Source of the DNA: Naegleria gruberi
Lineage: Eukaryota
Reading direction: 5' to 3' (one strand)
Length of the DNA: 64,000 nt
Assembly: GCA_000004985.1 (NCBI GenBank)
Contig: GG738932.1
The translations under genes and the position numbers were made by a program. Position 1 is the stretch's first letter. The number at the start of each line of letters is the position of its first letter. Of the stretch, positions 1 to 64,000 are shown piece after piece. The notes below the pieces were generated by a model. The model ran no database searches. It saw only the letters and a list, made by a program, of their open reading frames with translations, and was not told the DNA's origin.

Positions 1-453
1 CATCCTTTTCATTAAATTCTAAACCAGACGAAACCATTCCCTCAAATCCTACTCAATTATACAAAACGAAATCGTTTCAGTCAACCAACTCTACTCTCCT
101 TTTCAAGATCTTTCCAATTCTCCAAAACCAGCATCACAGGTTCATTTCAATTTTGTTCATTTTACAATTTATCAAATTTTCCCAAAAACCTTCCAGTCAG
201 GCCTCTAAATAGTTGAAAACATTTTTCTGCATCTAGCTGTATCCACTTCCAATCTCGTCCAATCGCTCCTTTTTCATCCAAGAGTCCAAACATTACTGTC
301 GCACTGGTTTTTTTCGTTACACCGCTTTTTATTTGTACTATGGTGATTCTCGAATATACTAGCTGATTCTCCATAACATTCATGAACAATGACATGAATA
401 TACGAGCTAGAGTAGTGAGGGAATGGAGGAATGCATAAGAAGACAACAACACC

Positions 454-1587
454 ATGTCCCAATTCAGCAGAATATTCAAAAAAAAAGAAACAACAACACC
501 CACACAATTTCTTCTTTTTGATTTTACAAAACTAATTTATATGATAATCGATATGAATCCTAATTCATTCTCGTCAAGAATTGTTACTGTTTCCTCCTCC
601 TCATCGTGCAATAGTAATAATACTTCAACTATTGCTCGTACATCCAATAATGGTGGATCGATTAGTAGTAACAGATCAACTGATTTGAATCAAGATCAAA
701 TTTTTGCACCCAATGCTTGGTGGAGAAGTTTTGGTAGTTCTGCTCAACAAGAACAATATGATAATTTGATTTCAATGCCATCATCAGGAAATGTCATTCA
801 AGAAGTGAGTGGTGACAGCTGCAGTGCTATTGACTGGGAGAGTTTCTTTGCTCCTTCTTCATGTCATTACGAACCTAAGGTAACAGCAATTCCAACTTCC
901 CGTGAACAAGTTTCCTGTAAAATTACAATCAACCCTAACTGTACCGAAAATAGTTTCAATAATTATTCAACAACAACGACAACAAACACAACAAATACAA
1001 CTAACAACGCCTCTAGTCTTGATGGAATGATTACCATGCTGAATAGAATATTAATAATGAATGGTGTCAATCCAGAGTCTAATCAATGCCAAATGCCTTC
1101 TGTTTCTTACCAACATTCTAATTTGGAAACGATTCCTTCCACATATGTTAACCAAACTGCCCATTTTACTTATAATCCAATTCAATCCATTGCTGAAGTG
1201 CATCATCAGAATTACAATACTTTGCCAAGTCAATCCCAACTCAATACTTCACTTTCTTCTTCATCCGATAGTGATAGCACAGGTAGTCAACATTCGAGTA
1301 ATTCTATCGGAAAGGACAGATGCAAAATCTCAAAGAAGAGAACCACAAGACCTAGGCTCAAATTCCAAAAGGAAACTGACAAGTCAATCAAGTTTAATCT
1401 AGTAACAAGTGAAGAATTGGCTGCCAGTTTACAATTTCATGAAACTTCGGCGCCAACTAGTGGAAAGAGAAATAGAGGAAGACCAAAGAAATCGGATTCA
1501 TCTCCTCAAAAACCTAAAGCTGATCAGTCGACAACCATTGAATTTATGGTCAATTGTTATGATCAATGCAGTAAAATTTTCAAATAA
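454..1587 (+). CDS. Low-complexity S/T/N-rich nuclear protein with a C-terminal AT-hook (KRNRGRPKK at nt 1465-1491), likely DNA-binding or chromatin protein
   Basis: Uninterrupted 377-codon ORF. ATG at 454 has a Kozak-like context (acaccATGt). The C-terminus carries a canonical AT-hook core R-G-R-P flanked by K/R (…SGKRNRGRPKKSDSSPQKPK…) and a second basic patch (KKRTTRPRLK). The N-terminal two-thirds is an S/T/N homopolymer-rich tract (TTTTTNTTNTTNN), consistent with the codon usage of the other genes. No recognisable catalytic domain. The true start could instead be the internal Met at 'MIIDMNPNSF'. Confidence 0.55.
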   Translation: MSQFSRIFKKKETTTPTQFLLFDFTKLIYMIIDMNPNSFSSRIVTVSSSSSCNSNNTSTIARTSNNGGSISSNRSTDLNQDQIFAPNAWWRSFGSSAQQEQYDNLISMPSSGNVIQEVSGDSCSAIDWESFFAPSSCHYEPKVTAIPTSREQVSCKITINPNCTENSFNNYSTTTTTNTTNTTNNASSLDGMITMLNRILIMNGVNPESNQCQMPSVSYQHSNLETIPSTYVNQTAHFTYNPIQSIAEVHHQNYNTLPSQSQLNTSLSSSSDSDSTGSQHSSNSIGKDRCKISKKRTTRPRLKFQKETDKSIKFNLVTSEELAASLQFHETSAPTSGKRNRGRPKKSDSSPQKPKADQSTTIEFMVNCYDQCSKIFK

Positions 1588-1723
1588 TTATAAAAACAAT
1601 TTTTCAATAATTCTTCTAATTATTTCACAATTTTAACGAATGTCATCTCTCACATATTGTTTCAATGTTGAAAAATAGAAAAATTGTGAAAAGTTCTATT
1701 CCAATAAGAATCACCATAACCTT

Positions 1724-3646
1724 TTATTGTTTGACCTTCTTTTGGGATGGTTCATATTTGGAATTATTGGTTGGATTATCCTCTCGTTTCAATCTCTTTT
1801 GAATTTCATTCTTGGTTGATTCCATCTTTAAGAGTTGTTTCAAAAGGAAAGATCCTTCACAATATTCAGCATAACGTGAATCTACAAGTTCAATAATCTT
1901 GTATCTACCATCTAGAGGATGGAAGTATGCCTTGGCAATTTGCTCATTCCTATTTCTAATTGAACTCAAATCGATGGTATTAACAAAATTAGCATCAACA
2001 TCAACTTCCATACAATGAACTCTCCAAATATCACCTTCATCACCCTTAATACAGAATTGAAGTGAGAGTTTTTGTGCAACGTGTTGCAGTCTGAAATAAG
2101 CAACTTGATTCATTCTAATGACTCTTTCTCTGTATAGTTCTGTAAATGTGCCTCTTGATTGGACATATTTATGGTAGTTATCAGAGTTGGAATTTGGGCT
2201 AATGTAATGTTTCAAATCATCAATGGTGATATTTTCAATCATATTCTCAACAGTATTGGCAACAGTTTTAAAGGCATTTGGTGAAGTCTTATCTTCACGA
2301 ATGAGAAGGAAATACCATCCACTTTTAGTCGAGTCGAATCCCATTTCAACAATTAATCCAGTTCCCTTTTGAAGATCCAAGAATTTAGCCAAAATATGTG
2401 GACTAATATCCTTCACTTGAACAGTATCGAAAAAGTGACTAATCTTTGAAAATTGGAAATATACATGGAATAAATTGTCATTGGCACCTTCTGCATGTTC
2501 TTTCAAACTTGAATTTTCATCTGGTGAAACTAGGAAATCACAGGTTAGTTTGTTTGGCCATTTCCACTTTAACAGGTAGTTATTAGCACCTGGTTTGAAA
2601 GCACTCAGGACTGCATCCTTTGGAGTGAAAACCAATCCATCATTCTTATTGTAATTTTTGTACAAGTATTCACCAGTTTCTGGATCCTCCTTAATGCATT
2701 CCATTACTTCCATCAATTTAGACTTTTCATAGAAATGTTTACGGATGAGTTTTAAACATTTTGGTGGATCTCTCTTTAAAATGATTTTATAATAGTGATA
2801 ATGTGGATCGGTAATGTATTTTTCTATGAATTCATATCGGTTGTTCATAGATTCTGCTCTTGCTGAAATTACCTTTTCTTTGCAAAATGTAATTAGGTCA
2901 TAAATTGAATAATTATTTCGTTGTTCTTTCAAGTTAAAGACTATTTCACCATCCAAGATTACAATATCTTGATAGCGACATTCCTCGAGTGTTTTAGTTT
3001 TTCTATTAATATTATCTCTTGATGGAAATGCAATTTCCTCAATACTAAGATAAAATTCAAAAGTTCTATCAAAAAAGAATGAAAAGGACCATCCTTTCAA
3101 TCTTTTCAACTTGATTGAAGAGTTTGTTACTGTATCAATCAGCAGTACTGTATTGGTTCTACTTAAATATTGTAAATTTGTATTTTCCATACAAGTTACT
3201 TTTAAAGTAGTGTCCTTTCCAGCTTGTTTAGCATGATGATAAATACATTCAATAGCACAATTATTCTTCAAATCAAATTGTTGAGTATTATCCGAATCAT
3301 GAACCCATCTAGGAAATTCCTTGCTTCTCAACATTAAACACATGGCACGAATACCATCTGATTTTTCTGTAATATAATAATCGTGCTCACTCAATAGATG
3401 AAGGGAAGTCCTGGAAAGCTGTACAGCCATTGGTCCTGGGAATATTCCTTCCTGATAAGAGTCTCCAAGGTTCTTACGAATAATATTTCTCAAGAAATTG
3501 GTTCCTTCCTGTCGATCAAATTGAACAGAAGGATCCATCATGTCTGTTAAAGCAAGATAGGCTTCATAATATGAATTTGATGATAAAGTACTATGTATAA
3601 AGGAACTAGAAATACGACAAAATTGGTTTGGATTTAATGTATCCAT
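1724..3646 (-). CDS. mRNA capping enzyme, stand-alone GTP:mRNA guanylyltransferase (fungal/protozoan type, not fused to an RNA triphosphatase)
   Basis: 640-aa single ORF containing the covalent nucleotidyltransferase motifs in the correct order. Motif I KxDG is 'YYITEKSDGIR' (catalytic Lys about residue 95). Motif III is 'VILDGEIVF', motif IV 'NDGLVFTPK', motif V 'NYLLKWKW', and motif VI 'WYFLLIREDKTSPN' (RxDK..PN). The upstream 'FPGPMAVQLSR…HDYYITEKSDGIR' matches yeast Ceg1 'FPGSQPVSF…HDYYVCEKTDGLR'. There is no N-terminal Cys-phosphatase (HCxxGxxR) domain. There is about 55 aa of extra sequence between motifs I and III, and a C-terminal extension of about 180 aa ending in a basic KRLKRED…KKVKQ tail. 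Confidence 0.85.
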   Translation of the reverse strand: MDTLNPNQFCRISSSFIHSTLSSNSYYEAYLALTDMMDPSVQFDRQEGTNFLRNIIRKNLGDSYQEGIFPGPMAVQLSRTSLHLLSEHDYYITEKSDGIRAMCLMLRSKEFPRWVHDSDNTQQFDLKNNCAIECIYHHAKQAGKDTTLKVTCMENTNLQYLSRTNTVLLIDTVTNSSIKLKRLKGWSFSFFFDRTFEFYLSIEEIAFPSRDNINRKTKTLEECRYQDIVILDGEIVFNLKEQRNNYSIYDLITFCKEKVISARAESMNNRYEFIEKYITDPHYHYYKIILKRDPPKCLKLIRKHFYEKSKLMEVMECIKEDPETGEYLYKNYNKNDGLVFTPKDAVLSAFKPGANNYLLKWKWPNKLTCDFLVSPDENSSLKEHAEGANDNLFHVYFQFSKISHFFDTVQVKDISPHILAKFLDLQKGTGLIVEMGFDSTKSGWYFLLIREDKTSPNAFKTVANTVENMIENITIDDLKHYISPNSNSDNYHKYVQSRGTFTELYRERVIRMNQVAYFRLQHVAQKLSLQFCIKGDEGDIWRVHCMEVDVDANFVNTIDLSSIRNRNEQIAKAYFHPLDGRYKIIELVDSRYAEYCEGSFLLKQLLKMESTKNEIQKRLKREDNPTNNSKYEPSQKKVKQ

Positions 3647-4564
3647 TCTTTGTATTGTTGATGATGATGAAACTCTATATGGGATGACTACTAGTTCCCT
3701 CTATATTGAAAGATGAGTAGATATCTATTTAAATCGGGATGGATAATGACTTGTTGTTGCTCCAGAGAGAGATGTATTCAGGTAAGTCACTTTATTCGGG
3801 TGTGTTTGTTGTTCTATGAATAAAATTATTTTTTTTTGAAGTGAATTTGTTGAAGTTTGCTGAGAAGTTTTCTTTTTTTTGAATATTTTTCAAAGTTATT
3901 TTTGGATCGTGTTGAAGAATGCATTCTTGATTTCAATGTACAATTTTATTTGTTGGTGAAGCTAATAAAAGAATTGATGAAGAGAATTCCCTTTAGATAG
4001 AAGATATTGGAATTAGTGTTGGAATGCTGATTGATGAATTTGTATTATCCAAAGATTAAATCTTGTTTTGCCACAAGTTACCGTTGCATAATTTCTTTTT
4101 GCAAATTAAAAAAAAATTACAGCAAGCCATCACACAGCAAAGAATATTTCATCCACATCCAATGGATTCTTAATTCTGTTCTTGTTAAAAGGTCAAAACA
4201 ATCTTTTACGCAAGCTAAAGCACAACATTTTTACTGGGTAACATGGCCTCCATTGCATCATCAACAATGTTCATCAAAGCCACATGTCGTATCAAAAGGT
4301 TCAACTTGTGGTCGTTCTCGTCCTCCAGTAATATCAAAAAGGAAGAGCAGTAGAAAAGACAGTCAATGTTTCGGGAGATGATAATAGTGGTCGTTTCAAT
4401 CTTCTGCTCCTCTTGAGGTTCTAATCAAATTCCATCTTGTAAATCTTAAAAATAATTTATTAAAAAAAAATTGAACAGATCATCACACAACTATTGTGAT
4501 TTTTATCATCAGTTTTAAATAATAATAATAGAAAAATACTTTTTAAAAATCATCACAGTACAGG

Positions 4565-5206
4565 ATGGGCTTGATGGATATATTTCATAAAAAGACTCCG
4601 GAAGAGTTGGCTAAAGAATGGAAGAAGGGATTAAAATCGGAAGTGAGAAATATGGATAGAGGTATTAGAAAGATTGAAATGGAGGAAATAAAGGTAAAGA
4701 ATAATATTAAAATGATGGTCAAGAAGGGACAAGAAGATAATGCTAAAATTGTTGCCAGAGAATTAATTAAAACTAGAAAGGCAAAGGAAAGGCTGATCAG
4801 AACAAAAGCTCAAATGAATTCCGTTATTTTACAATTGGATCAACAAGTGCAACAACTCAGAGTGATGGGAGCTTTACAGAAGAGTGCCGATGTAATGAAA
4901 TGTATGAATGAAATGATGAAATTACCAGATTTACAAGCAACGATGAGAAACATGTCCAAGGAAATGGAAAAGGCAGGTTTAATAGAGGAAATGGTTGATG
5001 ATATGATGGAAGATGTTTTTGAAGATGAGGATGTTGAAGAAGCTGCTGATGAGGAAGTTTCTGAAGTATTGAATGAAATTTTGGAAAATGTCAAATCAAC
5101 AAGAGTTGGATCATCAAAACTTCCACAAAAACAAGTTGAAGAAGAAGAGGAAGAGGATGAATCAGAATTGGAACTTCAAAAGAGATTATCATCTCTTAGA
5201 AATTAG
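4565..5206 (+). CDS. VPS24: ESCRT-III subunit CHMP3/Vps24 (Snf7 family)
   Basis: 213-aa ORF. It begins MGLMDIFHKK…ELAKEW… like metazoan CHMP3 (MGLFGK…ELVNEW…). Conserved blocks are KKGQ, 'KAQMNSV', 'LRVMGALQKSADVMKCM', 'LQATMRNMSKEMEKAGLIEEMVDDMMEDV', and an acidic C-terminus ending in a MIM-like helix 'EEEEEEDESELELQKRLSSLRN' (compare human '…EEEEEEALEAMQSRLATLRS'). The N-terminal half is basic and the C-terminal half acidic, as is typical of ESCRT-III. Confidence 0.85.
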   Translation: MGLMDIFHKKTPEELAKEWKKGLKSEVRNMDRGIRKIEMEEIKVKNNIKMMVKKGQEDNAKIVARELIKTRKAKERLIRTKAQMNSVILQLDQQVQQLRVMGALQKSADVMKCMNEMMKLPDLQATMRNMSKEMEKAGLIEEMVDDMMEDVFEDEDVEEAADEEVSEVLNEILENVKSTRVGSSKLPQKQVEEEEEEDESELELQKRLSSLRN

Positions 5207-5448
5207 ATATTTCGAACAAAAAACAATTATTTATTATAATATCTAGAGTTTAATAGTCTTCGTCCTGATTGCCAATGATCTGGACAGTTTGTAAAATATA
5301 AATTTGTAAATTTTGTTTTTTTAACAATTATAACTTACAGGAAGTGAATTATCACCAGTCGAATAACCTTTATATTCATCATTTCTTTGTTCTACACTAG
5401 AATAATGAGGCTTCACTATTAAAGTTCTTAATGTCAAGTTGTTGAAAG

Positions 5449-7857
5449 CTACTTACTAGGAGCTAGAGCCTCCAAAATCCACTCATGACGGAATGCTTCT
5501 TCTGGAGTCATTCTTTCAACTGGATCCCATCTCAAACAAGCTTCCATAAAGGAAACAAATTTTCTGTCTGGACAGTCAAGAGCTTGCTGGAGTGTGACAC
5601 TTCCTGGAATTCTCTTCTTGCCAGTTTTCTTGTTAATCACTAACCTAGGTTGACCATTAGAGTCGAAGAATTTCTTTCTTCTTGTACTGATCTGAATTAA
5701 TTTCTTGGAAGGCATTCCCATAACTTCCATAATATAACACAATTGTTCCAATTCGTTTCTTCCTGGGAATAGAGGATATCCTGTATATAATTCAGCAAGA
5801 ATACATCCAAAACTCCACATATCAATTGAACGACCATAAGAAATACCTAGAATAATTTCTGGAGATCTGTAAAATCTTGACTGAATATATGTATAGATTC
5901 TTTCATTTTCAAAACATGAACTACCAAAGTCAATCATCTTGATATCTGATTTTGTGGAAGATACCAACAAGATGTTTTCAGGTTTGAGATCGCAGTGAAT
6001 TATCTTTTCTTGACTCAAATATTGTAAAGAATTCAATATTTGCAAGGCGAATTTTCTGATTAGAGCCAAACTTAATCCTCTAAAATTGTTATTCTTAATG
6101 AACTCATAAAGGTTAATACTCAGTAATTCAAAAGCAATACATAAATGTTGTCTGAAAGTAAAGTAAGCAACCATTTCTATACAGTGGTGCTTTCCTTCCT
6201 TATCGTTATCTTTAAGATGTTTCAATATTTTAACTTCAACAAGAGCTTGGGCGTGGAATCTCTTTCTATTCCTAATCACTTTGAGAGCTACAAATTTGTT
6301 TTCCTTAACATCGTGGGCCTTGACTACTTGACCAAAACTTCCCTTTCCCAAAAATCCAACAACTTCATATCTGTAACCTATATGATCATTCAAAACAAGT
6401 TTGTAATCACCCCTTTCATCGTCATAACCAAAGTTCATCTCCTCGTTGGCATTTACTGTTCCCTTAATCTTTCTCGCTGTGCTACCTATACAGTACACTT
6501 TGTGGAAATCGAAAATTTCAGATTGCTCGTAATCTGTCAAGTAATCACTATACATTTTTATGGCAGCAGCTGGAGTGATTGGATCATGGAATTTAAGATT
6601 CACATTTCCACCTGTATTAGAACTAGAAGTTCTAATAGACCTCACAGAGGAAGACCTAGAACTTGGATTTGATTGTTGATTACTAGTTGTTGTACTTGTT
6701 GATGAGGCAACATCGAACACTGTTGTTTTATCTTCCGACGTATATTTGAAAGGAAGATTTTGGAATGAAGTGGTTTCTGCATTGGCAGCTCTTGCACTCA
6801 TTGGCATTGATGGCTGTTGTTTGGCTGTGGTATTTCTAGCAGTCTTGACAGTTTCTGGAACTCCTGACCCAAATCCTTCAAATTCCACATCTTTCATATA
6901 GTTGGCTGTTTGCAAATTCAAATTGAGTTTAAGGGTTGGAGGTTGAGCAGATGCTCCACTAGTTGGAGGATGTGGAACCAAATTACTTTGTGAGGAAGGA
7001 TTGGCAAAGTTATATCTTCTGGCACTATTAGGTGCTGTCGTTTGAGAGTGACCACTGCTGACTGTGCTTGGTTCTTCTGTTGCATAGCTCTGTGAAGAAA
7101 TGACAGCAACATTTGAAACTGAGGGTTTTCTTGGCACTGGAGGTCTTGGAGTGAGATAGGAAGCAGCTCCAATATTAGCAGTGATGATTGTTTCCTTTTT
7201 TGTTCCAGATGATGATGTTATTGATTTTGTCGAGTTGGTTTTGGAGACTGTTCCTATTCGTTTTGTGGTTCCTTTAGTGTAGCCTACCGTGTTTTGCTTA
7301 GTGTTTGGACTGATATTCCTTGGAGTGTTCATTGTGCTTTTTTGATTTGTTATTGAAGATGAAACTAGCCCTCCGATTTGAGGTTGGGAAGGATAGTATT
7401 GATATCGTGGAGTGTTATTTGTACTAGCTACATTGTGAGATGGTGGTGTTTTGTACATTTGTCGAGCAGAATTATATCCTCCTACCGAACCTCTATTTGT
7501 GGAACCTCTACTTGAAGGGGGTCCTCCAGTAGGTGTCTTTTTCGAGTTCTGTAATCCATTCAGATTCAAACTCAAACTTGGTGGTTGTTTTTTTGGAGCT
7601 GTGTCTGAAGAAAAAGGATTCAATTCATCCGAACTAATCAGAGCATTTAAGATTGATGTTGTCGAGTTTAGTTGATCGATTTCCAGAGGAGGAACGCCAG
7701 ATTTATATTTTCTTCCTGGACTTTGGTAAGAAGGGACCGGGTTATTGGTATTGGTATTATTAGATGGAGGACTTGGCATCATGATGTACGTTCCTCGCTT
7801 ATCGGCTCCATTTCTAACCAGCATTACTCCACCACTTGATGAGTCCTTATTATTCAT
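5449..7857 (-). CDS. Dual-specificity tyrosine-phosphorylation-regulated kinase, class II (DYRK2/Pom1-like), with a long N-terminal low-complexity region
   Basis: 802-aa ORF. Residues about 480-795 (nt about 5473-6420) form a protein kinase domain with GKGSFGQV (Gly loop), VALK, HCDLKPENILL, DFGSS, and the DYRK activation-loop 'YTYIQSRFYRSPE' (YxY). It is preceded by the DYRK-homology box 'NFGYDDERGDYKLVLNDHIGYRYEV', which matches human DYRK2 '[23 protein letters not shown]'. Residues 1-440 (nt about 6540-7857) are S/T/N/P-rich low complexity. The protein ends shortly after the kinase domain (…RHEWILEALAPSK). Confidence 0.9.
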   Translation of the reverse strand: MNNKDSSSGGVMLVRNGADKRGTYIMMPSPPSNNTNTNNPVPSYQSPGRKYKSGVPPLEIDQLNSTTSILNALISSDELNPFSSDTAPKKQPPSLSLNLNGLQNSKKTPTGGPPSSRGSTNRGSVGGYNSARQMYKTPPSHNVASTNNTPRYQYYPSQPQIGGLVSSSITNQKSTMNTPRNISPNTKQNTVGYTKGTTKRIGTVSKTNSTKSITSSSGTKKETIITANIGAASYLTPRPPVPRKPSVSNVAVISSQSYATEEPSTVSSGHSQTTAPNSARRYNFANPSSQSNLVPHPPTSGASAQPPTLKLNLNLQTANYMKDVEFEGFGSGVPETVKTARNTTAKQQPSMPMSARAANAETTSFQNLPFKYTSEDKTTVFDVASSTSTTTSNQQSNPSSRSSSVRSIRTSSSNTGGNVNLKFHDPITPAAAIKMYSDYLTDYEQSEIFDFHKVYCIGSTARKIKGTVNANEEMNFGYDDERGDYKLVLNDHIGYRYEVVGFLGKGSFGQVVKAHDVKENKFVALKVIRNRKRFHAQALVEVKILKHLKDNDKEGKHHCIEMVAYFTFRQHLCIAFELLSINLYEFIKNNNFRGLSLALIRKFALQILNSLQYLSQEKIIHCDLKPENILLVSSTKSDIKMIDFGSSCFENERIYTYIQSRFYRSPEIILGISYGRSIDMWSFGCILAELYTGYPLFPGRNELEQLCYIMEVMGMPSKKLIQISTRRKKFFDSNGQPRLVINKKTGKKRIPGSVTLQQALDCPDRKFVSFMEACLRWDPVERMTPEEAFRHEWILEALAPSK

Positions 7858-8067
7858 GATTTGAGCTATTATTCTCTCGAGGTGATGTATTTTTCTTATT
7901 AAATCCTCAAGTTATTATCGTCGACAAGTGAGAATAACTACTGATGATGACGTAAACAGGAGAGAGTAATCTTCTTTTCAATTAGAGATTATATCCACCA
8001 CACTATTTTCCTCAATCAATTCCTGAGAGATAGAACAGCTAATTTTTTTTTTGGGTTTTTTCAAGAA

Positions 8068-8080
8068 TTGGCGCCAAATT
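8068..8080. promoter_or_regulatory. E2F-like palindromic site TTGGCGCCAAATT in the divergent promoter between the DYRK gene and the IQ-motif gene
   Basis: The perfect 10-bp palindrome TTGGCGCCAA reads on the lower strand as TTTGGCGCC, which matches the E2F consensus TTTSSCGC. GGCGCC is rare in this AT-rich sequence. Confidence 0.35.
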
Positions 8081-8749
8081 TTTGCTGTAGATGCATCTAA
8101 GCGTTATTGTTGTTGAAAATGTAGATTTGTTGATCCAAAATATATAACTATGATGTAATTATTGTCTTGTTGTTATTGTTCAAGGGACAAATTACCATTG
8201 AAACTGCCTCACGAACGAACTGTTTTCAACCTTTTACCACCACTGTGTGTTTATTTTAAACGCAACAATTACCTCAAACCCTCAACAATGTAATAAACAA
8301 GGAAATTCGTATGGAGAATTGTTCCTGTCCAATAGATATGATGATTCTTAATTGTTGATTATATGCTAATTTTCATCCATTGAGAAGGATGCATGCTCTA
8401 CTCCAATATAAAATGAAAGGAAGTAACAAGTTTTGGAAAATGTACAACAAGTTTCATAATCCATCGATTCAACAACTGTACGACCCTCAACAGAACCAAC
8501 CTCTCTTCTAACTGAACAACGATCGTAAATTACAATTTATATTATCTTCTTGTGATGATGGGAAGTGATGATTCTTTAATAACACTACCTTTCAAAAAAT
8601 CAAAAAACAAAAACTTGATACATTCTTTCTTGTCATTATTCCTCATCACAATAAATTCATCATCATCAAGTTTATTATAATTTTTTTAAAACAATTTCAT
8701 AACGGAACTATTTGGAGCCTTAAAATTATTCCTTACATTTTTTAAAAAA

Positions 8750-10441
8750 ATGCTTAAAAACAGTTTTAATTCAACCTCAATGATGAGAAAGAAAATTTCC
8801 TCCAAGCTGGAAAATAGAGAGGAATTCGGAGCGAAGGAAATAATTACGAGGAATGATAAGGTGGAATATACAATTATGAATATTCATGATAGGAGGGCTG
8901 ATGAGGACAATTTAAAAAAGAATCAACGACAATTGAATGAAATTCTTACAAGAACTTTATATGAGGCACAACGTAATTTGAGTGATTTGTCTAGTTTGAC
9001 AAAGAAAAAGTTGGGTCCGAAGGCATTACTCTATCAACAACAATCACTGGTGGATGATACTGATCCATTATCTGCCTTGGGTGATGTTGGAAACTTTGAT
9101 TCAGTTAGTGAGGAAGATGGAATCAAGACAGATAAGCTTGATGAACTCGGCTCGACAACAATGTCATCGAGCATCATGAAGAAGGCCAGTAATAACAAGT
9201 TGAATGCCATGACCGAGAATCTCATGTTGAATCAATTAATTGATCTTGTCGATCAGAAGAAGAGAGAAAAACAACAGGAAGGTATCTTTGATAATTCTTT
9301 GAGGGAAATCTTTTTGAGAACAAGAGGTCTCATTGAAAACTTGTGGGATGAAATGAACATTGAAGACTCTGAGAGAAGAGATTTCTCCAGAAGATTCTTC
9401 TACCCTGAAACGCTAATTAACTATGTTTCCATCTTTAGAGAAATTACGCGATTGACTGGAGTAAGATCCATTCAACACGATGTCTTAACGAGTTTGGAAC
9501 AAAGAGAAGTCTACATTAAGAGACTGAAAGAAATTGCAATGCAATTCAACGGATATAGGGCTGGGGCATCTTCACTCATGGGTAGATTGCAAGATCCTAT
9601 GGTAAAGAATGAAATTCCGACCATTGTCTCCAATTTGAGAAATGTAACAATAGAACTTGTGGAATCTATTCTATTGTGGAGAAGTCAACTTACGAAGAAA
9701 ACTGTATTTTTATATAACGGAGAGAATTACATGCTCAAGATGAGAAATGATGTTGACTTTTTGAAACTTACAGAACTGGCTCCATTATTTGAAATTGTTG
9801 GAATTACAATTGATTCCAATCCATTACTATTACCTGATGATGTAAGAGGAAATAACAATATTTCATTCGATGAATATGTGAATGAAATCTTGAATGAAGG
9901 TGATGAGAATATCAATAAGAGCCAAACCGCATTGACTCTTGTGGAACACTATCAATCTAAGAGAGATCACGACAAGAAACAAGCCAATAGATTTAATGAA
10001 GACCAAAATCTTCAAAACATTCCTCGTGTTCTCAAAATCAACTTGCCTTTCGCTTACATGGAAAGATTGAGAAGATCAGACAAGTTCATCTTCCAAGAAG
10101 AATTGTACATTAAACTATTAGAAGATAGAGCAATGAGAGATCAAGCAGCTACAAAAATTCAAAGCCAGTGGAGAAGCTTCCTTGCCAGAAGATACATGAA
10201 GAGATTGAAAATGGAAACCAAGAAGGCTGCAGCTTACACGAATTCGAATAACTTCCTCAATCAACAAAAGAAACAAACTTTGAGAAATGAGGCAGTCATC
10301 CGTAATCTTCCAAAGAAAATTGAAGCACTAACAACAAAGGATTTGATTGAGGAATTGGAAAAGAATAGAAAGGCCGATGTTTTCCTTGATTCTCTCAATA
10401 TTTCAGGACGTTATTCAACTTCCATTTTCGATTTTGAGTAG
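8750..10441 (+). CDS. Hypothetical coiled-coil protein with a C-terminal IQ calmodulin-binding motif
   Basis: 563-aa uninterrupted ORF with codon bias like its neighbours. It contains the IQ motif 'AATKIQSQWRSFLARRYMKRLK' near residue 480 and predicted coiled-coil, charged K/E/R-rich segments. No catalytic motifs recognised. AATAAA lies 7 nt after the stop (10448-10453). Confidence 0.6.
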   Translation: MLKNSFNSTSMMRKKISSKLENREEFGAKEIITRNDKVEYTIMNIHDRRADEDNLKKNQRQLNEILTRTLYEAQRNLSDLSSLTKKKLGPKALLYQQQSLVDDTDPLSALGDVGNFDSVSEEDGIKTDKLDELGSTTMSSSIMKKASNNKLNAMTENLMLNQLIDLVDQKKREKQQEGIFDNSLREIFLRTRGLIENLWDEMNIEDSERRDFSRRFFYPETLINYVSIFREITRLTGVRSIQHDVLTSLEQREVYIKRLKEIAMQFNGYRAGASSLMGRLQDPMVKNEIPTIVSNLRNVTIELVESILLWRSQLTKKTVFLYNGENYMLKMRNDVDFLKLTELAPLFEIVGITIDSNPLLLPDDVRGNNNISFDEYVNEILNEGDENINKSQTALTLVEHYQSKRDHDKKQANRFNEDQNLQNIPRVLKINLPFAYMERLRRSDKFIFQEELYIKLLEDRAMRDQAATKIQSQWRSFLARRYMKRLKMETKKAAAYTNSNNFLNQQKKQTLRNEAVIRNLPKKIEALTTKDLIEELEKNRKADVFLDSLNISGRYSTSIFDFE

Positions 10442-10447
10442 TAATTC

Positions 10448-10453
10448 AATAAA
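10448..10453 (+). terminator. AATAAA poly(A)-signal-like hexamer inside the 26-bp spacer between convergent stop codons
   Basis: The plus-gene stop is at 10439-10441 and the minus-gene stop at 10468-10470. AATAAA sits between them. On the minus strand an ATAAAT hexamer (plus-strand TTTAT, 10457-10461) serves the opposite gene. The two 3' UTRs must overlap. Confidence 0.3.
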
Positions 10454-10467
10454 TAATTTATGTACAA

Positions 10468-10938
10468 TTATTGTTCTAGAAGTTTGGGTAATTTTTCCTT
10501 CGCCATATCTTTGATTTCCTGTTTGATTTGTGACTCTGATTTTCCTTCTCTATTCTTCATAATTTCTGGTCTTATTTTCTCGATGTGTTCCTTTAATAAT
10601 TTACTGTATGGATTATTTTCCAAATTTTTCGAATGTTTTGGATTATTTCTAATAAGATACATGGCAATCCAATTAATCGGATCGATCTTTGAGTAGATAG
10701 TACTCTTTAATTTTTCATATTCTTGTTCCTCTTCCGATTTCGGATCAACTGTTGAATACTCCTTTAATAAGGATTGAAAAGCAGGAATCAGCACTCCCAA
10801 AATATTTTCCTCCAAATAAAACGACAGCTCATCGCCACCCTCCCGAGCCAATCTAATGGTTGTTTCATCCTCTCCGAGCGATTCCTCAACATGAAAATTG
10901 TATTCGTGATGAAGAGGCGAAGCAAAGTGCTTTTTCAT
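10468..10938 (-). CDS. Dpy-30 (RIIa-like dimerisation/docking) motif protein with a 24-aa acidic insertion between the two motif helices
   Basis: 156-aa ORF. 'YLEENILGVLIPAFQSLLKE' matches the Dpy-30 helix-1 consensus '[20 protein letters not shown]', and 'IDPINWIAMYLIRNNP' matches helix 2 'PNPIEFLASYLLKN'. The two are separated by an in-frame acidic insert (STVDPKSEEEQEYEKLKSTIYSK). The residues encoded by nt 10684-10758 read straight through with no GT…AG intron in frame. Confidence 0.55.
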   Translation of the reverse strand: MKKHFASPLHHEYNFHVEESLGEDETTIRLAREGGDELSFYLEENILGVLIPAFQSLLKEYSTVDPKSEEEQEYEKLKSTIYSKIDPINWIAMYLIRNNPKHSKNLENNPYSKLLKEHIEKIRPEIMKNREGKSESQIKQEIKDMAKEKLPKLLEQ

Positions 10939-11097
10939 TTTTTTAAAGAATTTTTATCGTAGTTATTTTTGGCGCCATTTTAGTCAATCTGAATGGTAAT
11001 TAGTTTAAGATCATAAAATATTAGAATTCAAAGAAGTAAGCGAGCGAGTGATAAATATTTTCATTTTGTTTGCCCACTAAATAATTAACCAAAAAAA
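10939..11097. promoter_or_regulatory. Very short (159 bp) head-to-head bidirectional promoter
   Basis: Divergent start codons at 10938 (-) and 11098 (+). The spacer is AT-rich and contains the GGCGCC palindrome. Confidence 0.4.
10966..10983. promoter_or_regulatory. E2F-like site TTTTTGGCGCCATTTTAG in the 159-bp bidirectional promoter shared by the Dpy-30 gene (-) and the LRR gene (+)
   Basis: TTTGGCGCCA contains the 8-bp palindrome TGGCGCCA. It lies about 30 bp upstream of the minus-strand ATG at 10938 and about 115 bp upstream of the ATG at 11098. It is the same core as the site at 8068-8080. Confidence 0.35.
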
Positions 11098-12705
11098 ATG
11101 ACTCTACACGAAAGTACTCTTATTCGAAACAATAGTTTATTTCCCGATGATGTTTGTTTCGAAATTATCGATTACTTTGATTCTCCATTTATCATCAAAA
11201 CGTGTTCTTTAATTTCACATCAATTTTTACGTGTCATAAAATTATATTCGAATCTTGTGGTCAATTTCCTAATGATTACTTCAGAACAAATTAATCAATT
11301 TTCAAAAAGTCAATTTTTAGGAAATATAAGAAAGGTTAGAATAGCAAGTCATCAAATTGAAGGAGAAATAGGTGTTAAATTATTGGAAACTTTATCAGAA
11401 ATGAAAAATTTAACCTATTTGAATATTGATTGGAATAAAATTTCAGAAAAGTCTAAAATTATTCTTTCTGGAATGAAACACTTGAAAATACTTGCTGCTA
11501 GCGGATCTGAAATTGATAAATTTAGTCGATTGGATCAATTGACTGAACTAAATGTCAATTGGAATCGTTTAAAAGATGAAGATGTAAAATCTATTGGAAA
11601 TTTGAAAAATTTAACTTTATTAGAATTGAGTGGAAATGAAATTTCTAAAAATTCAATGAAATTTATTAGTCAGCTCTCAGAATTAACAAAACTTTCTGTG
11701 GGATTGAATTCAATTGAAAATGAAGGAATCAATTCAATAATCAATCTTTCAAAATTGACTTGTCTAAACATTATTAATGCAAATATTACTTCAGAAGGTG
11801 TCAAATTAATTGGAAAACTATCAAACTTAACCATTCTCGATATTAGTGGAAATTTAATTGGAGCTGAAGGAGGTCAATACATTGGAGAATTGAATAATCT
11901 CAAAATACTTGTGGCAAGTGATAATGAACTTGGAGTGTTTGGAGCAAAGAGCATTGGAGAAATGAATCAATTAACTTCACTTTGTTTGATAGGCAATTCT
12001 ATTGGAAATGAAGGAGCCAAGTATATTTCTCAATTAACCCAATTGACTGATCTTGATTTGGGAAGAAATGAAATAGGTAATGAAGGATTTAAACTACTAA
12101 CAAAACTTGAAAAGTTGACAAATTTAGATATGGTTTCTAATAACATTTCTGATTTGAGTTCGATTGGTCAATTGGGTTTATTAAACTGCCTTGATGTCAG
12201 AAAAAACAAAATAGAGGACACGGGCATAAGAAATATTTGTCAATTGGGTGGATTGAATGCACTTCGTCTTTGCGGAAATCCAATCACTTCAGAAGGAGCC
12301 AAAATATTATCAGAAATGGTTCAATTGACCAATTTATCAATAAGTGAGACCCATATTGATGACGAAGGAGCCAAATTTATAGCACAATTGACAACTCTGA
12401 AATATCTTGATATAAGTACTAAAAGAATAACCGCGAATGGTGTCAAATTTATTTGCCAATTATCAAAACTAATCTCACTCGATATTAATTGGAATAATAT
12501 TGGAGACGAGGGAGTGTTATATATTAGCAGAATGCAACAATTAGAAACACTAAATGCTGTTTATTGTAATATTGGATTGGAAGGCGCAAAACTCTTGAGT
12601 GAAATGGAACAATTGACCGTACTTGATGTGAAAATTAAAAGGATACCTGGAGAGGGAATTCAATTATTAGAAAATATTGCACGATTTAAATCATTAGTTG
12701 TGTAA
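11098..12705 (+). CDS. F-box-like / ribonuclease-inhibitor-type leucine-rich repeat protein (about 17 LRRs)
   Basis: 535-aa ORF. Residues about 14-50 'LFPDDVCFEIIDYFDSPFIIKTCSLISHQFLRVI' fit the F-box pattern (LPxEIlxxIfxyLdxxdLlxlxxVckxW). Residues about 95-520 are tandem 24-25-aa repeats of the form L(T/S)xLxIxxNxIGxEGAKxIxxLxx (RI/NLR-like LRR_6 type), for example 'LTSLCLIGNSIGNEGAKYISQLTQLTDLDLGRNEIGNEGFKLLTKL'. Confidence 0.8.
   Translation: MTLHESTLIRNNSLFPDDVCFEIIDYFDSPFIIKTCSLISHQFLRVIKLYSNLVVNFLMITSEQINQFSKSQFLGNIRKVRIASHQIEGEIGVKLLETLSEMKNLTYLNIDWNKISEKSKIILSGMKHLKILAASGSEIDKFSRLDQLTELNVNWNRLKDEDVKSIGNLKNLTLLELSGNEISKNSMKFISQLSELTKLSVGLNSIENEGINSIINLSKLTCLNIINANITSEGVKLIGKLSNLTILDISGNLIGAEGGQYIGELNNLKILVASDNELGVFGAKSIGEMNQLTSLCLIGNSIGNEGAKYISQLTQLTDLDLGRNEIGNEGFKLLTKLEKLTNLDMVSNNISDLSSIGQLGLLNCLDVRKNKIEDTGIRNICQLGGLNALRLCGNPITSEGAKILSEMVQLTNLSISETHIDDEGAKFIAQLTTLKYLDISTKRITANGVKFICQLSKLISLDINWNNIGDEGVLYISRMQQLETLNAVYCNIGLEGAKLLSEMEQLTVLDVKIKRIPGEGIQLLENIARFKSLVV
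11380..12660 (+). repeat. Tandem ~72-75 nt coding repeats (RI-type LRR units) inside the LRR gene
   Basis: A periodic protein motif …L(T/S)xLDIsxNxIGxEGAKxI… recurs about 17 times. The nucleotide periodicity (ttgac…aat/gga…gaagga gccaa) is visible by eye. Confidence 0.6.
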
Positions 12706-12818
12706 AATTCAATTAAACAATTCCCTTTCCTGGATCAATGAAGATCAAGTTTTACGTCTCTTCCACCCATTTGTTGTTTTGTTTACAACTCAAAGTTCCC
12801 CGCCTTATTGATTTCATC

Positions 12819-13127
12819 TTAGTAATGATCAACCACTTTCATTTTTTTCCTCAGTTCCTTGATTATTCTATCCGAAATATCATCACCAATATAAAGTTTC
12901 CTCAGCATTCCACTAATTGCCTCGAGTCCTTCATTTCCAATTTTATTTCCCGAAAGGTTTAGTTTGGTTAAATTTTCCATCCCACTTAATGATTTTGCTC
13001 CCTCAATTCCAATAGTACTGTCATAGATACGGAGATTAGTCAATTGATTTAGTTCACTTATTATTTTAGCTCCTGAATCTCCAATTTGATTATCACTAAT
13101 TAAAAGTCTCGTTAATTGTTTCAGTTA
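12819..13127 (-). CDS. Partial LRR protein, C-terminal fragment of a paralogue of the upstream LRR gene, truncated by the 50-N gap (possible pseudogene or flawed gap edge)
   Basis: The minus-strand frame reads …LKQLTRLLISDNQIGDSGAKIISELNQLTNLRIYDSTIGIEGAKSLSGMENLTKLNLSGNKIGNEGLEAISGM…KVVDHY*, the same RI-type repeat family as 11098-12705. The ORF runs into the N spacer at 13128-13177. An in-frame TAA sits at 13125-13127, exactly at the gap edge. This suggests either mis-assembly or error next to the gap, or a disrupted copy. Confidence 0.5.
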
Positions 13128-13177
13128 NNNNNNNNNNNNNNNNNNNNNNNNNNNNNNNNNNNNNNNNNNNNNNNNNN
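13128..13177. other. Assembly gap (50 N spacer)
   Basis: A run of exactly 50 N. It interrupts the minus-strand LRR gene. Confidence 0.99.
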
Positions 13178-13435
13178 GATCACATCAACTTTTTATGACC
13201 CAGTGAATTTGTCAATTGGGCACAAATTCGTGGAGCTGTCCAAACAGAAACTAAAGAAACAGCAAAGCCTATTCCAGTTGTGTGATCTTTCCACATGATC
13301 TCAGTTCATAATAGACACAAGAAAACACAATGCTAATAATAAAAATATAATTTTATTTAATTATTGAAATATGTGGAAAGATTTCCAACCTTGAAATTTA
13401 CCTAGTTGGAAAATTTACCATTAGTGAATTTTATT

Positions 13436-14200
13436 GATGGTGTGATGATGATGACCATTAAGATATTTACCTTAATGATCGGACTTGCTGATGATATTGA
13501 TGATAAAAGATATGATGAAGTGAAAATTCCACAACTCGATGAATACTAAGTGGAAAATTCAAACTCTCTTGATGGTGATATTAGACATCCCTACTAATGA
13601 TACTACGTTGTTGAAATTCAATCATCATGATGAAAATATATGGTGAATGATGAATACACCACCAACAAGGTGAAAACTCCAAATATCCAAAAACTATTAT
13701 TCGGAGTGTTGTTGATGATGTATTTGAATGGTACTATTCGAAGAAAGTTTGGTTGATGATGAAGTACATGTTGAAATATGGTCCATGTAATATTTTGAAT
13801 ATATGCATGTACCTATCTTGATGAAAACAAAATTCCAATCTATGAAATTCGAATATGTATTGCTTTATACTATTACAAATAATCCCACATATGAATTTCT
13901 GATGATGATTCACCAACTTTAATTTTTCCAATAACAAAATTACTATCTAATTCCATAACAATAAACTTCCACATAAAATTACTATTATTACTATTATATT
14001 GATGATGTATAGATGATGAGGTTCAATTCTTGGAGTGGGAAGATGAAGAACCACTCTGAAAATAAACTACTCATAAAATTGATATTTTTTATGAATGCTA
14101 GATACGTCTTTATTGAGTTTGCTGTATGATGAAAGTATAATAAAAATTACTACTGTAACTACTATTTAAATGATGTTGAGATGATGATGTGAAAGTTTGG
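13436..14200 (+). repeat. Non-coding block strongly enriched for strand-specific TGATGA / TTGATGATG motifs (about 17 copies on the plus strand against 2 TCATCA), interspersed with GGAAAATTCC-like imperfect palindromes. It could be a degenerate dispersed repeat, a C/D-box-snoRNA-like cluster, or the edge of a repeat array
   Basis: TGATGA occurs at 13443, 13446, 13489, 13498, 13513, 13628, 13648, 13713, 13754, 13757, 13819, 13900, 13903, 14000, 14014, 14127 and 14182. TTGATGATG(T/A) recurs at 13712, 13753 and 13999. No ORF of convincing length or composition is present. The canonical D box CTGA is rare, occurring only at 13488, 13899 and 14056. Confidence 0.5.
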
Positions 14201-14342
14201 TAGCTTACAGATATGAAACCACTCAAAGAATCATCAAGTCATTGACTTTATTTTTAGGTCTTCATTAAGTTGATCAGGTGAAACGGTTTCAAGATGCTTT
14301 CTTCTCTCACCCAAAGAAGTGATGGTGTTGAAAATAGCATCA

Positions 14343-17300
14343 NNNNNNNNNNNNNNNNNNNNNNNNNNNNNNNNNNNNNNNNNNNNNNNNNNNNNNNNNN
14401 NNNNNNNNNNNNNNNNNNNNNNNNNNNNNNNNNNNNNNNNNNNNNNNNNNNNNNNNNNNNNNNNNNNNNNNNNNNNNNNNNNNNNNNNNNNNNNNNNNNN
14501 NNNNNNNNNNNNNNNNNNNNNNNNNNNNNNNNNNNNNNNNNNNNNNNNNNNNNNNNNNNNNNNNNNNNNNNNNNNNNNNNNNNNNNNNNNNNNNNNNNNN
14601 NNNNNNNNNNNNNNNNNNNNNNNNNNNNNNNNNNNNNNNNNNNNNNNNNNNNNNNNNNNNNNNNNNNNNNNNNNNNNNNNNNNNNNNNNNNNNNNNNNNN
14701 NNNNNNNNNNNNNNNNNNNNNNNNNNNNNNNNNNNNNNNNNNNNNNNNNNNNNNNNNNNNNNNNNNNNNNNNNNNNNNNNNNNNNNNNNNNNNNNNNNNN
14801 NNNNNNNNNNNNNNNNNNNNNNNNNNNNNNNNNNNNNNNNNNNNNNNNNNNNNNNNNNNNNNNNNNNNNNNNNNNNNNNNNNNNNNNNNNNNNNNNNNNN
14901 NNNNNNNNNNNNNNNNNNNNNNNNNNNNNNNNNNNNNNNNNNNNNNNNNNNNNNNNNNNNNNNNNNNNNNNNNNNNNNNNNNNNNNNNNNNNNNNNNNNN
15001 NNNNNNNNNNNNNNNNNNNNNNNNNNNNNNNNNNNNNNNNNNNNNNNNNNNNNNNNNNNNNNNNNNNNNNNNNNNNNNNNNNNNNNNNNNNNNNNNNNNN
15101 NNNNNNNNNNNNNNNNNNNNNNNNNNNNNNNNNNNNNNNNNNNNNNNNNNNNNNNNNNNNNNNNNNNNNNNNNNNNNNNNNNNNNNNNNNNNNNNNNNNN
15201 NNNNNNNNNNNNNNNNNNNNNNNNNNNNNNNNNNNNNNNNNNNNNNNNNNNNNNNNNNNNNNNNNNNNNNNNNNNNNNNNNNNNNNNNNNNNNNNNNNNN
15301 NNNNNNNNNNNNNNNNNNNNNNNNNNNNNNNNNNNNNNNNNNNNNNNNNNNNNNNNNNNNNNNNNNNNNNNNNNNNNNNNNNNNNNNNNNNNNNNNNNNN
15401 NNNNNNNNNNNNNNNNNNNNNNNNNNNNNNNNNNNNNNNNNNNNNNNNNNNNNNNNNNNNNNNNNNNNNNNNNNNNNNNNNNNNNNNNNNNNNNNNNNNN
15501 NNNNNNNNNNNNNNNNNNNNNNNNNNNNNNNNNNNNNNNNNNNNNNNNNNNNNNNNNNNNNNNNNNNNNNNNNNNNNNNNNNNNNNNNNNNNNNNNNNNN
15601 NNNNNNNNNNNNNNNNNNNNNNNNNNNNNNNNNNNNNNNNNNNNNNNNNNNNNNNNNNNNNNNNNNNNNNNNNNNNNNNNNNNNNNNNNNNNNNNNNNNN
15701 NNNNNNNNNNNNNNNNNNNNNNNNNNNNNNNNNNNNNNNNNNNNNNNNNNNNNNNNNNNNNNNNNNNNNNNNNNNNNNNNNNNNNNNNNNNNNNNNNNNN
15801 NNNNNNNNNNNNNNNNNNNNNNNNNNNNNNNNNNNNNNNNNNNNNNNNNNNNNNNNNNNNNNNNNNNNNNNNNNNNNNNNNNNNNNNNNNNNNNNNNNNN
15901 NNNNNNNNNNNNNNNNNNNNNNNNNNNNNNNNNNNNNNNNNNNNNNNNNNNNNNNNNNNNNNNNNNNNNNNNNNNNNNNNNNNNNNNNNNNNNNNNNNNN
16001 NNNNNNNNNNNNNNNNNNNNNNNNNNNNNNNNNNNNNNNNNNNNNNNNNNNNNNNNNNNNNNNNNNNNNNNNNNNNNNNNNNNNNNNNNNNNNNNNNNNN
16101 NNNNNNNNNNNNNNNNNNNNNNNNNNNNNNNNNNNNNNNNNNNNNNNNNNNNNNNNNNNNNNNNNNNNNNNNNNNNNNNNNNNNNNNNNNNNNNNNNNNN
16201 NNNNNNNNNNNNNNNNNNNNNNNNNNNNNNNNNNNNNNNNNNNNNNNNNNNNNNNNNNNNNNNNNNNNNNNNNNNNNNNNNNNNNNNNNNNNNNNNNNNN
16301 NNNNNNNNNNNNNNNNNNNNNNNNNNNNNNNNNNNNNNNNNNNNNNNNNNNNNNNNNNNNNNNNNNNNNNNNNNNNNNNNNNNNNNNNNNNNNNNNNNNN
16401 NNNNNNNNNNNNNNNNNNNNNNNNNNNNNNNNNNNNNNNNNNNNNNNNNNNNNNNNNNNNNNNNNNNNNNNNNNNNNNNNNNNNNNNNNNNNNNNNNNNN
16501 NNNNNNNNNNNNNNNNNNNNNNNNNNNNNNNNNNNNNNNNNNNNNNNNNNNNNNNNNNNNNNNNNNNNNNNNNNNNNNNNNNNNNNNNNNNNNNNNNNNN
16601 NNNNNNNNNNNNNNNNNNNNNNNNNNNNNNNNNNNNNNNNNNNNNNNNNNNNNNNNNNNNNNNNNNNNNNNNNNNNNNNNNNNNNNNNNNNNNNNNNNNN
16701 NNNNNNNNNNNNNNNNNNNNNNNNNNNNNNNNNNNNNNNNNNNNNNNNNNNNNNNNNNNNNNNNNNNNNNNNNNNNNNNNNNNNNNNNNNNNNNNNNNNN
16801 NNNNNNNNNNNNNNNNNNNNNNNNNNNNNNNNNNNNNNNNNNNNNNNNNNNNNNNNNNNNNNNNNNNNNNNNNNNNNNNNNNNNNNNNNNNNNNNNNNNN
16901 NNNNNNNNNNNNNNNNNNNNNNNNNNNNNNNNNNNNNNNNNNNNNNNNNNNNNNNNNNNNNNNNNNNNNNNNNNNNNNNNNNNNNNNNNNNNNNNNNNNN
17001 NNNNNNNNNNNNNNNNNNNNNNNNNNNNNNNNNNNNNNNNNNNNNNNNNNNNNNNNNNNNNNNNNNNNNNNNNNNNNNNNNNNNNNNNNNNNNNNNNNNN
17101 NNNNNNNNNNNNNNNNNNNNNNNNNNNNNNNNNNNNNNNNNNNNNNNNNNNNNNNNNNNNNNNNNNNNNNNNNNNNNNNNNNNNNNNNNNNNNNNNNNNN
17201 NNNNNNNNNNNNNNNNNNNNNNNNNNNNNNNNNNNNNNNNNNNNNNNNNNNNNNNNNNNNNNNNNNNNNNNNNNNNNNNNNNNNNNNNNNNNNNNNNNNN

Positions 17301-20300
17301 NNNNNNNNNNNNNNNNNNNNNNNNNNNNNNNNNNNNNNNNNNNNNNNNNNNNNNNNNNNNNNNNNNNNNNNNNNNNNNNNNNNNNNNNNNNNNNNNNNNN
17401 NNNNNNNNNNNNNNNNNNNNNNNNNNNNNNNNNNNNNNNNNNNNNNNNNNNNNNNNNNNNNNNNNNNNNNNNNNNNNNNNNNNNNNNNNNNNNNNNNNNN
17501 NNNNNNNNNNNNNNNNNNNNNNNNNNNNNNNNNNNNNNNNNNNNNNNNNNNNNNNNNNNNNNNNNNNNNNNNNNNNNNNNNNNNNNNNNNNNNNNNNNNN
17601 NNNNNNNNNNNNNNNNNNNNNNNNNNNNNNNNNNNNNNNNNNNNNNNNNNNNNNNNNNNNNNNNNNNNNNNNNNNNNNNNNNNNNNNNNNNNNNNNNNNN
17701 NNNNNNNNNNNNNNNNNNNNNNNNNNNNNNNNNNNNNNNNNNNNNNNNNNNNNNNNNNNNNNNNNNNNNNNNNNNNNNNNNNNNNNNNNNNNNNNNNNNN
17801 NNNNNNNNNNNNNNNNNNNNNNNNNNNNNNNNNNNNNNNNNNNNNNNNNNNNNNNNNNNNNNNNNNNNNNNNNNNNNNNNNNNNNNNNNNNNNNNNNNNN
17901 NNNNNNNNNNNNNNNNNNNNNNNNNNNNNNNNNNNNNNNNNNNNNNNNNNNNNNNNNNNNNNNNNNNNNNNNNNNNNNNNNNNNNNNNNNNNNNNNNNNN
18001 NNNNNNNNNNNNNNNNNNNNNNNNNNNNNNNNNNNNNNNNNNNNNNNNNNNNNNNNNNNNNNNNNNNNNNNNNNNNNNNNNNNNNNNNNNNNNNNNNNNN
18101 NNNNNNNNNNNNNNNNNNNNNNNNNNNNNNNNNNNNNNNNNNNNNNNNNNNNNNNNNNNNNNNNNNNNNNNNNNNNNNNNNNNNNNNNNNNNNNNNNNNN
18201 NNNNNNNNNNNNNNNNNNNNNNNNNNNNNNNNNNNNNNNNNNNNNNNNNNNNNNNNNNNNNNNNNNNNNNNNNNNNNNNNNNNNNNNNNNNNNNNNNNNN
18301 NNNNNNNNNNNNNNNNNNNNNNNNNNNNNNNNNNNNNNNNNNNNNNNNNNNNNNNNNNNNNNNNNNNNNNNNNNNNNNNNNNNNNNNNNNNNNNNNNNNN
18401 NNNNNNNNNNNNNNNNNNNNNNNNNNNNNNNNNNNNNNNNNNNNNNNNNNNNNNNNNNNNNNNNNNNNNNNNNNNNNNNNNNNNNNNNNNNNNNNNNNNN
18501 NNNNNNNNNNNNNNNNNNNNNNNNNNNNNNNNNNNNNNNNNNNNNNNNNNNNNNNNNNNNNNNNNNNNNNNNNNNNNNNNNNNNNNNNNNNNNNNNNNNN
18601 NNNNNNNNNNNNNNNNNNNNNNNNNNNNNNNNNNNNNNNNNNNNNNNNNNNNNNNNNNNNNNNNNNNNNNNNNNNNNNNNNNNNNNNNNNNNNNNNNNNN
18701 NNNNNNNNNNNNNNNNNNNNNNNNNNNNNNNNNNNNNNNNNNNNNNNNNNNNNNNNNNNNNNNNNNNNNNNNNNNNNNNNNNNNNNNNNNNNNNNNNNNN
18801 NNNNNNNNNNNNNNNNNNNNNNNNNNNNNNNNNNNNNNNNNNNNNNNNNNNNNNNNNNNNNNNNNNNNNNNNNNNNNNNNNNNNNNNNNNNNNNNNNNNN
18901 NNNNNNNNNNNNNNNNNNNNNNNNNNNNNNNNNNNNNNNNNNNNNNNNNNNNNNNNNNNNNNNNNNNNNNNNNNNNNNNNNNNNNNNNNNNNNNNNNNNN
19001 NNNNNNNNNNNNNNNNNNNNNNNNNNNNNNNNNNNNNNNNNNNNNNNNNNNNNNNNNNNNNNNNNNNNNNNNNNNNNNNNNNNNNNNNNNNNNNNNNNNN
19101 NNNNNNNNNNNNNNNNNNNNNNNNNNNNNNNNNNNNNNNNNNNNNNNNNNNNNNNNNNNNNNNNNNNNNNNNNNNNNNNNNNNNNNNNNNNNNNNNNNNN
19201 NNNNNNNNNNNNNNNNNNNNNNNNNNNNNNNNNNNNNNNNNNNNNNNNNNNNNNNNNNNNNNNNNNNNNNNNNNNNNNNNNNNNNNNNNNNNNNNNNNNN
19301 NNNNNNNNNNNNNNNNNNNNNNNNNNNNNNNNNNNNNNNNNNNNNNNNNNNNNNNNNNNNNNNNNNNNNNNNNNNNNNNNNNNNNNNNNNNNNNNNNNNN
19401 NNNNNNNNNNNNNNNNNNNNNNNNNNNNNNNNNNNNNNNNNNNNNNNNNNNNNNNNNNNNNNNNNNNNNNNNNNNNNNNNNNNNNNNNNNNNNNNNNNNN
19501 NNNNNNNNNNNNNNNNNNNNNNNNNNNNNNNNNNNNNNNNNNNNNNNNNNNNNNNNNNNNNNNNNNNNNNNNNNNNNNNNNNNNNNNNNNNNNNNNNNNN
19601 NNNNNNNNNNNNNNNNNNNNNNNNNNNNNNNNNNNNNNNNNNNNNNNNNNNNNNNNNNNNNNNNNNNNNNNNNNNNNNNNNNNNNNNNNNNNNNNNNNNN
19701 NNNNNNNNNNNNNNNNNNNNNNNNNNNNNNNNNNNNNNNNNNNNNNNNNNNNNNNNNNNNNNNNNNNNNNNNNNNNNNNNNNNNNNNNNNNNNNNNNNNN
19801 NNNNNNNNNNNNNNNNNNNNNNNNNNNNNNNNNNNNNNNNNNNNNNNNNNNNNNNNNNNNNNNNNNNNNNNNNNNNNNNNNNNNNNNNNNNNNNNNNNNN
19901 NNNNNNNNNNNNNNNNNNNNNNNNNNNNNNNNNNNNNNNNNNNNNNNNNNNNNNNNNNNNNNNNNNNNNNNNNNNNNNNNNNNNNNNNNNNNNNNNNNNN
20001 NNNNNNNNNNNNNNNNNNNNNNNNNNNNNNNNNNNNNNNNNNNNNNNNNNNNNNNNNNNNNNNNNNNNNNNNNNNNNNNNNNNNNNNNNNNNNNNNNNNN
20101 NNNNNNNNNNNNNNNNNNNNNNNNNNNNNNNNNNNNNNNNNNNNNNNNNNNNNNNNNNNNNNNNNNNNNNNNNNNNNNNNNNNNNNNNNNNNNNNNNNNN
20201 NNNNNNNNNNNNNNNNNNNNNNNNNNNNNNNNNNNNNNNNNNNNNNNNNNNNNNNNNNNNNNNNNNNNNNNNNNNNNNNNNNNNNNNNNNNNNNNNNNNN

Positions 20301-23300
20301 NNNNNNNNNNNNNNNNNNNNNNNNNNNNNNNNNNNNNNNNNNNNNNNNNNNNNNNNNNNNNNNNNNNNNNNNNNNNNNNNNNNNNNNNNNNNNNNNNNNN
20401 NNNNNNNNNNNNNNNNNNNNNNNNNNNNNNNNNNNNNNNNNNNNNNNNNNNNNNNNNNNNNNNNNNNNNNNNNNNNNNNNNNNNNNNNNNNNNNNNNNNN
20501 NNNNNNNNNNNNNNNNNNNNNNNNNNNNNNNNNNNNNNNNNNNNNNNNNNNNNNNNNNNNNNNNNNNNNNNNNNNNNNNNNNNNNNNNNNNNNNNNNNNN
20601 NNNNNNNNNNNNNNNNNNNNNNNNNNNNNNNNNNNNNNNNNNNNNNNNNNNNNNNNNNNNNNNNNNNNNNNNNNNNNNNNNNNNNNNNNNNNNNNNNNNN
20701 NNNNNNNNNNNNNNNNNNNNNNNNNNNNNNNNNNNNNNNNNNNNNNNNNNNNNNNNNNNNNNNNNNNNNNNNNNNNNNNNNNNNNNNNNNNNNNNNNNNN
20801 NNNNNNNNNNNNNNNNNNNNNNNNNNNNNNNNNNNNNNNNNNNNNNNNNNNNNNNNNNNNNNNNNNNNNNNNNNNNNNNNNNNNNNNNNNNNNNNNNNNN
20901 NNNNNNNNNNNNNNNNNNNNNNNNNNNNNNNNNNNNNNNNNNNNNNNNNNNNNNNNNNNNNNNNNNNNNNNNNNNNNNNNNNNNNNNNNNNNNNNNNNNN
21001 NNNNNNNNNNNNNNNNNNNNNNNNNNNNNNNNNNNNNNNNNNNNNNNNNNNNNNNNNNNNNNNNNNNNNNNNNNNNNNNNNNNNNNNNNNNNNNNNNNNN
21101 NNNNNNNNNNNNNNNNNNNNNNNNNNNNNNNNNNNNNNNNNNNNNNNNNNNNNNNNNNNNNNNNNNNNNNNNNNNNNNNNNNNNNNNNNNNNNNNNNNNN
21201 NNNNNNNNNNNNNNNNNNNNNNNNNNNNNNNNNNNNNNNNNNNNNNNNNNNNNNNNNNNNNNNNNNNNNNNNNNNNNNNNNNNNNNNNNNNNNNNNNNNN
21301 NNNNNNNNNNNNNNNNNNNNNNNNNNNNNNNNNNNNNNNNNNNNNNNNNNNNNNNNNNNNNNNNNNNNNNNNNNNNNNNNNNNNNNNNNNNNNNNNNNNN
21401 NNNNNNNNNNNNNNNNNNNNNNNNNNNNNNNNNNNNNNNNNNNNNNNNNNNNNNNNNNNNNNNNNNNNNNNNNNNNNNNNNNNNNNNNNNNNNNNNNNNN
21501 NNNNNNNNNNNNNNNNNNNNNNNNNNNNNNNNNNNNNNNNNNNNNNNNNNNNNNNNNNNNNNNNNNNNNNNNNNNNNNNNNNNNNNNNNNNNNNNNNNNN
21601 NNNNNNNNNNNNNNNNNNNNNNNNNNNNNNNNNNNNNNNNNNNNNNNNNNNNNNNNNNNNNNNNNNNNNNNNNNNNNNNNNNNNNNNNNNNNNNNNNNNN
21701 NNNNNNNNNNNNNNNNNNNNNNNNNNNNNNNNNNNNNNNNNNNNNNNNNNNNNNNNNNNNNNNNNNNNNNNNNNNNNNNNNNNNNNNNNNNNNNNNNNNN
21801 NNNNNNNNNNNNNNNNNNNNNNNNNNNNNNNNNNNNNNNNNNNNNNNNNNNNNNNNNNNNNNNNNNNNNNNNNNNNNNNNNNNNNNNNNNNNNNNNNNNN
21901 NNNNNNNNNNNNNNNNNNNNNNNNNNNNNNNNNNNNNNNNNNNNNNNNNNNNNNNNNNNNNNNNNNNNNNNNNNNNNNNNNNNNNNNNNNNNNNNNNNNN
22001 NNNNNNNNNNNNNNNNNNNNNNNNNNNNNNNNNNNNNNNNNNNNNNNNNNNNNNNNNNNNNNNNNNNNNNNNNNNNNNNNNNNNNNNNNNNNNNNNNNNN
22101 NNNNNNNNNNNNNNNNNNNNNNNNNNNNNNNNNNNNNNNNNNNNNNNNNNNNNNNNNNNNNNNNNNNNNNNNNNNNNNNNNNNNNNNNNNNNNNNNNNNN
22201 NNNNNNNNNNNNNNNNNNNNNNNNNNNNNNNNNNNNNNNNNNNNNNNNNNNNNNNNNNNNNNNNNNNNNNNNNNNNNNNNNNNNNNNNNNNNNNNNNNNN
22301 NNNNNNNNNNNNNNNNNNNNNNNNNNNNNNNNNNNNNNNNNNNNNNNNNNNNNNNNNNNNNNNNNNNNNNNNNNNNNNNNNNNNNNNNNNNNNNNNNNNN
22401 NNNNNNNNNNNNNNNNNNNNNNNNNNNNNNNNNNNNNNNNNNNNNNNNNNNNNNNNNNNNNNNNNNNNNNNNNNNNNNNNNNNNNNNNNNNNNNNNNNNN
22501 NNNNNNNNNNNNNNNNNNNNNNNNNNNNNNNNNNNNNNNNNNNNNNNNNNNNNNNNNNNNNNNNNNNNNNNNNNNNNNNNNNNNNNNNNNNNNNNNNNNN
22601 NNNNNNNNNNNNNNNNNNNNNNNNNNNNNNNNNNNNNNNNNNNNNNNNNNNNNNNNNNNNNNNNNNNNNNNNNNNNNNNNNNNNNNNNNNNNNNNNNNNN
22701 NNNNNNNNNNNNNNNNNNNNNNNNNNNNNNNNNNNNNNNNNNNNNNNNNNNNNNNNNNNNNNNNNNNNNNNNNNNNNNNNNNNNNNNNNNNNNNNNNNNN
22801 NNNNNNNNNNNNNNNNNNNNNNNNNNNNNNNNNNNNNNNNNNNNNNNNNNNNNNNNNNNNNNNNNNNNNNNNNNNNNNNNNNNNNNNNNNNNNNNNNNNN
22901 NNNNNNNNNNNNNNNNNNNNNNNNNNNNNNNNNNNNNNNNNNNNNNNNNNNNNNNNNNNNNNNNNNNNNNNNNNNNNNNNNNNNNNNNNNNNNNNNNNNN
23001 NNNNNNNNNNNNNNNNNNNNNNNNNNNNNNNNNNNNNNNNNNNNNNNNNNNNNNNNNNNNNNNNNNNNNNNNNNNNNNNNNNNNNNNNNNNNNNNNNNNN
23101 NNNNNNNNNNNNNNNNNNNNNNNNNNNNNNNNNNNNNNNNNNNNNNNNNNNNNNNNNNNNNNNNNNNNNNNNNNNNNNNNNNNNNNNNNNNNNNNNNNNN
23201 NNNNNNNNNNNNNNNNNNNNNNNNNNNNNNNNNNNNNNNNNNNNNNNNNNNNNNNNNNNNNNNNNNNNNNNNNNNNNNNNNNNNNNNNNNNNNNNNNNNN

Positions 23301-26300
23301 NNNNNNNNNNNNNNNNNNNNNNNNNNNNNNNNNNNNNNNNNNNNNNNNNNNNNNNNNNNNNNNNNNNNNNNNNNNNNNNNNNNNNNNNNNNNNNNNNNNN
23401 NNNNNNNNNNNNNNNNNNNNNNNNNNNNNNNNNNNNNNNNNNNNNNNNNNNNNNNNNNNNNNNNNNNNNNNNNNNNNNNNNNNNNNNNNNNNNNNNNNNN
23501 NNNNNNNNNNNNNNNNNNNNNNNNNNNNNNNNNNNNNNNNNNNNNNNNNNNNNNNNNNNNNNNNNNNNNNNNNNNNNNNNNNNNNNNNNNNNNNNNNNNN
23601 NNNNNNNNNNNNNNNNNNNNNNNNNNNNNNNNNNNNNNNNNNNNNNNNNNNNNNNNNNNNNNNNNNNNNNNNNNNNNNNNNNNNNNNNNNNNNNNNNNNN
23701 NNNNNNNNNNNNNNNNNNNNNNNNNNNNNNNNNNNNNNNNNNNNNNNNNNNNNNNNNNNNNNNNNNNNNNNNNNNNNNNNNNNNNNNNNNNNNNNNNNNN
23801 NNNNNNNNNNNNNNNNNNNNNNNNNNNNNNNNNNNNNNNNNNNNNNNNNNNNNNNNNNNNNNNNNNNNNNNNNNNNNNNNNNNNNNNNNNNNNNNNNNNN
23901 NNNNNNNNNNNNNNNNNNNNNNNNNNNNNNNNNNNNNNNNNNNNNNNNNNNNNNNNNNNNNNNNNNNNNNNNNNNNNNNNNNNNNNNNNNNNNNNNNNNN
24001 NNNNNNNNNNNNNNNNNNNNNNNNNNNNNNNNNNNNNNNNNNNNNNNNNNNNNNNNNNNNNNNNNNNNNNNNNNNNNNNNNNNNNNNNNNNNNNNNNNNN
24101 NNNNNNNNNNNNNNNNNNNNNNNNNNNNNNNNNNNNNNNNNNNNNNNNNNNNNNNNNNNNNNNNNNNNNNNNNNNNNNNNNNNNNNNNNNNNNNNNNNNN
24201 NNNNNNNNNNNNNNNNNNNNNNNNNNNNNNNNNNNNNNNNNNNNNNNNNNNNNNNNNNNNNNNNNNNNNNNNNNNNNNNNNNNNNNNNNNNNNNNNNNNN
24301 NNNNNNNNNNNNNNNNNNNNNNNNNNNNNNNNNNNNNNNNNNNNNNNNNNNNNNNNNNNNNNNNNNNNNNNNNNNNNNNNNNNNNNNNNNNNNNNNNNNN
24401 NNNNNNNNNNNNNNNNNNNNNNNNNNNNNNNNNNNNNNNNNNNNNNNNNNNNNNNNNNNNNNNNNNNNNNNNNNNNNNNNNNNNNNNNNNNNNNNNNNNN
24501 NNNNNNNNNNNNNNNNNNNNNNNNNNNNNNNNNNNNNNNNNNNNNNNNNNNNNNNNNNNNNNNNNNNNNNNNNNNNNNNNNNNNNNNNNNNNNNNNNNNN
24601 NNNNNNNNNNNNNNNNNNNNNNNNNNNNNNNNNNNNNNNNNNNNNNNNNNNNNNNNNNNNNNNNNNNNNNNNNNNNNNNNNNNNNNNNNNNNNNNNNNNN
24701 NNNNNNNNNNNNNNNNNNNNNNNNNNNNNNNNNNNNNNNNNNNNNNNNNNNNNNNNNNNNNNNNNNNNNNNNNNNNNNNNNNNNNNNNNNNNNNNNNNNN
24801 NNNNNNNNNNNNNNNNNNNNNNNNNNNNNNNNNNNNNNNNNNNNNNNNNNNNNNNNNNNNNNNNNNNNNNNNNNNNNNNNNNNNNNNNNNNNNNNNNNNN
24901 NNNNNNNNNNNNNNNNNNNNNNNNNNNNNNNNNNNNNNNNNNNNNNNNNNNNNNNNNNNNNNNNNNNNNNNNNNNNNNNNNNNNNNNNNNNNNNNNNNNN
25001 NNNNNNNNNNNNNNNNNNNNNNNNNNNNNNNNNNNNNNNNNNNNNNNNNNNNNNNNNNNNNNNNNNNNNNNNNNNNNNNNNNNNNNNNNNNNNNNNNNNN
25101 NNNNNNNNNNNNNNNNNNNNNNNNNNNNNNNNNNNNNNNNNNNNNNNNNNNNNNNNNNNNNNNNNNNNNNNNNNNNNNNNNNNNNNNNNNNNNNNNNNNN
25201 NNNNNNNNNNNNNNNNNNNNNNNNNNNNNNNNNNNNNNNNNNNNNNNNNNNNNNNNNNNNNNNNNNNNNNNNNNNNNNNNNNNNNNNNNNNNNNNNNNNN
25301 NNNNNNNNNNNNNNNNNNNNNNNNNNNNNNNNNNNNNNNNNNNNNNNNNNNNNNNNNNNNNNNNNNNNNNNNNNNNNNNNNNNNNNNNNNNNNNNNNNNN
25401 NNNNNNNNNNNNNNNNNNNNNNNNNNNNNNNNNNNNNNNNNNNNNNNNNNNNNNNNNNNNNNNNNNNNNNNNNNNNNNNNNNNNNNNNNNNNNNNNNNNN
25501 NNNNNNNNNNNNNNNNNNNNNNNNNNNNNNNNNNNNNNNNNNNNNNNNNNNNNNNNNNNNNNNNNNNNNNNNNNNNNNNNNNNNNNNNNNNNNNNNNNNN
25601 NNNNNNNNNNNNNNNNNNNNNNNNNNNNNNNNNNNNNNNNNNNNNNNNNNNNNNNNNNNNNNNNNNNNNNNNNNNNNNNNNNNNNNNNNNNNNNNNNNNN
25701 NNNNNNNNNNNNNNNNNNNNNNNNNNNNNNNNNNNNNNNNNNNNNNNNNNNNNNNNNNNNNNNNNNNNNNNNNNNNNNNNNNNNNNNNNNNNNNNNNNNN
25801 NNNNNNNNNNNNNNNNNNNNNNNNNNNNNNNNNNNNNNNNNNNNNNNNNNNNNNNNNNNNNNNNNNNNNNNNNNNNNNNNNNNNNNNNNNNNNNNNNNNN
25901 NNNNNNNNNNNNNNNNNNNNNNNNNNNNNNNNNNNNNNNNNNNNNNNNNNNNNNNNNNNNNNNNNNNNNNNNNNNNNNNNNNNNNNNNNNNNNNNNNNNN
26001 NNNNNNNNNNNNNNNNNNNNNNNNNNNNNNNNNNNNNNNNNNNNNNNNNNNNNNNNNNNNNNNNNNNNNNNNNNNNNNNNNNNNNNNNNNNNNNNNNNNN
26101 NNNNNNNNNNNNNNNNNNNNNNNNNNNNNNNNNNNNNNNNNNNNNNNNNNNNNNNNNNNNNNNNNNNNNNNNNNNNNNNNNNNNNNNNNNNNNNNNNNNN
26201 NNNNNNNNNNNNNNNNNNNNNNNNNNNNNNNNNNNNNNNNNNNNNNNNNNNNNNNNNNNNNNNNNNNNNNNNNNNNNNNNNNNNNNNNNNNNNNNNNNNN

Positions 26301-29300
26301 NNNNNNNNNNNNNNNNNNNNNNNNNNNNNNNNNNNNNNNNNNNNNNNNNNNNNNNNNNNNNNNNNNNNNNNNNNNNNNNNNNNNNNNNNNNNNNNNNNNN
26401 NNNNNNNNNNNNNNNNNNNNNNNNNNNNNNNNNNNNNNNNNNNNNNNNNNNNNNNNNNNNNNNNNNNNNNNNNNNNNNNNNNNNNNNNNNNNNNNNNNNN
26501 NNNNNNNNNNNNNNNNNNNNNNNNNNNNNNNNNNNNNNNNNNNNNNNNNNNNNNNNNNNNNNNNNNNNNNNNNNNNNNNNNNNNNNNNNNNNNNNNNNNN
26601 NNNNNNNNNNNNNNNNNNNNNNNNNNNNNNNNNNNNNNNNNNNNNNNNNNNNNNNNNNNNNNNNNNNNNNNNNNNNNNNNNNNNNNNNNNNNNNNNNNNN
26701 NNNNNNNNNNNNNNNNNNNNNNNNNNNNNNNNNNNNNNNNNNNNNNNNNNNNNNNNNNNNNNNNNNNNNNNNNNNNNNNNNNNNNNNNNNNNNNNNNNNN
26801 NNNNNNNNNNNNNNNNNNNNNNNNNNNNNNNNNNNNNNNNNNNNNNNNNNNNNNNNNNNNNNNNNNNNNNNNNNNNNNNNNNNNNNNNNNNNNNNNNNNN
26901 NNNNNNNNNNNNNNNNNNNNNNNNNNNNNNNNNNNNNNNNNNNNNNNNNNNNNNNNNNNNNNNNNNNNNNNNNNNNNNNNNNNNNNNNNNNNNNNNNNNN
27001 NNNNNNNNNNNNNNNNNNNNNNNNNNNNNNNNNNNNNNNNNNNNNNNNNNNNNNNNNNNNNNNNNNNNNNNNNNNNNNNNNNNNNNNNNNNNNNNNNNNN
27101 NNNNNNNNNNNNNNNNNNNNNNNNNNNNNNNNNNNNNNNNNNNNNNNNNNNNNNNNNNNNNNNNNNNNNNNNNNNNNNNNNNNNNNNNNNNNNNNNNNNN
27201 NNNNNNNNNNNNNNNNNNNNNNNNNNNNNNNNNNNNNNNNNNNNNNNNNNNNNNNNNNNNNNNNNNNNNNNNNNNNNNNNNNNNNNNNNNNNNNNNNNNN
27301 NNNNNNNNNNNNNNNNNNNNNNNNNNNNNNNNNNNNNNNNNNNNNNNNNNNNNNNNNNNNNNNNNNNNNNNNNNNNNNNNNNNNNNNNNNNNNNNNNNNN
27401 NNNNNNNNNNNNNNNNNNNNNNNNNNNNNNNNNNNNNNNNNNNNNNNNNNNNNNNNNNNNNNNNNNNNNNNNNNNNNNNNNNNNNNNNNNNNNNNNNNNN
27501 NNNNNNNNNNNNNNNNNNNNNNNNNNNNNNNNNNNNNNNNNNNNNNNNNNNNNNNNNNNNNNNNNNNNNNNNNNNNNNNNNNNNNNNNNNNNNNNNNNNN
27601 NNNNNNNNNNNNNNNNNNNNNNNNNNNNNNNNNNNNNNNNNNNNNNNNNNNNNNNNNNNNNNNNNNNNNNNNNNNNNNNNNNNNNNNNNNNNNNNNNNNN
27701 NNNNNNNNNNNNNNNNNNNNNNNNNNNNNNNNNNNNNNNNNNNNNNNNNNNNNNNNNNNNNNNNNNNNNNNNNNNNNNNNNNNNNNNNNNNNNNNNNNNN
27801 NNNNNNNNNNNNNNNNNNNNNNNNNNNNNNNNNNNNNNNNNNNNNNNNNNNNNNNNNNNNNNNNNNNNNNNNNNNNNNNNNNNNNNNNNNNNNNNNNNNN
27901 NNNNNNNNNNNNNNNNNNNNNNNNNNNNNNNNNNNNNNNNNNNNNNNNNNNNNNNNNNNNNNNNNNNNNNNNNNNNNNNNNNNNNNNNNNNNNNNNNNNN
28001 NNNNNNNNNNNNNNNNNNNNNNNNNNNNNNNNNNNNNNNNNNNNNNNNNNNNNNNNNNNNNNNNNNNNNNNNNNNNNNNNNNNNNNNNNNNNNNNNNNNN
28101 NNNNNNNNNNNNNNNNNNNNNNNNNNNNNNNNNNNNNNNNNNNNNNNNNNNNNNNNNNNNNNNNNNNNNNNNNNNNNNNNNNNNNNNNNNNNNNNNNNNN
28201 NNNNNNNNNNNNNNNNNNNNNNNNNNNNNNNNNNNNNNNNNNNNNNNNNNNNNNNNNNNNNNNNNNNNNNNNNNNNNNNNNNNNNNNNNNNNNNNNNNNN
28301 NNNNNNNNNNNNNNNNNNNNNNNNNNNNNNNNNNNNNNNNNNNNNNNNNNNNNNNNNNNNNNNNNNNNNNNNNNNNNNNNNNNNNNNNNNNNNNNNNNNN
28401 NNNNNNNNNNNNNNNNNNNNNNNNNNNNNNNNNNNNNNNNNNNNNNNNNNNNNNNNNNNNNNNNNNNNNNNNNNNNNNNNNNNNNNNNNNNNNNNNNNNN
28501 NNNNNNNNNNNNNNNNNNNNNNNNNNNNNNNNNNNNNNNNNNNNNNNNNNNNNNNNNNNNNNNNNNNNNNNNNNNNNNNNNNNNNNNNNNNNNNNNNNNN
28601 NNNNNNNNNNNNNNNNNNNNNNNNNNNNNNNNNNNNNNNNNNNNNNNNNNNNNNNNNNNNNNNNNNNNNNNNNNNNNNNNNNNNNNNNNNNNNNNNNNNN
28701 NNNNNNNNNNNNNNNNNNNNNNNNNNNNNNNNNNNNNNNNNNNNNNNNNNNNNNNNNNNNNNNNNNNNNNNNNNNNNNNNNNNNNNNNNNNNNNNNNNNN
28801 NNNNNNNNNNNNNNNNNNNNNNNNNNNNNNNNNNNNNNNNNNNNNNNNNNNNNNNNNNNNNNNNNNNNNNNNNNNNNNNNNNNNNNNNNNNNNNNNNNNN
28901 NNNNNNNNNNNNNNNNNNNNNNNNNNNNNNNNNNNNNNNNNNNNNNNNNNNNNNNNNNNNNNNNNNNNNNNNNNNNNNNNNNNNNNNNNNNNNNNNNNNN
29001 NNNNNNNNNNNNNNNNNNNNNNNNNNNNNNNNNNNNNNNNNNNNNNNNNNNNNNNNNNNNNNNNNNNNNNNNNNNNNNNNNNNNNNNNNNNNNNNNNNNN
29101 NNNNNNNNNNNNNNNNNNNNNNNNNNNNNNNNNNNNNNNNNNNNNNNNNNNNNNNNNNNNNNNNNNNNNNNNNNNNNNNNNNNNNNNNNNNNNNNNNNNN
29201 NNNNNNNNNNNNNNNNNNNNNNNNNNNNNNNNNNNNNNNNNNNNNNNNNNNNNNNNNNNNNNNNNNNNNNNNNNNNNNNNNNNNNNNNNNNNNNNNNNNN

Positions 29301-32300
29301 NNNNNNNNNNNNNNNNNNNNNNNNNNNNNNNNNNNNNNNNNNNNNNNNNNNNNNNNNNNNNNNNNNNNNNNNNNNNNNNNNNNNNNNNNNNNNNNNNNNN
29401 NNNNNNNNNNNNNNNNNNNNNNNNNNNNNNNNNNNNNNNNNNNNNNNNNNNNNNNNNNNNNNNNNNNNNNNNNNNNNNNNNNNNNNNNNNNNNNNNNNNN
29501 NNNNNNNNNNNNNNNNNNNNNNNNNNNNNNNNNNNNNNNNNNNNNNNNNNNNNNNNNNNNNNNNNNNNNNNNNNNNNNNNNNNNNNNNNNNNNNNNNNNN
29601 NNNNNNNNNNNNNNNNNNNNNNNNNNNNNNNNNNNNNNNNNNNNNNNNNNNNNNNNNNNNNNNNNNNNNNNNNNNNNNNNNNNNNNNNNNNNNNNNNNNN
29701 NNNNNNNNNNNNNNNNNNNNNNNNNNNNNNNNNNNNNNNNNNNNNNNNNNNNNNNNNNNNNNNNNNNNNNNNNNNNNNNNNNNNNNNNNNNNNNNNNNNN
29801 NNNNNNNNNNNNNNNNNNNNNNNNNNNNNNNNNNNNNNNNNNNNNNNNNNNNNNNNNNNNNNNNNNNNNNNNNNNNNNNNNNNNNNNNNNNNNNNNNNNN
29901 NNNNNNNNNNNNNNNNNNNNNNNNNNNNNNNNNNNNNNNNNNNNNNNNNNNNNNNNNNNNNNNNNNNNNNNNNNNNNNNNNNNNNNNNNNNNNNNNNNNN
30001 NNNNNNNNNNNNNNNNNNNNNNNNNNNNNNNNNNNNNNNNNNNNNNNNNNNNNNNNNNNNNNNNNNNNNNNNNNNNNNNNNNNNNNNNNNNNNNNNNNNN
30101 NNNNNNNNNNNNNNNNNNNNNNNNNNNNNNNNNNNNNNNNNNNNNNNNNNNNNNNNNNNNNNNNNNNNNNNNNNNNNNNNNNNNNNNNNNNNNNNNNNNN
30201 NNNNNNNNNNNNNNNNNNNNNNNNNNNNNNNNNNNNNNNNNNNNNNNNNNNNNNNNNNNNNNNNNNNNNNNNNNNNNNNNNNNNNNNNNNNNNNNNNNNN
30301 NNNNNNNNNNNNNNNNNNNNNNNNNNNNNNNNNNNNNNNNNNNNNNNNNNNNNNNNNNNNNNNNNNNNNNNNNNNNNNNNNNNNNNNNNNNNNNNNNNNN
30401 NNNNNNNNNNNNNNNNNNNNNNNNNNNNNNNNNNNNNNNNNNNNNNNNNNNNNNNNNNNNNNNNNNNNNNNNNNNNNNNNNNNNNNNNNNNNNNNNNNNN
30501 NNNNNNNNNNNNNNNNNNNNNNNNNNNNNNNNNNNNNNNNNNNNNNNNNNNNNNNNNNNNNNNNNNNNNNNNNNNNNNNNNNNNNNNNNNNNNNNNNNNN
30601 NNNNNNNNNNNNNNNNNNNNNNNNNNNNNNNNNNNNNNNNNNNNNNNNNNNNNNNNNNNNNNNNNNNNNNNNNNNNNNNNNNNNNNNNNNNNNNNNNNNN
30701 NNNNNNNNNNNNNNNNNNNNNNNNNNNNNNNNNNNNNNNNNNNNNNNNNNNNNNNNNNNNNNNNNNNNNNNNNNNNNNNNNNNNNNNNNNNNNNNNNNNN
30801 NNNNNNNNNNNNNNNNNNNNNNNNNNNNNNNNNNNNNNNNNNNNNNNNNNNNNNNNNNNNNNNNNNNNNNNNNNNNNNNNNNNNNNNNNNNNNNNNNNNN
30901 NNNNNNNNNNNNNNNNNNNNNNNNNNNNNNNNNNNNNNNNNNNNNNNNNNNNNNNNNNNNNNNNNNNNNNNNNNNNNNNNNNNNNNNNNNNNNNNNNNNN
31001 NNNNNNNNNNNNNNNNNNNNNNNNNNNNNNNNNNNNNNNNNNNNNNNNNNNNNNNNNNNNNNNNNNNNNNNNNNNNNNNNNNNNNNNNNNNNNNNNNNNN
31101 NNNNNNNNNNNNNNNNNNNNNNNNNNNNNNNNNNNNNNNNNNNNNNNNNNNNNNNNNNNNNNNNNNNNNNNNNNNNNNNNNNNNNNNNNNNNNNNNNNNN
31201 NNNNNNNNNNNNNNNNNNNNNNNNNNNNNNNNNNNNNNNNNNNNNNNNNNNNNNNNNNNNNNNNNNNNNNNNNNNNNNNNNNNNNNNNNNNNNNNNNNNN
31301 NNNNNNNNNNNNNNNNNNNNNNNNNNNNNNNNNNNNNNNNNNNNNNNNNNNNNNNNNNNNNNNNNNNNNNNNNNNNNNNNNNNNNNNNNNNNNNNNNNNN
31401 NNNNNNNNNNNNNNNNNNNNNNNNNNNNNNNNNNNNNNNNNNNNNNNNNNNNNNNNNNNNNNNNNNNNNNNNNNNNNNNNNNNNNNNNNNNNNNNNNNNN
31501 NNNNNNNNNNNNNNNNNNNNNNNNNNNNNNNNNNNNNNNNNNNNNNNNNNNNNNNNNNNNNNNNNNNNNNNNNNNNNNNNNNNNNNNNNNNNNNNNNNNN
31601 NNNNNNNNNNNNNNNNNNNNNNNNNNNNNNNNNNNNNNNNNNNNNNNNNNNNNNNNNNNNNNNNNNNNNNNNNNNNNNNNNNNNNNNNNNNNNNNNNNNN
31701 NNNNNNNNNNNNNNNNNNNNNNNNNNNNNNNNNNNNNNNNNNNNNNNNNNNNNNNNNNNNNNNNNNNNNNNNNNNNNNNNNNNNNNNNNNNNNNNNNNNN
31801 NNNNNNNNNNNNNNNNNNNNNNNNNNNNNNNNNNNNNNNNNNNNNNNNNNNNNNNNNNNNNNNNNNNNNNNNNNNNNNNNNNNNNNNNNNNNNNNNNNNN
31901 NNNNNNNNNNNNNNNNNNNNNNNNNNNNNNNNNNNNNNNNNNNNNNNNNNNNNNNNNNNNNNNNNNNNNNNNNNNNNNNNNNNNNNNNNNNNNNNNNNNN
32001 NNNNNNNNNNNNNNNNNNNNNNNNNNNNNNNNNNNNNNNNNNNNNNNNNNNNNNNNNNNNNNNNNNNNNNNNNNNNNNNNNNNNNNNNNNNNNNNNNNNN
32101 NNNNNNNNNNNNNNNNNNNNNNNNNNNNNNNNNNNNNNNNNNNNNNNNNNNNNNNNNNNNNNNNNNNNNNNNNNNNNNNNNNNNNNNNNNNNNNNNNNNN
32201 NNNNNNNNNNNNNNNNNNNNNNNNNNNNNNNNNNNNNNNNNNNNNNNNNNNNNNNNNNNNNNNNNNNNNNNNNNNNNNNNNNNNNNNNNNNNNNNNNNNN

Positions 32301-35300
32301 NNNNNNNNNNNNNNNNNNNNNNNNNNNNNNNNNNNNNNNNNNNNNNNNNNNNNNNNNNNNNNNNNNNNNNNNNNNNNNNNNNNNNNNNNNNNNNNNNNNN
32401 NNNNNNNNNNNNNNNNNNNNNNNNNNNNNNNNNNNNNNNNNNNNNNNNNNNNNNNNNNNNNNNNNNNNNNNNNNNNNNNNNNNNNNNNNNNNNNNNNNNN
32501 NNNNNNNNNNNNNNNNNNNNNNNNNNNNNNNNNNNNNNNNNNNNNNNNNNNNNNNNNNNNNNNNNNNNNNNNNNNNNNNNNNNNNNNNNNNNNNNNNNNN
32601 NNNNNNNNNNNNNNNNNNNNNNNNNNNNNNNNNNNNNNNNNNNNNNNNNNNNNNNNNNNNNNNNNNNNNNNNNNNNNNNNNNNNNNNNNNNNNNNNNNNN
32701 NNNNNNNNNNNNNNNNNNNNNNNNNNNNNNNNNNNNNNNNNNNNNNNNNNNNNNNNNNNNNNNNNNNNNNNNNNNNNNNNNNNNNNNNNNNNNNNNNNNN
32801 NNNNNNNNNNNNNNNNNNNNNNNNNNNNNNNNNNNNNNNNNNNNNNNNNNNNNNNNNNNNNNNNNNNNNNNNNNNNNNNNNNNNNNNNNNNNNNNNNNNN
32901 NNNNNNNNNNNNNNNNNNNNNNNNNNNNNNNNNNNNNNNNNNNNNNNNNNNNNNNNNNNNNNNNNNNNNNNNNNNNNNNNNNNNNNNNNNNNNNNNNNNN
33001 NNNNNNNNNNNNNNNNNNNNNNNNNNNNNNNNNNNNNNNNNNNNNNNNNNNNNNNNNNNNNNNNNNNNNNNNNNNNNNNNNNNNNNNNNNNNNNNNNNNN
33101 NNNNNNNNNNNNNNNNNNNNNNNNNNNNNNNNNNNNNNNNNNNNNNNNNNNNNNNNNNNNNNNNNNNNNNNNNNNNNNNNNNNNNNNNNNNNNNNNNNNN
33201 NNNNNNNNNNNNNNNNNNNNNNNNNNNNNNNNNNNNNNNNNNNNNNNNNNNNNNNNNNNNNNNNNNNNNNNNNNNNNNNNNNNNNNNNNNNNNNNNNNNN
33301 NNNNNNNNNNNNNNNNNNNNNNNNNNNNNNNNNNNNNNNNNNNNNNNNNNNNNNNNNNNNNNNNNNNNNNNNNNNNNNNNNNNNNNNNNNNNNNNNNNNN
33401 NNNNNNNNNNNNNNNNNNNNNNNNNNNNNNNNNNNNNNNNNNNNNNNNNNNNNNNNNNNNNNNNNNNNNNNNNNNNNNNNNNNNNNNNNNNNNNNNNNNN
33501 NNNNNNNNNNNNNNNNNNNNNNNNNNNNNNNNNNNNNNNNNNNNNNNNNNNNNNNNNNNNNNNNNNNNNNNNNNNNNNNNNNNNNNNNNNNNNNNNNNNN
33601 NNNNNNNNNNNNNNNNNNNNNNNNNNNNNNNNNNNNNNNNNNNNNNNNNNNNNNNNNNNNNNNNNNNNNNNNNNNNNNNNNNNNNNNNNNNNNNNNNNNN
33701 NNNNNNNNNNNNNNNNNNNNNNNNNNNNNNNNNNNNNNNNNNNNNNNNNNNNNNNNNNNNNNNNNNNNNNNNNNNNNNNNNNNNNNNNNNNNNNNNNNNN
33801 NNNNNNNNNNNNNNNNNNNNNNNNNNNNNNNNNNNNNNNNNNNNNNNNNNNNNNNNNNNNNNNNNNNNNNNNNNNNNNNNNNNNNNNNNNNNNNNNNNNN
33901 NNNNNNNNNNNNNNNNNNNNNNNNNNNNNNNNNNNNNNNNNNNNNNNNNNNNNNNNNNNNNNNNNNNNNNNNNNNNNNNNNNNNNNNNNNNNNNNNNNNN
34001 NNNNNNNNNNNNNNNNNNNNNNNNNNNNNNNNNNNNNNNNNNNNNNNNNNNNNNNNNNNNNNNNNNNNNNNNNNNNNNNNNNNNNNNNNNNNNNNNNNNN
34101 NNNNNNNNNNNNNNNNNNNNNNNNNNNNNNNNNNNNNNNNNNNNNNNNNNNNNNNNNNNNNNNNNNNNNNNNNNNNNNNNNNNNNNNNNNNNNNNNNNNN
34201 NNNNNNNNNNNNNNNNNNNNNNNNNNNNNNNNNNNNNNNNNNNNNNNNNNNNNNNNNNNNNNNNNNNNNNNNNNNNNNNNNNNNNNNNNNNNNNNNNNNN
34301 NNNNNNNNNNNNNNNNNNNNNNNNNNNNNNNNNNNNNNNNNNNNNNNNNNNNNNNNNNNNNNNNNNNNNNNNNNNNNNNNNNNNNNNNNNNNNNNNNNNN
34401 NNNNNNNNNNNNNNNNNNNNNNNNNNNNNNNNNNNNNNNNNNNNNNNNNNNNNNNNNNNNNNNNNNNNNNNNNNNNNNNNNNNNNNNNNNNNNNNNNNNN
34501 NNNNNNNNNNNNNNNNNNNNNNNNNNNNNNNNNNNNNNNNNNNNNNNNNNNNNNNNNNNNNNNNNNNNNNNNNNNNNNNNNNNNNNNNNNNNNNNNNNNN
34601 NNNNNNNNNNNNNNNNNNNNNNNNNNNNNNNNNNNNNNNNNNNNNNNNNNNNNNNNNNNNNNNNNNNNNNNNNNNNNNNNNNNNNNNNNNNNNNNNNNNN
34701 NNNNNNNNNNNNNNNNNNNNNNNNNNNNNNNNNNNNNNNNNNNNNNNNNNNNNNNNNNNNNNNNNNNNNNNNNNNNNNNNNNNNNNNNNNNNNNNNNNNN
34801 NNNNNNNNNNNNNNNNNNNNNNNNNNNNNNNNNNNNNNNNNNNNNNNNNNNNNNNNNNNNNNNNNNNNNNNNNNNNNNNNNNNNNNNNNNNNNNNNNNNN
34901 NNNNNNNNNNNNNNNNNNNNNNNNNNNNNNNNNNNNNNNNNNNNNNNNNNNNNNNNNNNNNNNNNNNNNNNNNNNNNNNNNNNNNNNNNNNNNNNNNNNN
35001 NNNNNNNNNNNNNNNNNNNNNNNNNNNNNNNNNNNNNNNNNNNNNNNNNNNNNNNNNNNNNNNNNNNNNNNNNNNNNNNNNNNNNNNNNNNNNNNNNNNN
35101 NNNNNNNNNNNNNNNNNNNNNNNNNNNNNNNNNNNNNNNNNNNNNNNNNNNNNNNNNNNNNNNNNNNNNNNNNNNNNNNNNNNNNNNNNNNNNNNNNNNN
35201 NNNNNNNNNNNNNNNNNNNNNNNNNNNNNNNNNNNNNNNNNNNNNNNNNNNNNNNNNNNNNNNNNNNNNNNNNNNNNNNNNNNNNNNNNNNNNNNNNNNN

Positions 35301-38300
35301 NNNNNNNNNNNNNNNNNNNNNNNNNNNNNNNNNNNNNNNNNNNNNNNNNNNNNNNNNNNNNNNNNNNNNNNNNNNNNNNNNNNNNNNNNNNNNNNNNNNN
35401 NNNNNNNNNNNNNNNNNNNNNNNNNNNNNNNNNNNNNNNNNNNNNNNNNNNNNNNNNNNNNNNNNNNNNNNNNNNNNNNNNNNNNNNNNNNNNNNNNNNN
35501 NNNNNNNNNNNNNNNNNNNNNNNNNNNNNNNNNNNNNNNNNNNNNNNNNNNNNNNNNNNNNNNNNNNNNNNNNNNNNNNNNNNNNNNNNNNNNNNNNNNN
35601 NNNNNNNNNNNNNNNNNNNNNNNNNNNNNNNNNNNNNNNNNNNNNNNNNNNNNNNNNNNNNNNNNNNNNNNNNNNNNNNNNNNNNNNNNNNNNNNNNNNN
35701 NNNNNNNNNNNNNNNNNNNNNNNNNNNNNNNNNNNNNNNNNNNNNNNNNNNNNNNNNNNNNNNNNNNNNNNNNNNNNNNNNNNNNNNNNNNNNNNNNNNN
35801 NNNNNNNNNNNNNNNNNNNNNNNNNNNNNNNNNNNNNNNNNNNNNNNNNNNNNNNNNNNNNNNNNNNNNNNNNNNNNNNNNNNNNNNNNNNNNNNNNNNN
35901 NNNNNNNNNNNNNNNNNNNNNNNNNNNNNNNNNNNNNNNNNNNNNNNNNNNNNNNNNNNNNNNNNNNNNNNNNNNNNNNNNNNNNNNNNNNNNNNNNNNN
36001 NNNNNNNNNNNNNNNNNNNNNNNNNNNNNNNNNNNNNNNNNNNNNNNNNNNNNNNNNNNNNNNNNNNNNNNNNNNNNNNNNNNNNNNNNNNNNNNNNNNN
36101 NNNNNNNNNNNNNNNNNNNNNNNNNNNNNNNNNNNNNNNNNNNNNNNNNNNNNNNNNNNNNNNNNNNNNNNNNNNNNNNNNNNNNNNNNNNNNNNNNNNN
36201 NNNNNNNNNNNNNNNNNNNNNNNNNNNNNNNNNNNNNNNNNNNNNNNNNNNNNNNNNNNNNNNNNNNNNNNNNNNNNNNNNNNNNNNNNNNNNNNNNNNN
36301 NNNNNNNNNNNNNNNNNNNNNNNNNNNNNNNNNNNNNNNNNNNNNNNNNNNNNNNNNNNNNNNNNNNNNNNNNNNNNNNNNNNNNNNNNNNNNNNNNNNN
36401 NNNNNNNNNNNNNNNNNNNNNNNNNNNNNNNNNNNNNNNNNNNNNNNNNNNNNNNNNNNNNNNNNNNNNNNNNNNNNNNNNNNNNNNNNNNNNNNNNNNN
36501 NNNNNNNNNNNNNNNNNNNNNNNNNNNNNNNNNNNNNNNNNNNNNNNNNNNNNNNNNNNNNNNNNNNNNNNNNNNNNNNNNNNNNNNNNNNNNNNNNNNN
36601 NNNNNNNNNNNNNNNNNNNNNNNNNNNNNNNNNNNNNNNNNNNNNNNNNNNNNNNNNNNNNNNNNNNNNNNNNNNNNNNNNNNNNNNNNNNNNNNNNNNN
36701 NNNNNNNNNNNNNNNNNNNNNNNNNNNNNNNNNNNNNNNNNNNNNNNNNNNNNNNNNNNNNNNNNNNNNNNNNNNNNNNNNNNNNNNNNNNNNNNNNNNN
36801 NNNNNNNNNNNNNNNNNNNNNNNNNNNNNNNNNNNNNNNNNNNNNNNNNNNNNNNNNNNNNNNNNNNNNNNNNNNNNNNNNNNNNNNNNNNNNNNNNNNN
36901 NNNNNNNNNNNNNNNNNNNNNNNNNNNNNNNNNNNNNNNNNNNNNNNNNNNNNNNNNNNNNNNNNNNNNNNNNNNNNNNNNNNNNNNNNNNNNNNNNNNN
37001 NNNNNNNNNNNNNNNNNNNNNNNNNNNNNNNNNNNNNNNNNNNNNNNNNNNNNNNNNNNNNNNNNNNNNNNNNNNNNNNNNNNNNNNNNNNNNNNNNNNN
37101 NNNNNNNNNNNNNNNNNNNNNNNNNNNNNNNNNNNNNNNNNNNNNNNNNNNNNNNNNNNNNNNNNNNNNNNNNNNNNNNNNNNNNNNNNNNNNNNNNNNN
37201 NNNNNNNNNNNNNNNNNNNNNNNNNNNNNNNNNNNNNNNNNNNNNNNNNNNNNNNNNNNNNNNNNNNNNNNNNNNNNNNNNNNNNNNNNNNNNNNNNNNN
37301 NNNNNNNNNNNNNNNNNNNNNNNNNNNNNNNNNNNNNNNNNNNNNNNNNNNNNNNNNNNNNNNNNNNNNNNNNNNNNNNNNNNNNNNNNNNNNNNNNNNN
37401 NNNNNNNNNNNNNNNNNNNNNNNNNNNNNNNNNNNNNNNNNNNNNNNNNNNNNNNNNNNNNNNNNNNNNNNNNNNNNNNNNNNNNNNNNNNNNNNNNNNN
37501 NNNNNNNNNNNNNNNNNNNNNNNNNNNNNNNNNNNNNNNNNNNNNNNNNNNNNNNNNNNNNNNNNNNNNNNNNNNNNNNNNNNNNNNNNNNNNNNNNNNN
37601 NNNNNNNNNNNNNNNNNNNNNNNNNNNNNNNNNNNNNNNNNNNNNNNNNNNNNNNNNNNNNNNNNNNNNNNNNNNNNNNNNNNNNNNNNNNNNNNNNNNN
37701 NNNNNNNNNNNNNNNNNNNNNNNNNNNNNNNNNNNNNNNNNNNNNNNNNNNNNNNNNNNNNNNNNNNNNNNNNNNNNNNNNNNNNNNNNNNNNNNNNNNN
37801 NNNNNNNNNNNNNNNNNNNNNNNNNNNNNNNNNNNNNNNNNNNNNNNNNNNNNNNNNNNNNNNNNNNNNNNNNNNNNNNNNNNNNNNNNNNNNNNNNNNN
37901 NNNNNNNNNNNNNNNNNNNNNNNNNNNNNNNNNNNNNNNNNNNNNNNNNNNNNNNNNNNNNNNNNNNNNNNNNNNNNNNNNNNNNNNNNNNNNNNNNNNN
38001 NNNNNNNNNNNNNNNNNNNNNNNNNNNNNNNNNNNNNNNNNNNNNNNNNNNNNNNNNNNNNNNNNNNNNNNNNNNNNNNNNNNNNNNNNNNNNNNNNNNN
38101 NNNNNNNNNNNNNNNNNNNNNNNNNNNNNNNNNNNNNNNNNNNNNNNNNNNNNNNNNNNNNNNNNNNNNNNNNNNNNNNNNNNNNNNNNNNNNNNNNNNN
38201 NNNNNNNNNNNNNNNNNNNNNNNNNNNNNNNNNNNNNNNNNNNNNNNNNNNNNNNNNNNNNNNNNNNNNNNNNNNNNNNNNNNNNNNNNNNNNNNNNNNN

Positions 38301-41300
38301 NNNNNNNNNNNNNNNNNNNNNNNNNNNNNNNNNNNNNNNNNNNNNNNNNNNNNNNNNNNNNNNNNNNNNNNNNNNNNNNNNNNNNNNNNNNNNNNNNNNN
38401 NNNNNNNNNNNNNNNNNNNNNNNNNNNNNNNNNNNNNNNNNNNNNNNNNNNNNNNNNNNNNNNNNNNNNNNNNNNNNNNNNNNNNNNNNNNNNNNNNNNN
38501 NNNNNNNNNNNNNNNNNNNNNNNNNNNNNNNNNNNNNNNNNNNNNNNNNNNNNNNNNNNNNNNNNNNNNNNNNNNNNNNNNNNNNNNNNNNNNNNNNNNN
38601 NNNNNNNNNNNNNNNNNNNNNNNNNNNNNNNNNNNNNNNNNNNNNNNNNNNNNNNNNNNNNNNNNNNNNNNNNNNNNNNNNNNNNNNNNNNNNNNNNNNN
38701 NNNNNNNNNNNNNNNNNNNNNNNNNNNNNNNNNNNNNNNNNNNNNNNNNNNNNNNNNNNNNNNNNNNNNNNNNNNNNNNNNNNNNNNNNNNNNNNNNNNN
38801 NNNNNNNNNNNNNNNNNNNNNNNNNNNNNNNNNNNNNNNNNNNNNNNNNNNNNNNNNNNNNNNNNNNNNNNNNNNNNNNNNNNNNNNNNNNNNNNNNNNN
38901 NNNNNNNNNNNNNNNNNNNNNNNNNNNNNNNNNNNNNNNNNNNNNNNNNNNNNNNNNNNNNNNNNNNNNNNNNNNNNNNNNNNNNNNNNNNNNNNNNNNN
39001 NNNNNNNNNNNNNNNNNNNNNNNNNNNNNNNNNNNNNNNNNNNNNNNNNNNNNNNNNNNNNNNNNNNNNNNNNNNNNNNNNNNNNNNNNNNNNNNNNNNN
39101 NNNNNNNNNNNNNNNNNNNNNNNNNNNNNNNNNNNNNNNNNNNNNNNNNNNNNNNNNNNNNNNNNNNNNNNNNNNNNNNNNNNNNNNNNNNNNNNNNNNN
39201 NNNNNNNNNNNNNNNNNNNNNNNNNNNNNNNNNNNNNNNNNNNNNNNNNNNNNNNNNNNNNNNNNNNNNNNNNNNNNNNNNNNNNNNNNNNNNNNNNNNN
39301 NNNNNNNNNNNNNNNNNNNNNNNNNNNNNNNNNNNNNNNNNNNNNNNNNNNNNNNNNNNNNNNNNNNNNNNNNNNNNNNNNNNNNNNNNNNNNNNNNNNN
39401 NNNNNNNNNNNNNNNNNNNNNNNNNNNNNNNNNNNNNNNNNNNNNNNNNNNNNNNNNNNNNNNNNNNNNNNNNNNNNNNNNNNNNNNNNNNNNNNNNNNN
39501 NNNNNNNNNNNNNNNNNNNNNNNNNNNNNNNNNNNNNNNNNNNNNNNNNNNNNNNNNNNNNNNNNNNNNNNNNNNNNNNNNNNNNNNNNNNNNNNNNNNN
39601 NNNNNNNNNNNNNNNNNNNNNNNNNNNNNNNNNNNNNNNNNNNNNNNNNNNNNNNNNNNNNNNNNNNNNNNNNNNNNNNNNNNNNNNNNNNNNNNNNNNN
39701 NNNNNNNNNNNNNNNNNNNNNNNNNNNNNNNNNNNNNNNNNNNNNNNNNNNNNNNNNNNNNNNNNNNNNNNNNNNNNNNNNNNNNNNNNNNNNNNNNNNN
39801 NNNNNNNNNNNNNNNNNNNNNNNNNNNNNNNNNNNNNNNNNNNNNNNNNNNNNNNNNNNNNNNNNNNNNNNNNNNNNNNNNNNNNNNNNNNNNNNNNNNN
39901 NNNNNNNNNNNNNNNNNNNNNNNNNNNNNNNNNNNNNNNNNNNNNNNNNNNNNNNNNNNNNNNNNNNNNNNNNNNNNNNNNNNNNNNNNNNNNNNNNNNN
40001 NNNNNNNNNNNNNNNNNNNNNNNNNNNNNNNNNNNNNNNNNNNNNNNNNNNNNNNNNNNNNNNNNNNNNNNNNNNNNNNNNNNNNNNNNNNNNNNNNNNN
40101 NNNNNNNNNNNNNNNNNNNNNNNNNNNNNNNNNNNNNNNNNNNNNNNNNNNNNNNNNNNNNNNNNNNNNNNNNNNNNNNNNNNNNNNNNNNNNNNNNNNN
40201 NNNNNNNNNNNNNNNNNNNNNNNNNNNNNNNNNNNNNNNNNNNNNNNNNNNNNNNNNNNNNNNNNNNNNNNNNNNNNNNNNNNNNNNNNNNNNNNNNNNN
40301 NNNNNNNNNNNNNNNNNNNNNNNNNNNNNNNNNNNNNNNNNNNNNNNNNNNNNNNNNNNNNNNNNNNNNNNNNNNNNNNNNNNNNNNNNNNNNNNNNNNN
40401 NNNNNNNNNNNNNNNNNNNNNNNNNNNNNNNNNNNNNNNNNNNNNNNNNNNNNNNNNNNNNNNNNNNNNNNNNNNNNNNNNNNNNNNNNNNNNNNNNNNN
40501 NNNNNNNNNNNNNNNNNNNNNNNNNNNNNNNNNNNNNNNNNNNNNNNNNNNNNNNNNNNNNNNNNNNNNNNNNNNNNNNNNNNNNNNNNNNNNNNNNNNN
40601 NNNNNNNNNNNNNNNNNNNNNNNNNNNNNNNNNNNNNNNNNNNNNNNNNNNNNNNNNNNNNNNNNNNNNNNNNNNNNNNNNNNNNNNNNNNNNNNNNNNN
40701 NNNNNNNNNNNNNNNNNNNNNNNNNNNNNNNNNNNNNNNNNNNNNNNNNNNNNNNNNNNNNNNNNNNNNNNNNNNNNNNNNNNNNNNNNNNNNNNNNNNN
40801 NNNNNNNNNNNNNNNNNNNNNNNNNNNNNNNNNNNNNNNNNNNNNNNNNNNNNNNNNNNNNNNNNNNNNNNNNNNNNNNNNNNNNNNNNNNNNNNNNNNN
40901 NNNNNNNNNNNNNNNNNNNNNNNNNNNNNNNNNNNNNNNNNNNNNNNNNNNNNNNNNNNNNNNNNNNNNNNNNNNNNNNNNNNNNNNNNNNNNNNNNNNN
41001 NNNNNNNNNNNNNNNNNNNNNNNNNNNNNNNNNNNNNNNNNNNNNNNNNNNNNNNNNNNNNNNNNNNNNNNNNNNNNNNNNNNNNNNNNNNNNNNNNNNN
41101 NNNNNNNNNNNNNNNNNNNNNNNNNNNNNNNNNNNNNNNNNNNNNNNNNNNNNNNNNNNNNNNNNNNNNNNNNNNNNNNNNNNNNNNNNNNNNNNNNNNN
41201 NNNNNNNNNNNNNNNNNNNNNNNNNNNNNNNNNNNNNNNNNNNNNNNNNNNNNNNNNNNNNNNNNNNNNNNNNNNNNNNNNNNNNNNNNNNNNNNNNNNN

Positions 41301-44300
41301 NNNNNNNNNNNNNNNNNNNNNNNNNNNNNNNNNNNNNNNNNNNNNNNNNNNNNNNNNNNNNNNNNNNNNNNNNNNNNNNNNNNNNNNNNNNNNNNNNNNN
41401 NNNNNNNNNNNNNNNNNNNNNNNNNNNNNNNNNNNNNNNNNNNNNNNNNNNNNNNNNNNNNNNNNNNNNNNNNNNNNNNNNNNNNNNNNNNNNNNNNNNN
41501 NNNNNNNNNNNNNNNNNNNNNNNNNNNNNNNNNNNNNNNNNNNNNNNNNNNNNNNNNNNNNNNNNNNNNNNNNNNNNNNNNNNNNNNNNNNNNNNNNNNN
41601 NNNNNNNNNNNNNNNNNNNNNNNNNNNNNNNNNNNNNNNNNNNNNNNNNNNNNNNNNNNNNNNNNNNNNNNNNNNNNNNNNNNNNNNNNNNNNNNNNNNN
41701 NNNNNNNNNNNNNNNNNNNNNNNNNNNNNNNNNNNNNNNNNNNNNNNNNNNNNNNNNNNNNNNNNNNNNNNNNNNNNNNNNNNNNNNNNNNNNNNNNNNN
41801 NNNNNNNNNNNNNNNNNNNNNNNNNNNNNNNNNNNNNNNNNNNNNNNNNNNNNNNNNNNNNNNNNNNNNNNNNNNNNNNNNNNNNNNNNNNNNNNNNNNN
41901 NNNNNNNNNNNNNNNNNNNNNNNNNNNNNNNNNNNNNNNNNNNNNNNNNNNNNNNNNNNNNNNNNNNNNNNNNNNNNNNNNNNNNNNNNNNNNNNNNNNN
42001 NNNNNNNNNNNNNNNNNNNNNNNNNNNNNNNNNNNNNNNNNNNNNNNNNNNNNNNNNNNNNNNNNNNNNNNNNNNNNNNNNNNNNNNNNNNNNNNNNNNN
42101 NNNNNNNNNNNNNNNNNNNNNNNNNNNNNNNNNNNNNNNNNNNNNNNNNNNNNNNNNNNNNNNNNNNNNNNNNNNNNNNNNNNNNNNNNNNNNNNNNNNN
42201 NNNNNNNNNNNNNNNNNNNNNNNNNNNNNNNNNNNNNNNNNNNNNNNNNNNNNNNNNNNNNNNNNNNNNNNNNNNNNNNNNNNNNNNNNNNNNNNNNNNN
42301 NNNNNNNNNNNNNNNNNNNNNNNNNNNNNNNNNNNNNNNNNNNNNNNNNNNNNNNNNNNNNNNNNNNNNNNNNNNNNNNNNNNNNNNNNNNNNNNNNNNN
42401 NNNNNNNNNNNNNNNNNNNNNNNNNNNNNNNNNNNNNNNNNNNNNNNNNNNNNNNNNNNNNNNNNNNNNNNNNNNNNNNNNNNNNNNNNNNNNNNNNNNN
42501 NNNNNNNNNNNNNNNNNNNNNNNNNNNNNNNNNNNNNNNNNNNNNNNNNNNNNNNNNNNNNNNNNNNNNNNNNNNNNNNNNNNNNNNNNNNNNNNNNNNN
42601 NNNNNNNNNNNNNNNNNNNNNNNNNNNNNNNNNNNNNNNNNNNNNNNNNNNNNNNNNNNNNNNNNNNNNNNNNNNNNNNNNNNNNNNNNNNNNNNNNNNN
42701 NNNNNNNNNNNNNNNNNNNNNNNNNNNNNNNNNNNNNNNNNNNNNNNNNNNNNNNNNNNNNNNNNNNNNNNNNNNNNNNNNNNNNNNNNNNNNNNNNNNN
42801 NNNNNNNNNNNNNNNNNNNNNNNNNNNNNNNNNNNNNNNNNNNNNNNNNNNNNNNNNNNNNNNNNNNNNNNNNNNNNNNNNNNNNNNNNNNNNNNNNNNN
42901 NNNNNNNNNNNNNNNNNNNNNNNNNNNNNNNNNNNNNNNNNNNNNNNNNNNNNNNNNNNNNNNNNNNNNNNNNNNNNNNNNNNNNNNNNNNNNNNNNNNN
43001 NNNNNNNNNNNNNNNNNNNNNNNNNNNNNNNNNNNNNNNNNNNNNNNNNNNNNNNNNNNNNNNNNNNNNNNNNNNNNNNNNNNNNNNNNNNNNNNNNNNN
43101 NNNNNNNNNNNNNNNNNNNNNNNNNNNNNNNNNNNNNNNNNNNNNNNNNNNNNNNNNNNNNNNNNNNNNNNNNNNNNNNNNNNNNNNNNNNNNNNNNNNN
43201 NNNNNNNNNNNNNNNNNNNNNNNNNNNNNNNNNNNNNNNNNNNNNNNNNNNNNNNNNNNNNNNNNNNNNNNNNNNNNNNNNNNNNNNNNNNNNNNNNNNN
43301 NNNNNNNNNNNNNNNNNNNNNNNNNNNNNNNNNNNNNNNNNNNNNNNNNNNNNNNNNNNNNNNNNNNNNNNNNNNNNNNNNNNNNNNNNNNNNNNNNNNN
43401 NNNNNNNNNNNNNNNNNNNNNNNNNNNNNNNNNNNNNNNNNNNNNNNNNNNNNNNNNNNNNNNNNNNNNNNNNNNNNNNNNNNNNNNNNNNNNNNNNNNN
43501 NNNNNNNNNNNNNNNNNNNNNNNNNNNNNNNNNNNNNNNNNNNNNNNNNNNNNNNNNNNNNNNNNNNNNNNNNNNNNNNNNNNNNNNNNNNNNNNNNNNN
43601 NNNNNNNNNNNNNNNNNNNNNNNNNNNNNNNNNNNNNNNNNNNNNNNNNNNNNNNNNNNNNNNNNNNNNNNNNNNNNNNNNNNNNNNNNNNNNNNNNNNN
43701 NNNNNNNNNNNNNNNNNNNNNNNNNNNNNNNNNNNNNNNNNNNNNNNNNNNNNNNNNNNNNNNNNNNNNNNNNNNNNNNNNNNNNNNNNNNNNNNNNNNN
43801 NNNNNNNNNNNNNNNNNNNNNNNNNNNNNNNNNNNNNNNNNNNNNNNNNNNNNNNNNNNNNNNNNNNNNNNNNNNNNNNNNNNNNNNNNNNNNNNNNNNN
43901 NNNNNNNNNNNNNNNNNNNNNNNNNNNNNNNNNNNNNNNNNNNNNNNNNNNNNNNNNNNNNNNNNNNNNNNNNNNNNNNNNNNNNNNNNNNNNNNNNNNN
44001 NNNNNNNNNNNNNNNNNNNNNNNNNNNNNNNNNNNNNNNNNNNNNNNNNNNNNNNNNNNNNNNNNNNNNNNNNNNNNNNNNNNNNNNNNNNNNNNNNNNN
44101 NNNNNNNNNNNNNNNNNNNNNNNNNNNNNNNNNNNNNNNNNNNNNNNNNNNNNNNNNNNNNNNNNNNNNNNNNNNNNNNNNNNNNNNNNNNNNNNNNNNN
44201 NNNNNNNNNNNNNNNNNNNNNNNNNNNNNNNNNNNNNNNNNNNNNNNNNNNNNNNNNNNNNNNNNNNNNNNNNNNNNNNNNNNNNNNNNNNNNNNNNNNN

Positions 44301-47300
44301 NNNNNNNNNNNNNNNNNNNNNNNNNNNNNNNNNNNNNNNNNNNNNNNNNNNNNNNNNNNNNNNNNNNNNNNNNNNNNNNNNNNNNNNNNNNNNNNNNNNN
44401 NNNNNNNNNNNNNNNNNNNNNNNNNNNNNNNNNNNNNNNNNNNNNNNNNNNNNNNNNNNNNNNNNNNNNNNNNNNNNNNNNNNNNNNNNNNNNNNNNNNN
44501 NNNNNNNNNNNNNNNNNNNNNNNNNNNNNNNNNNNNNNNNNNNNNNNNNNNNNNNNNNNNNNNNNNNNNNNNNNNNNNNNNNNNNNNNNNNNNNNNNNNN
44601 NNNNNNNNNNNNNNNNNNNNNNNNNNNNNNNNNNNNNNNNNNNNNNNNNNNNNNNNNNNNNNNNNNNNNNNNNNNNNNNNNNNNNNNNNNNNNNNNNNNN
44701 NNNNNNNNNNNNNNNNNNNNNNNNNNNNNNNNNNNNNNNNNNNNNNNNNNNNNNNNNNNNNNNNNNNNNNNNNNNNNNNNNNNNNNNNNNNNNNNNNNNN
44801 NNNNNNNNNNNNNNNNNNNNNNNNNNNNNNNNNNNNNNNNNNNNNNNNNNNNNNNNNNNNNNNNNNNNNNNNNNNNNNNNNNNNNNNNNNNNNNNNNNNN
44901 NNNNNNNNNNNNNNNNNNNNNNNNNNNNNNNNNNNNNNNNNNNNNNNNNNNNNNNNNNNNNNNNNNNNNNNNNNNNNNNNNNNNNNNNNNNNNNNNNNNN
45001 NNNNNNNNNNNNNNNNNNNNNNNNNNNNNNNNNNNNNNNNNNNNNNNNNNNNNNNNNNNNNNNNNNNNNNNNNNNNNNNNNNNNNNNNNNNNNNNNNNNN
45101 NNNNNNNNNNNNNNNNNNNNNNNNNNNNNNNNNNNNNNNNNNNNNNNNNNNNNNNNNNNNNNNNNNNNNNNNNNNNNNNNNNNNNNNNNNNNNNNNNNNN
45201 NNNNNNNNNNNNNNNNNNNNNNNNNNNNNNNNNNNNNNNNNNNNNNNNNNNNNNNNNNNNNNNNNNNNNNNNNNNNNNNNNNNNNNNNNNNNNNNNNNNN
45301 NNNNNNNNNNNNNNNNNNNNNNNNNNNNNNNNNNNNNNNNNNNNNNNNNNNNNNNNNNNNNNNNNNNNNNNNNNNNNNNNNNNNNNNNNNNNNNNNNNNN
45401 NNNNNNNNNNNNNNNNNNNNNNNNNNNNNNNNNNNNNNNNNNNNNNNNNNNNNNNNNNNNNNNNNNNNNNNNNNNNNNNNNNNNNNNNNNNNNNNNNNNN
45501 NNNNNNNNNNNNNNNNNNNNNNNNNNNNNNNNNNNNNNNNNNNNNNNNNNNNNNNNNNNNNNNNNNNNNNNNNNNNNNNNNNNNNNNNNNNNNNNNNNNN
45601 NNNNNNNNNNNNNNNNNNNNNNNNNNNNNNNNNNNNNNNNNNNNNNNNNNNNNNNNNNNNNNNNNNNNNNNNNNNNNNNNNNNNNNNNNNNNNNNNNNNN
45701 NNNNNNNNNNNNNNNNNNNNNNNNNNNNNNNNNNNNNNNNNNNNNNNNNNNNNNNNNNNNNNNNNNNNNNNNNNNNNNNNNNNNNNNNNNNNNNNNNNNN
45801 NNNNNNNNNNNNNNNNNNNNNNNNNNNNNNNNNNNNNNNNNNNNNNNNNNNNNNNNNNNNNNNNNNNNNNNNNNNNNNNNNNNNNNNNNNNNNNNNNNNN
45901 NNNNNNNNNNNNNNNNNNNNNNNNNNNNNNNNNNNNNNNNNNNNNNNNNNNNNNNNNNNNNNNNNNNNNNNNNNNNNNNNNNNNNNNNNNNNNNNNNNNN
46001 NNNNNNNNNNNNNNNNNNNNNNNNNNNNNNNNNNNNNNNNNNNNNNNNNNNNNNNNNNNNNNNNNNNNNNNNNNNNNNNNNNNNNNNNNNNNNNNNNNNN
46101 NNNNNNNNNNNNNNNNNNNNNNNNNNNNNNNNNNNNNNNNNNNNNNNNNNNNNNNNNNNNNNNNNNNNNNNNNNNNNNNNNNNNNNNNNNNNNNNNNNNN
46201 NNNNNNNNNNNNNNNNNNNNNNNNNNNNNNNNNNNNNNNNNNNNNNNNNNNNNNNNNNNNNNNNNNNNNNNNNNNNNNNNNNNNNNNNNNNNNNNNNNNN
46301 NNNNNNNNNNNNNNNNNNNNNNNNNNNNNNNNNNNNNNNNNNNNNNNNNNNNNNNNNNNNNNNNNNNNNNNNNNNNNNNNNNNNNNNNNNNNNNNNNNNN
46401 NNNNNNNNNNNNNNNNNNNNNNNNNNNNNNNNNNNNNNNNNNNNNNNNNNNNNNNNNNNNNNNNNNNNNNNNNNNNNNNNNNNNNNNNNNNNNNNNNNNN
46501 NNNNNNNNNNNNNNNNNNNNNNNNNNNNNNNNNNNNNNNNNNNNNNNNNNNNNNNNNNNNNNNNNNNNNNNNNNNNNNNNNNNNNNNNNNNNNNNNNNNN
46601 NNNNNNNNNNNNNNNNNNNNNNNNNNNNNNNNNNNNNNNNNNNNNNNNNNNNNNNNNNNNNNNNNNNNNNNNNNNNNNNNNNNNNNNNNNNNNNNNNNNN
46701 NNNNNNNNNNNNNNNNNNNNNNNNNNNNNNNNNNNNNNNNNNNNNNNNNNNNNNNNNNNNNNNNNNNNNNNNNNNNNNNNNNNNNNNNNNNNNNNNNNNN
46801 NNNNNNNNNNNNNNNNNNNNNNNNNNNNNNNNNNNNNNNNNNNNNNNNNNNNNNNNNNNNNNNNNNNNNNNNNNNNNNNNNNNNNNNNNNNNNNNNNNNN
46901 NNNNNNNNNNNNNNNNNNNNNNNNNNNNNNNNNNNNNNNNNNNNNNNNNNNNNNNNNNNNNNNNNNNNNNNNNNNNNNNNNNNNNNNNNNNNNNNNNNNN
47001 NNNNNNNNNNNNNNNNNNNNNNNNNNNNNNNNNNNNNNNNNNNNNNNNNNNNNNNNNNNNNNNNNNNNNNNNNNNNNNNNNNNNNNNNNNNNNNNNNNNN
47101 NNNNNNNNNNNNNNNNNNNNNNNNNNNNNNNNNNNNNNNNNNNNNNNNNNNNNNNNNNNNNNNNNNNNNNNNNNNNNNNNNNNNNNNNNNNNNNNNNNNN
47201 NNNNNNNNNNNNNNNNNNNNNNNNNNNNNNNNNNNNNNNNNNNNNNNNNNNNNNNNNNNNNNNNNNNNNNNNNNNNNNNNNNNNNNNNNNNNNNNNNNNN

Positions 47301-50300
47301 NNNNNNNNNNNNNNNNNNNNNNNNNNNNNNNNNNNNNNNNNNNNNNNNNNNNNNNNNNNNNNNNNNNNNNNNNNNNNNNNNNNNNNNNNNNNNNNNNNNN
47401 NNNNNNNNNNNNNNNNNNNNNNNNNNNNNNNNNNNNNNNNNNNNNNNNNNNNNNNNNNNNNNNNNNNNNNNNNNNNNNNNNNNNNNNNNNNNNNNNNNNN
47501 NNNNNNNNNNNNNNNNNNNNNNNNNNNNNNNNNNNNNNNNNNNNNNNNNNNNNNNNNNNNNNNNNNNNNNNNNNNNNNNNNNNNNNNNNNNNNNNNNNNN
47601 NNNNNNNNNNNNNNNNNNNNNNNNNNNNNNNNNNNNNNNNNNNNNNNNNNNNNNNNNNNNNNNNNNNNNNNNNNNNNNNNNNNNNNNNNNNNNNNNNNNN
47701 NNNNNNNNNNNNNNNNNNNNNNNNNNNNNNNNNNNNNNNNNNNNNNNNNNNNNNNNNNNNNNNNNNNNNNNNNNNNNNNNNNNNNNNNNNNNNNNNNNNN
47801 NNNNNNNNNNNNNNNNNNNNNNNNNNNNNNNNNNNNNNNNNNNNNNNNNNNNNNNNNNNNNNNNNNNNNNNNNNNNNNNNNNNNNNNNNNNNNNNNNNNN
47901 NNNNNNNNNNNNNNNNNNNNNNNNNNNNNNNNNNNNNNNNNNNNNNNNNNNNNNNNNNNNNNNNNNNNNNNNNNNNNNNNNNNNNNNNNNNNNNNNNNNN
48001 NNNNNNNNNNNNNNNNNNNNNNNNNNNNNNNNNNNNNNNNNNNNNNNNNNNNNNNNNNNNNNNNNNNNNNNNNNNNNNNNNNNNNNNNNNNNNNNNNNNN
48101 NNNNNNNNNNNNNNNNNNNNNNNNNNNNNNNNNNNNNNNNNNNNNNNNNNNNNNNNNNNNNNNNNNNNNNNNNNNNNNNNNNNNNNNNNNNNNNNNNNNN
48201 NNNNNNNNNNNNNNNNNNNNNNNNNNNNNNNNNNNNNNNNNNNNNNNNNNNNNNNNNNNNNNNNNNNNNNNNNNNNNNNNNNNNNNNNNNNNNNNNNNNN
48301 NNNNNNNNNNNNNNNNNNNNNNNNNNNNNNNNNNNNNNNNNNNNNNNNNNNNNNNNNNNNNNNNNNNNNNNNNNNNNNNNNNNNNNNNNNNNNNNNNNNN
48401 NNNNNNNNNNNNNNNNNNNNNNNNNNNNNNNNNNNNNNNNNNNNNNNNNNNNNNNNNNNNNNNNNNNNNNNNNNNNNNNNNNNNNNNNNNNNNNNNNNNN
48501 NNNNNNNNNNNNNNNNNNNNNNNNNNNNNNNNNNNNNNNNNNNNNNNNNNNNNNNNNNNNNNNNNNNNNNNNNNNNNNNNNNNNNNNNNNNNNNNNNNNN
48601 NNNNNNNNNNNNNNNNNNNNNNNNNNNNNNNNNNNNNNNNNNNNNNNNNNNNNNNNNNNNNNNNNNNNNNNNNNNNNNNNNNNNNNNNNNNNNNNNNNNN
48701 NNNNNNNNNNNNNNNNNNNNNNNNNNNNNNNNNNNNNNNNNNNNNNNNNNNNNNNNNNNNNNNNNNNNNNNNNNNNNNNNNNNNNNNNNNNNNNNNNNNN
48801 NNNNNNNNNNNNNNNNNNNNNNNNNNNNNNNNNNNNNNNNNNNNNNNNNNNNNNNNNNNNNNNNNNNNNNNNNNNNNNNNNNNNNNNNNNNNNNNNNNNN
48901 NNNNNNNNNNNNNNNNNNNNNNNNNNNNNNNNNNNNNNNNNNNNNNNNNNNNNNNNNNNNNNNNNNNNNNNNNNNNNNNNNNNNNNNNNNNNNNNNNNNN
49001 NNNNNNNNNNNNNNNNNNNNNNNNNNNNNNNNNNNNNNNNNNNNNNNNNNNNNNNNNNNNNNNNNNNNNNNNNNNNNNNNNNNNNNNNNNNNNNNNNNNN
49101 NNNNNNNNNNNNNNNNNNNNNNNNNNNNNNNNNNNNNNNNNNNNNNNNNNNNNNNNNNNNNNNNNNNNNNNNNNNNNNNNNNNNNNNNNNNNNNNNNNNN
49201 NNNNNNNNNNNNNNNNNNNNNNNNNNNNNNNNNNNNNNNNNNNNNNNNNNNNNNNNNNNNNNNNNNNNNNNNNNNNNNNNNNNNNNNNNNNNNNNNNNNN
49301 NNNNNNNNNNNNNNNNNNNNNNNNNNNNNNNNNNNNNNNNNNNNNNNNNNNNNNNNNNNNNNNNNNNNNNNNNNNNNNNNNNNNNNNNNNNNNNNNNNNN
49401 NNNNNNNNNNNNNNNNNNNNNNNNNNNNNNNNNNNNNNNNNNNNNNNNNNNNNNNNNNNNNNNNNNNNNNNNNNNNNNNNNNNNNNNNNNNNNNNNNNNN
49501 NNNNNNNNNNNNNNNNNNNNNNNNNNNNNNNNNNNNNNNNNNNNNNNNNNNNNNNNNNNNNNNNNNNNNNNNNNNNNNNNNNNNNNNNNNNNNNNNNNNN
49601 NNNNNNNNNNNNNNNNNNNNNNNNNNNNNNNNNNNNNNNNNNNNNNNNNNNNNNNNNNNNNNNNNNNNNNNNNNNNNNNNNNNNNNNNNNNNNNNNNNNN
49701 NNNNNNNNNNNNNNNNNNNNNNNNNNNNNNNNNNNNNNNNNNNNNNNNNNNNNNNNNNNNNNNNNNNNNNNNNNNNNNNNNNNNNNNNNNNNNNNNNNNN
49801 NNNNNNNNNNNNNNNNNNNNNNNNNNNNNNNNNNNNNNNNNNNNNNNNNNNNNNNNNNNNNNNNNNNNNNNNNNNNNNNNNNNNNNNNNNNNNNNNNNNN
49901 NNNNNNNNNNNNNNNNNNNNNNNNNNNNNNNNNNNNNNNNNNNNNNNNNNNNNNNNNNNNNNNNNNNNNNNNNNNNNNNNNNNNNNNNNNNNNNNNNNNN
50001 NNNNNNNNNNNNNNNNNNNNNNNNNNNNNNNNNNNNNNNNNNNNNNNNNNNNNNNNNNNNNNNNNNNNNNNNNNNNNNNNNNNNNNNNNNNNNNNNNNNN
50101 NNNNNNNNNNNNNNNNNNNNNNNNNNNNNNNNNNNNNNNNNNNNNNNNNNNNNNNNNNNNNNNNNNNNNNNNNNNNNNNNNNNNNNNNNNNNNNNNNNNN
50201 NNNNNNNNNNNNNNNNNNNNNNNNNNNNNNNNNNNNNNNNNNNNNNNNNNNNNNNNNNNNNNNNNNNNNNNNNNNNNNNNNNNNNNNNNNNNNNNNNNNN

Positions 50301-53300
50301 NNNNNNNNNNNNNNNNNNNNNNNNNNNNNNNNNNNNNNNNNNNNNNNNNNNNNNNNNNNNNNNNNNNNNNNNNNNNNNNNNNNNNNNNNNNNNNNNNNNN
50401 NNNNNNNNNNNNNNNNNNNNNNNNNNNNNNNNNNNNNNNNNNNNNNNNNNNNNNNNNNNNNNNNNNNNNNNNNNNNNNNNNNNNNNNNNNNNNNNNNNNN
50501 NNNNNNNNNNNNNNNNNNNNNNNNNNNNNNNNNNNNNNNNNNNNNNNNNNNNNNNNNNNNNNNNNNNNNNNNNNNNNNNNNNNNNNNNNNNNNNNNNNNN
50601 NNNNNNNNNNNNNNNNNNNNNNNNNNNNNNNNNNNNNNNNNNNNNNNNNNNNNNNNNNNNNNNNNNNNNNNNNNNNNNNNNNNNNNNNNNNNNNNNNNNN
50701 NNNNNNNNNNNNNNNNNNNNNNNNNNNNNNNNNNNNNNNNNNNNNNNNNNNNNNNNNNNNNNNNNNNNNNNNNNNNNNNNNNNNNNNNNNNNNNNNNNNN
50801 NNNNNNNNNNNNNNNNNNNNNNNNNNNNNNNNNNNNNNNNNNNNNNNNNNNNNNNNNNNNNNNNNNNNNNNNNNNNNNNNNNNNNNNNNNNNNNNNNNNN
50901 NNNNNNNNNNNNNNNNNNNNNNNNNNNNNNNNNNNNNNNNNNNNNNNNNNNNNNNNNNNNNNNNNNNNNNNNNNNNNNNNNNNNNNNNNNNNNNNNNNNN
51001 NNNNNNNNNNNNNNNNNNNNNNNNNNNNNNNNNNNNNNNNNNNNNNNNNNNNNNNNNNNNNNNNNNNNNNNNNNNNNNNNNNNNNNNNNNNNNNNNNNNN
51101 NNNNNNNNNNNNNNNNNNNNNNNNNNNNNNNNNNNNNNNNNNNNNNNNNNNNNNNNNNNNNNNNNNNNNNNNNNNNNNNNNNNNNNNNNNNNNNNNNNNN
51201 NNNNNNNNNNNNNNNNNNNNNNNNNNNNNNNNNNNNNNNNNNNNNNNNNNNNNNNNNNNNNNNNNNNNNNNNNNNNNNNNNNNNNNNNNNNNNNNNNNNN
51301 NNNNNNNNNNNNNNNNNNNNNNNNNNNNNNNNNNNNNNNNNNNNNNNNNNNNNNNNNNNNNNNNNNNNNNNNNNNNNNNNNNNNNNNNNNNNNNNNNNNN
51401 NNNNNNNNNNNNNNNNNNNNNNNNNNNNNNNNNNNNNNNNNNNNNNNNNNNNNNNNNNNNNNNNNNNNNNNNNNNNNNNNNNNNNNNNNNNNNNNNNNNN
51501 NNNNNNNNNNNNNNNNNNNNNNNNNNNNNNNNNNNNNNNNNNNNNNNNNNNNNNNNNNNNNNNNNNNNNNNNNNNNNNNNNNNNNNNNNNNNNNNNNNNN
51601 NNNNNNNNNNNNNNNNNNNNNNNNNNNNNNNNNNNNNNNNNNNNNNNNNNNNNNNNNNNNNNNNNNNNNNNNNNNNNNNNNNNNNNNNNNNNNNNNNNNN
51701 NNNNNNNNNNNNNNNNNNNNNNNNNNNNNNNNNNNNNNNNNNNNNNNNNNNNNNNNNNNNNNNNNNNNNNNNNNNNNNNNNNNNNNNNNNNNNNNNNNNN
51801 NNNNNNNNNNNNNNNNNNNNNNNNNNNNNNNNNNNNNNNNNNNNNNNNNNNNNNNNNNNNNNNNNNNNNNNNNNNNNNNNNNNNNNNNNNNNNNNNNNNN
51901 NNNNNNNNNNNNNNNNNNNNNNNNNNNNNNNNNNNNNNNNNNNNNNNNNNNNNNNNNNNNNNNNNNNNNNNNNNNNNNNNNNNNNNNNNNNNNNNNNNNN
52001 NNNNNNNNNNNNNNNNNNNNNNNNNNNNNNNNNNNNNNNNNNNNNNNNNNNNNNNNNNNNNNNNNNNNNNNNNNNNNNNNNNNNNNNNNNNNNNNNNNNN
52101 NNNNNNNNNNNNNNNNNNNNNNNNNNNNNNNNNNNNNNNNNNNNNNNNNNNNNNNNNNNNNNNNNNNNNNNNNNNNNNNNNNNNNNNNNNNNNNNNNNNN
52201 NNNNNNNNNNNNNNNNNNNNNNNNNNNNNNNNNNNNNNNNNNNNNNNNNNNNNNNNNNNNNNNNNNNNNNNNNNNNNNNNNNNNNNNNNNNNNNNNNNNN
52301 NNNNNNNNNNNNNNNNNNNNNNNNNNNNNNNNNNNNNNNNNNNNNNNNNNNNNNNNNNNNNNNNNNNNNNNNNNNNNNNNNNNNNNNNNNNNNNNNNNNN
52401 NNNNNNNNNNNNNNNNNNNNNNNNNNNNNNNNNNNNNNNNNNNNNNNNNNNNNNNNNNNNNNNNNNNNNNNNNNNNNNNNNNNNNNNNNNNNNNNNNNNN
52501 NNNNNNNNNNNNNNNNNNNNNNNNNNNNNNNNNNNNNNNNNNNNNNNNNNNNNNNNNNNNNNNNNNNNNNNNNNNNNNNNNNNNNNNNNNNNNNNNNNNN
52601 NNNNNNNNNNNNNNNNNNNNNNNNNNNNNNNNNNNNNNNNNNNNNNNNNNNNNNNNNNNNNNNNNNNNNNNNNNNNNNNNNNNNNNNNNNNNNNNNNNNN
52701 NNNNNNNNNNNNNNNNNNNNNNNNNNNNNNNNNNNNNNNNNNNNNNNNNNNNNNNNNNNNNNNNNNNNNNNNNNNNNNNNNNNNNNNNNNNNNNNNNNNN
52801 NNNNNNNNNNNNNNNNNNNNNNNNNNNNNNNNNNNNNNNNNNNNNNNNNNNNNNNNNNNNNNNNNNNNNNNNNNNNNNNNNNNNNNNNNNNNNNNNNNNN
52901 NNNNNNNNNNNNNNNNNNNNNNNNNNNNNNNNNNNNNNNNNNNNNNNNNNNNNNNNNNNNNNNNNNNNNNNNNNNNNNNNNNNNNNNNNNNNNNNNNNNN
53001 NNNNNNNNNNNNNNNNNNNNNNNNNNNNNNNNNNNNNNNNNNNNNNNNNNNNNNNNNNNNNNNNNNNNNNNNNNNNNNNNNNNNNNNNNNNNNNNNNNNN
53101 NNNNNNNNNNNNNNNNNNNNNNNNNNNNNNNNNNNNNNNNNNNNNNNNNNNNNNNNNNNNNNNNNNNNNNNNNNNNNNNNNNNNNNNNNNNNNNNNNNNN
53201 NNNNNNNNNNNNNNNNNNNNNNNNNNNNNNNNNNNNNNNNNNNNNNNNNNNNNNNNNNNNNNNNNNNNNNNNNNNNNNNNNNNNNNNNNNNNNNNNNNNN

Positions 53301-56300
53301 NNNNNNNNNNNNNNNNNNNNNNNNNNNNNNNNNNNNNNNNNNNNNNNNNNNNNNNNNNNNNNNNNNNNNNNNNNNNNNNNNNNNNNNNNNNNNNNNNNNN
53401 NNNNNNNNNNNNNNNNNNNNNNNNNNNNNNNNNNNNNNNNNNNNNNNNNNNNNNNNNNNNNNNNNNNNNNNNNNNNNNNNNNNNNNNNNNNNNNNNNNNN
53501 NNNNNNNNNNNNNNNNNNNNNNNNNNNNNNNNNNNNNNNNNNNNNNNNNNNNNNNNNNNNNNNNNNNNNNNNNNNNNNNNNNNNNNNNNNNNNNNNNNNN
53601 NNNNNNNNNNNNNNNNNNNNNNNNNNNNNNNNNNNNNNNNNNNNNNNNNNNNNNNNNNNNNNNNNNNNNNNNNNNNNNNNNNNNNNNNNNNNNNNNNNNN
53701 NNNNNNNNNNNNNNNNNNNNNNNNNNNNNNNNNNNNNNNNNNNNNNNNNNNNNNNNNNNNNNNNNNNNNNNNNNNNNNNNNNNNNNNNNNNNNNNNNNNN
53801 NNNNNNNNNNNNNNNNNNNNNNNNNNNNNNNNNNNNNNNNNNNNNNNNNNNNNNNNNNNNNNNNNNNNNNNNNNNNNNNNNNNNNNNNNNNNNNNNNNNN
53901 NNNNNNNNNNNNNNNNNNNNNNNNNNNNNNNNNNNNNNNNNNNNNNNNNNNNNNNNNNNNNNNNNNNNNNNNNNNNNNNNNNNNNNNNNNNNNNNNNNNN
54001 NNNNNNNNNNNNNNNNNNNNNNNNNNNNNNNNNNNNNNNNNNNNNNNNNNNNNNNNNNNNNNNNNNNNNNNNNNNNNNNNNNNNNNNNNNNNNNNNNNNN
54101 NNNNNNNNNNNNNNNNNNNNNNNNNNNNNNNNNNNNNNNNNNNNNNNNNNNNNNNNNNNNNNNNNNNNNNNNNNNNNNNNNNNNNNNNNNNNNNNNNNNN
54201 NNNNNNNNNNNNNNNNNNNNNNNNNNNNNNNNNNNNNNNNNNNNNNNNNNNNNNNNNNNNNNNNNNNNNNNNNNNNNNNNNNNNNNNNNNNNNNNNNNNN
54301 NNNNNNNNNNNNNNNNNNNNNNNNNNNNNNNNNNNNNNNNNNNNNNNNNNNNNNNNNNNNNNNNNNNNNNNNNNNNNNNNNNNNNNNNNNNNNNNNNNNN
54401 NNNNNNNNNNNNNNNNNNNNNNNNNNNNNNNNNNNNNNNNNNNNNNNNNNNNNNNNNNNNNNNNNNNNNNNNNNNNNNNNNNNNNNNNNNNNNNNNNNNN
54501 NNNNNNNNNNNNNNNNNNNNNNNNNNNNNNNNNNNNNNNNNNNNNNNNNNNNNNNNNNNNNNNNNNNNNNNNNNNNNNNNNNNNNNNNNNNNNNNNNNNN
54601 NNNNNNNNNNNNNNNNNNNNNNNNNNNNNNNNNNNNNNNNNNNNNNNNNNNNNNNNNNNNNNNNNNNNNNNNNNNNNNNNNNNNNNNNNNNNNNNNNNNN
54701 NNNNNNNNNNNNNNNNNNNNNNNNNNNNNNNNNNNNNNNNNNNNNNNNNNNNNNNNNNNNNNNNNNNNNNNNNNNNNNNNNNNNNNNNNNNNNNNNNNNN
54801 NNNNNNNNNNNNNNNNNNNNNNNNNNNNNNNNNNNNNNNNNNNNNNNNNNNNNNNNNNNNNNNNNNNNNNNNNNNNNNNNNNNNNNNNNNNNNNNNNNNN
54901 NNNNNNNNNNNNNNNNNNNNNNNNNNNNNNNNNNNNNNNNNNNNNNNNNNNNNNNNNNNNNNNNNNNNNNNNNNNNNNNNNNNNNNNNNNNNNNNNNNNN
55001 NNNNNNNNNNNNNNNNNNNNNNNNNNNNNNNNNNNNNNNNNNNNNNNNNNNNNNNNNNNNNNNNNNNNNNNNNNNNNNNNNNNNNNNNNNNNNNNNNNNN
55101 NNNNNNNNNNNNNNNNNNNNNNNNNNNNNNNNNNNNNNNNNNNNNNNNNNNNNNNNNNNNNNNNNNNNNNNNNNNNNNNNNNNNNNNNNNNNNNNNNNNN
55201 NNNNNNNNNNNNNNNNNNNNNNNNNNNNNNNNNNNNNNNNNNNNNNNNNNNNNNNNNNNNNNNNNNNNNNNNNNNNNNNNNNNNNNNNNNNNNNNNNNNN
55301 NNNNNNNNNNNNNNNNNNNNNNNNNNNNNNNNNNNNNNNNNNNNNNNNNNNNNNNNNNNNNNNNNNNNNNNNNNNNNNNNNNNNNNNNNNNNNNNNNNNN
55401 NNNNNNNNNNNNNNNNNNNNNNNNNNNNNNNNNNNNNNNNNNNNNNNNNNNNNNNNNNNNNNNNNNNNNNNNNNNNNNNNNNNNNNNNNNNNNNNNNNNN
55501 NNNNNNNNNNNNNNNNNNNNNNNNNNNNNNNNNNNNNNNNNNNNNNNNNNNNNNNNNNNNNNNNNNNNNNNNNNNNNNNNNNNNNNNNNNNNNNNNNNNN
55601 NNNNNNNNNNNNNNNNNNNNNNNNNNNNNNNNNNNNNNNNNNNNNNNNNNNNNNNNNNNNNNNNNNNNNNNNNNNNNNNNNNNNNNNNNNNNNNNNNNNN
55701 NNNNNNNNNNNNNNNNNNNNNNNNNNNNNNNNNNNNNNNNNNNNNNNNNNNNNNNNNNNNNNNNNNNNNNNNNNNNNNNNNNNNNNNNNNNNNNNNNNNN
55801 NNNNNNNNNNNNNNNNNNNNNNNNNNNNNNNNNNNNNNNNNNNNNNNNNNNNNNNNNNNNNNNNNNNNNNNNNNNNNNNNNNNNNNNNNNNNNNNNNNNN
55901 NNNNNNNNNNNNNNNNNNNNNNNNNNNNNNNNNNNNNNNNNNNNNNNNNNNNNNNNNNNNNNNNNNNNNNNNNNNNNNNNNNNNNNNNNNNNNNNNNNNN
56001 NNNNNNNNNNNNNNNNNNNNNNNNNNNNNNNNNNNNNNNNNNNNNNNNNNNNNNNNNNNNNNNNNNNNNNNNNNNNNNNNNNNNNNNNNNNNNNNNNNNN
56101 NNNNNNNNNNNNNNNNNNNNNNNNNNNNNNNNNNNNNNNNNNNNNNNNNNNNNNNNNNNNNNNNNNNNNNNNNNNNNNNNNNNNNNNNNNNNNNNNNNNN
56201 NNNNNNNNNNNNNNNNNNNNNNNNNNNNNNNNNNNNNNNNNNNNNNNNNNNNNNNNNNNNNNNNNNNNNNNNNNNNNNNNNNNNNNNNNNNNNNNNNNNN

Positions 56301-59300
56301 NNNNNNNNNNNNNNNNNNNNNNNNNNNNNNNNNNNNNNNNNNNNNNNNNNNNNNNNNNNNNNNNNNNNNNNNNNNNNNNNNNNNNNNNNNNNNNNNNNNN
56401 NNNNNNNNNNNNNNNNNNNNNNNNNNNNNNNNNNNNNNNNNNNNNNNNNNNNNNNNNNNNNNNNNNNNNNNNNNNNNNNNNNNNNNNNNNNNNNNNNNNN
56501 NNNNNNNNNNNNNNNNNNNNNNNNNNNNNNNNNNNNNNNNNNNNNNNNNNNNNNNNNNNNNNNNNNNNNNNNNNNNNNNNNNNNNNNNNNNNNNNNNNNN
56601 NNNNNNNNNNNNNNNNNNNNNNNNNNNNNNNNNNNNNNNNNNNNNNNNNNNNNNNNNNNNNNNNNNNNNNNNNNNNNNNNNNNNNNNNNNNNNNNNNNNN
56701 NNNNNNNNNNNNNNNNNNNNNNNNNNNNNNNNNNNNNNNNNNNNNNNNNNNNNNNNNNNNNNNNNNNNNNNNNNNNNNNNNNNNNNNNNNNNNNNNNNNN
56801 NNNNNNNNNNNNNNNNNNNNNNNNNNNNNNNNNNNNNNNNNNNNNNNNNNNNNNNNNNNNNNNNNNNNNNNNNNNNNNNNNNNNNNNNNNNNNNNNNNNN
56901 NNNNNNNNNNNNNNNNNNNNNNNNNNNNNNNNNNNNNNNNNNNNNNNNNNNNNNNNNNNNNNNNNNNNNNNNNNNNNNNNNNNNNNNNNNNNNNNNNNNN
57001 NNNNNNNNNNNNNNNNNNNNNNNNNNNNNNNNNNNNNNNNNNNNNNNNNNNNNNNNNNNNNNNNNNNNNNNNNNNNNNNNNNNNNNNNNNNNNNNNNNNN
57101 NNNNNNNNNNNNNNNNNNNNNNNNNNNNNNNNNNNNNNNNNNNNNNNNNNNNNNNNNNNNNNNNNNNNNNNNNNNNNNNNNNNNNNNNNNNNNNNNNNNN
57201 NNNNNNNNNNNNNNNNNNNNNNNNNNNNNNNNNNNNNNNNNNNNNNNNNNNNNNNNNNNNNNNNNNNNNNNNNNNNNNNNNNNNNNNNNNNNNNNNNNNN
57301 NNNNNNNNNNNNNNNNNNNNNNNNNNNNNNNNNNNNNNNNNNNNNNNNNNNNNNNNNNNNNNNNNNNNNNNNNNNNNNNNNNNNNNNNNNNNNNNNNNNN
57401 NNNNNNNNNNNNNNNNNNNNNNNNNNNNNNNNNNNNNNNNNNNNNNNNNNNNNNNNNNNNNNNNNNNNNNNNNNNNNNNNNNNNNNNNNNNNNNNNNNNN
57501 NNNNNNNNNNNNNNNNNNNNNNNNNNNNNNNNNNNNNNNNNNNNNNNNNNNNNNNNNNNNNNNNNNNNNNNNNNNNNNNNNNNNNNNNNNNNNNNNNNNN
57601 NNNNNNNNNNNNNNNNNNNNNNNNNNNNNNNNNNNNNNNNNNNNNNNNNNNNNNNNNNNNNNNNNNNNNNNNNNNNNNNNNNNNNNNNNNNNNNNNNNNN
57701 NNNNNNNNNNNNNNNNNNNNNNNNNNNNNNNNNNNNNNNNNNNNNNNNNNNNNNNNNNNNNNNNNNNNNNNNNNNNNNNNNNNNNNNNNNNNNNNNNNNN
57801 NNNNNNNNNNNNNNNNNNNNNNNNNNNNNNNNNNNNNNNNNNNNNNNNNNNNNNNNNNNNNNNNNNNNNNNNNNNNNNNNNNNNNNNNNNNNNNNNNNNN
57901 NNNNNNNNNNNNNNNNNNNNNNNNNNNNNNNNNNNNNNNNNNNNNNNNNNNNNNNNNNNNNNNNNNNNNNNNNNNNNNNNNNNNNNNNNNNNNNNNNNNN
58001 NNNNNNNNNNNNNNNNNNNNNNNNNNNNNNNNNNNNNNNNNNNNNNNNNNNNNNNNNNNNNNNNNNNNNNNNNNNNNNNNNNNNNNNNNNNNNNNNNNNN
58101 NNNNNNNNNNNNNNNNNNNNNNNNNNNNNNNNNNNNNNNNNNNNNNNNNNNNNNNNNNNNNNNNNNNNNNNNNNNNNNNNNNNNNNNNNNNNNNNNNNNN
58201 NNNNNNNNNNNNNNNNNNNNNNNNNNNNNNNNNNNNNNNNNNNNNNNNNNNNNNNNNNNNNNNNNNNNNNNNNNNNNNNNNNNNNNNNNNNNNNNNNNNN
58301 NNNNNNNNNNNNNNNNNNNNNNNNNNNNNNNNNNNNNNNNNNNNNNNNNNNNNNNNNNNNNNNNNNNNNNNNNNNNNNNNNNNNNNNNNNNNNNNNNNNN
58401 NNNNNNNNNNNNNNNNNNNNNNNNNNNNNNNNNNNNNNNNNNNNNNNNNNNNNNNNNNNNNNNNNNNNNNNNNNNNNNNNNNNNNNNNNNNNNNNNNNNN
58501 NNNNNNNNNNNNNNNNNNNNNNNNNNNNNNNNNNNNNNNNNNNNNNNNNNNNNNNNNNNNNNNNNNNNNNNNNNNNNNNNNNNNNNNNNNNNNNNNNNNN
58601 NNNNNNNNNNNNNNNNNNNNNNNNNNNNNNNNNNNNNNNNNNNNNNNNNNNNNNNNNNNNNNNNNNNNNNNNNNNNNNNNNNNNNNNNNNNNNNNNNNNN
58701 NNNNNNNNNNNNNNNNNNNNNNNNNNNNNNNNNNNNNNNNNNNNNNNNNNNNNNNNNNNNNNNNNNNNNNNNNNNNNNNNNNNNNNNNNNNNNNNNNNNN
58801 NNNNNNNNNNNNNNNNNNNNNNNNNNNNNNNNNNNNNNNNNNNNNNNNNNNNNNNNNNNNNNNNNNNNNNNNNNNNNNNNNNNNNNNNNNNNNNNNNNNN
58901 NNNNNNNNNNNNNNNNNNNNNNNNNNNNNNNNNNNNNNNNNNNNNNNNNNNNNNNNNNNNNNNNNNNNNNNNNNNNNNNNNNNNNNNNNNNNNNNNNNNN
59001 NNNNNNNNNNNNNNNNNNNNNNNNNNNNNNNNNNNNNNNNNNNNNNNNNNNNNNNNNNNNNNNNNNNNNNNNNNNNNNNNNNNNNNNNNNNNNNNNNNNN
59101 NNNNNNNNNNNNNNNNNNNNNNNNNNNNNNNNNNNNNNNNNNNNNNNNNNNNNNNNNNNNNNNNNNNNNNNNNNNNNNNNNNNNNNNNNNNNNNNNNNNN
59201 NNNNNNNNNNNNNNNNNNNNNNNNNNNNNNNNNNNNNNNNNNNNNNNNNNNNNNNNNNNNNNNNNNNNNNNNNNNNNNNNNNNNNNNNNNNNNNNNNNNN

Positions 59301-62300
59301 NNNNNNNNNNNNNNNNNNNNNNNNNNNNNNNNNNNNNNNNNNNNNNNNNNNNNNNNNNNNNNNNNNNNNNNNNNNNNNNNNNNNNNNNNNNNNNNNNNNN
59401 NNNNNNNNNNNNNNNNNNNNNNNNNNNNNNNNNNNNNNNNNNNNNNNNNNNNNNNNNNNNNNNNNNNNNNNNNNNNNNNNNNNNNNNNNNNNNNNNNNNN
59501 NNNNNNNNNNNNNNNNNNNNNNNNNNNNNNNNNNNNNNNNNNNNNNNNNNNNNNNNNNNNNNNNNNNNNNNNNNNNNNNNNNNNNNNNNNNNNNNNNNNN
59601 NNNNNNNNNNNNNNNNNNNNNNNNNNNNNNNNNNNNNNNNNNNNNNNNNNNNNNNNNNNNNNNNNNNNNNNNNNNNNNNNNNNNNNNNNNNNNNNNNNNN
59701 NNNNNNNNNNNNNNNNNNNNNNNNNNNNNNNNNNNNNNNNNNNNNNNNNNNNNNNNNNNNNNNNNNNNNNNNNNNNNNNNNNNNNNNNNNNNNNNNNNNN
59801 NNNNNNNNNNNNNNNNNNNNNNNNNNNNNNNNNNNNNNNNNNNNNNNNNNNNNNNNNNNNNNNNNNNNNNNNNNNNNNNNNNNNNNNNNNNNNNNNNNNN
59901 NNNNNNNNNNNNNNNNNNNNNNNNNNNNNNNNNNNNNNNNNNNNNNNNNNNNNNNNNNNNNNNNNNNNNNNNNNNNNNNNNNNNNNNNNNNNNNNNNNNN
60001 NNNNNNNNNNNNNNNNNNNNNNNNNNNNNNNNNNNNNNNNNNNNNNNNNNNNNNNNNNNNNNNNNNNNNNNNNNNNNNNNNNNNNNNNNNNNNNNNNNNN
60101 NNNNNNNNNNNNNNNNNNNNNNNNNNNNNNNNNNNNNNNNNNNNNNNNNNNNNNNNNNNNNNNNNNNNNNNNNNNNNNNNNNNNNNNNNNNNNNNNNNNN
60201 NNNNNNNNNNNNNNNNNNNNNNNNNNNNNNNNNNNNNNNNNNNNNNNNNNNNNNNNNNNNNNNNNNNNNNNNNNNNNNNNNNNNNNNNNNNNNNNNNNNN
60301 NNNNNNNNNNNNNNNNNNNNNNNNNNNNNNNNNNNNNNNNNNNNNNNNNNNNNNNNNNNNNNNNNNNNNNNNNNNNNNNNNNNNNNNNNNNNNNNNNNNN
60401 NNNNNNNNNNNNNNNNNNNNNNNNNNNNNNNNNNNNNNNNNNNNNNNNNNNNNNNNNNNNNNNNNNNNNNNNNNNNNNNNNNNNNNNNNNNNNNNNNNNN
60501 NNNNNNNNNNNNNNNNNNNNNNNNNNNNNNNNNNNNNNNNNNNNNNNNNNNNNNNNNNNNNNNNNNNNNNNNNNNNNNNNNNNNNNNNNNNNNNNNNNNN
60601 NNNNNNNNNNNNNNNNNNNNNNNNNNNNNNNNNNNNNNNNNNNNNNNNNNNNNNNNNNNNNNNNNNNNNNNNNNNNNNNNNNNNNNNNNNNNNNNNNNNN
60701 NNNNNNNNNNNNNNNNNNNNNNNNNNNNNNNNNNNNNNNNNNNNNNNNNNNNNNNNNNNNNNNNNNNNNNNNNNNNNNNNNNNNNNNNNNNNNNNNNNNN
60801 NNNNNNNNNNNNNNNNNNNNNNNNNNNNNNNNNNNNNNNNNNNNNNNNNNNNNNNNNNNNNNNNNNNNNNNNNNNNNNNNNNNNNNNNNNNNNNNNNNNN
60901 NNNNNNNNNNNNNNNNNNNNNNNNNNNNNNNNNNNNNNNNNNNNNNNNNNNNNNNNNNNNNNNNNNNNNNNNNNNNNNNNNNNNNNNNNNNNNNNNNNNN
61001 NNNNNNNNNNNNNNNNNNNNNNNNNNNNNNNNNNNNNNNNNNNNNNNNNNNNNNNNNNNNNNNNNNNNNNNNNNNNNNNNNNNNNNNNNNNNNNNNNNNN
61101 NNNNNNNNNNNNNNNNNNNNNNNNNNNNNNNNNNNNNNNNNNNNNNNNNNNNNNNNNNNNNNNNNNNNNNNNNNNNNNNNNNNNNNNNNNNNNNNNNNNN
61201 NNNNNNNNNNNNNNNNNNNNNNNNNNNNNNNNNNNNNNNNNNNNNNNNNNNNNNNNNNNNNNNNNNNNNNNNNNNNNNNNNNNNNNNNNNNNNNNNNNNN
61301 NNNNNNNNNNNNNNNNNNNNNNNNNNNNNNNNNNNNNNNNNNNNNNNNNNNNNNNNNNNNNNNNNNNNNNNNNNNNNNNNNNNNNNNNNNNNNNNNNNNN
61401 NNNNNNNNNNNNNNNNNNNNNNNNNNNNNNNNNNNNNNNNNNNNNNNNNNNNNNNNNNNNNNNNNNNNNNNNNNNNNNNNNNNNNNNNNNNNNNNNNNNN
61501 NNNNNNNNNNNNNNNNNNNNNNNNNNNNNNNNNNNNNNNNNNNNNNNNNNNNNNNNNNNNNNNNNNNNNNNNNNNNNNNNNNNNNNNNNNNNNNNNNNNN
61601 NNNNNNNNNNNNNNNNNNNNNNNNNNNNNNNNNNNNNNNNNNNNNNNNNNNNNNNNNNNNNNNNNNNNNNNNNNNNNNNNNNNNNNNNNNNNNNNNNNNN
61701 NNNNNNNNNNNNNNNNNNNNNNNNNNNNNNNNNNNNNNNNNNNNNNNNNNNNNNNNNNNNNNNNNNNNNNNNNNNNNNNNNNNNNNNNNNNNNNNNNNNN
61801 NNNNNNNNNNNNNNNNNNNNNNNNNNNNNNNNNNNNNNNNNNNNNNNNNNNNNNNNNNNNNNNNNNNNNNNNNNNNNNNNNNNNNNNNNNNNNNNNNNNN
61901 NNNNNNNNNNNNNNNNNNNNNNNNNNNNNNNNNNNNNNNNNNNNNNNNNNNNNNNNNNNNNNNNNNNNNNNNNNNNNNNNNNNNNNNNNNNNNNNNNNNN
62001 NNNNNNNNNNNNNNNNNNNNNNNNNNNNNNNNNNNNNNNNNNNNNNNNNNNNNNNNNNNNNNNNNNNNNNNNNNNNNNNNNNNNNNNNNNNNNNNNNNNN
62101 NNNNNNNNNNNNNNNNNNNNNNNNNNNNNNNNNNNNNNNNNNNNNNNNNNNNNNNNNNNNNNNNNNNNNNNNNNNNNNNNNNNNNNNNNNNNNNNNNNNN
62201 NNNNNNNNNNNNNNNNNNNNNNNNNNNNNNNNNNNNNNNNNNNNNNNNNNNNNNNNNNNNNNNNNNNNNNNNNNNNNNNNNNNNNNNNNNNNNNNNNNNN

Positions 62301-64000
62301 NNNNNNNNNNNNNNNNNNNNNNNNNNNNNNNNNNNNNNNNNNNNNNNNNNNNNNNNNNNNNNNNNNNNNNNNNNNNNNNNNNNNNNNNNNNNNNNNNNNN
62401 NNNNNNNNNNNNNNNNNNNNNNNNNNNNNNNNNNNNNNNNNNNNNNNNNNNNNNNNNNNNNNNNNNNNNNNNNNNNNNNNNNNNNNNNNNNNNNNNNNNN
62501 NNNNNNNNNNNNNNNNNNNNNNNNNNNNNNNNNNNNNNNNNNNNNNNNNNNNNNNNNNNNNNNNNNNNNNNNNNNNNNNNNNNNNNNNNNNNNNNNNNNN
62601 NNNNNNNNNNNNNNNNNNNNNNNNNNNNNNNNNNNNNNNNNNNNNNNNNNNNNNNNNNNNNNNNNNNNNNNNNNNNNNNNNNNNNNNNNNNNNNNNNNNN
62701 NNNNNNNNNNNNNNNNNNNNNNNNNNNNNNNNNNNNNNNNNNNNNNNNNNNNNNNNNNNNNNNNNNNNNNNNNNNNNNNNNNNNNNNNNNNNNNNNNNNN
62801 NNNNNNNNNNNNNNNNNNNNNNNNNNNNNNNNNNNNNNNNNNNNNNNNNNNNNNNNNNNNNNNNNNNNNNNNNNNNNNNNNNNNNNNNNNNNNNNNNNNN
62901 NNNNNNNNNNNNNNNNNNNNNNNNNNNNNNNNNNNNNNNNNNNNNNNNNNNNNNNNNNNNNNNNNNNNNNNNNNNNNNNNNNNNNNNNNNNNNNNNNNNN
63001 NNNNNNNNNNNNNNNNNNNNNNNNNNNNNNNNNNNNNNNNNNNNNNNNNNNNNNNNNNNNNNNNNNNNNNNNNNNNNNNNNNNNNNNNNNNNNNNNNNNN
63101 NNNNNNNNNNNNNNNNNNNNNNNNNNNNNNNNNNNNNNNNNNNNNNNNNNNNNNNNNNNNNNNNNNNNNNNNNNNNNNNNNNNNNNNNNNNNNNNNNNNN
63201 NNNNNNNNNNNNNNNNNNNNNNNNNNNNNNNNNNNNNNNNNNNNNNNNNNNNNNNNNNNNNNNNNNNNNNNNNNNNNNNNNNNNNNNNNNNNNNNNNNNN
63301 NNNNNNNNNNNNNNNNNNNNNNNNNNNNNNNNNNNNNNNNNNNNNNNNNNNNNNNNNNNNNNNNNNNNNNNNNNNNNNNNNNNNNNNNNNNNNNNNNNNN
63401 NNNNNNNNNNNNNNNNNNNNNNNNNNNNNNNNNNNNNNNNNNNNNNNNNNNNNNNNNNNNNNNNNNNNNNNNNNNNNNNNNNNNNNNNNNNNNNNNNNNN
63501 NNNNNNNNNNNNNNNNNNNNNNNNNNNNNNNNNNNNNNNNNNNNNNNNNNNNNNNNNNNNNNNNNNNNNNNNNNNNNNNNNNNNNNNNNNNNNNNNNNNN
63601 NNNNNNNNNNNNNNNNNNNNNNNNNNNNNNNNNNNNNNNNNNNNNNNNNNNNNNNNNNNNNNNNNNNNNNNNNNNNNNNNNNNNNNNNNNNNNNNNNNNN
63701 NNNNNNNNNNNNNNNNNNNNNNNNNNNNNNNNNNNNNNNNNNNNNNNNNNNNNNNNNNNNNNNNNNNNNNNNNNNNNNNNNNNNNNNNNNNNNNNNNNNN
63801 NNNNNNNNNNNNNNNNNNNNNNNNNNNNNNNNNNNNNNNNNNNNNNNNNNNNNNNNNNNNNNNNNNNNNNNNNNNNNNNNNNNNNNNNNNNNNNNNNNNN
63901 NNNNNNNNNNNNNNNNNNNNNNNNNNNNNNNNNNNNNNNNNNNNNNNNNNNNNNNNNNNNNNNNNNNNNNNNNNNNNNNNNNNNNNNNNNNNNNNNNNNN
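14343..64000. other. Assembly gap or unsequenced region (49,658 N, about 78% of the window)
   Basis: Uninterrupted N from 14343 to the end of the window. Nothing can be annotated here. Confidence 0.99.

What the first reader, a model, noticed from the sequence alone, without database searches (positions are those of the whole stretch)
8068..8080. GC-rich E2F-like palindrome TTTGGCGCC(A) present in both bidirectional promoters (8068-8080 and 10966-10983)
In AT-rich intergenic DNA, the only two GGCGCC hexamers outside coding sequence both fall in head-to-head promoter regions. One is DYRK <-> IQ-motif gene and the other is Dpy-30 <-> LRR gene. Both are embedded in the same extended word TTTGGCGCCA(A/T), which fits the E2F/DP consensus TTTSSCGC and is itself palindromic, so it is suited to a bidirectional element. 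A third copy (TTCGGCGCCAAC, 1446-1457) lies inside gene 1 coding sequence and may be coincidental. Usage of an E2F-type element argues against an ascomycete yeast. Together with the compact, intron-less layout and a stand-alone guanylyltransferase, it fits protists that keep E2F/DP, for example Cryptosporidium-like apicomplexans, where a similar GC-rich palindrome has been described upstream of replication genes. The organism assignment is inference only.
Basis: partly seen in the sequence, partly recalled or inferred. Interest (0 to 1): 0.5.

Follow-up and report, generated by a model that had tools for sequence, protein, structure and literature searches.

The report
Conserved E2F-type promoter sites in Naegleria

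Summary
GGCGCC occurs three times in the 14.3 kb of real sequence; the rest of the window is N. Two copies are intergenic (8070, 10971) and one is in an annotated coding sequence (1449). Composition predicts about 0.07-0.3 copies.

The contig is Naegleria gruberi (Heterolobosea), not a Cryptosporidium-like apicomplexan.

Site 1 (AATTGGCGCCAAATT, 8066-8080) matches the human E2F1 SELEX consensus. It is the longest exact word that the otherwise unalignable DYRK-IQ spacers of N. gruberi, N. fowleri and N. lovaniensis share. It lies 201-213 bp from the DYRK start codon in all three. Weaker variants lie upstream of DYRK in another Naegleria-like contig and in Willaertia, where IQ is no longer the neighbour.

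Site 2 (10966-10981) lies 31 bp upstream of a Dpy-30-motif gene. N. fowleri (TTTGGCGGG) and N. lovaniensis (GTTCGCGCC) have E2F-type variants at the same place, next to a different neighbour.

N. gruberi encodes E2F, DP, an E2F7/8-like protein and RB. The recognition helix of its E2F is identical to that of human E2F4.

In about 122 kb of heterolobosean DNA, TTSSCGC sites are about 6-fold enriched between genes and depleted within them.

The E2F reading is therefore supported. The bidirectional-element idea and the taxon are not. No binding data or replication-gene promoters could be examined. This is a new member of a known kind, of modest interest.

The parts
8066..8080 (.). Site 1: AATTGGCGCCAAATT, an E2F-type palindrome about 213 bp upstream of the DYRK2-like start codon (7857, minus strand)
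   Evidence: Searches show the sequence. It is the longest exact match between the N. gruberi spacer and the N. fowleri and N. lovaniensis DYRK-IQ spacers (13 and 12 nt), at 210-211 and 199 bp from the DYRK ATG. It is the only GGCGCC in each 21.7-kb orthologous locus. Variants lie upstream of DYRK in L009 and in Willaertia.
8043..8061 (.). T10-GGG-T6 tract next to site 1, read as an A-run downstream of the site in the DYRK direction. It is a conserved companion of the site in Naegleria species.
   Evidence: An A7-A10 run lies 5-13 nt from the site in N. gruberi, N. fowleri, N. lovaniensis and L009. L009 shares the TTTGGGTTTT context with N. gruberi.
10966..10981. Site 2: TTTTTGGCGCCATTTT, an E2F-type site 31 bp upstream of the Dpy-30-motif gene ATG (10938, minus strand) and 129 bp upstream of the LRR gene ATG
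   Evidence: Searches show the sequence. It is kept in a 98%-identical strain. E2F-type variants lie at -71 in N. fowleri (TTTGGCGGG) and at -62 in N. lovaniensis (GTTCGCGCC) upstream of the orthologous gene.
1446..1457 (+). Site 3: TTCGGCGCCAAC inside a coding sequence (codons for T-S-A-P-T). Probably incidental.
   Evidence: It lies in the annotated protein EFC36333, near the 3' end of a gene that is convergent with the capping-enzyme gene. No promoter is nearby.
5449..7857 (-). DYRK2/3-class dual-specificity kinase gene (EFC36361), the likely target of site 1
   Evidence: Exact match to the N. gruberi protein. Pfam Pkinase. E = 2.6e-126 to human DYRK2.
8750..10441 (+). IQ-motif protein gene (EFC36335), the divergent neighbour of DYRK. 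It is about 680 bp from site 1.
10468..10938 (-). Small gene with a sub-threshold Dpy-30 motif (EFC36362), the likely target of site 2
   Evidence: Dpy-30 motif 19.3 bits against a cut-off of 22. Orthologues sit downstream of IQ in all four species.
11098..12705 (+). LRR (RNI-like) protein gene, the divergent neighbour of the Dpy-30-like gene in N. gruberi only
   Evidence: One search shows the LRR domains. No orthologue was found in N. fowleri or N. lovaniensis; the best hit is a 43%-identical metagenome fragment.

Best explanation
The two intergenic TTGGCGCCA words are promoter-proximal E2F-type cis-regulatory sites of Naegleria gruberi. Site 1 belongs to the promoter of a DYRK2-class kinase gene. 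Site 2 belongs to the promoter of a small Dpy-30-motif gene.

The inferred mechanism is as follows. The Naegleria E2F-DP heterodimer, or the two-domain E2F7/8-like DEL protein, binds the CGCGCC/GGCGCC core. The T/A-rich flanks are read by the E2F subunit. The RB homologue then gates transcription of the adjacent gene with growth or cell-cycle state.

Shown here: sequence match, promoter-proximal position, conservation in orthologous promoters, concentration of such sites between genes, and presence of the factors with an identical recognition helix.

Inferred: actual binding by E2F/DP, the direction of regulation, and the cell-cycle timing.
For: 1. Site 1 equals the human E2F1 SELEX consensus ATTGGCGCCAAA. 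Both sites match TTTSSCGC.
2. In N. fowleri and N. lovaniensis the only GGCGCC in 21.7 kb is TTTGGCGCCAAA, 212 and 201 bp from the DYRK ATG. In N. gruberi the distance is 213 bp.
3. The surrounding spacers do not align. The motif is their longest shared exact word.
4. Another Naegleria-like contig has TTTTGGCGG 79 bp upstream of DYRK in the same T-run/GGG context. Willaertia has GTTGGCGCAAAA 55 bp upstream of DYRK, in a rearranged neighbourhood.
5. Upstream of the Dpy-30-like gene, N. gruberi has TGGCGCCAAA, N. fowleri TTTGGCGGG and N. lovaniensis GTTCGCGCC. The variation falls at the positions the E2F consensus allows to vary.
6. N. gruberi has E2F, DP, DEL and RB. E2F orthologues occur in N. 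lovaniensis, N. fowleri, Willaertia and Acrasis. In the alignment to human E2F4 of the E2F4-DP2-DNA structure 1CF7 (E = 7.3e-25), the stretch [23 protein letters not shown] is identical.
7. Across six heterolobosean loci (about 122 kb), TTSSCGC sites number 10 between genes (1.55 expected) and 2 within genes (6.7 expected). After collapsing orthologous sites the counts are 6 and 2. All but one intergenic site lie 31-211 bp upstream of a start codon.
Against: - There are no binding or expression data.
- No canonical E2F target promoter (MCM, PCNA, RNR, CDC6) could be fetched, so the link to the replication regulon is untested.
- The E2F gene's own promoter in N. lovaniensis has no such site.
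- The Acrasis E2F locus has none, and its two GGCGCC copies are in genes.
- The N. lovaniensis capping-enzyme site is not conserved in the other two species.
- The putative targets, a DYRK2-like kinase and a Dpy-30-motif protein, are not classical E2F targets.
- The enrichment sample is small and partly overlaps the data that raised the hypothesis.
- The pattern definitions for site-2 conservation were widened after seeing the data.
Confidence: 0.65

Rival explanations
1. The sites are real, conserved cis-elements, but another Naegleria DNA-binding protein that prefers a GGCGCC or CGCC core reads them. E2F would not be involved.
For: Conservation and intergenic enrichment show function but not which factor binds. 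The neighbouring genes are not classical E2F targets. The E2F gene's own promoter lacks the site.
Against: The 12-mer is identical to the E2F1 SELEX optimum. Orthologous sites vary as TTTGGCGCC, TTTGGCGGG and TTCGCGCC, which is the degeneracy known for E2F. The E2F and DP recognition helices are unchanged. From general knowledge, no other widely conserved factor has this specificity.
Confidence: 0.2
2. One reading: a shared bidirectional element. Its palindromic symmetry would let one site drive both genes of each head-to-head pair.
For: In N. gruberi both sites lie between divergent genes. E2F palindromes can in principle be bound in either orientation.
Against: The distance from site 1 to DYRK is fixed at 201-213 bp, while its distance to IQ varies from 404 to 680 bp. 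In Willaertia the site stays with DYRK in a tandem gene arrangement, and the IQ promoter has none. The site-2 counterparts in N. fowleri and N. lovaniensis face the 3' end of Dus. The LRR partner has no orthologue in those species.
Confidence: 0.12
3. Chance occurrences of a rare hexamer with no function.
For: Site 3 is in a coding sequence and fits this reading. One CCCCGCC lies between two convergent 3' ends. The counts in a 14-kb window are small, and the P values are post hoc.
Against: For site 1, TTGGCGCCAA has about 0.01 expected copies per 21.7 kb, yet it sits at the same offset in three species within unalignable DNA. For site 2, E2F-type words occur in the 121-bp and 71-bp orthologous spacers, where my estimate from the densities is about 0.02 and 0.01 expected.
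Confidence: 0.04
4. The palindrome acts at the nucleic-acid level. It would be an RNA hairpin in a 5' UTR, a cruciform, or a remnant of a retroelement tRNA primer-binding site (TGGCGCC is complementary to a tRNA 3' end).
For: The word is a perfect 8-12 nt palindrome, and TGG starts many primer-binding sites.
Against: Folding 60-nt contexts on both strands gives z-scores from -0.79 to +0.83. There are no Rfam or tRNA hits. I saw no LTR or retroelement ORFs nearby. Orthologous variants break the palindrome but keep the E2F half-site.
Confidence: 0.02

Closest known systems
Animal and plant E2F/DP binding sites (TTTSSCGC; palindromic optimum TTTGGCGCCAAA; E2F4-DP2-DNA structure 1CF7)
   Same: The 12-mer is identical or nearly so. 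It is promoter-proximal. The factor has an identical recognition helix. Orthologous sites vary as TTTGGCGGG and TTCGCGCC, both of which are documented E2F sites (quoted in PMC3734150).
   Different: The adjacent genes here are a DYRK2-class kinase and a Dpy-30-motif protein, not replication or G1/S genes. No binding, RB dependence or cell-cycle periodicity has been shown in Naegleria.
Cryptosporidium parvum E2F motif 5'-TGGCGCCA-3' (Oberstaller et al. 2013, PMC3734150)
   Same: It has the same core octamer, sits in AT-rich compact intergenic DNA, and was inferred computationally from upstream over-representation. That organism also retains E2F/DP.
   Different: The lineage is different (Alveolata against Discoba). 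C. parvum lacks RB, while Naegleria has it. In C. parvum the motif is the most abundant upstream motif, found upstream of about 2,379 genes. In the sample here it occurs at roughly one in ten promoters.
E2F7/8 (DEL) sites, TTCCCGCCAAAA
   Same: N. gruberi encodes a two-domain DEL protein. The N. fowleri site-2 variant, GTCCCGCCAAATTTT, resembles this consensus.
   Different: Sites 1 and 2 in this window have the GGCGCC core typical of E2F1-6/DP rather than CCCGCC. These data cannot tell which family member binds.

Membership tests
E2F/DP-type cis-regulatory site | Sequence matches the consensus TTTSSCGC, or the palindromic optimum TTTGGCGCCAAA | tested here: met
   Site 1 matches on the minus strand as TTTGGCGC, and its 12-mer ATTGGCGCCAAA equals the E2F1 SELEX motif. 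Site 2 matches on the plus strand as TTTGGCGC.
E2F/DP-type cis-regulatory site | The genome encodes the cognate E2F and DP proteins with intact RRxYD DNA-contact helices | tested here: met
   NgruE2F, NgruDP, NgruDEL and NgruRB sequences are in the PMC4862756 source data. The E2F is confirmed as an N. gruberi protein carrying PF02319 and PF16421. The alignment to E2F4 in 1CF7 shows an identical helix.
E2F/DP-type cis-regulatory site | Promoter-proximal position upstream of a gene | tested here: met
   The sites lie 213 bp (DYRK) and 31 bp (Dpy-30-like) upstream of start codons. Transcription start sites are unknown.
E2F/DP-type cis-regulatory site | Conservation in orthologous promoters beyond the background | tested here: met
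   Site 1 is kept in N. fowleri and N. lovaniensis as an exact 12-13 nt word in unalignable spacers, and as variants in L009 and Willaertia. Site 2 is kept as sequence-variant E2F-type words in N. fowleri and N. lovaniensis.
E2F/DP-type cis-regulatory site | Enrichment of the motif in upstream regions across the genome | tested here: inconclusive
   Only about 122 kb could be sampled. Between genes there are 10 sites against 1.55 expected, and within genes 2 against 6.7 expected. After collapsing orthologues the counts are 6 and 2, P about 1.6e-3 by my binomial estimate.
E2F/DP-type cis-regulatory site | Association with DNA-replication and G1/S genes | not testable with these tools
The MCM paper's supplements hold no sequences. 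The E2F gene's own promoter lacks the site.
E2F/DP-type cis-regulatory site | Physical binding by E2F/DP and RB-dependent regulation | not testable with these tools
   This needs EMSA, PBM or ChIP, and expression data from synchronised cells.
   Five ORFs are exact matches to Naegleria gruberi NEG-M proteins on a 195,009-bp scaffold. The closest orthologues are in N. lovaniensis, N. fowleri and Willaertia.

The most novel reading that the evidence does not exclude
E2F in Heterolobosea may control a non-canonical, lineage-conserved target set. That set would include a DYRK2-class kinase, a kinase family tied elsewhere to cell-cycle and quiescence control, and a Dpy-30-motif protein. The palindromic E2F code would then date back to before the Discoba split. 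If such targets include genes used in the amoeba-to-flagellate switch, E2F could be one of the missing regulators of cilia and centriole genes in Naegleria, which lacks RFX, FoxJ1 and XAP5 (PMC12183034). This would echo the role of E2F4/5 in animal multiciliated cells.
Probability: 0.15. Interest if true: 0.6.

Novelty: new member of a known kind. Interest (0 to 1): 0.3.

Why it matters
E2F, DP and RB are thought to date from the last eukaryotic common ancestor. Their binding sites, however, have been documented mainly in animals, plants and a few protists. A conserved TTTGGCGCCAAA site in Naegleria, Willaertia and their relatives would show that the cis-code is also retained in Discoba.

It would also give a concrete handle for mapping the E2F regulon in Naegleria, including the pathogen N. 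fowleri: a motif, two candidate targets and the factor sequences. The literature searches here found no description of E2F sites in Naegleria. The result is nonetheless what one would predict from the known presence of the factors.

Tried and rejected
- Fetching the N. gruberi scaffold around the window failed. The assembly is not in the gene-position index, and only short metagenome contigs from a 98%-identical strain were found.
- Global MAFFT alignment of the DYRK-IQ spacers did not place the N. gruberi site with the others. I replaced it with a maximal-exact-match analysis and a local alignment.
- The search for LRR orthologues, meant to test whether site 2 travels with the LRR gene, found no orthologue in N. 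fowleri or N. lovaniensis.
- E2F autoregulation was not seen. The N. lovaniensis E2F locus has no site. Willaertia has TTTGGCGC, but inside the annotated first exon. The N. fowleri E2F is not on record, and the Acrasis E2F locus has none.
- A JGI metagenome scan for DYRK relatives returned nothing.
- Looking for Naegleria MCM sequences in a paper's supplements found none.
- Looking for expression data on these genes failed. The papers are not held and the gene identifiers appear nowhere in the library.
- RNA-structure, Rfam and tRNA/primer-binding-site readings were rejected.
- My first Markov simulation timed out. I replaced it with analytic expectations.

Full report
**What the window is**

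Only positions 1-13127 and 13178-14342 are real sequence. The rest is N. The real part is 33% G+C, with CpG at 0.53 and TpA at 0.61 of expectation.

Five ORFs are exact matches to annotated proteins of Naegleria gruberi NEG-M on a 195,009-bp scaffold:
- EFC36333, an unnamed serine-rich protein, 454-1587 (+)
- EFC36334, Snf7-family, 4565-5206 (+)
- EFC36361, a kinase, 5449-7857 (-)
- EFC36335, an IQ-motif protein, 8750-10441 (+)
- EFC36362, a protein with a weak Dpy-30 motif, 10468-10938 (-)

The window also holds an mRNA-capping enzyme ORF (1724-3646, -) and an LRR ORF (11098-12705, +). The kinase is a class II DYRK, with E = 2.6e-126 to human DYRK2. The organism is therefore a heterolobosean amoeboflagellate, not a Cryptosporidium-like apicomplexan.

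**The observation**

GGCGCC occurs three times, at 1449, 8070 and 10971.
- Site 1 is AATTGGCGCCAAATT (8066-8080).
- Site 2 is TTTTTGGCGCCATTTT (10966-10981).
- Site 3, TTCGGCGCCAAC, lies in the coding sequence of EFC36333.

Expected counts for the 14.3 kb are 0.07-0.3, depending on model order. TTTSSCGC occurs only at the two intergenic sites. The description is accurate. The common word TTTGGCGCCA(A/T) requires reading site 1 on the minus strand.

**Site 1 is conserved**

The IQ protein has orthologues in N. lovaniensis (75% identity), N. fowleri (74%), an unnamed Naegleria-like metagenome contig (67%) and Willaertia magna (50%). I fetched the corresponding loci.

In N. fowleri and N. lovaniensis the block Snf7-DYRK-IQ-Dpy30 is syntenic with the window. 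In each 21.7-kb locus the only GGCGCC is TTTGGCGCCAAA in the DYRK-IQ spacer. It lies 212 and 201 bp from the DYRK start codon, compared with 213 bp in N. gruberi.

The spacers are otherwise too diverged for MAFFT to align the N. gruberi copy. A maximal-exact-match analysis shows the motif is the longest word shared between N. gruberi and each other species: 13 and 12 nt, at offsets 211/210 and 211/199. A T/A run next to the site is also kept.

In the Naegleria-like contig L009 the DYRK start is 355 bp from the IQ start. TTTTGGCGG lies 79 bp upstream of DYRK, in the same TTTGGGTTTT context as in N. gruberi.

In Willaertia the gene order is rearranged. DYRK now follows another gene in tandem and IQ is elsewhere, yet GTTGGCGCAAAA lies 55 bp upstream of DYRK. 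The IQ promoter has no such word.

The element therefore belongs to the DYRK promoter, not to a shared bidirectional unit. Its distance to IQ varies from 404 to 680 bp.

**Site 2 is kept as a variant**

Site 2 sits 31 bp upstream of the Dpy-30-like ATG. A 98%-identical N. gruberi-like strain keeps it, which says little.

In N. fowleri and N. lovaniensis the gene upstream of the Dpy-30 orthologue is a tRNA-dihydrouridine synthase in tandem orientation. The LRR gene has no detectable orthologue in those species.

Even so, the 121-bp and 71-bp spacers there contain GTCCCGCCAAATTTT and GTTCGCGCCAGT. The first is TTTGGCGGG on the other strand, 71 bp from the ATG. The second is 62 bp from the ATG. 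Both are documented E2F-type words (TTTGGCGGG and TTTCGCGC; quoted in PMC3734150).

From the densities, I estimate about 0.02 and 0.01 expected E2F-type words in spacers of that size. I widened the pattern after seeing the data, so this support is weaker than for site 1. Willaertia has only a degenerate TTTCCCACCAA.

**The trans factors**

The source data of Medina et al. 2016 (PMC4862756) contain N. gruberi E2F, DP, a two-domain DEL (E2F7/8-like) protein and RB.

The E2F sequence is in the protein collection as an N. gruberi protein carrying PF02319 and PF16421. It has orthologues in N. lovaniensis, N. fowleri, Willaertia and Acrasis.

It aligns to human E2F4 of the E2F4-DP2-DNA complex 1CF7 at E = 7.3e-25. 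The stretch [23 protein letters not shown] is identical. The DP helix, NIRRRVYDALNVLMA, is also canonical. The same DNA specificity is therefore expected; this step is an inference.

The N. gruberi 12-mer ATTGGCGCCAAA equals the human E2F1 HT-SELEX consensus listed in PMC5449588.

**A small enrichment test**

I used the called genes of six loci, about 122 kb in total: the window, one N. fowleri locus, two N. lovaniensis loci and two Willaertia loci.

| TTSSCGC sites | Observed | Expected (first-order composition) |
|---|---|---|
| Between genes | 10 | 1.55 |
| Within genes | 2 | 6.7 |

Collapsing orthologous sites gives 6 intergenic and 2 genic. My binomial estimate is P of about 1.6e-3, given a null intergenic share of about 0.21. 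Apart from N. lovaniensis L004:4103, every intergenic site lies 31-211 bp upstream of a start codon.

New instances include:
- CTTGGCGCG, 88 bp upstream of an unnamed N. lovaniensis gene
- GTTCGCGCG, 55 bp upstream of the N. lovaniensis capping-enzyme gene; this one is not conserved in the other species
- TTTGCCGC in a 112-bp divergent promoter next to an MGMT-like gene in Willaertia

Counter-examples exist too. A CCCCGCC lies between two convergent LRR 3' ends in the window. The Acrasis E2F locus has GGCGCC only inside genes.

**What could not be done**

The N. gruberi assembly itself cannot be reached. I obtained no replication-gene locus, because the three protein searches went to the IQ, E2F and LRR proteins and a literature route gave no sequences. 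The E2F gene's own promoter shows no site in N. lovaniensis. No expression data for these genes were found.

Assignment to E2F, rather than to some other factor, therefore rests on four things: motif identity, the pattern of allowed variation, the conserved DNA-binding domains, and the lack of a known alternative.

**Rejected alternatives**
- Chance is excluded for site 1 by the conservation.
- An RNA or DNA structural role is not supported. Fold z-scores are about 0, there are no Rfam or tRNA hits, and the orthologous variants break the palindrome while keeping an E2F half-site.
- A general core-promoter element is unlikely. Of the four spacers in the window that contain a gene's 5' end, two carry the motif. 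In the other loci only about one promoter in ten does.

**Verdict**

The finding is real, and its core interpretation as an E2F-type promoter element is the best-supported reading (about 0.65). The organism call is wrong and the bidirectional rationale is not supported.

E2F sites are a well-known kind of element, and E2F, DP and RB were already known in Naegleria. The searched literature does not describe their cis-elements in this lineage. This is a new member of a known kind, of modest interest.

Noticed in passing
window 14343-64000 and 13128-13177: About 78% of the window is N padding, and there is a 50-N scaffold gap. Statistics computed on the whole source, such as the 0.04 expected GGCGCC, refer to only 14.3 kb of real sequence.
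   Followed up: yes
window 1-14342: CpG is at 0.53 and TpA at 0.61 of expectation. The retained CpG-containing E2F-type words stand out against this depletion. N. gruberi is discussed in the DNA-methylation literature found. I did not examine whether methylation affects these sites.
   Followed up: no
window 3736 region (about 90 bp upstream of the capping-enzyme ATG at 3646, minus strand); L002 about 18415; L004 about 20624: The capping-enzyme promoters of three Naegleria species share TCCCGAT followed by a TATA-like A/T stretch: CATCCCGATTTAAATA, CTTCCCGATAAATA and CTTCCCGATATAAAGA. It lies 26-33 bp before the ATG in N. fowleri and N. lovaniensis and about 90 bp before it in N. gruberi. This may be a core-promoter element and is distinct from E2F. 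It also suggests that the true N. fowleri start is 18448, not the 18553 of the NCBI model.
   Followed up: partly
window 12819-13127 (-): This is the 3' end of a second LRR gene, convergent with the LRR gene at 11098-12705 and cut by the scaffold gap. A CCCCGCC at 12799 lies between the two 3' ends and is probably incidental.
   Followed up: partly
window 11098-12705; L002 and L004 downstream of the Dpy-30-like gene: The LRR gene next to the Dpy-30-like gene has no detectable orthologue in N. fowleri or N. lovaniensis, where a Dus gene occupies that side. Synteny also breaks to the left of Snf7: the capping enzyme is about 9-11 kb away on the other side in the other species. The LRR ORF and the capping-enzyme ORF are not in the protein collection as exact sequences, so the annotated models must differ from these ORFs.
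   Followed up: partly
L002:9748-9764 and L004:9861-9877 (IQ-proximal part of the DYRK-IQ spacer): N. fowleri and N. lovaniensis share a 17-mer, AAAAGAAAATTTACGAC, and a nearby TGTAAATTTGAA. Only GTAAATT is shared with N. gruberi. This may be an IQ-gene promoter element.
   Followed up: no
L007:10046 (Willaertia magna E2F locus): TTTGGCGC lies 45 bp inside the annotated first exon of the Willaertia E2F gene. That exon encodes an N-terminal extension absent from the Naegleria E2F models. If the exon is mis-annotated, this would be an E2F site in the E2F gene's own leader.
   Followed up: partly
L004:4103 and L004:12338: Two N. lovaniensis intergenic sites share the 10-mer CTGGCGCGAA, which is TTCGCGCCAG on the other strand. 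One of them is 17 bp past a gene's 3' end and 625 bp from the nearest start codon, so its target is unclear.
   Followed up: no
window 454-1587: EFC36333 is a low-complexity Ser/Thr/Asn-rich protein with an AT-hook-like GRPKK near its C-terminus. It has no Pfam match.
   Followed up: no

What the first reader, a model, noticed from the sequence alone, without database searches (positions are those of the whole stretch)
13436..14200. Strand-biased TGATGA/TTGATGATG-rich non-coding block next to a ~50-kb unsequenced gap
About 760 bp of non-coding sequence contains about 17 TGATGA hexamers on the plus strand but only 2 of the complement. Several sit in a longer recurring word, TTGATGATG(T/A), at 13712, 13753 and 13999, spaced 40-100 nt apart. 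Chance expectation for a hexamer in 760 bp is below 1. UGAUGA is the C/C' box of box C/D snoRNAs, and 2 boxes per about 100-nt RNA would give 14-16 motifs for about 7 tandem snoRNAs, so a polycistronic C/D snoRNA-like cluster is one reading. Against it, canonical D boxes (CUGA) are scarce: only 3 in the block. The alternatives are a novel degenerate satellite or dispersed repeat marking the border of an unassembled repetitive locus (centromere-proximal or subtelomeric), or a decayed acidic-repeat coding sequence (GAT-GAT = Asp-Asp). Whichever applies, this is the one stretch of the readable window that the gene models do not explain, and it lies directly beside the large gap.
Basis: seen in the sequence. 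Interest (0 to 1): 0.6.

Follow-up and report, generated by a model that had tools for sequence, protein, structure and literature searches.

The report
Dense one-strand TCATCA motif cluster
This non-coding stretch of the amoeba Naegleria gruberi is not a snoRNA cluster or a satellite, but an unusually dense, one-directional pile-up of a six-base word (TCATCA on the minus strand) that Naegleria genes commonly carry just upstream of their start codons.

Summary
Window 13436-14200 holds 18 TGATGA on the plus strand against 1 on the minus strand, where dinucleotide shuffles give 3.7 ± 1.8. The window is Naegleria gruberi.

The snoRNA-cluster reading fails:
- Only 3 CTGA are present, and 2 of them overlap CTGATGA.
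- The one free CTGA is predicted to sit inside a hairpin.
- No Rfam match reaches threshold.
- The motif copies have no regular spacing.

It is not a satellite either: there is no tandem array and no internal repeat longer than 20 nt.

In 30 upstream regions from three Naegleria species, TCATCA occurs 37 times in the sense orientation of the downstream gene and 8 times antisense. It occurs 0 times in sense orientation in 3' flanks, shows no strand bias in gene bodies, and is absent from Willaertia upstream regions. Same-composition control words score 0-1. The block therefore reads as 5'-upstream-type sequence pointing leftward on the minus strand, at 3-4 times the usual density.

Its left end (13379-13546) has a roughly 90% paralogue in another N. 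gruberi gene model on a 2.2-kb scaffold, so part of it is duplicated DNA.

Function is inferred, not shown. The block lies on a 1,165-nt contig between two N runs, so its context is uncertain. Interest is modest.

The parts
13436..14200 (-). The block. It holds 14 runs of (TCA)2-4 read on the minus strand, which appear as TGATGA on the plus strand. Plus-strand run starts: 13443, 13489, 13498, 13513, 13628, 13648, 13713, 13754, 13819, 13900, 14000, 14014, 14127, 14182.
   Evidence: There are 18 overlapping hexamers against 1 on the other strand. No consensus extends beyond (A/T)TCATCA(A/T), as shown.
13379..13546 (+). Segment with a paralogue elsewhere in the N. gruberi genome. It also contains the only stretch with gene-like codon usage, a 47-codon ORF at 13406-13549.
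   Evidence: phmmer against 1.84 billion representatives gave one hit, P0008 (XP_002668141.1, NAEGRDRAFT_76948). That protein is 164 aa and lies on a 2.2-kb scaffold. tblastn shows 88% identity over residues 107-164, with an in-frame TAG and a 2-codon indel in the window copy. Codon log-odds are 9.5-16.4, as high as in real genes, only for the 120-nt windows starting at 13388-13478.
13453..13480 (-). A 12-bp hairpin that forms better in minus-strand RNA, where two G-U pairs become C-A mismatches on the plus strand.
   Evidence: -12.8 kcal/mol and z = -6.1 on the minus strand, against -7.1 kcal/mol and z = -2.5 on the plus strand. It was picked after the fact, and my own estimate is that a stem this long arises by chance in the island about 1 time in 10.
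14234..14341 (-). C-terminal 35 codons plus the TGA stop of an unidentified minus-strand gene that runs into the large N run.
   Evidence: It is not the Dus gene that occupies this position in N. lovaniensis and N. fowleri.
14109..14114 (-). AATAAA about 120 nt after that stop codon, a possible poly(A) signal of the right-hand gene.
   Evidence: Read directly from the sequence. Its function is inferred only.
12819..13127 (-). An LRR_6-type leucine-rich-repeat gene fragment that ends in the 50-nt N run, with an in-frame TAA at 13125-13127.
   Evidence: No annotated protein was found for it.
13128..13177 (.). A 50-nt N run, the assembly gap to the left of the island.
14343..64000 (.). A 49,658-nt N run to the right of the island.
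   Evidence: Whether it is a true gap or masking cannot be told from the window.
3659..3670 (-). Comparison copy: (TCA)4, sense to the capping-enzyme gene, ending 13 nt upstream of its ATG.
4480..4555 (+). Comparison copies: three TCATCA at -85, -59 and -15 relative to the Snf7 ATG, all in sense orientation.
7942..7950 (-). Comparison copy: (TCA)3, sense to the DYRK-type kinase gene, at -93 to -85. Clusters are also present upstream of the orthologues in N. lovaniensis and N. fowleri.
8643..8668 (+). Comparison copies: TCATCA and (TCA)4, sense to the IQ-motif gene, at -107 to -82.

Best explanation
The block is non-coding spacer DNA built as an unusually dense, single-orientation (homotypic) cluster of the short word (A/T)TCATCA(A/T), read on the minus strand.

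In Naegleria this word is a common, orientation-dependent element of the few hundred bases upstream of start codons. I take it to be an initiator-like, promoter-proximal or 5'-leader element. The block is therefore 5'-upstream-type sequence set up for leftward, minus-strand transcription. It would serve a gene hidden in or near the left gap, or possibly a non-coding minus-strand transcript.

At least its left end is a recently duplicated segment that also exists elsewhere in the genome.

Shown: the enrichment, the strand bias, the genus-wide link between motif orientation and gene orientation, and the paralogue.

Inferred: that the motif acts in transcription initiation or in the leader, and that this particular cluster is active.
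For: Organism: the window is N. gruberi.

General rule, from 30 upstream regions (5,556 nt) of N. gruberi, N. lovaniensis and N. fowleri:
- TCATCA occurs 37 times in sense and 8 times antisense. Counted by hand from the table, that is 26 sense runs against 6 antisense. 15 of 30 genes have at least one sense copy, at positions -8 to -300.
- Same-composition control words TACTAC, ACTACT and CTACTA occur 1, 0 and 0 times.
- In divergent spacers the copies on each side point toward the nearer gene.
- 3' flanks hold 0 sense copies in 2,336 nt. Gene bodies hold 54 against 51, so no bias.
- Willaertia magna upstream regions hold 0 copies in 2,140 nt.
- Orthologous kinase promoters keep clusters in all three Naegleria species, at shifted positions.

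The block itself:
- It shares the other sense-biased words of upstream regions, such as TTCATC, TTTCAT, CATCAT and TCAACA, and the same excess of CAT over ATG. It also carries CATCAA 7:0, and TCATCAA-type copies recur in the other Naegleria promoters read.
- It has no long repeat unit, so the copies are independent occurrences of a short word.
Against: - No gene start is visible at the usual distance. The nearest TCATCA run is 265 nt from the left gap edge. The 13178-13435 stretch has no convincing ORF and poor codon scores.
- The neighbouring LRR fragment has an in-frame stop and may be a pseudogene.
- The density is 3-4 times that of ordinary upstream regions, over 765 nt rather than 100-200 nt, so it is not a typical promoter.
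- The island is a 1,165-nt contig between gaps, so its placement could be wrong.
- In the paralogous copy the neighbouring gene fragment (Old-Yellow-Enzyme-like exon 1) lies on the other strand relative to the motif.
- No transcription start, RNA or binding data were available.
- The sample is 30 genes, and many of them are orthologues of each other.
Confidence: 0.45

Rival explanations
1. The block is a fragment of a low-copy dispersed repeat or mobile element, or a segmental duplication, lying at the edge of a repeat-rich region that failed to assemble. On this reading the motif richness is a property of that element. This is not exclusive of the main explanation.
For: - 13379-13546 has a roughly 90% paralogue in NAEGRDRAFT_76948 on a 2.2-kb scaffold, next to a different gene fragment.
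- The block sits on a 1,165-nt contig flanked by N runs.
- Synteny with N. lovaniensis and N. fowleri breaks exactly here.
- The neighbouring LRR copy looks damaged.
Against: - Only one other copy is known, and only for 170 nt.
- No terminal repeats, no transposase or reverse-transcriptase remnants, and no similarity to the other Naegleria loci were found.
- The scan of JGI metagenome contigs returned only chance 22-mers.
- The copy could be a divergent haplotype rather than a repeat.
Confidence: 0.2
2. The block is functionless cryptically simple sequence. Replication slippage of (TGA)n seeds and their decay produced many short runs, and the strand bias is a historical accident.
For: - The runs are (TGA)2-4.
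- One-mismatch variants are 4 times enriched on the same strand.
- No extended consensus surrounds the core.
- Other short simple tracts are present, such as ATTACTATT x2.2 at 13978-13997.
Against: - Only 105 of 765 nt lie in the runs. The runs are separated by 10-110 nt of unrelated sequence.
- Slippage does not explain why the same word is tied to gene orientation upstream of genes in three species, nor why it is absent from 3' flanks and from Willaertia.
Confidence: 0.15
3. The block is a decayed plus-strand coding sequence for an acidic protein (GAT-GAT = Asp-Asp), now broken by frameshifts and stops.
For: - The 120-nt windows starting at 13388-13478 have codon log-odds as high as real genes, in the frame of a 47-codon ORF.
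- The paralogous copy is read as an exon in a JGI gene model.
- Peptide-like words such as DDEV..W recur in plus-strand frames.
Against: - The motif occupies all three phases, by position arithmetic.
- The rest of the block scores like intergenic DNA.
- A search of 1.84 billion representative proteins found only that single ab initio model. Nothing turned up from N. fowleri, N. lovaniensis or Willaertia.
- The high codon score is largely circular, because GAT and GAA codons are what the motif consists of.
Confidence: 0.12
4. The block is a tandem, polycistronic cluster of box C/D snoRNAs on the plus strand, with TGATGA serving as the C and C' boxes.
For: - Many RUGAUGA-like words lie on one strand.
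- By general knowledge, relatives of Naegleria in Discoba (Euglena, trypanosomatids) do carry snoRNA genes in clusters.
- There are weak Rfam C/D hits at 13997-14084, 14010-14060 and 13442-13492, with E 4.5-8.
Against: - Only 3 CTGA are present, and 2 of them are part of CTGATGA, so at most one RNA could have a D box.
- The free CTGA at 14056 is predicted to be paired inside a 9-bp hairpin, and no D' box lies at the right spacing (and by reading the sequence).
- The terminal stems found are short and made of the low-complexity word itself.
- Spacing is irregular, from 14 to 113 nt.
- Rfam hits of the same strength occur in coding regions.
- The plus-strand fold has z = -0.9.
- The same word is a general upstream feature of protein-coding genes.
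Confidence: 0.03

Closest known systems
Initiator (Inr) elements of protists and metazoa, for example the Trichomonas vaginalis Inr TCA(+1)YW bound by IBP39, and the metazoan YYA(+1)NWYY (from my own knowledge)
   Same: - It is a short pyrimidine-C-A word.
- It is strictly orientation-dependent.
- It lies within tens of bases upstream of the ATG in many genes, and can be as close as -8 to -24.
- It is lineage-specific.
   Different: - The sequence is TCATCA, often iterated as (TCA)2-4, not TCAYW.
- Copies spread out to -300 and are often multiple per gene.
- No transcription-start data show that transcripts begin in it.
- In the block there are 14 runs over 765 nt with no recognisable gene start.
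Homotypic clusters of transcription-factor binding sites in promoters and enhancers (from my own knowledge)
   Same: There are many copies of one short word at irregular spacing, with no larger repeat unit, at a density well above the local background.
   Different: All copies but one share a single orientation. No binding factor is known. The target gene has not been identified.
Box C/D snoRNA gene clusters of Euglenozoa and plants
   Same: The RUGAUGA word is repeated on one strand of a non-coding region.
   Different: There are no D boxes, no terminal stems, no unit length and no covariance-model match.
Cryptically simple sequence, or decayed trinucleotide microsatellite
   Same: There are short (TGA)n runs plus many one-mismatch variants.
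   Different: The runs cover only 14% of the block. The word shows gene-linked orientation across three species, which slippage alone does not predict.

Membership tests
Box C/D snoRNA (cluster) | C box RUGAUGA near the 5' end | tested here: met
   There are 18 TGATGA on the plus strand. This feature alone is not specific.
Box C/D snoRNA (cluster) | D box CUGA near the 3' end of each RNA, 50-200 nt after the C box | tested here: not met
   Only 3 CTGA are present, and 2 overlap CTGATGA. About 7 RNAs would need about 7 D boxes.
Box C/D snoRNA (cluster) | A terminal stem of 4-5 bp that brings the C and D boxes together into a kink-turn | tested here: not met
   The stems found are made of the TGATGA/TCATCA-like low-complexity word itself. 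The free CUGA at 14056 is predicted to be paired in an internal hairpin.
Box C/D snoRNA (cluster) | Match to a curated covariance model | tested here: not met
   Rfam 15 in E-value mode gave best C/D hits of 15.9-18.4 bits against gathering scores of 40, with E 4.5-8.
Box C/D snoRNA (cluster) | A guide of at least 10 nt complementary to rRNA, ending 5 nt upstream of D or D' | not testable with these tools
   No Naegleria rRNA sequence could be fetched.
Tandem satellite / minisatellite | Head-to-tail copies of a unit | tested here: not met
   TRF found only two tiny arrays, 9 nt x2.2 and 11 nt x2.0. The self-BLAST longest match is 20 nt.
Dispersed repeat / transposable element | Several copies at unrelated genomic sites | tested here: inconclusive
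   One paralogous copy of 13379-13546 is known, and only through a gene model. The N. gruberi genome could not be searched as DNA.
Dispersed repeat / transposable element | Terminal repeats, target-site duplication or element-encoded proteins | tested here: not met
   No long direct or inverted repeats were found. No ORF has a protein-family match. The island is cut by gaps on both sides, so its ends are not visible.
Protein-coding gene or pseudogene (acidic repeat) | A consistent reading frame with gene-like codon usage | tested here: not met
   Only the 120-nt windows starting at 13388-13478 score like genes. Elsewhere the scores match intergenic DNA. The motif occupies all three phases.
Protein-coding gene or pseudogene (acidic repeat) | Homologous proteins in relatives | tested here: not met
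   There is a single hit in 1.84 billion representatives, an ab initio N. gruberi model.
Oriented core-promoter / initiator-like element | Orientation tied to the direction of the downstream gene | tested here: met
   Across three Naegleria species the count is 37 sense against 8 antisense. The copies in divergent spacers point toward the nearer gene.
Oriented core-promoter / initiator-like element | Restricted to the 5' side of genes | tested here: met
   5' flanks hold 6.7 copies per kb in sense. 3' flanks hold 0 in 2,336 nt. Gene bodies hold 1.1 per kb on each strand.
Oriented core-promoter / initiator-like element | Coincides with mapped transcription start sites, or is required for initiation | not testable with these tools
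   No 5'-end or RNA data were available, and no paper on Naegleria promoters was found.
Oriented core-promoter / initiator-like element | For this block, a gene start downstream at the usual distance | tested here: inconclusive
   No convincing start lies in 13178-13435. The sequence continues into a gap.

The most novel reading that the evidence does not exclude
TCATCA / (TCA)n is a previously undescribed, Naegleria-specific, orientation-dependent initiator or 5'-leader element used by about half of the genes. On this reading the block is a 'super-cluster' of it, driving strong or dispersed minus-strand transcription, for example of an unannotated non-coding RNA or a gene lost in the gap, and able to spread by duplication.
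Probability: 0.3. Interest if true: 0.5.

Novelty: new member of a known kind. Interest (0 to 1): 0.3.

Why it matters
The block on its own matters little. It is a small non-coding island between assembly gaps.

The wider pattern is more useful. Almost nothing appears to be published on promoter architecture in Naegleria, a genus that includes the brain-eating N. fowleri and is hard to manipulate genetically. A short, oriented word specific to the 5' side of genes, shared by three species and absent from the sister genus Willaertia, is a concrete candidate for a core-promoter or leader element. It could help predict gene starts and strand, and help design expression constructs.

The result also removes a tempting but wrong snoRNA annotation.

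Tried and rejected
- Rfam E-value scan of the whole readable window: only chance-level hits.
- tRNA scan: none found.
- My own C/D scan on both strands: every candidate hangs on the same 3 CTGA.
- TRF, the repeat finder and self-BLAST: no repeat unit.
- Alignment of the flanks of all 14 runs: no consensus beyond the core.
- Exact look-ups of block ORFs (47, 67 and 34 aa), of the 535-aa LRR ORF and of P0008 in public assemblies, meant to bridge the gaps: nothing on record.
- Protein search with the LRR fragment: no hit.
- Protein search with a concatenated six-frame query of the island: no hit, and even P0008 was missed, so this run is uninformative.
- Metagenome scan with a 22-mer from the paralogous segment: 15 loci, all matching only 22-28 nt, so chance.
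- BLASTN of the island against the N. lovaniensis and N. fowleri loci and the rest of the window: nothing.
- The idea that the right-hand gene is the syntenic Dus gene: rejected by translation.
- Literature searches for Naegleria promoter motifs, snoRNAs, initiators and TCATCA: nothing relevant found.
- Whole-block RNA folding: the plus strand is unremarkable (z = -0.9). The minus strand gives z = -3.6 on 20 shuffles, mostly from short palindromes. I do not read it as a structured RNA.

Full report
**Observation.** The readable part of the window is 1-13127 and 13178-14342. The rest is N: 50 nt at 13128-13177 and 49,658 nt from 14343. In 13436-14200 TGATGA occurs 18 times on the plus strand, in 14 separate (TGA)2-4 runs, and its complement occurs once. 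Mononucleotide shuffles give 0.3 copies. Dinucleotide-preserving shuffles give 3.7 ± 1.8, with a maximum of 11 in 2000. One-mismatch variants are also enriched 4-fold, on the plus strand only. TTGATGATG is at 13712, 13753 and 13999. CTGA occurs three times, and two of those are part of CTGATGA.

**Organism and context.** The 563-aa IQ-motif ORF at 8750-10441 is 100% identical to a predicted protein of Naegleria gruberi. It is 74-75% identical to its N. lovaniensis and N. fowleri orthologues. The left 11 kb of the window holds long intronless genes:
- a capping enzyme, Snf7, a DYRK-type kinase, the IQ protein and a 156-aa protein;
- a 535-aa LRR_6 gene and, on the minus strand, an LRR_6 fragment at 12819-13127. 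This fragment runs into the 50-nt gap and has an in-frame TAA at the gap edge.

At the right end of the island, 14237-14341 encodes the last 35 residues of a minus-strand gene. Its stop is at 14234-14236, and an AATAAA follows about 120 nt later. In N. lovaniensis and N. fowleri the 155-158-aa gene is followed by Dus and a GH38 mannosidase. The LRR genes and the island are therefore a synteny break specific to N. gruberi.

**snoRNA cluster.** This reading is rejected.
- Rfam 15 in permissive mode gives only C/D-box hits of 15.9-18.4 bits (E 4.5-8) in the block. C/D hits of similar chance-level E-values (2.7-7) fall in coding regions elsewhere in the window.
- A scan for C box, then 35-200 nt, then CTGA, with a terminal stem, finds candidates only around the three CTGA. 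Their 'stems' are made of the low-complexity word itself, and the minus strand has no candidates.
- The only free-standing CTGA (14056) is predicted to be paired in a 9-bp hairpin, and no D' box sits at the required spacing.
- Spacing between runs ranges irregularly from 14 to 113 nt.
- Plus-strand RNA of the block folds no better than shuffles (z = -0.9).
- Complementarity to rRNA could not be tested, because no Naegleria rRNA was available.

**Satellite or repeat unit.** This reading is also rejected. TRF finds only two trivial arrays. The longest self-BLAST match is 20 nt. Aligning the 14 runs shows no consensus beyond (A/T)TCATCA(A/T). The copies are independent occurrences of a short word.

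**Coding relic.** This reading is mostly rejected.
- Codon-usage log-odds trained on the window's genes are gene-like only for the 120-nt windows starting at 13388-13478, in the frame of a 47-codon ORF. Elsewhere the block scores like other intergenic DNA.
- The score is partly circular, since GAT and GAA are the motif.
- The motif sits in all three phases.

A phmmer search of that ORF against 1.84 billion representative proteins gave one hit, P0008 (XP_002668141.1, NAEGRDRAFT_76948). This is a 164-aa N. gruberi model on a 2.2-kb scaffold. Its residues 107-164 match window 13379-13546 at 88%. The window copy has an in-frame TAG and a 2-codon indel. The model's N-terminus is a weak Old-Yellow-Enzyme exon-1 match. 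So at least 170 nt of the region, including six of the TGATGA, exist as a roughly 90% paralogue, or a divergent haplotype, in a different context. No homologue exists in other Naegleria proteomes, which argues against a real gene.

**What the word is in Naegleria.** In the window's two divergent spacers, TGATGA lies next to the minus-strand gene and TCATCA next to the plus-strand gene. The orthologous spacers in N. lovaniensis and N. fowleri show the same pattern. The pooled counts are:

| Region | Length | Sense TCATCA | Antisense (TGATGA) |
|---|---|---|---|
| 30 upstream regions, three Naegleria species | 5,556 nt | 37 | 8 |
| 3' flanks | 2,336 nt | 0 | 2 |
| Gene bodies | 46.9 kb | 54 | 51 |
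| 14 Willaertia magna upstream regions | 2,140 nt | 0 | 0 |

- Counted by hand from the table, the upstream copies form 26 sense runs and 6 antisense runs. Four of the six antisense runs lie in short divergent spacers, where they are sense for the other gene.
- 15 of 30 genes have at least one sense copy, at positions -8 to -300.
- Same-composition control words (TACTAC, ACTACT, CTACTA) occur 1, 0 and 0 times.
- The kinase promoter keeps clusters in all three Naegleria species, at shifted positions.

TCATCA is therefore an orientation-dependent word specific to the 5' side of Naegleria genes.

**Reading of the block.** On the minus strand the block looks like an exaggerated upstream region. 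It has the same core word and the same companion words (TTCATC, TTTCAT, CATCAT, TCAACA). It also has the same excess of CAT over ATG. Its density is 3-4 times the upstream norm: 24.8 per kb against 6.7 per kb. It is more than twice the maximum of any other 765-nt window in 57 kb of Naegleria DNA.

My best explanation (confidence about 0.45) is a homotypic cluster of this upstream, initiator-like or leader element, oriented for leftward minus-strand transcription and partly made of recently duplicated DNA. The weak points are these:
- No gene start is visible within the usual distance.
- The neighbouring LRR copy may be dead.
- The island's placement is uncertain.
- There are no RNA or 5'-end data.

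A dispersed repeat or element fragment (0.2) is a compatible alternative. Functionless slippage (0.15), a coding relic (0.12) and snoRNAs (0.03) are less likely.

**Comparison with known systems.** The word behaves most like an initiator-type element. By my own knowledge, the Trichomonas Inr TCA(+1)YW and the metazoan YYANWYY are also short, oriented pyrimidine-C-A words close to the ATG. It differs from them in sequence, in being iterated and in its wider spread. Whether transcripts start in it is untested. The multi-copy arrangement resembles homotypic binding-site clusters. I found no paper describing Naegleria promoter motifs in the searchable library. That is not proof of novelty.

**Verdict.** This is a real, strongly non-random feature. 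The headline interpretation is wrong, and the likely nature is ordinary non-coding regulatory-type or duplicated DNA. A modestly interesting by-product is a candidate genus-specific oriented upstream element. Interest is 0.3.

Noticed in passing
window 8068-8077 and 10969-10977; L003 9595-9604; L004 9470-9479: An E2F-like palindrome, TTGGCGCCAA, lies in the divergent spacer between the DYRK-type kinase and IQ genes. It is conserved at the orthologous position in N. lovaniensis and N. fowleri. A second copy, TTGGCGCCA, lies between the 156-aa gene and the LRR gene. Shuffles expect 0.01 copies in the window.
   Followed up: partly
window 10939-14342 compared with L003 12277-17803 and L004 12261-17906: There is a synteny break. 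In N. lovaniensis and N. fowleri the small 155-158-aa gene is followed by Dus and a GH38 mannosidase. In N. gruberi it is followed by two LRR_6 genes and the TGATGA island. The capping-enzyme gene is next to Snf7 only in N. gruberi.
   Followed up: partly
window 12819-13127 (-) and 11098-12705 (+): The minus-strand LRR fragment has an in-frame TAA (13125-13127) exactly at the gap edge, where paralogous repeats have Leu or Met. This could be a sequencing error at a contig end or a pseudogene. Neither this fragment nor the intact 535-aa LRR ORF was found among annotated proteins.
   Followed up: partly
window 13453-13480 (-): A 12-bp hairpin forms better in minus-strand RNA (-12.8 kcal/mol, z = -6.1) than in plus-strand RNA. 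It lies inside the segment that is conserved in the paralogue. It was picked after the fact, and I estimate about a 1-in-10 chance of such a stem arising in the island.
   Followed up: partly
window 13436-14200 (-): Minus-strand RNA of the whole block folds with z = -3.6, on only 20 shuffles, while the plus strand gives z = -0.9. Short palindromes such as ATCATCATGATGAT at 13621-13634 probably contribute. This remains unexplained.
   Followed up: no
L001, L002 (ENA ERZ929261, PRJEB11402): An assembly labelled as a metagenome carries short contigs whose Snf7 and IQ proteins are 100% identical to this window's; a kinase and a 156-aa gene sit beside them in the same order. The sample therefore contained N. 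gruberi or a very close strain.
   Followed up: no
L021 (Willaertia magna): The sister genus has no TCATCA or TGATGA at all in 2,140 nt of upstream sequence around the orthologous genes. The upstream word therefore appears specific to Naegleria.
   Followed up: partly
window upstream regions (sense strands): CAACAA (10 sense, 0 antisense in the window; 30 against 11 across three species) and TCAACA (7 against 0) are also strongly sense-biased upstream of genes. This suggests a wider C-over-G, CA-rich character of Naegleria 5' regions.
   Followed up: no
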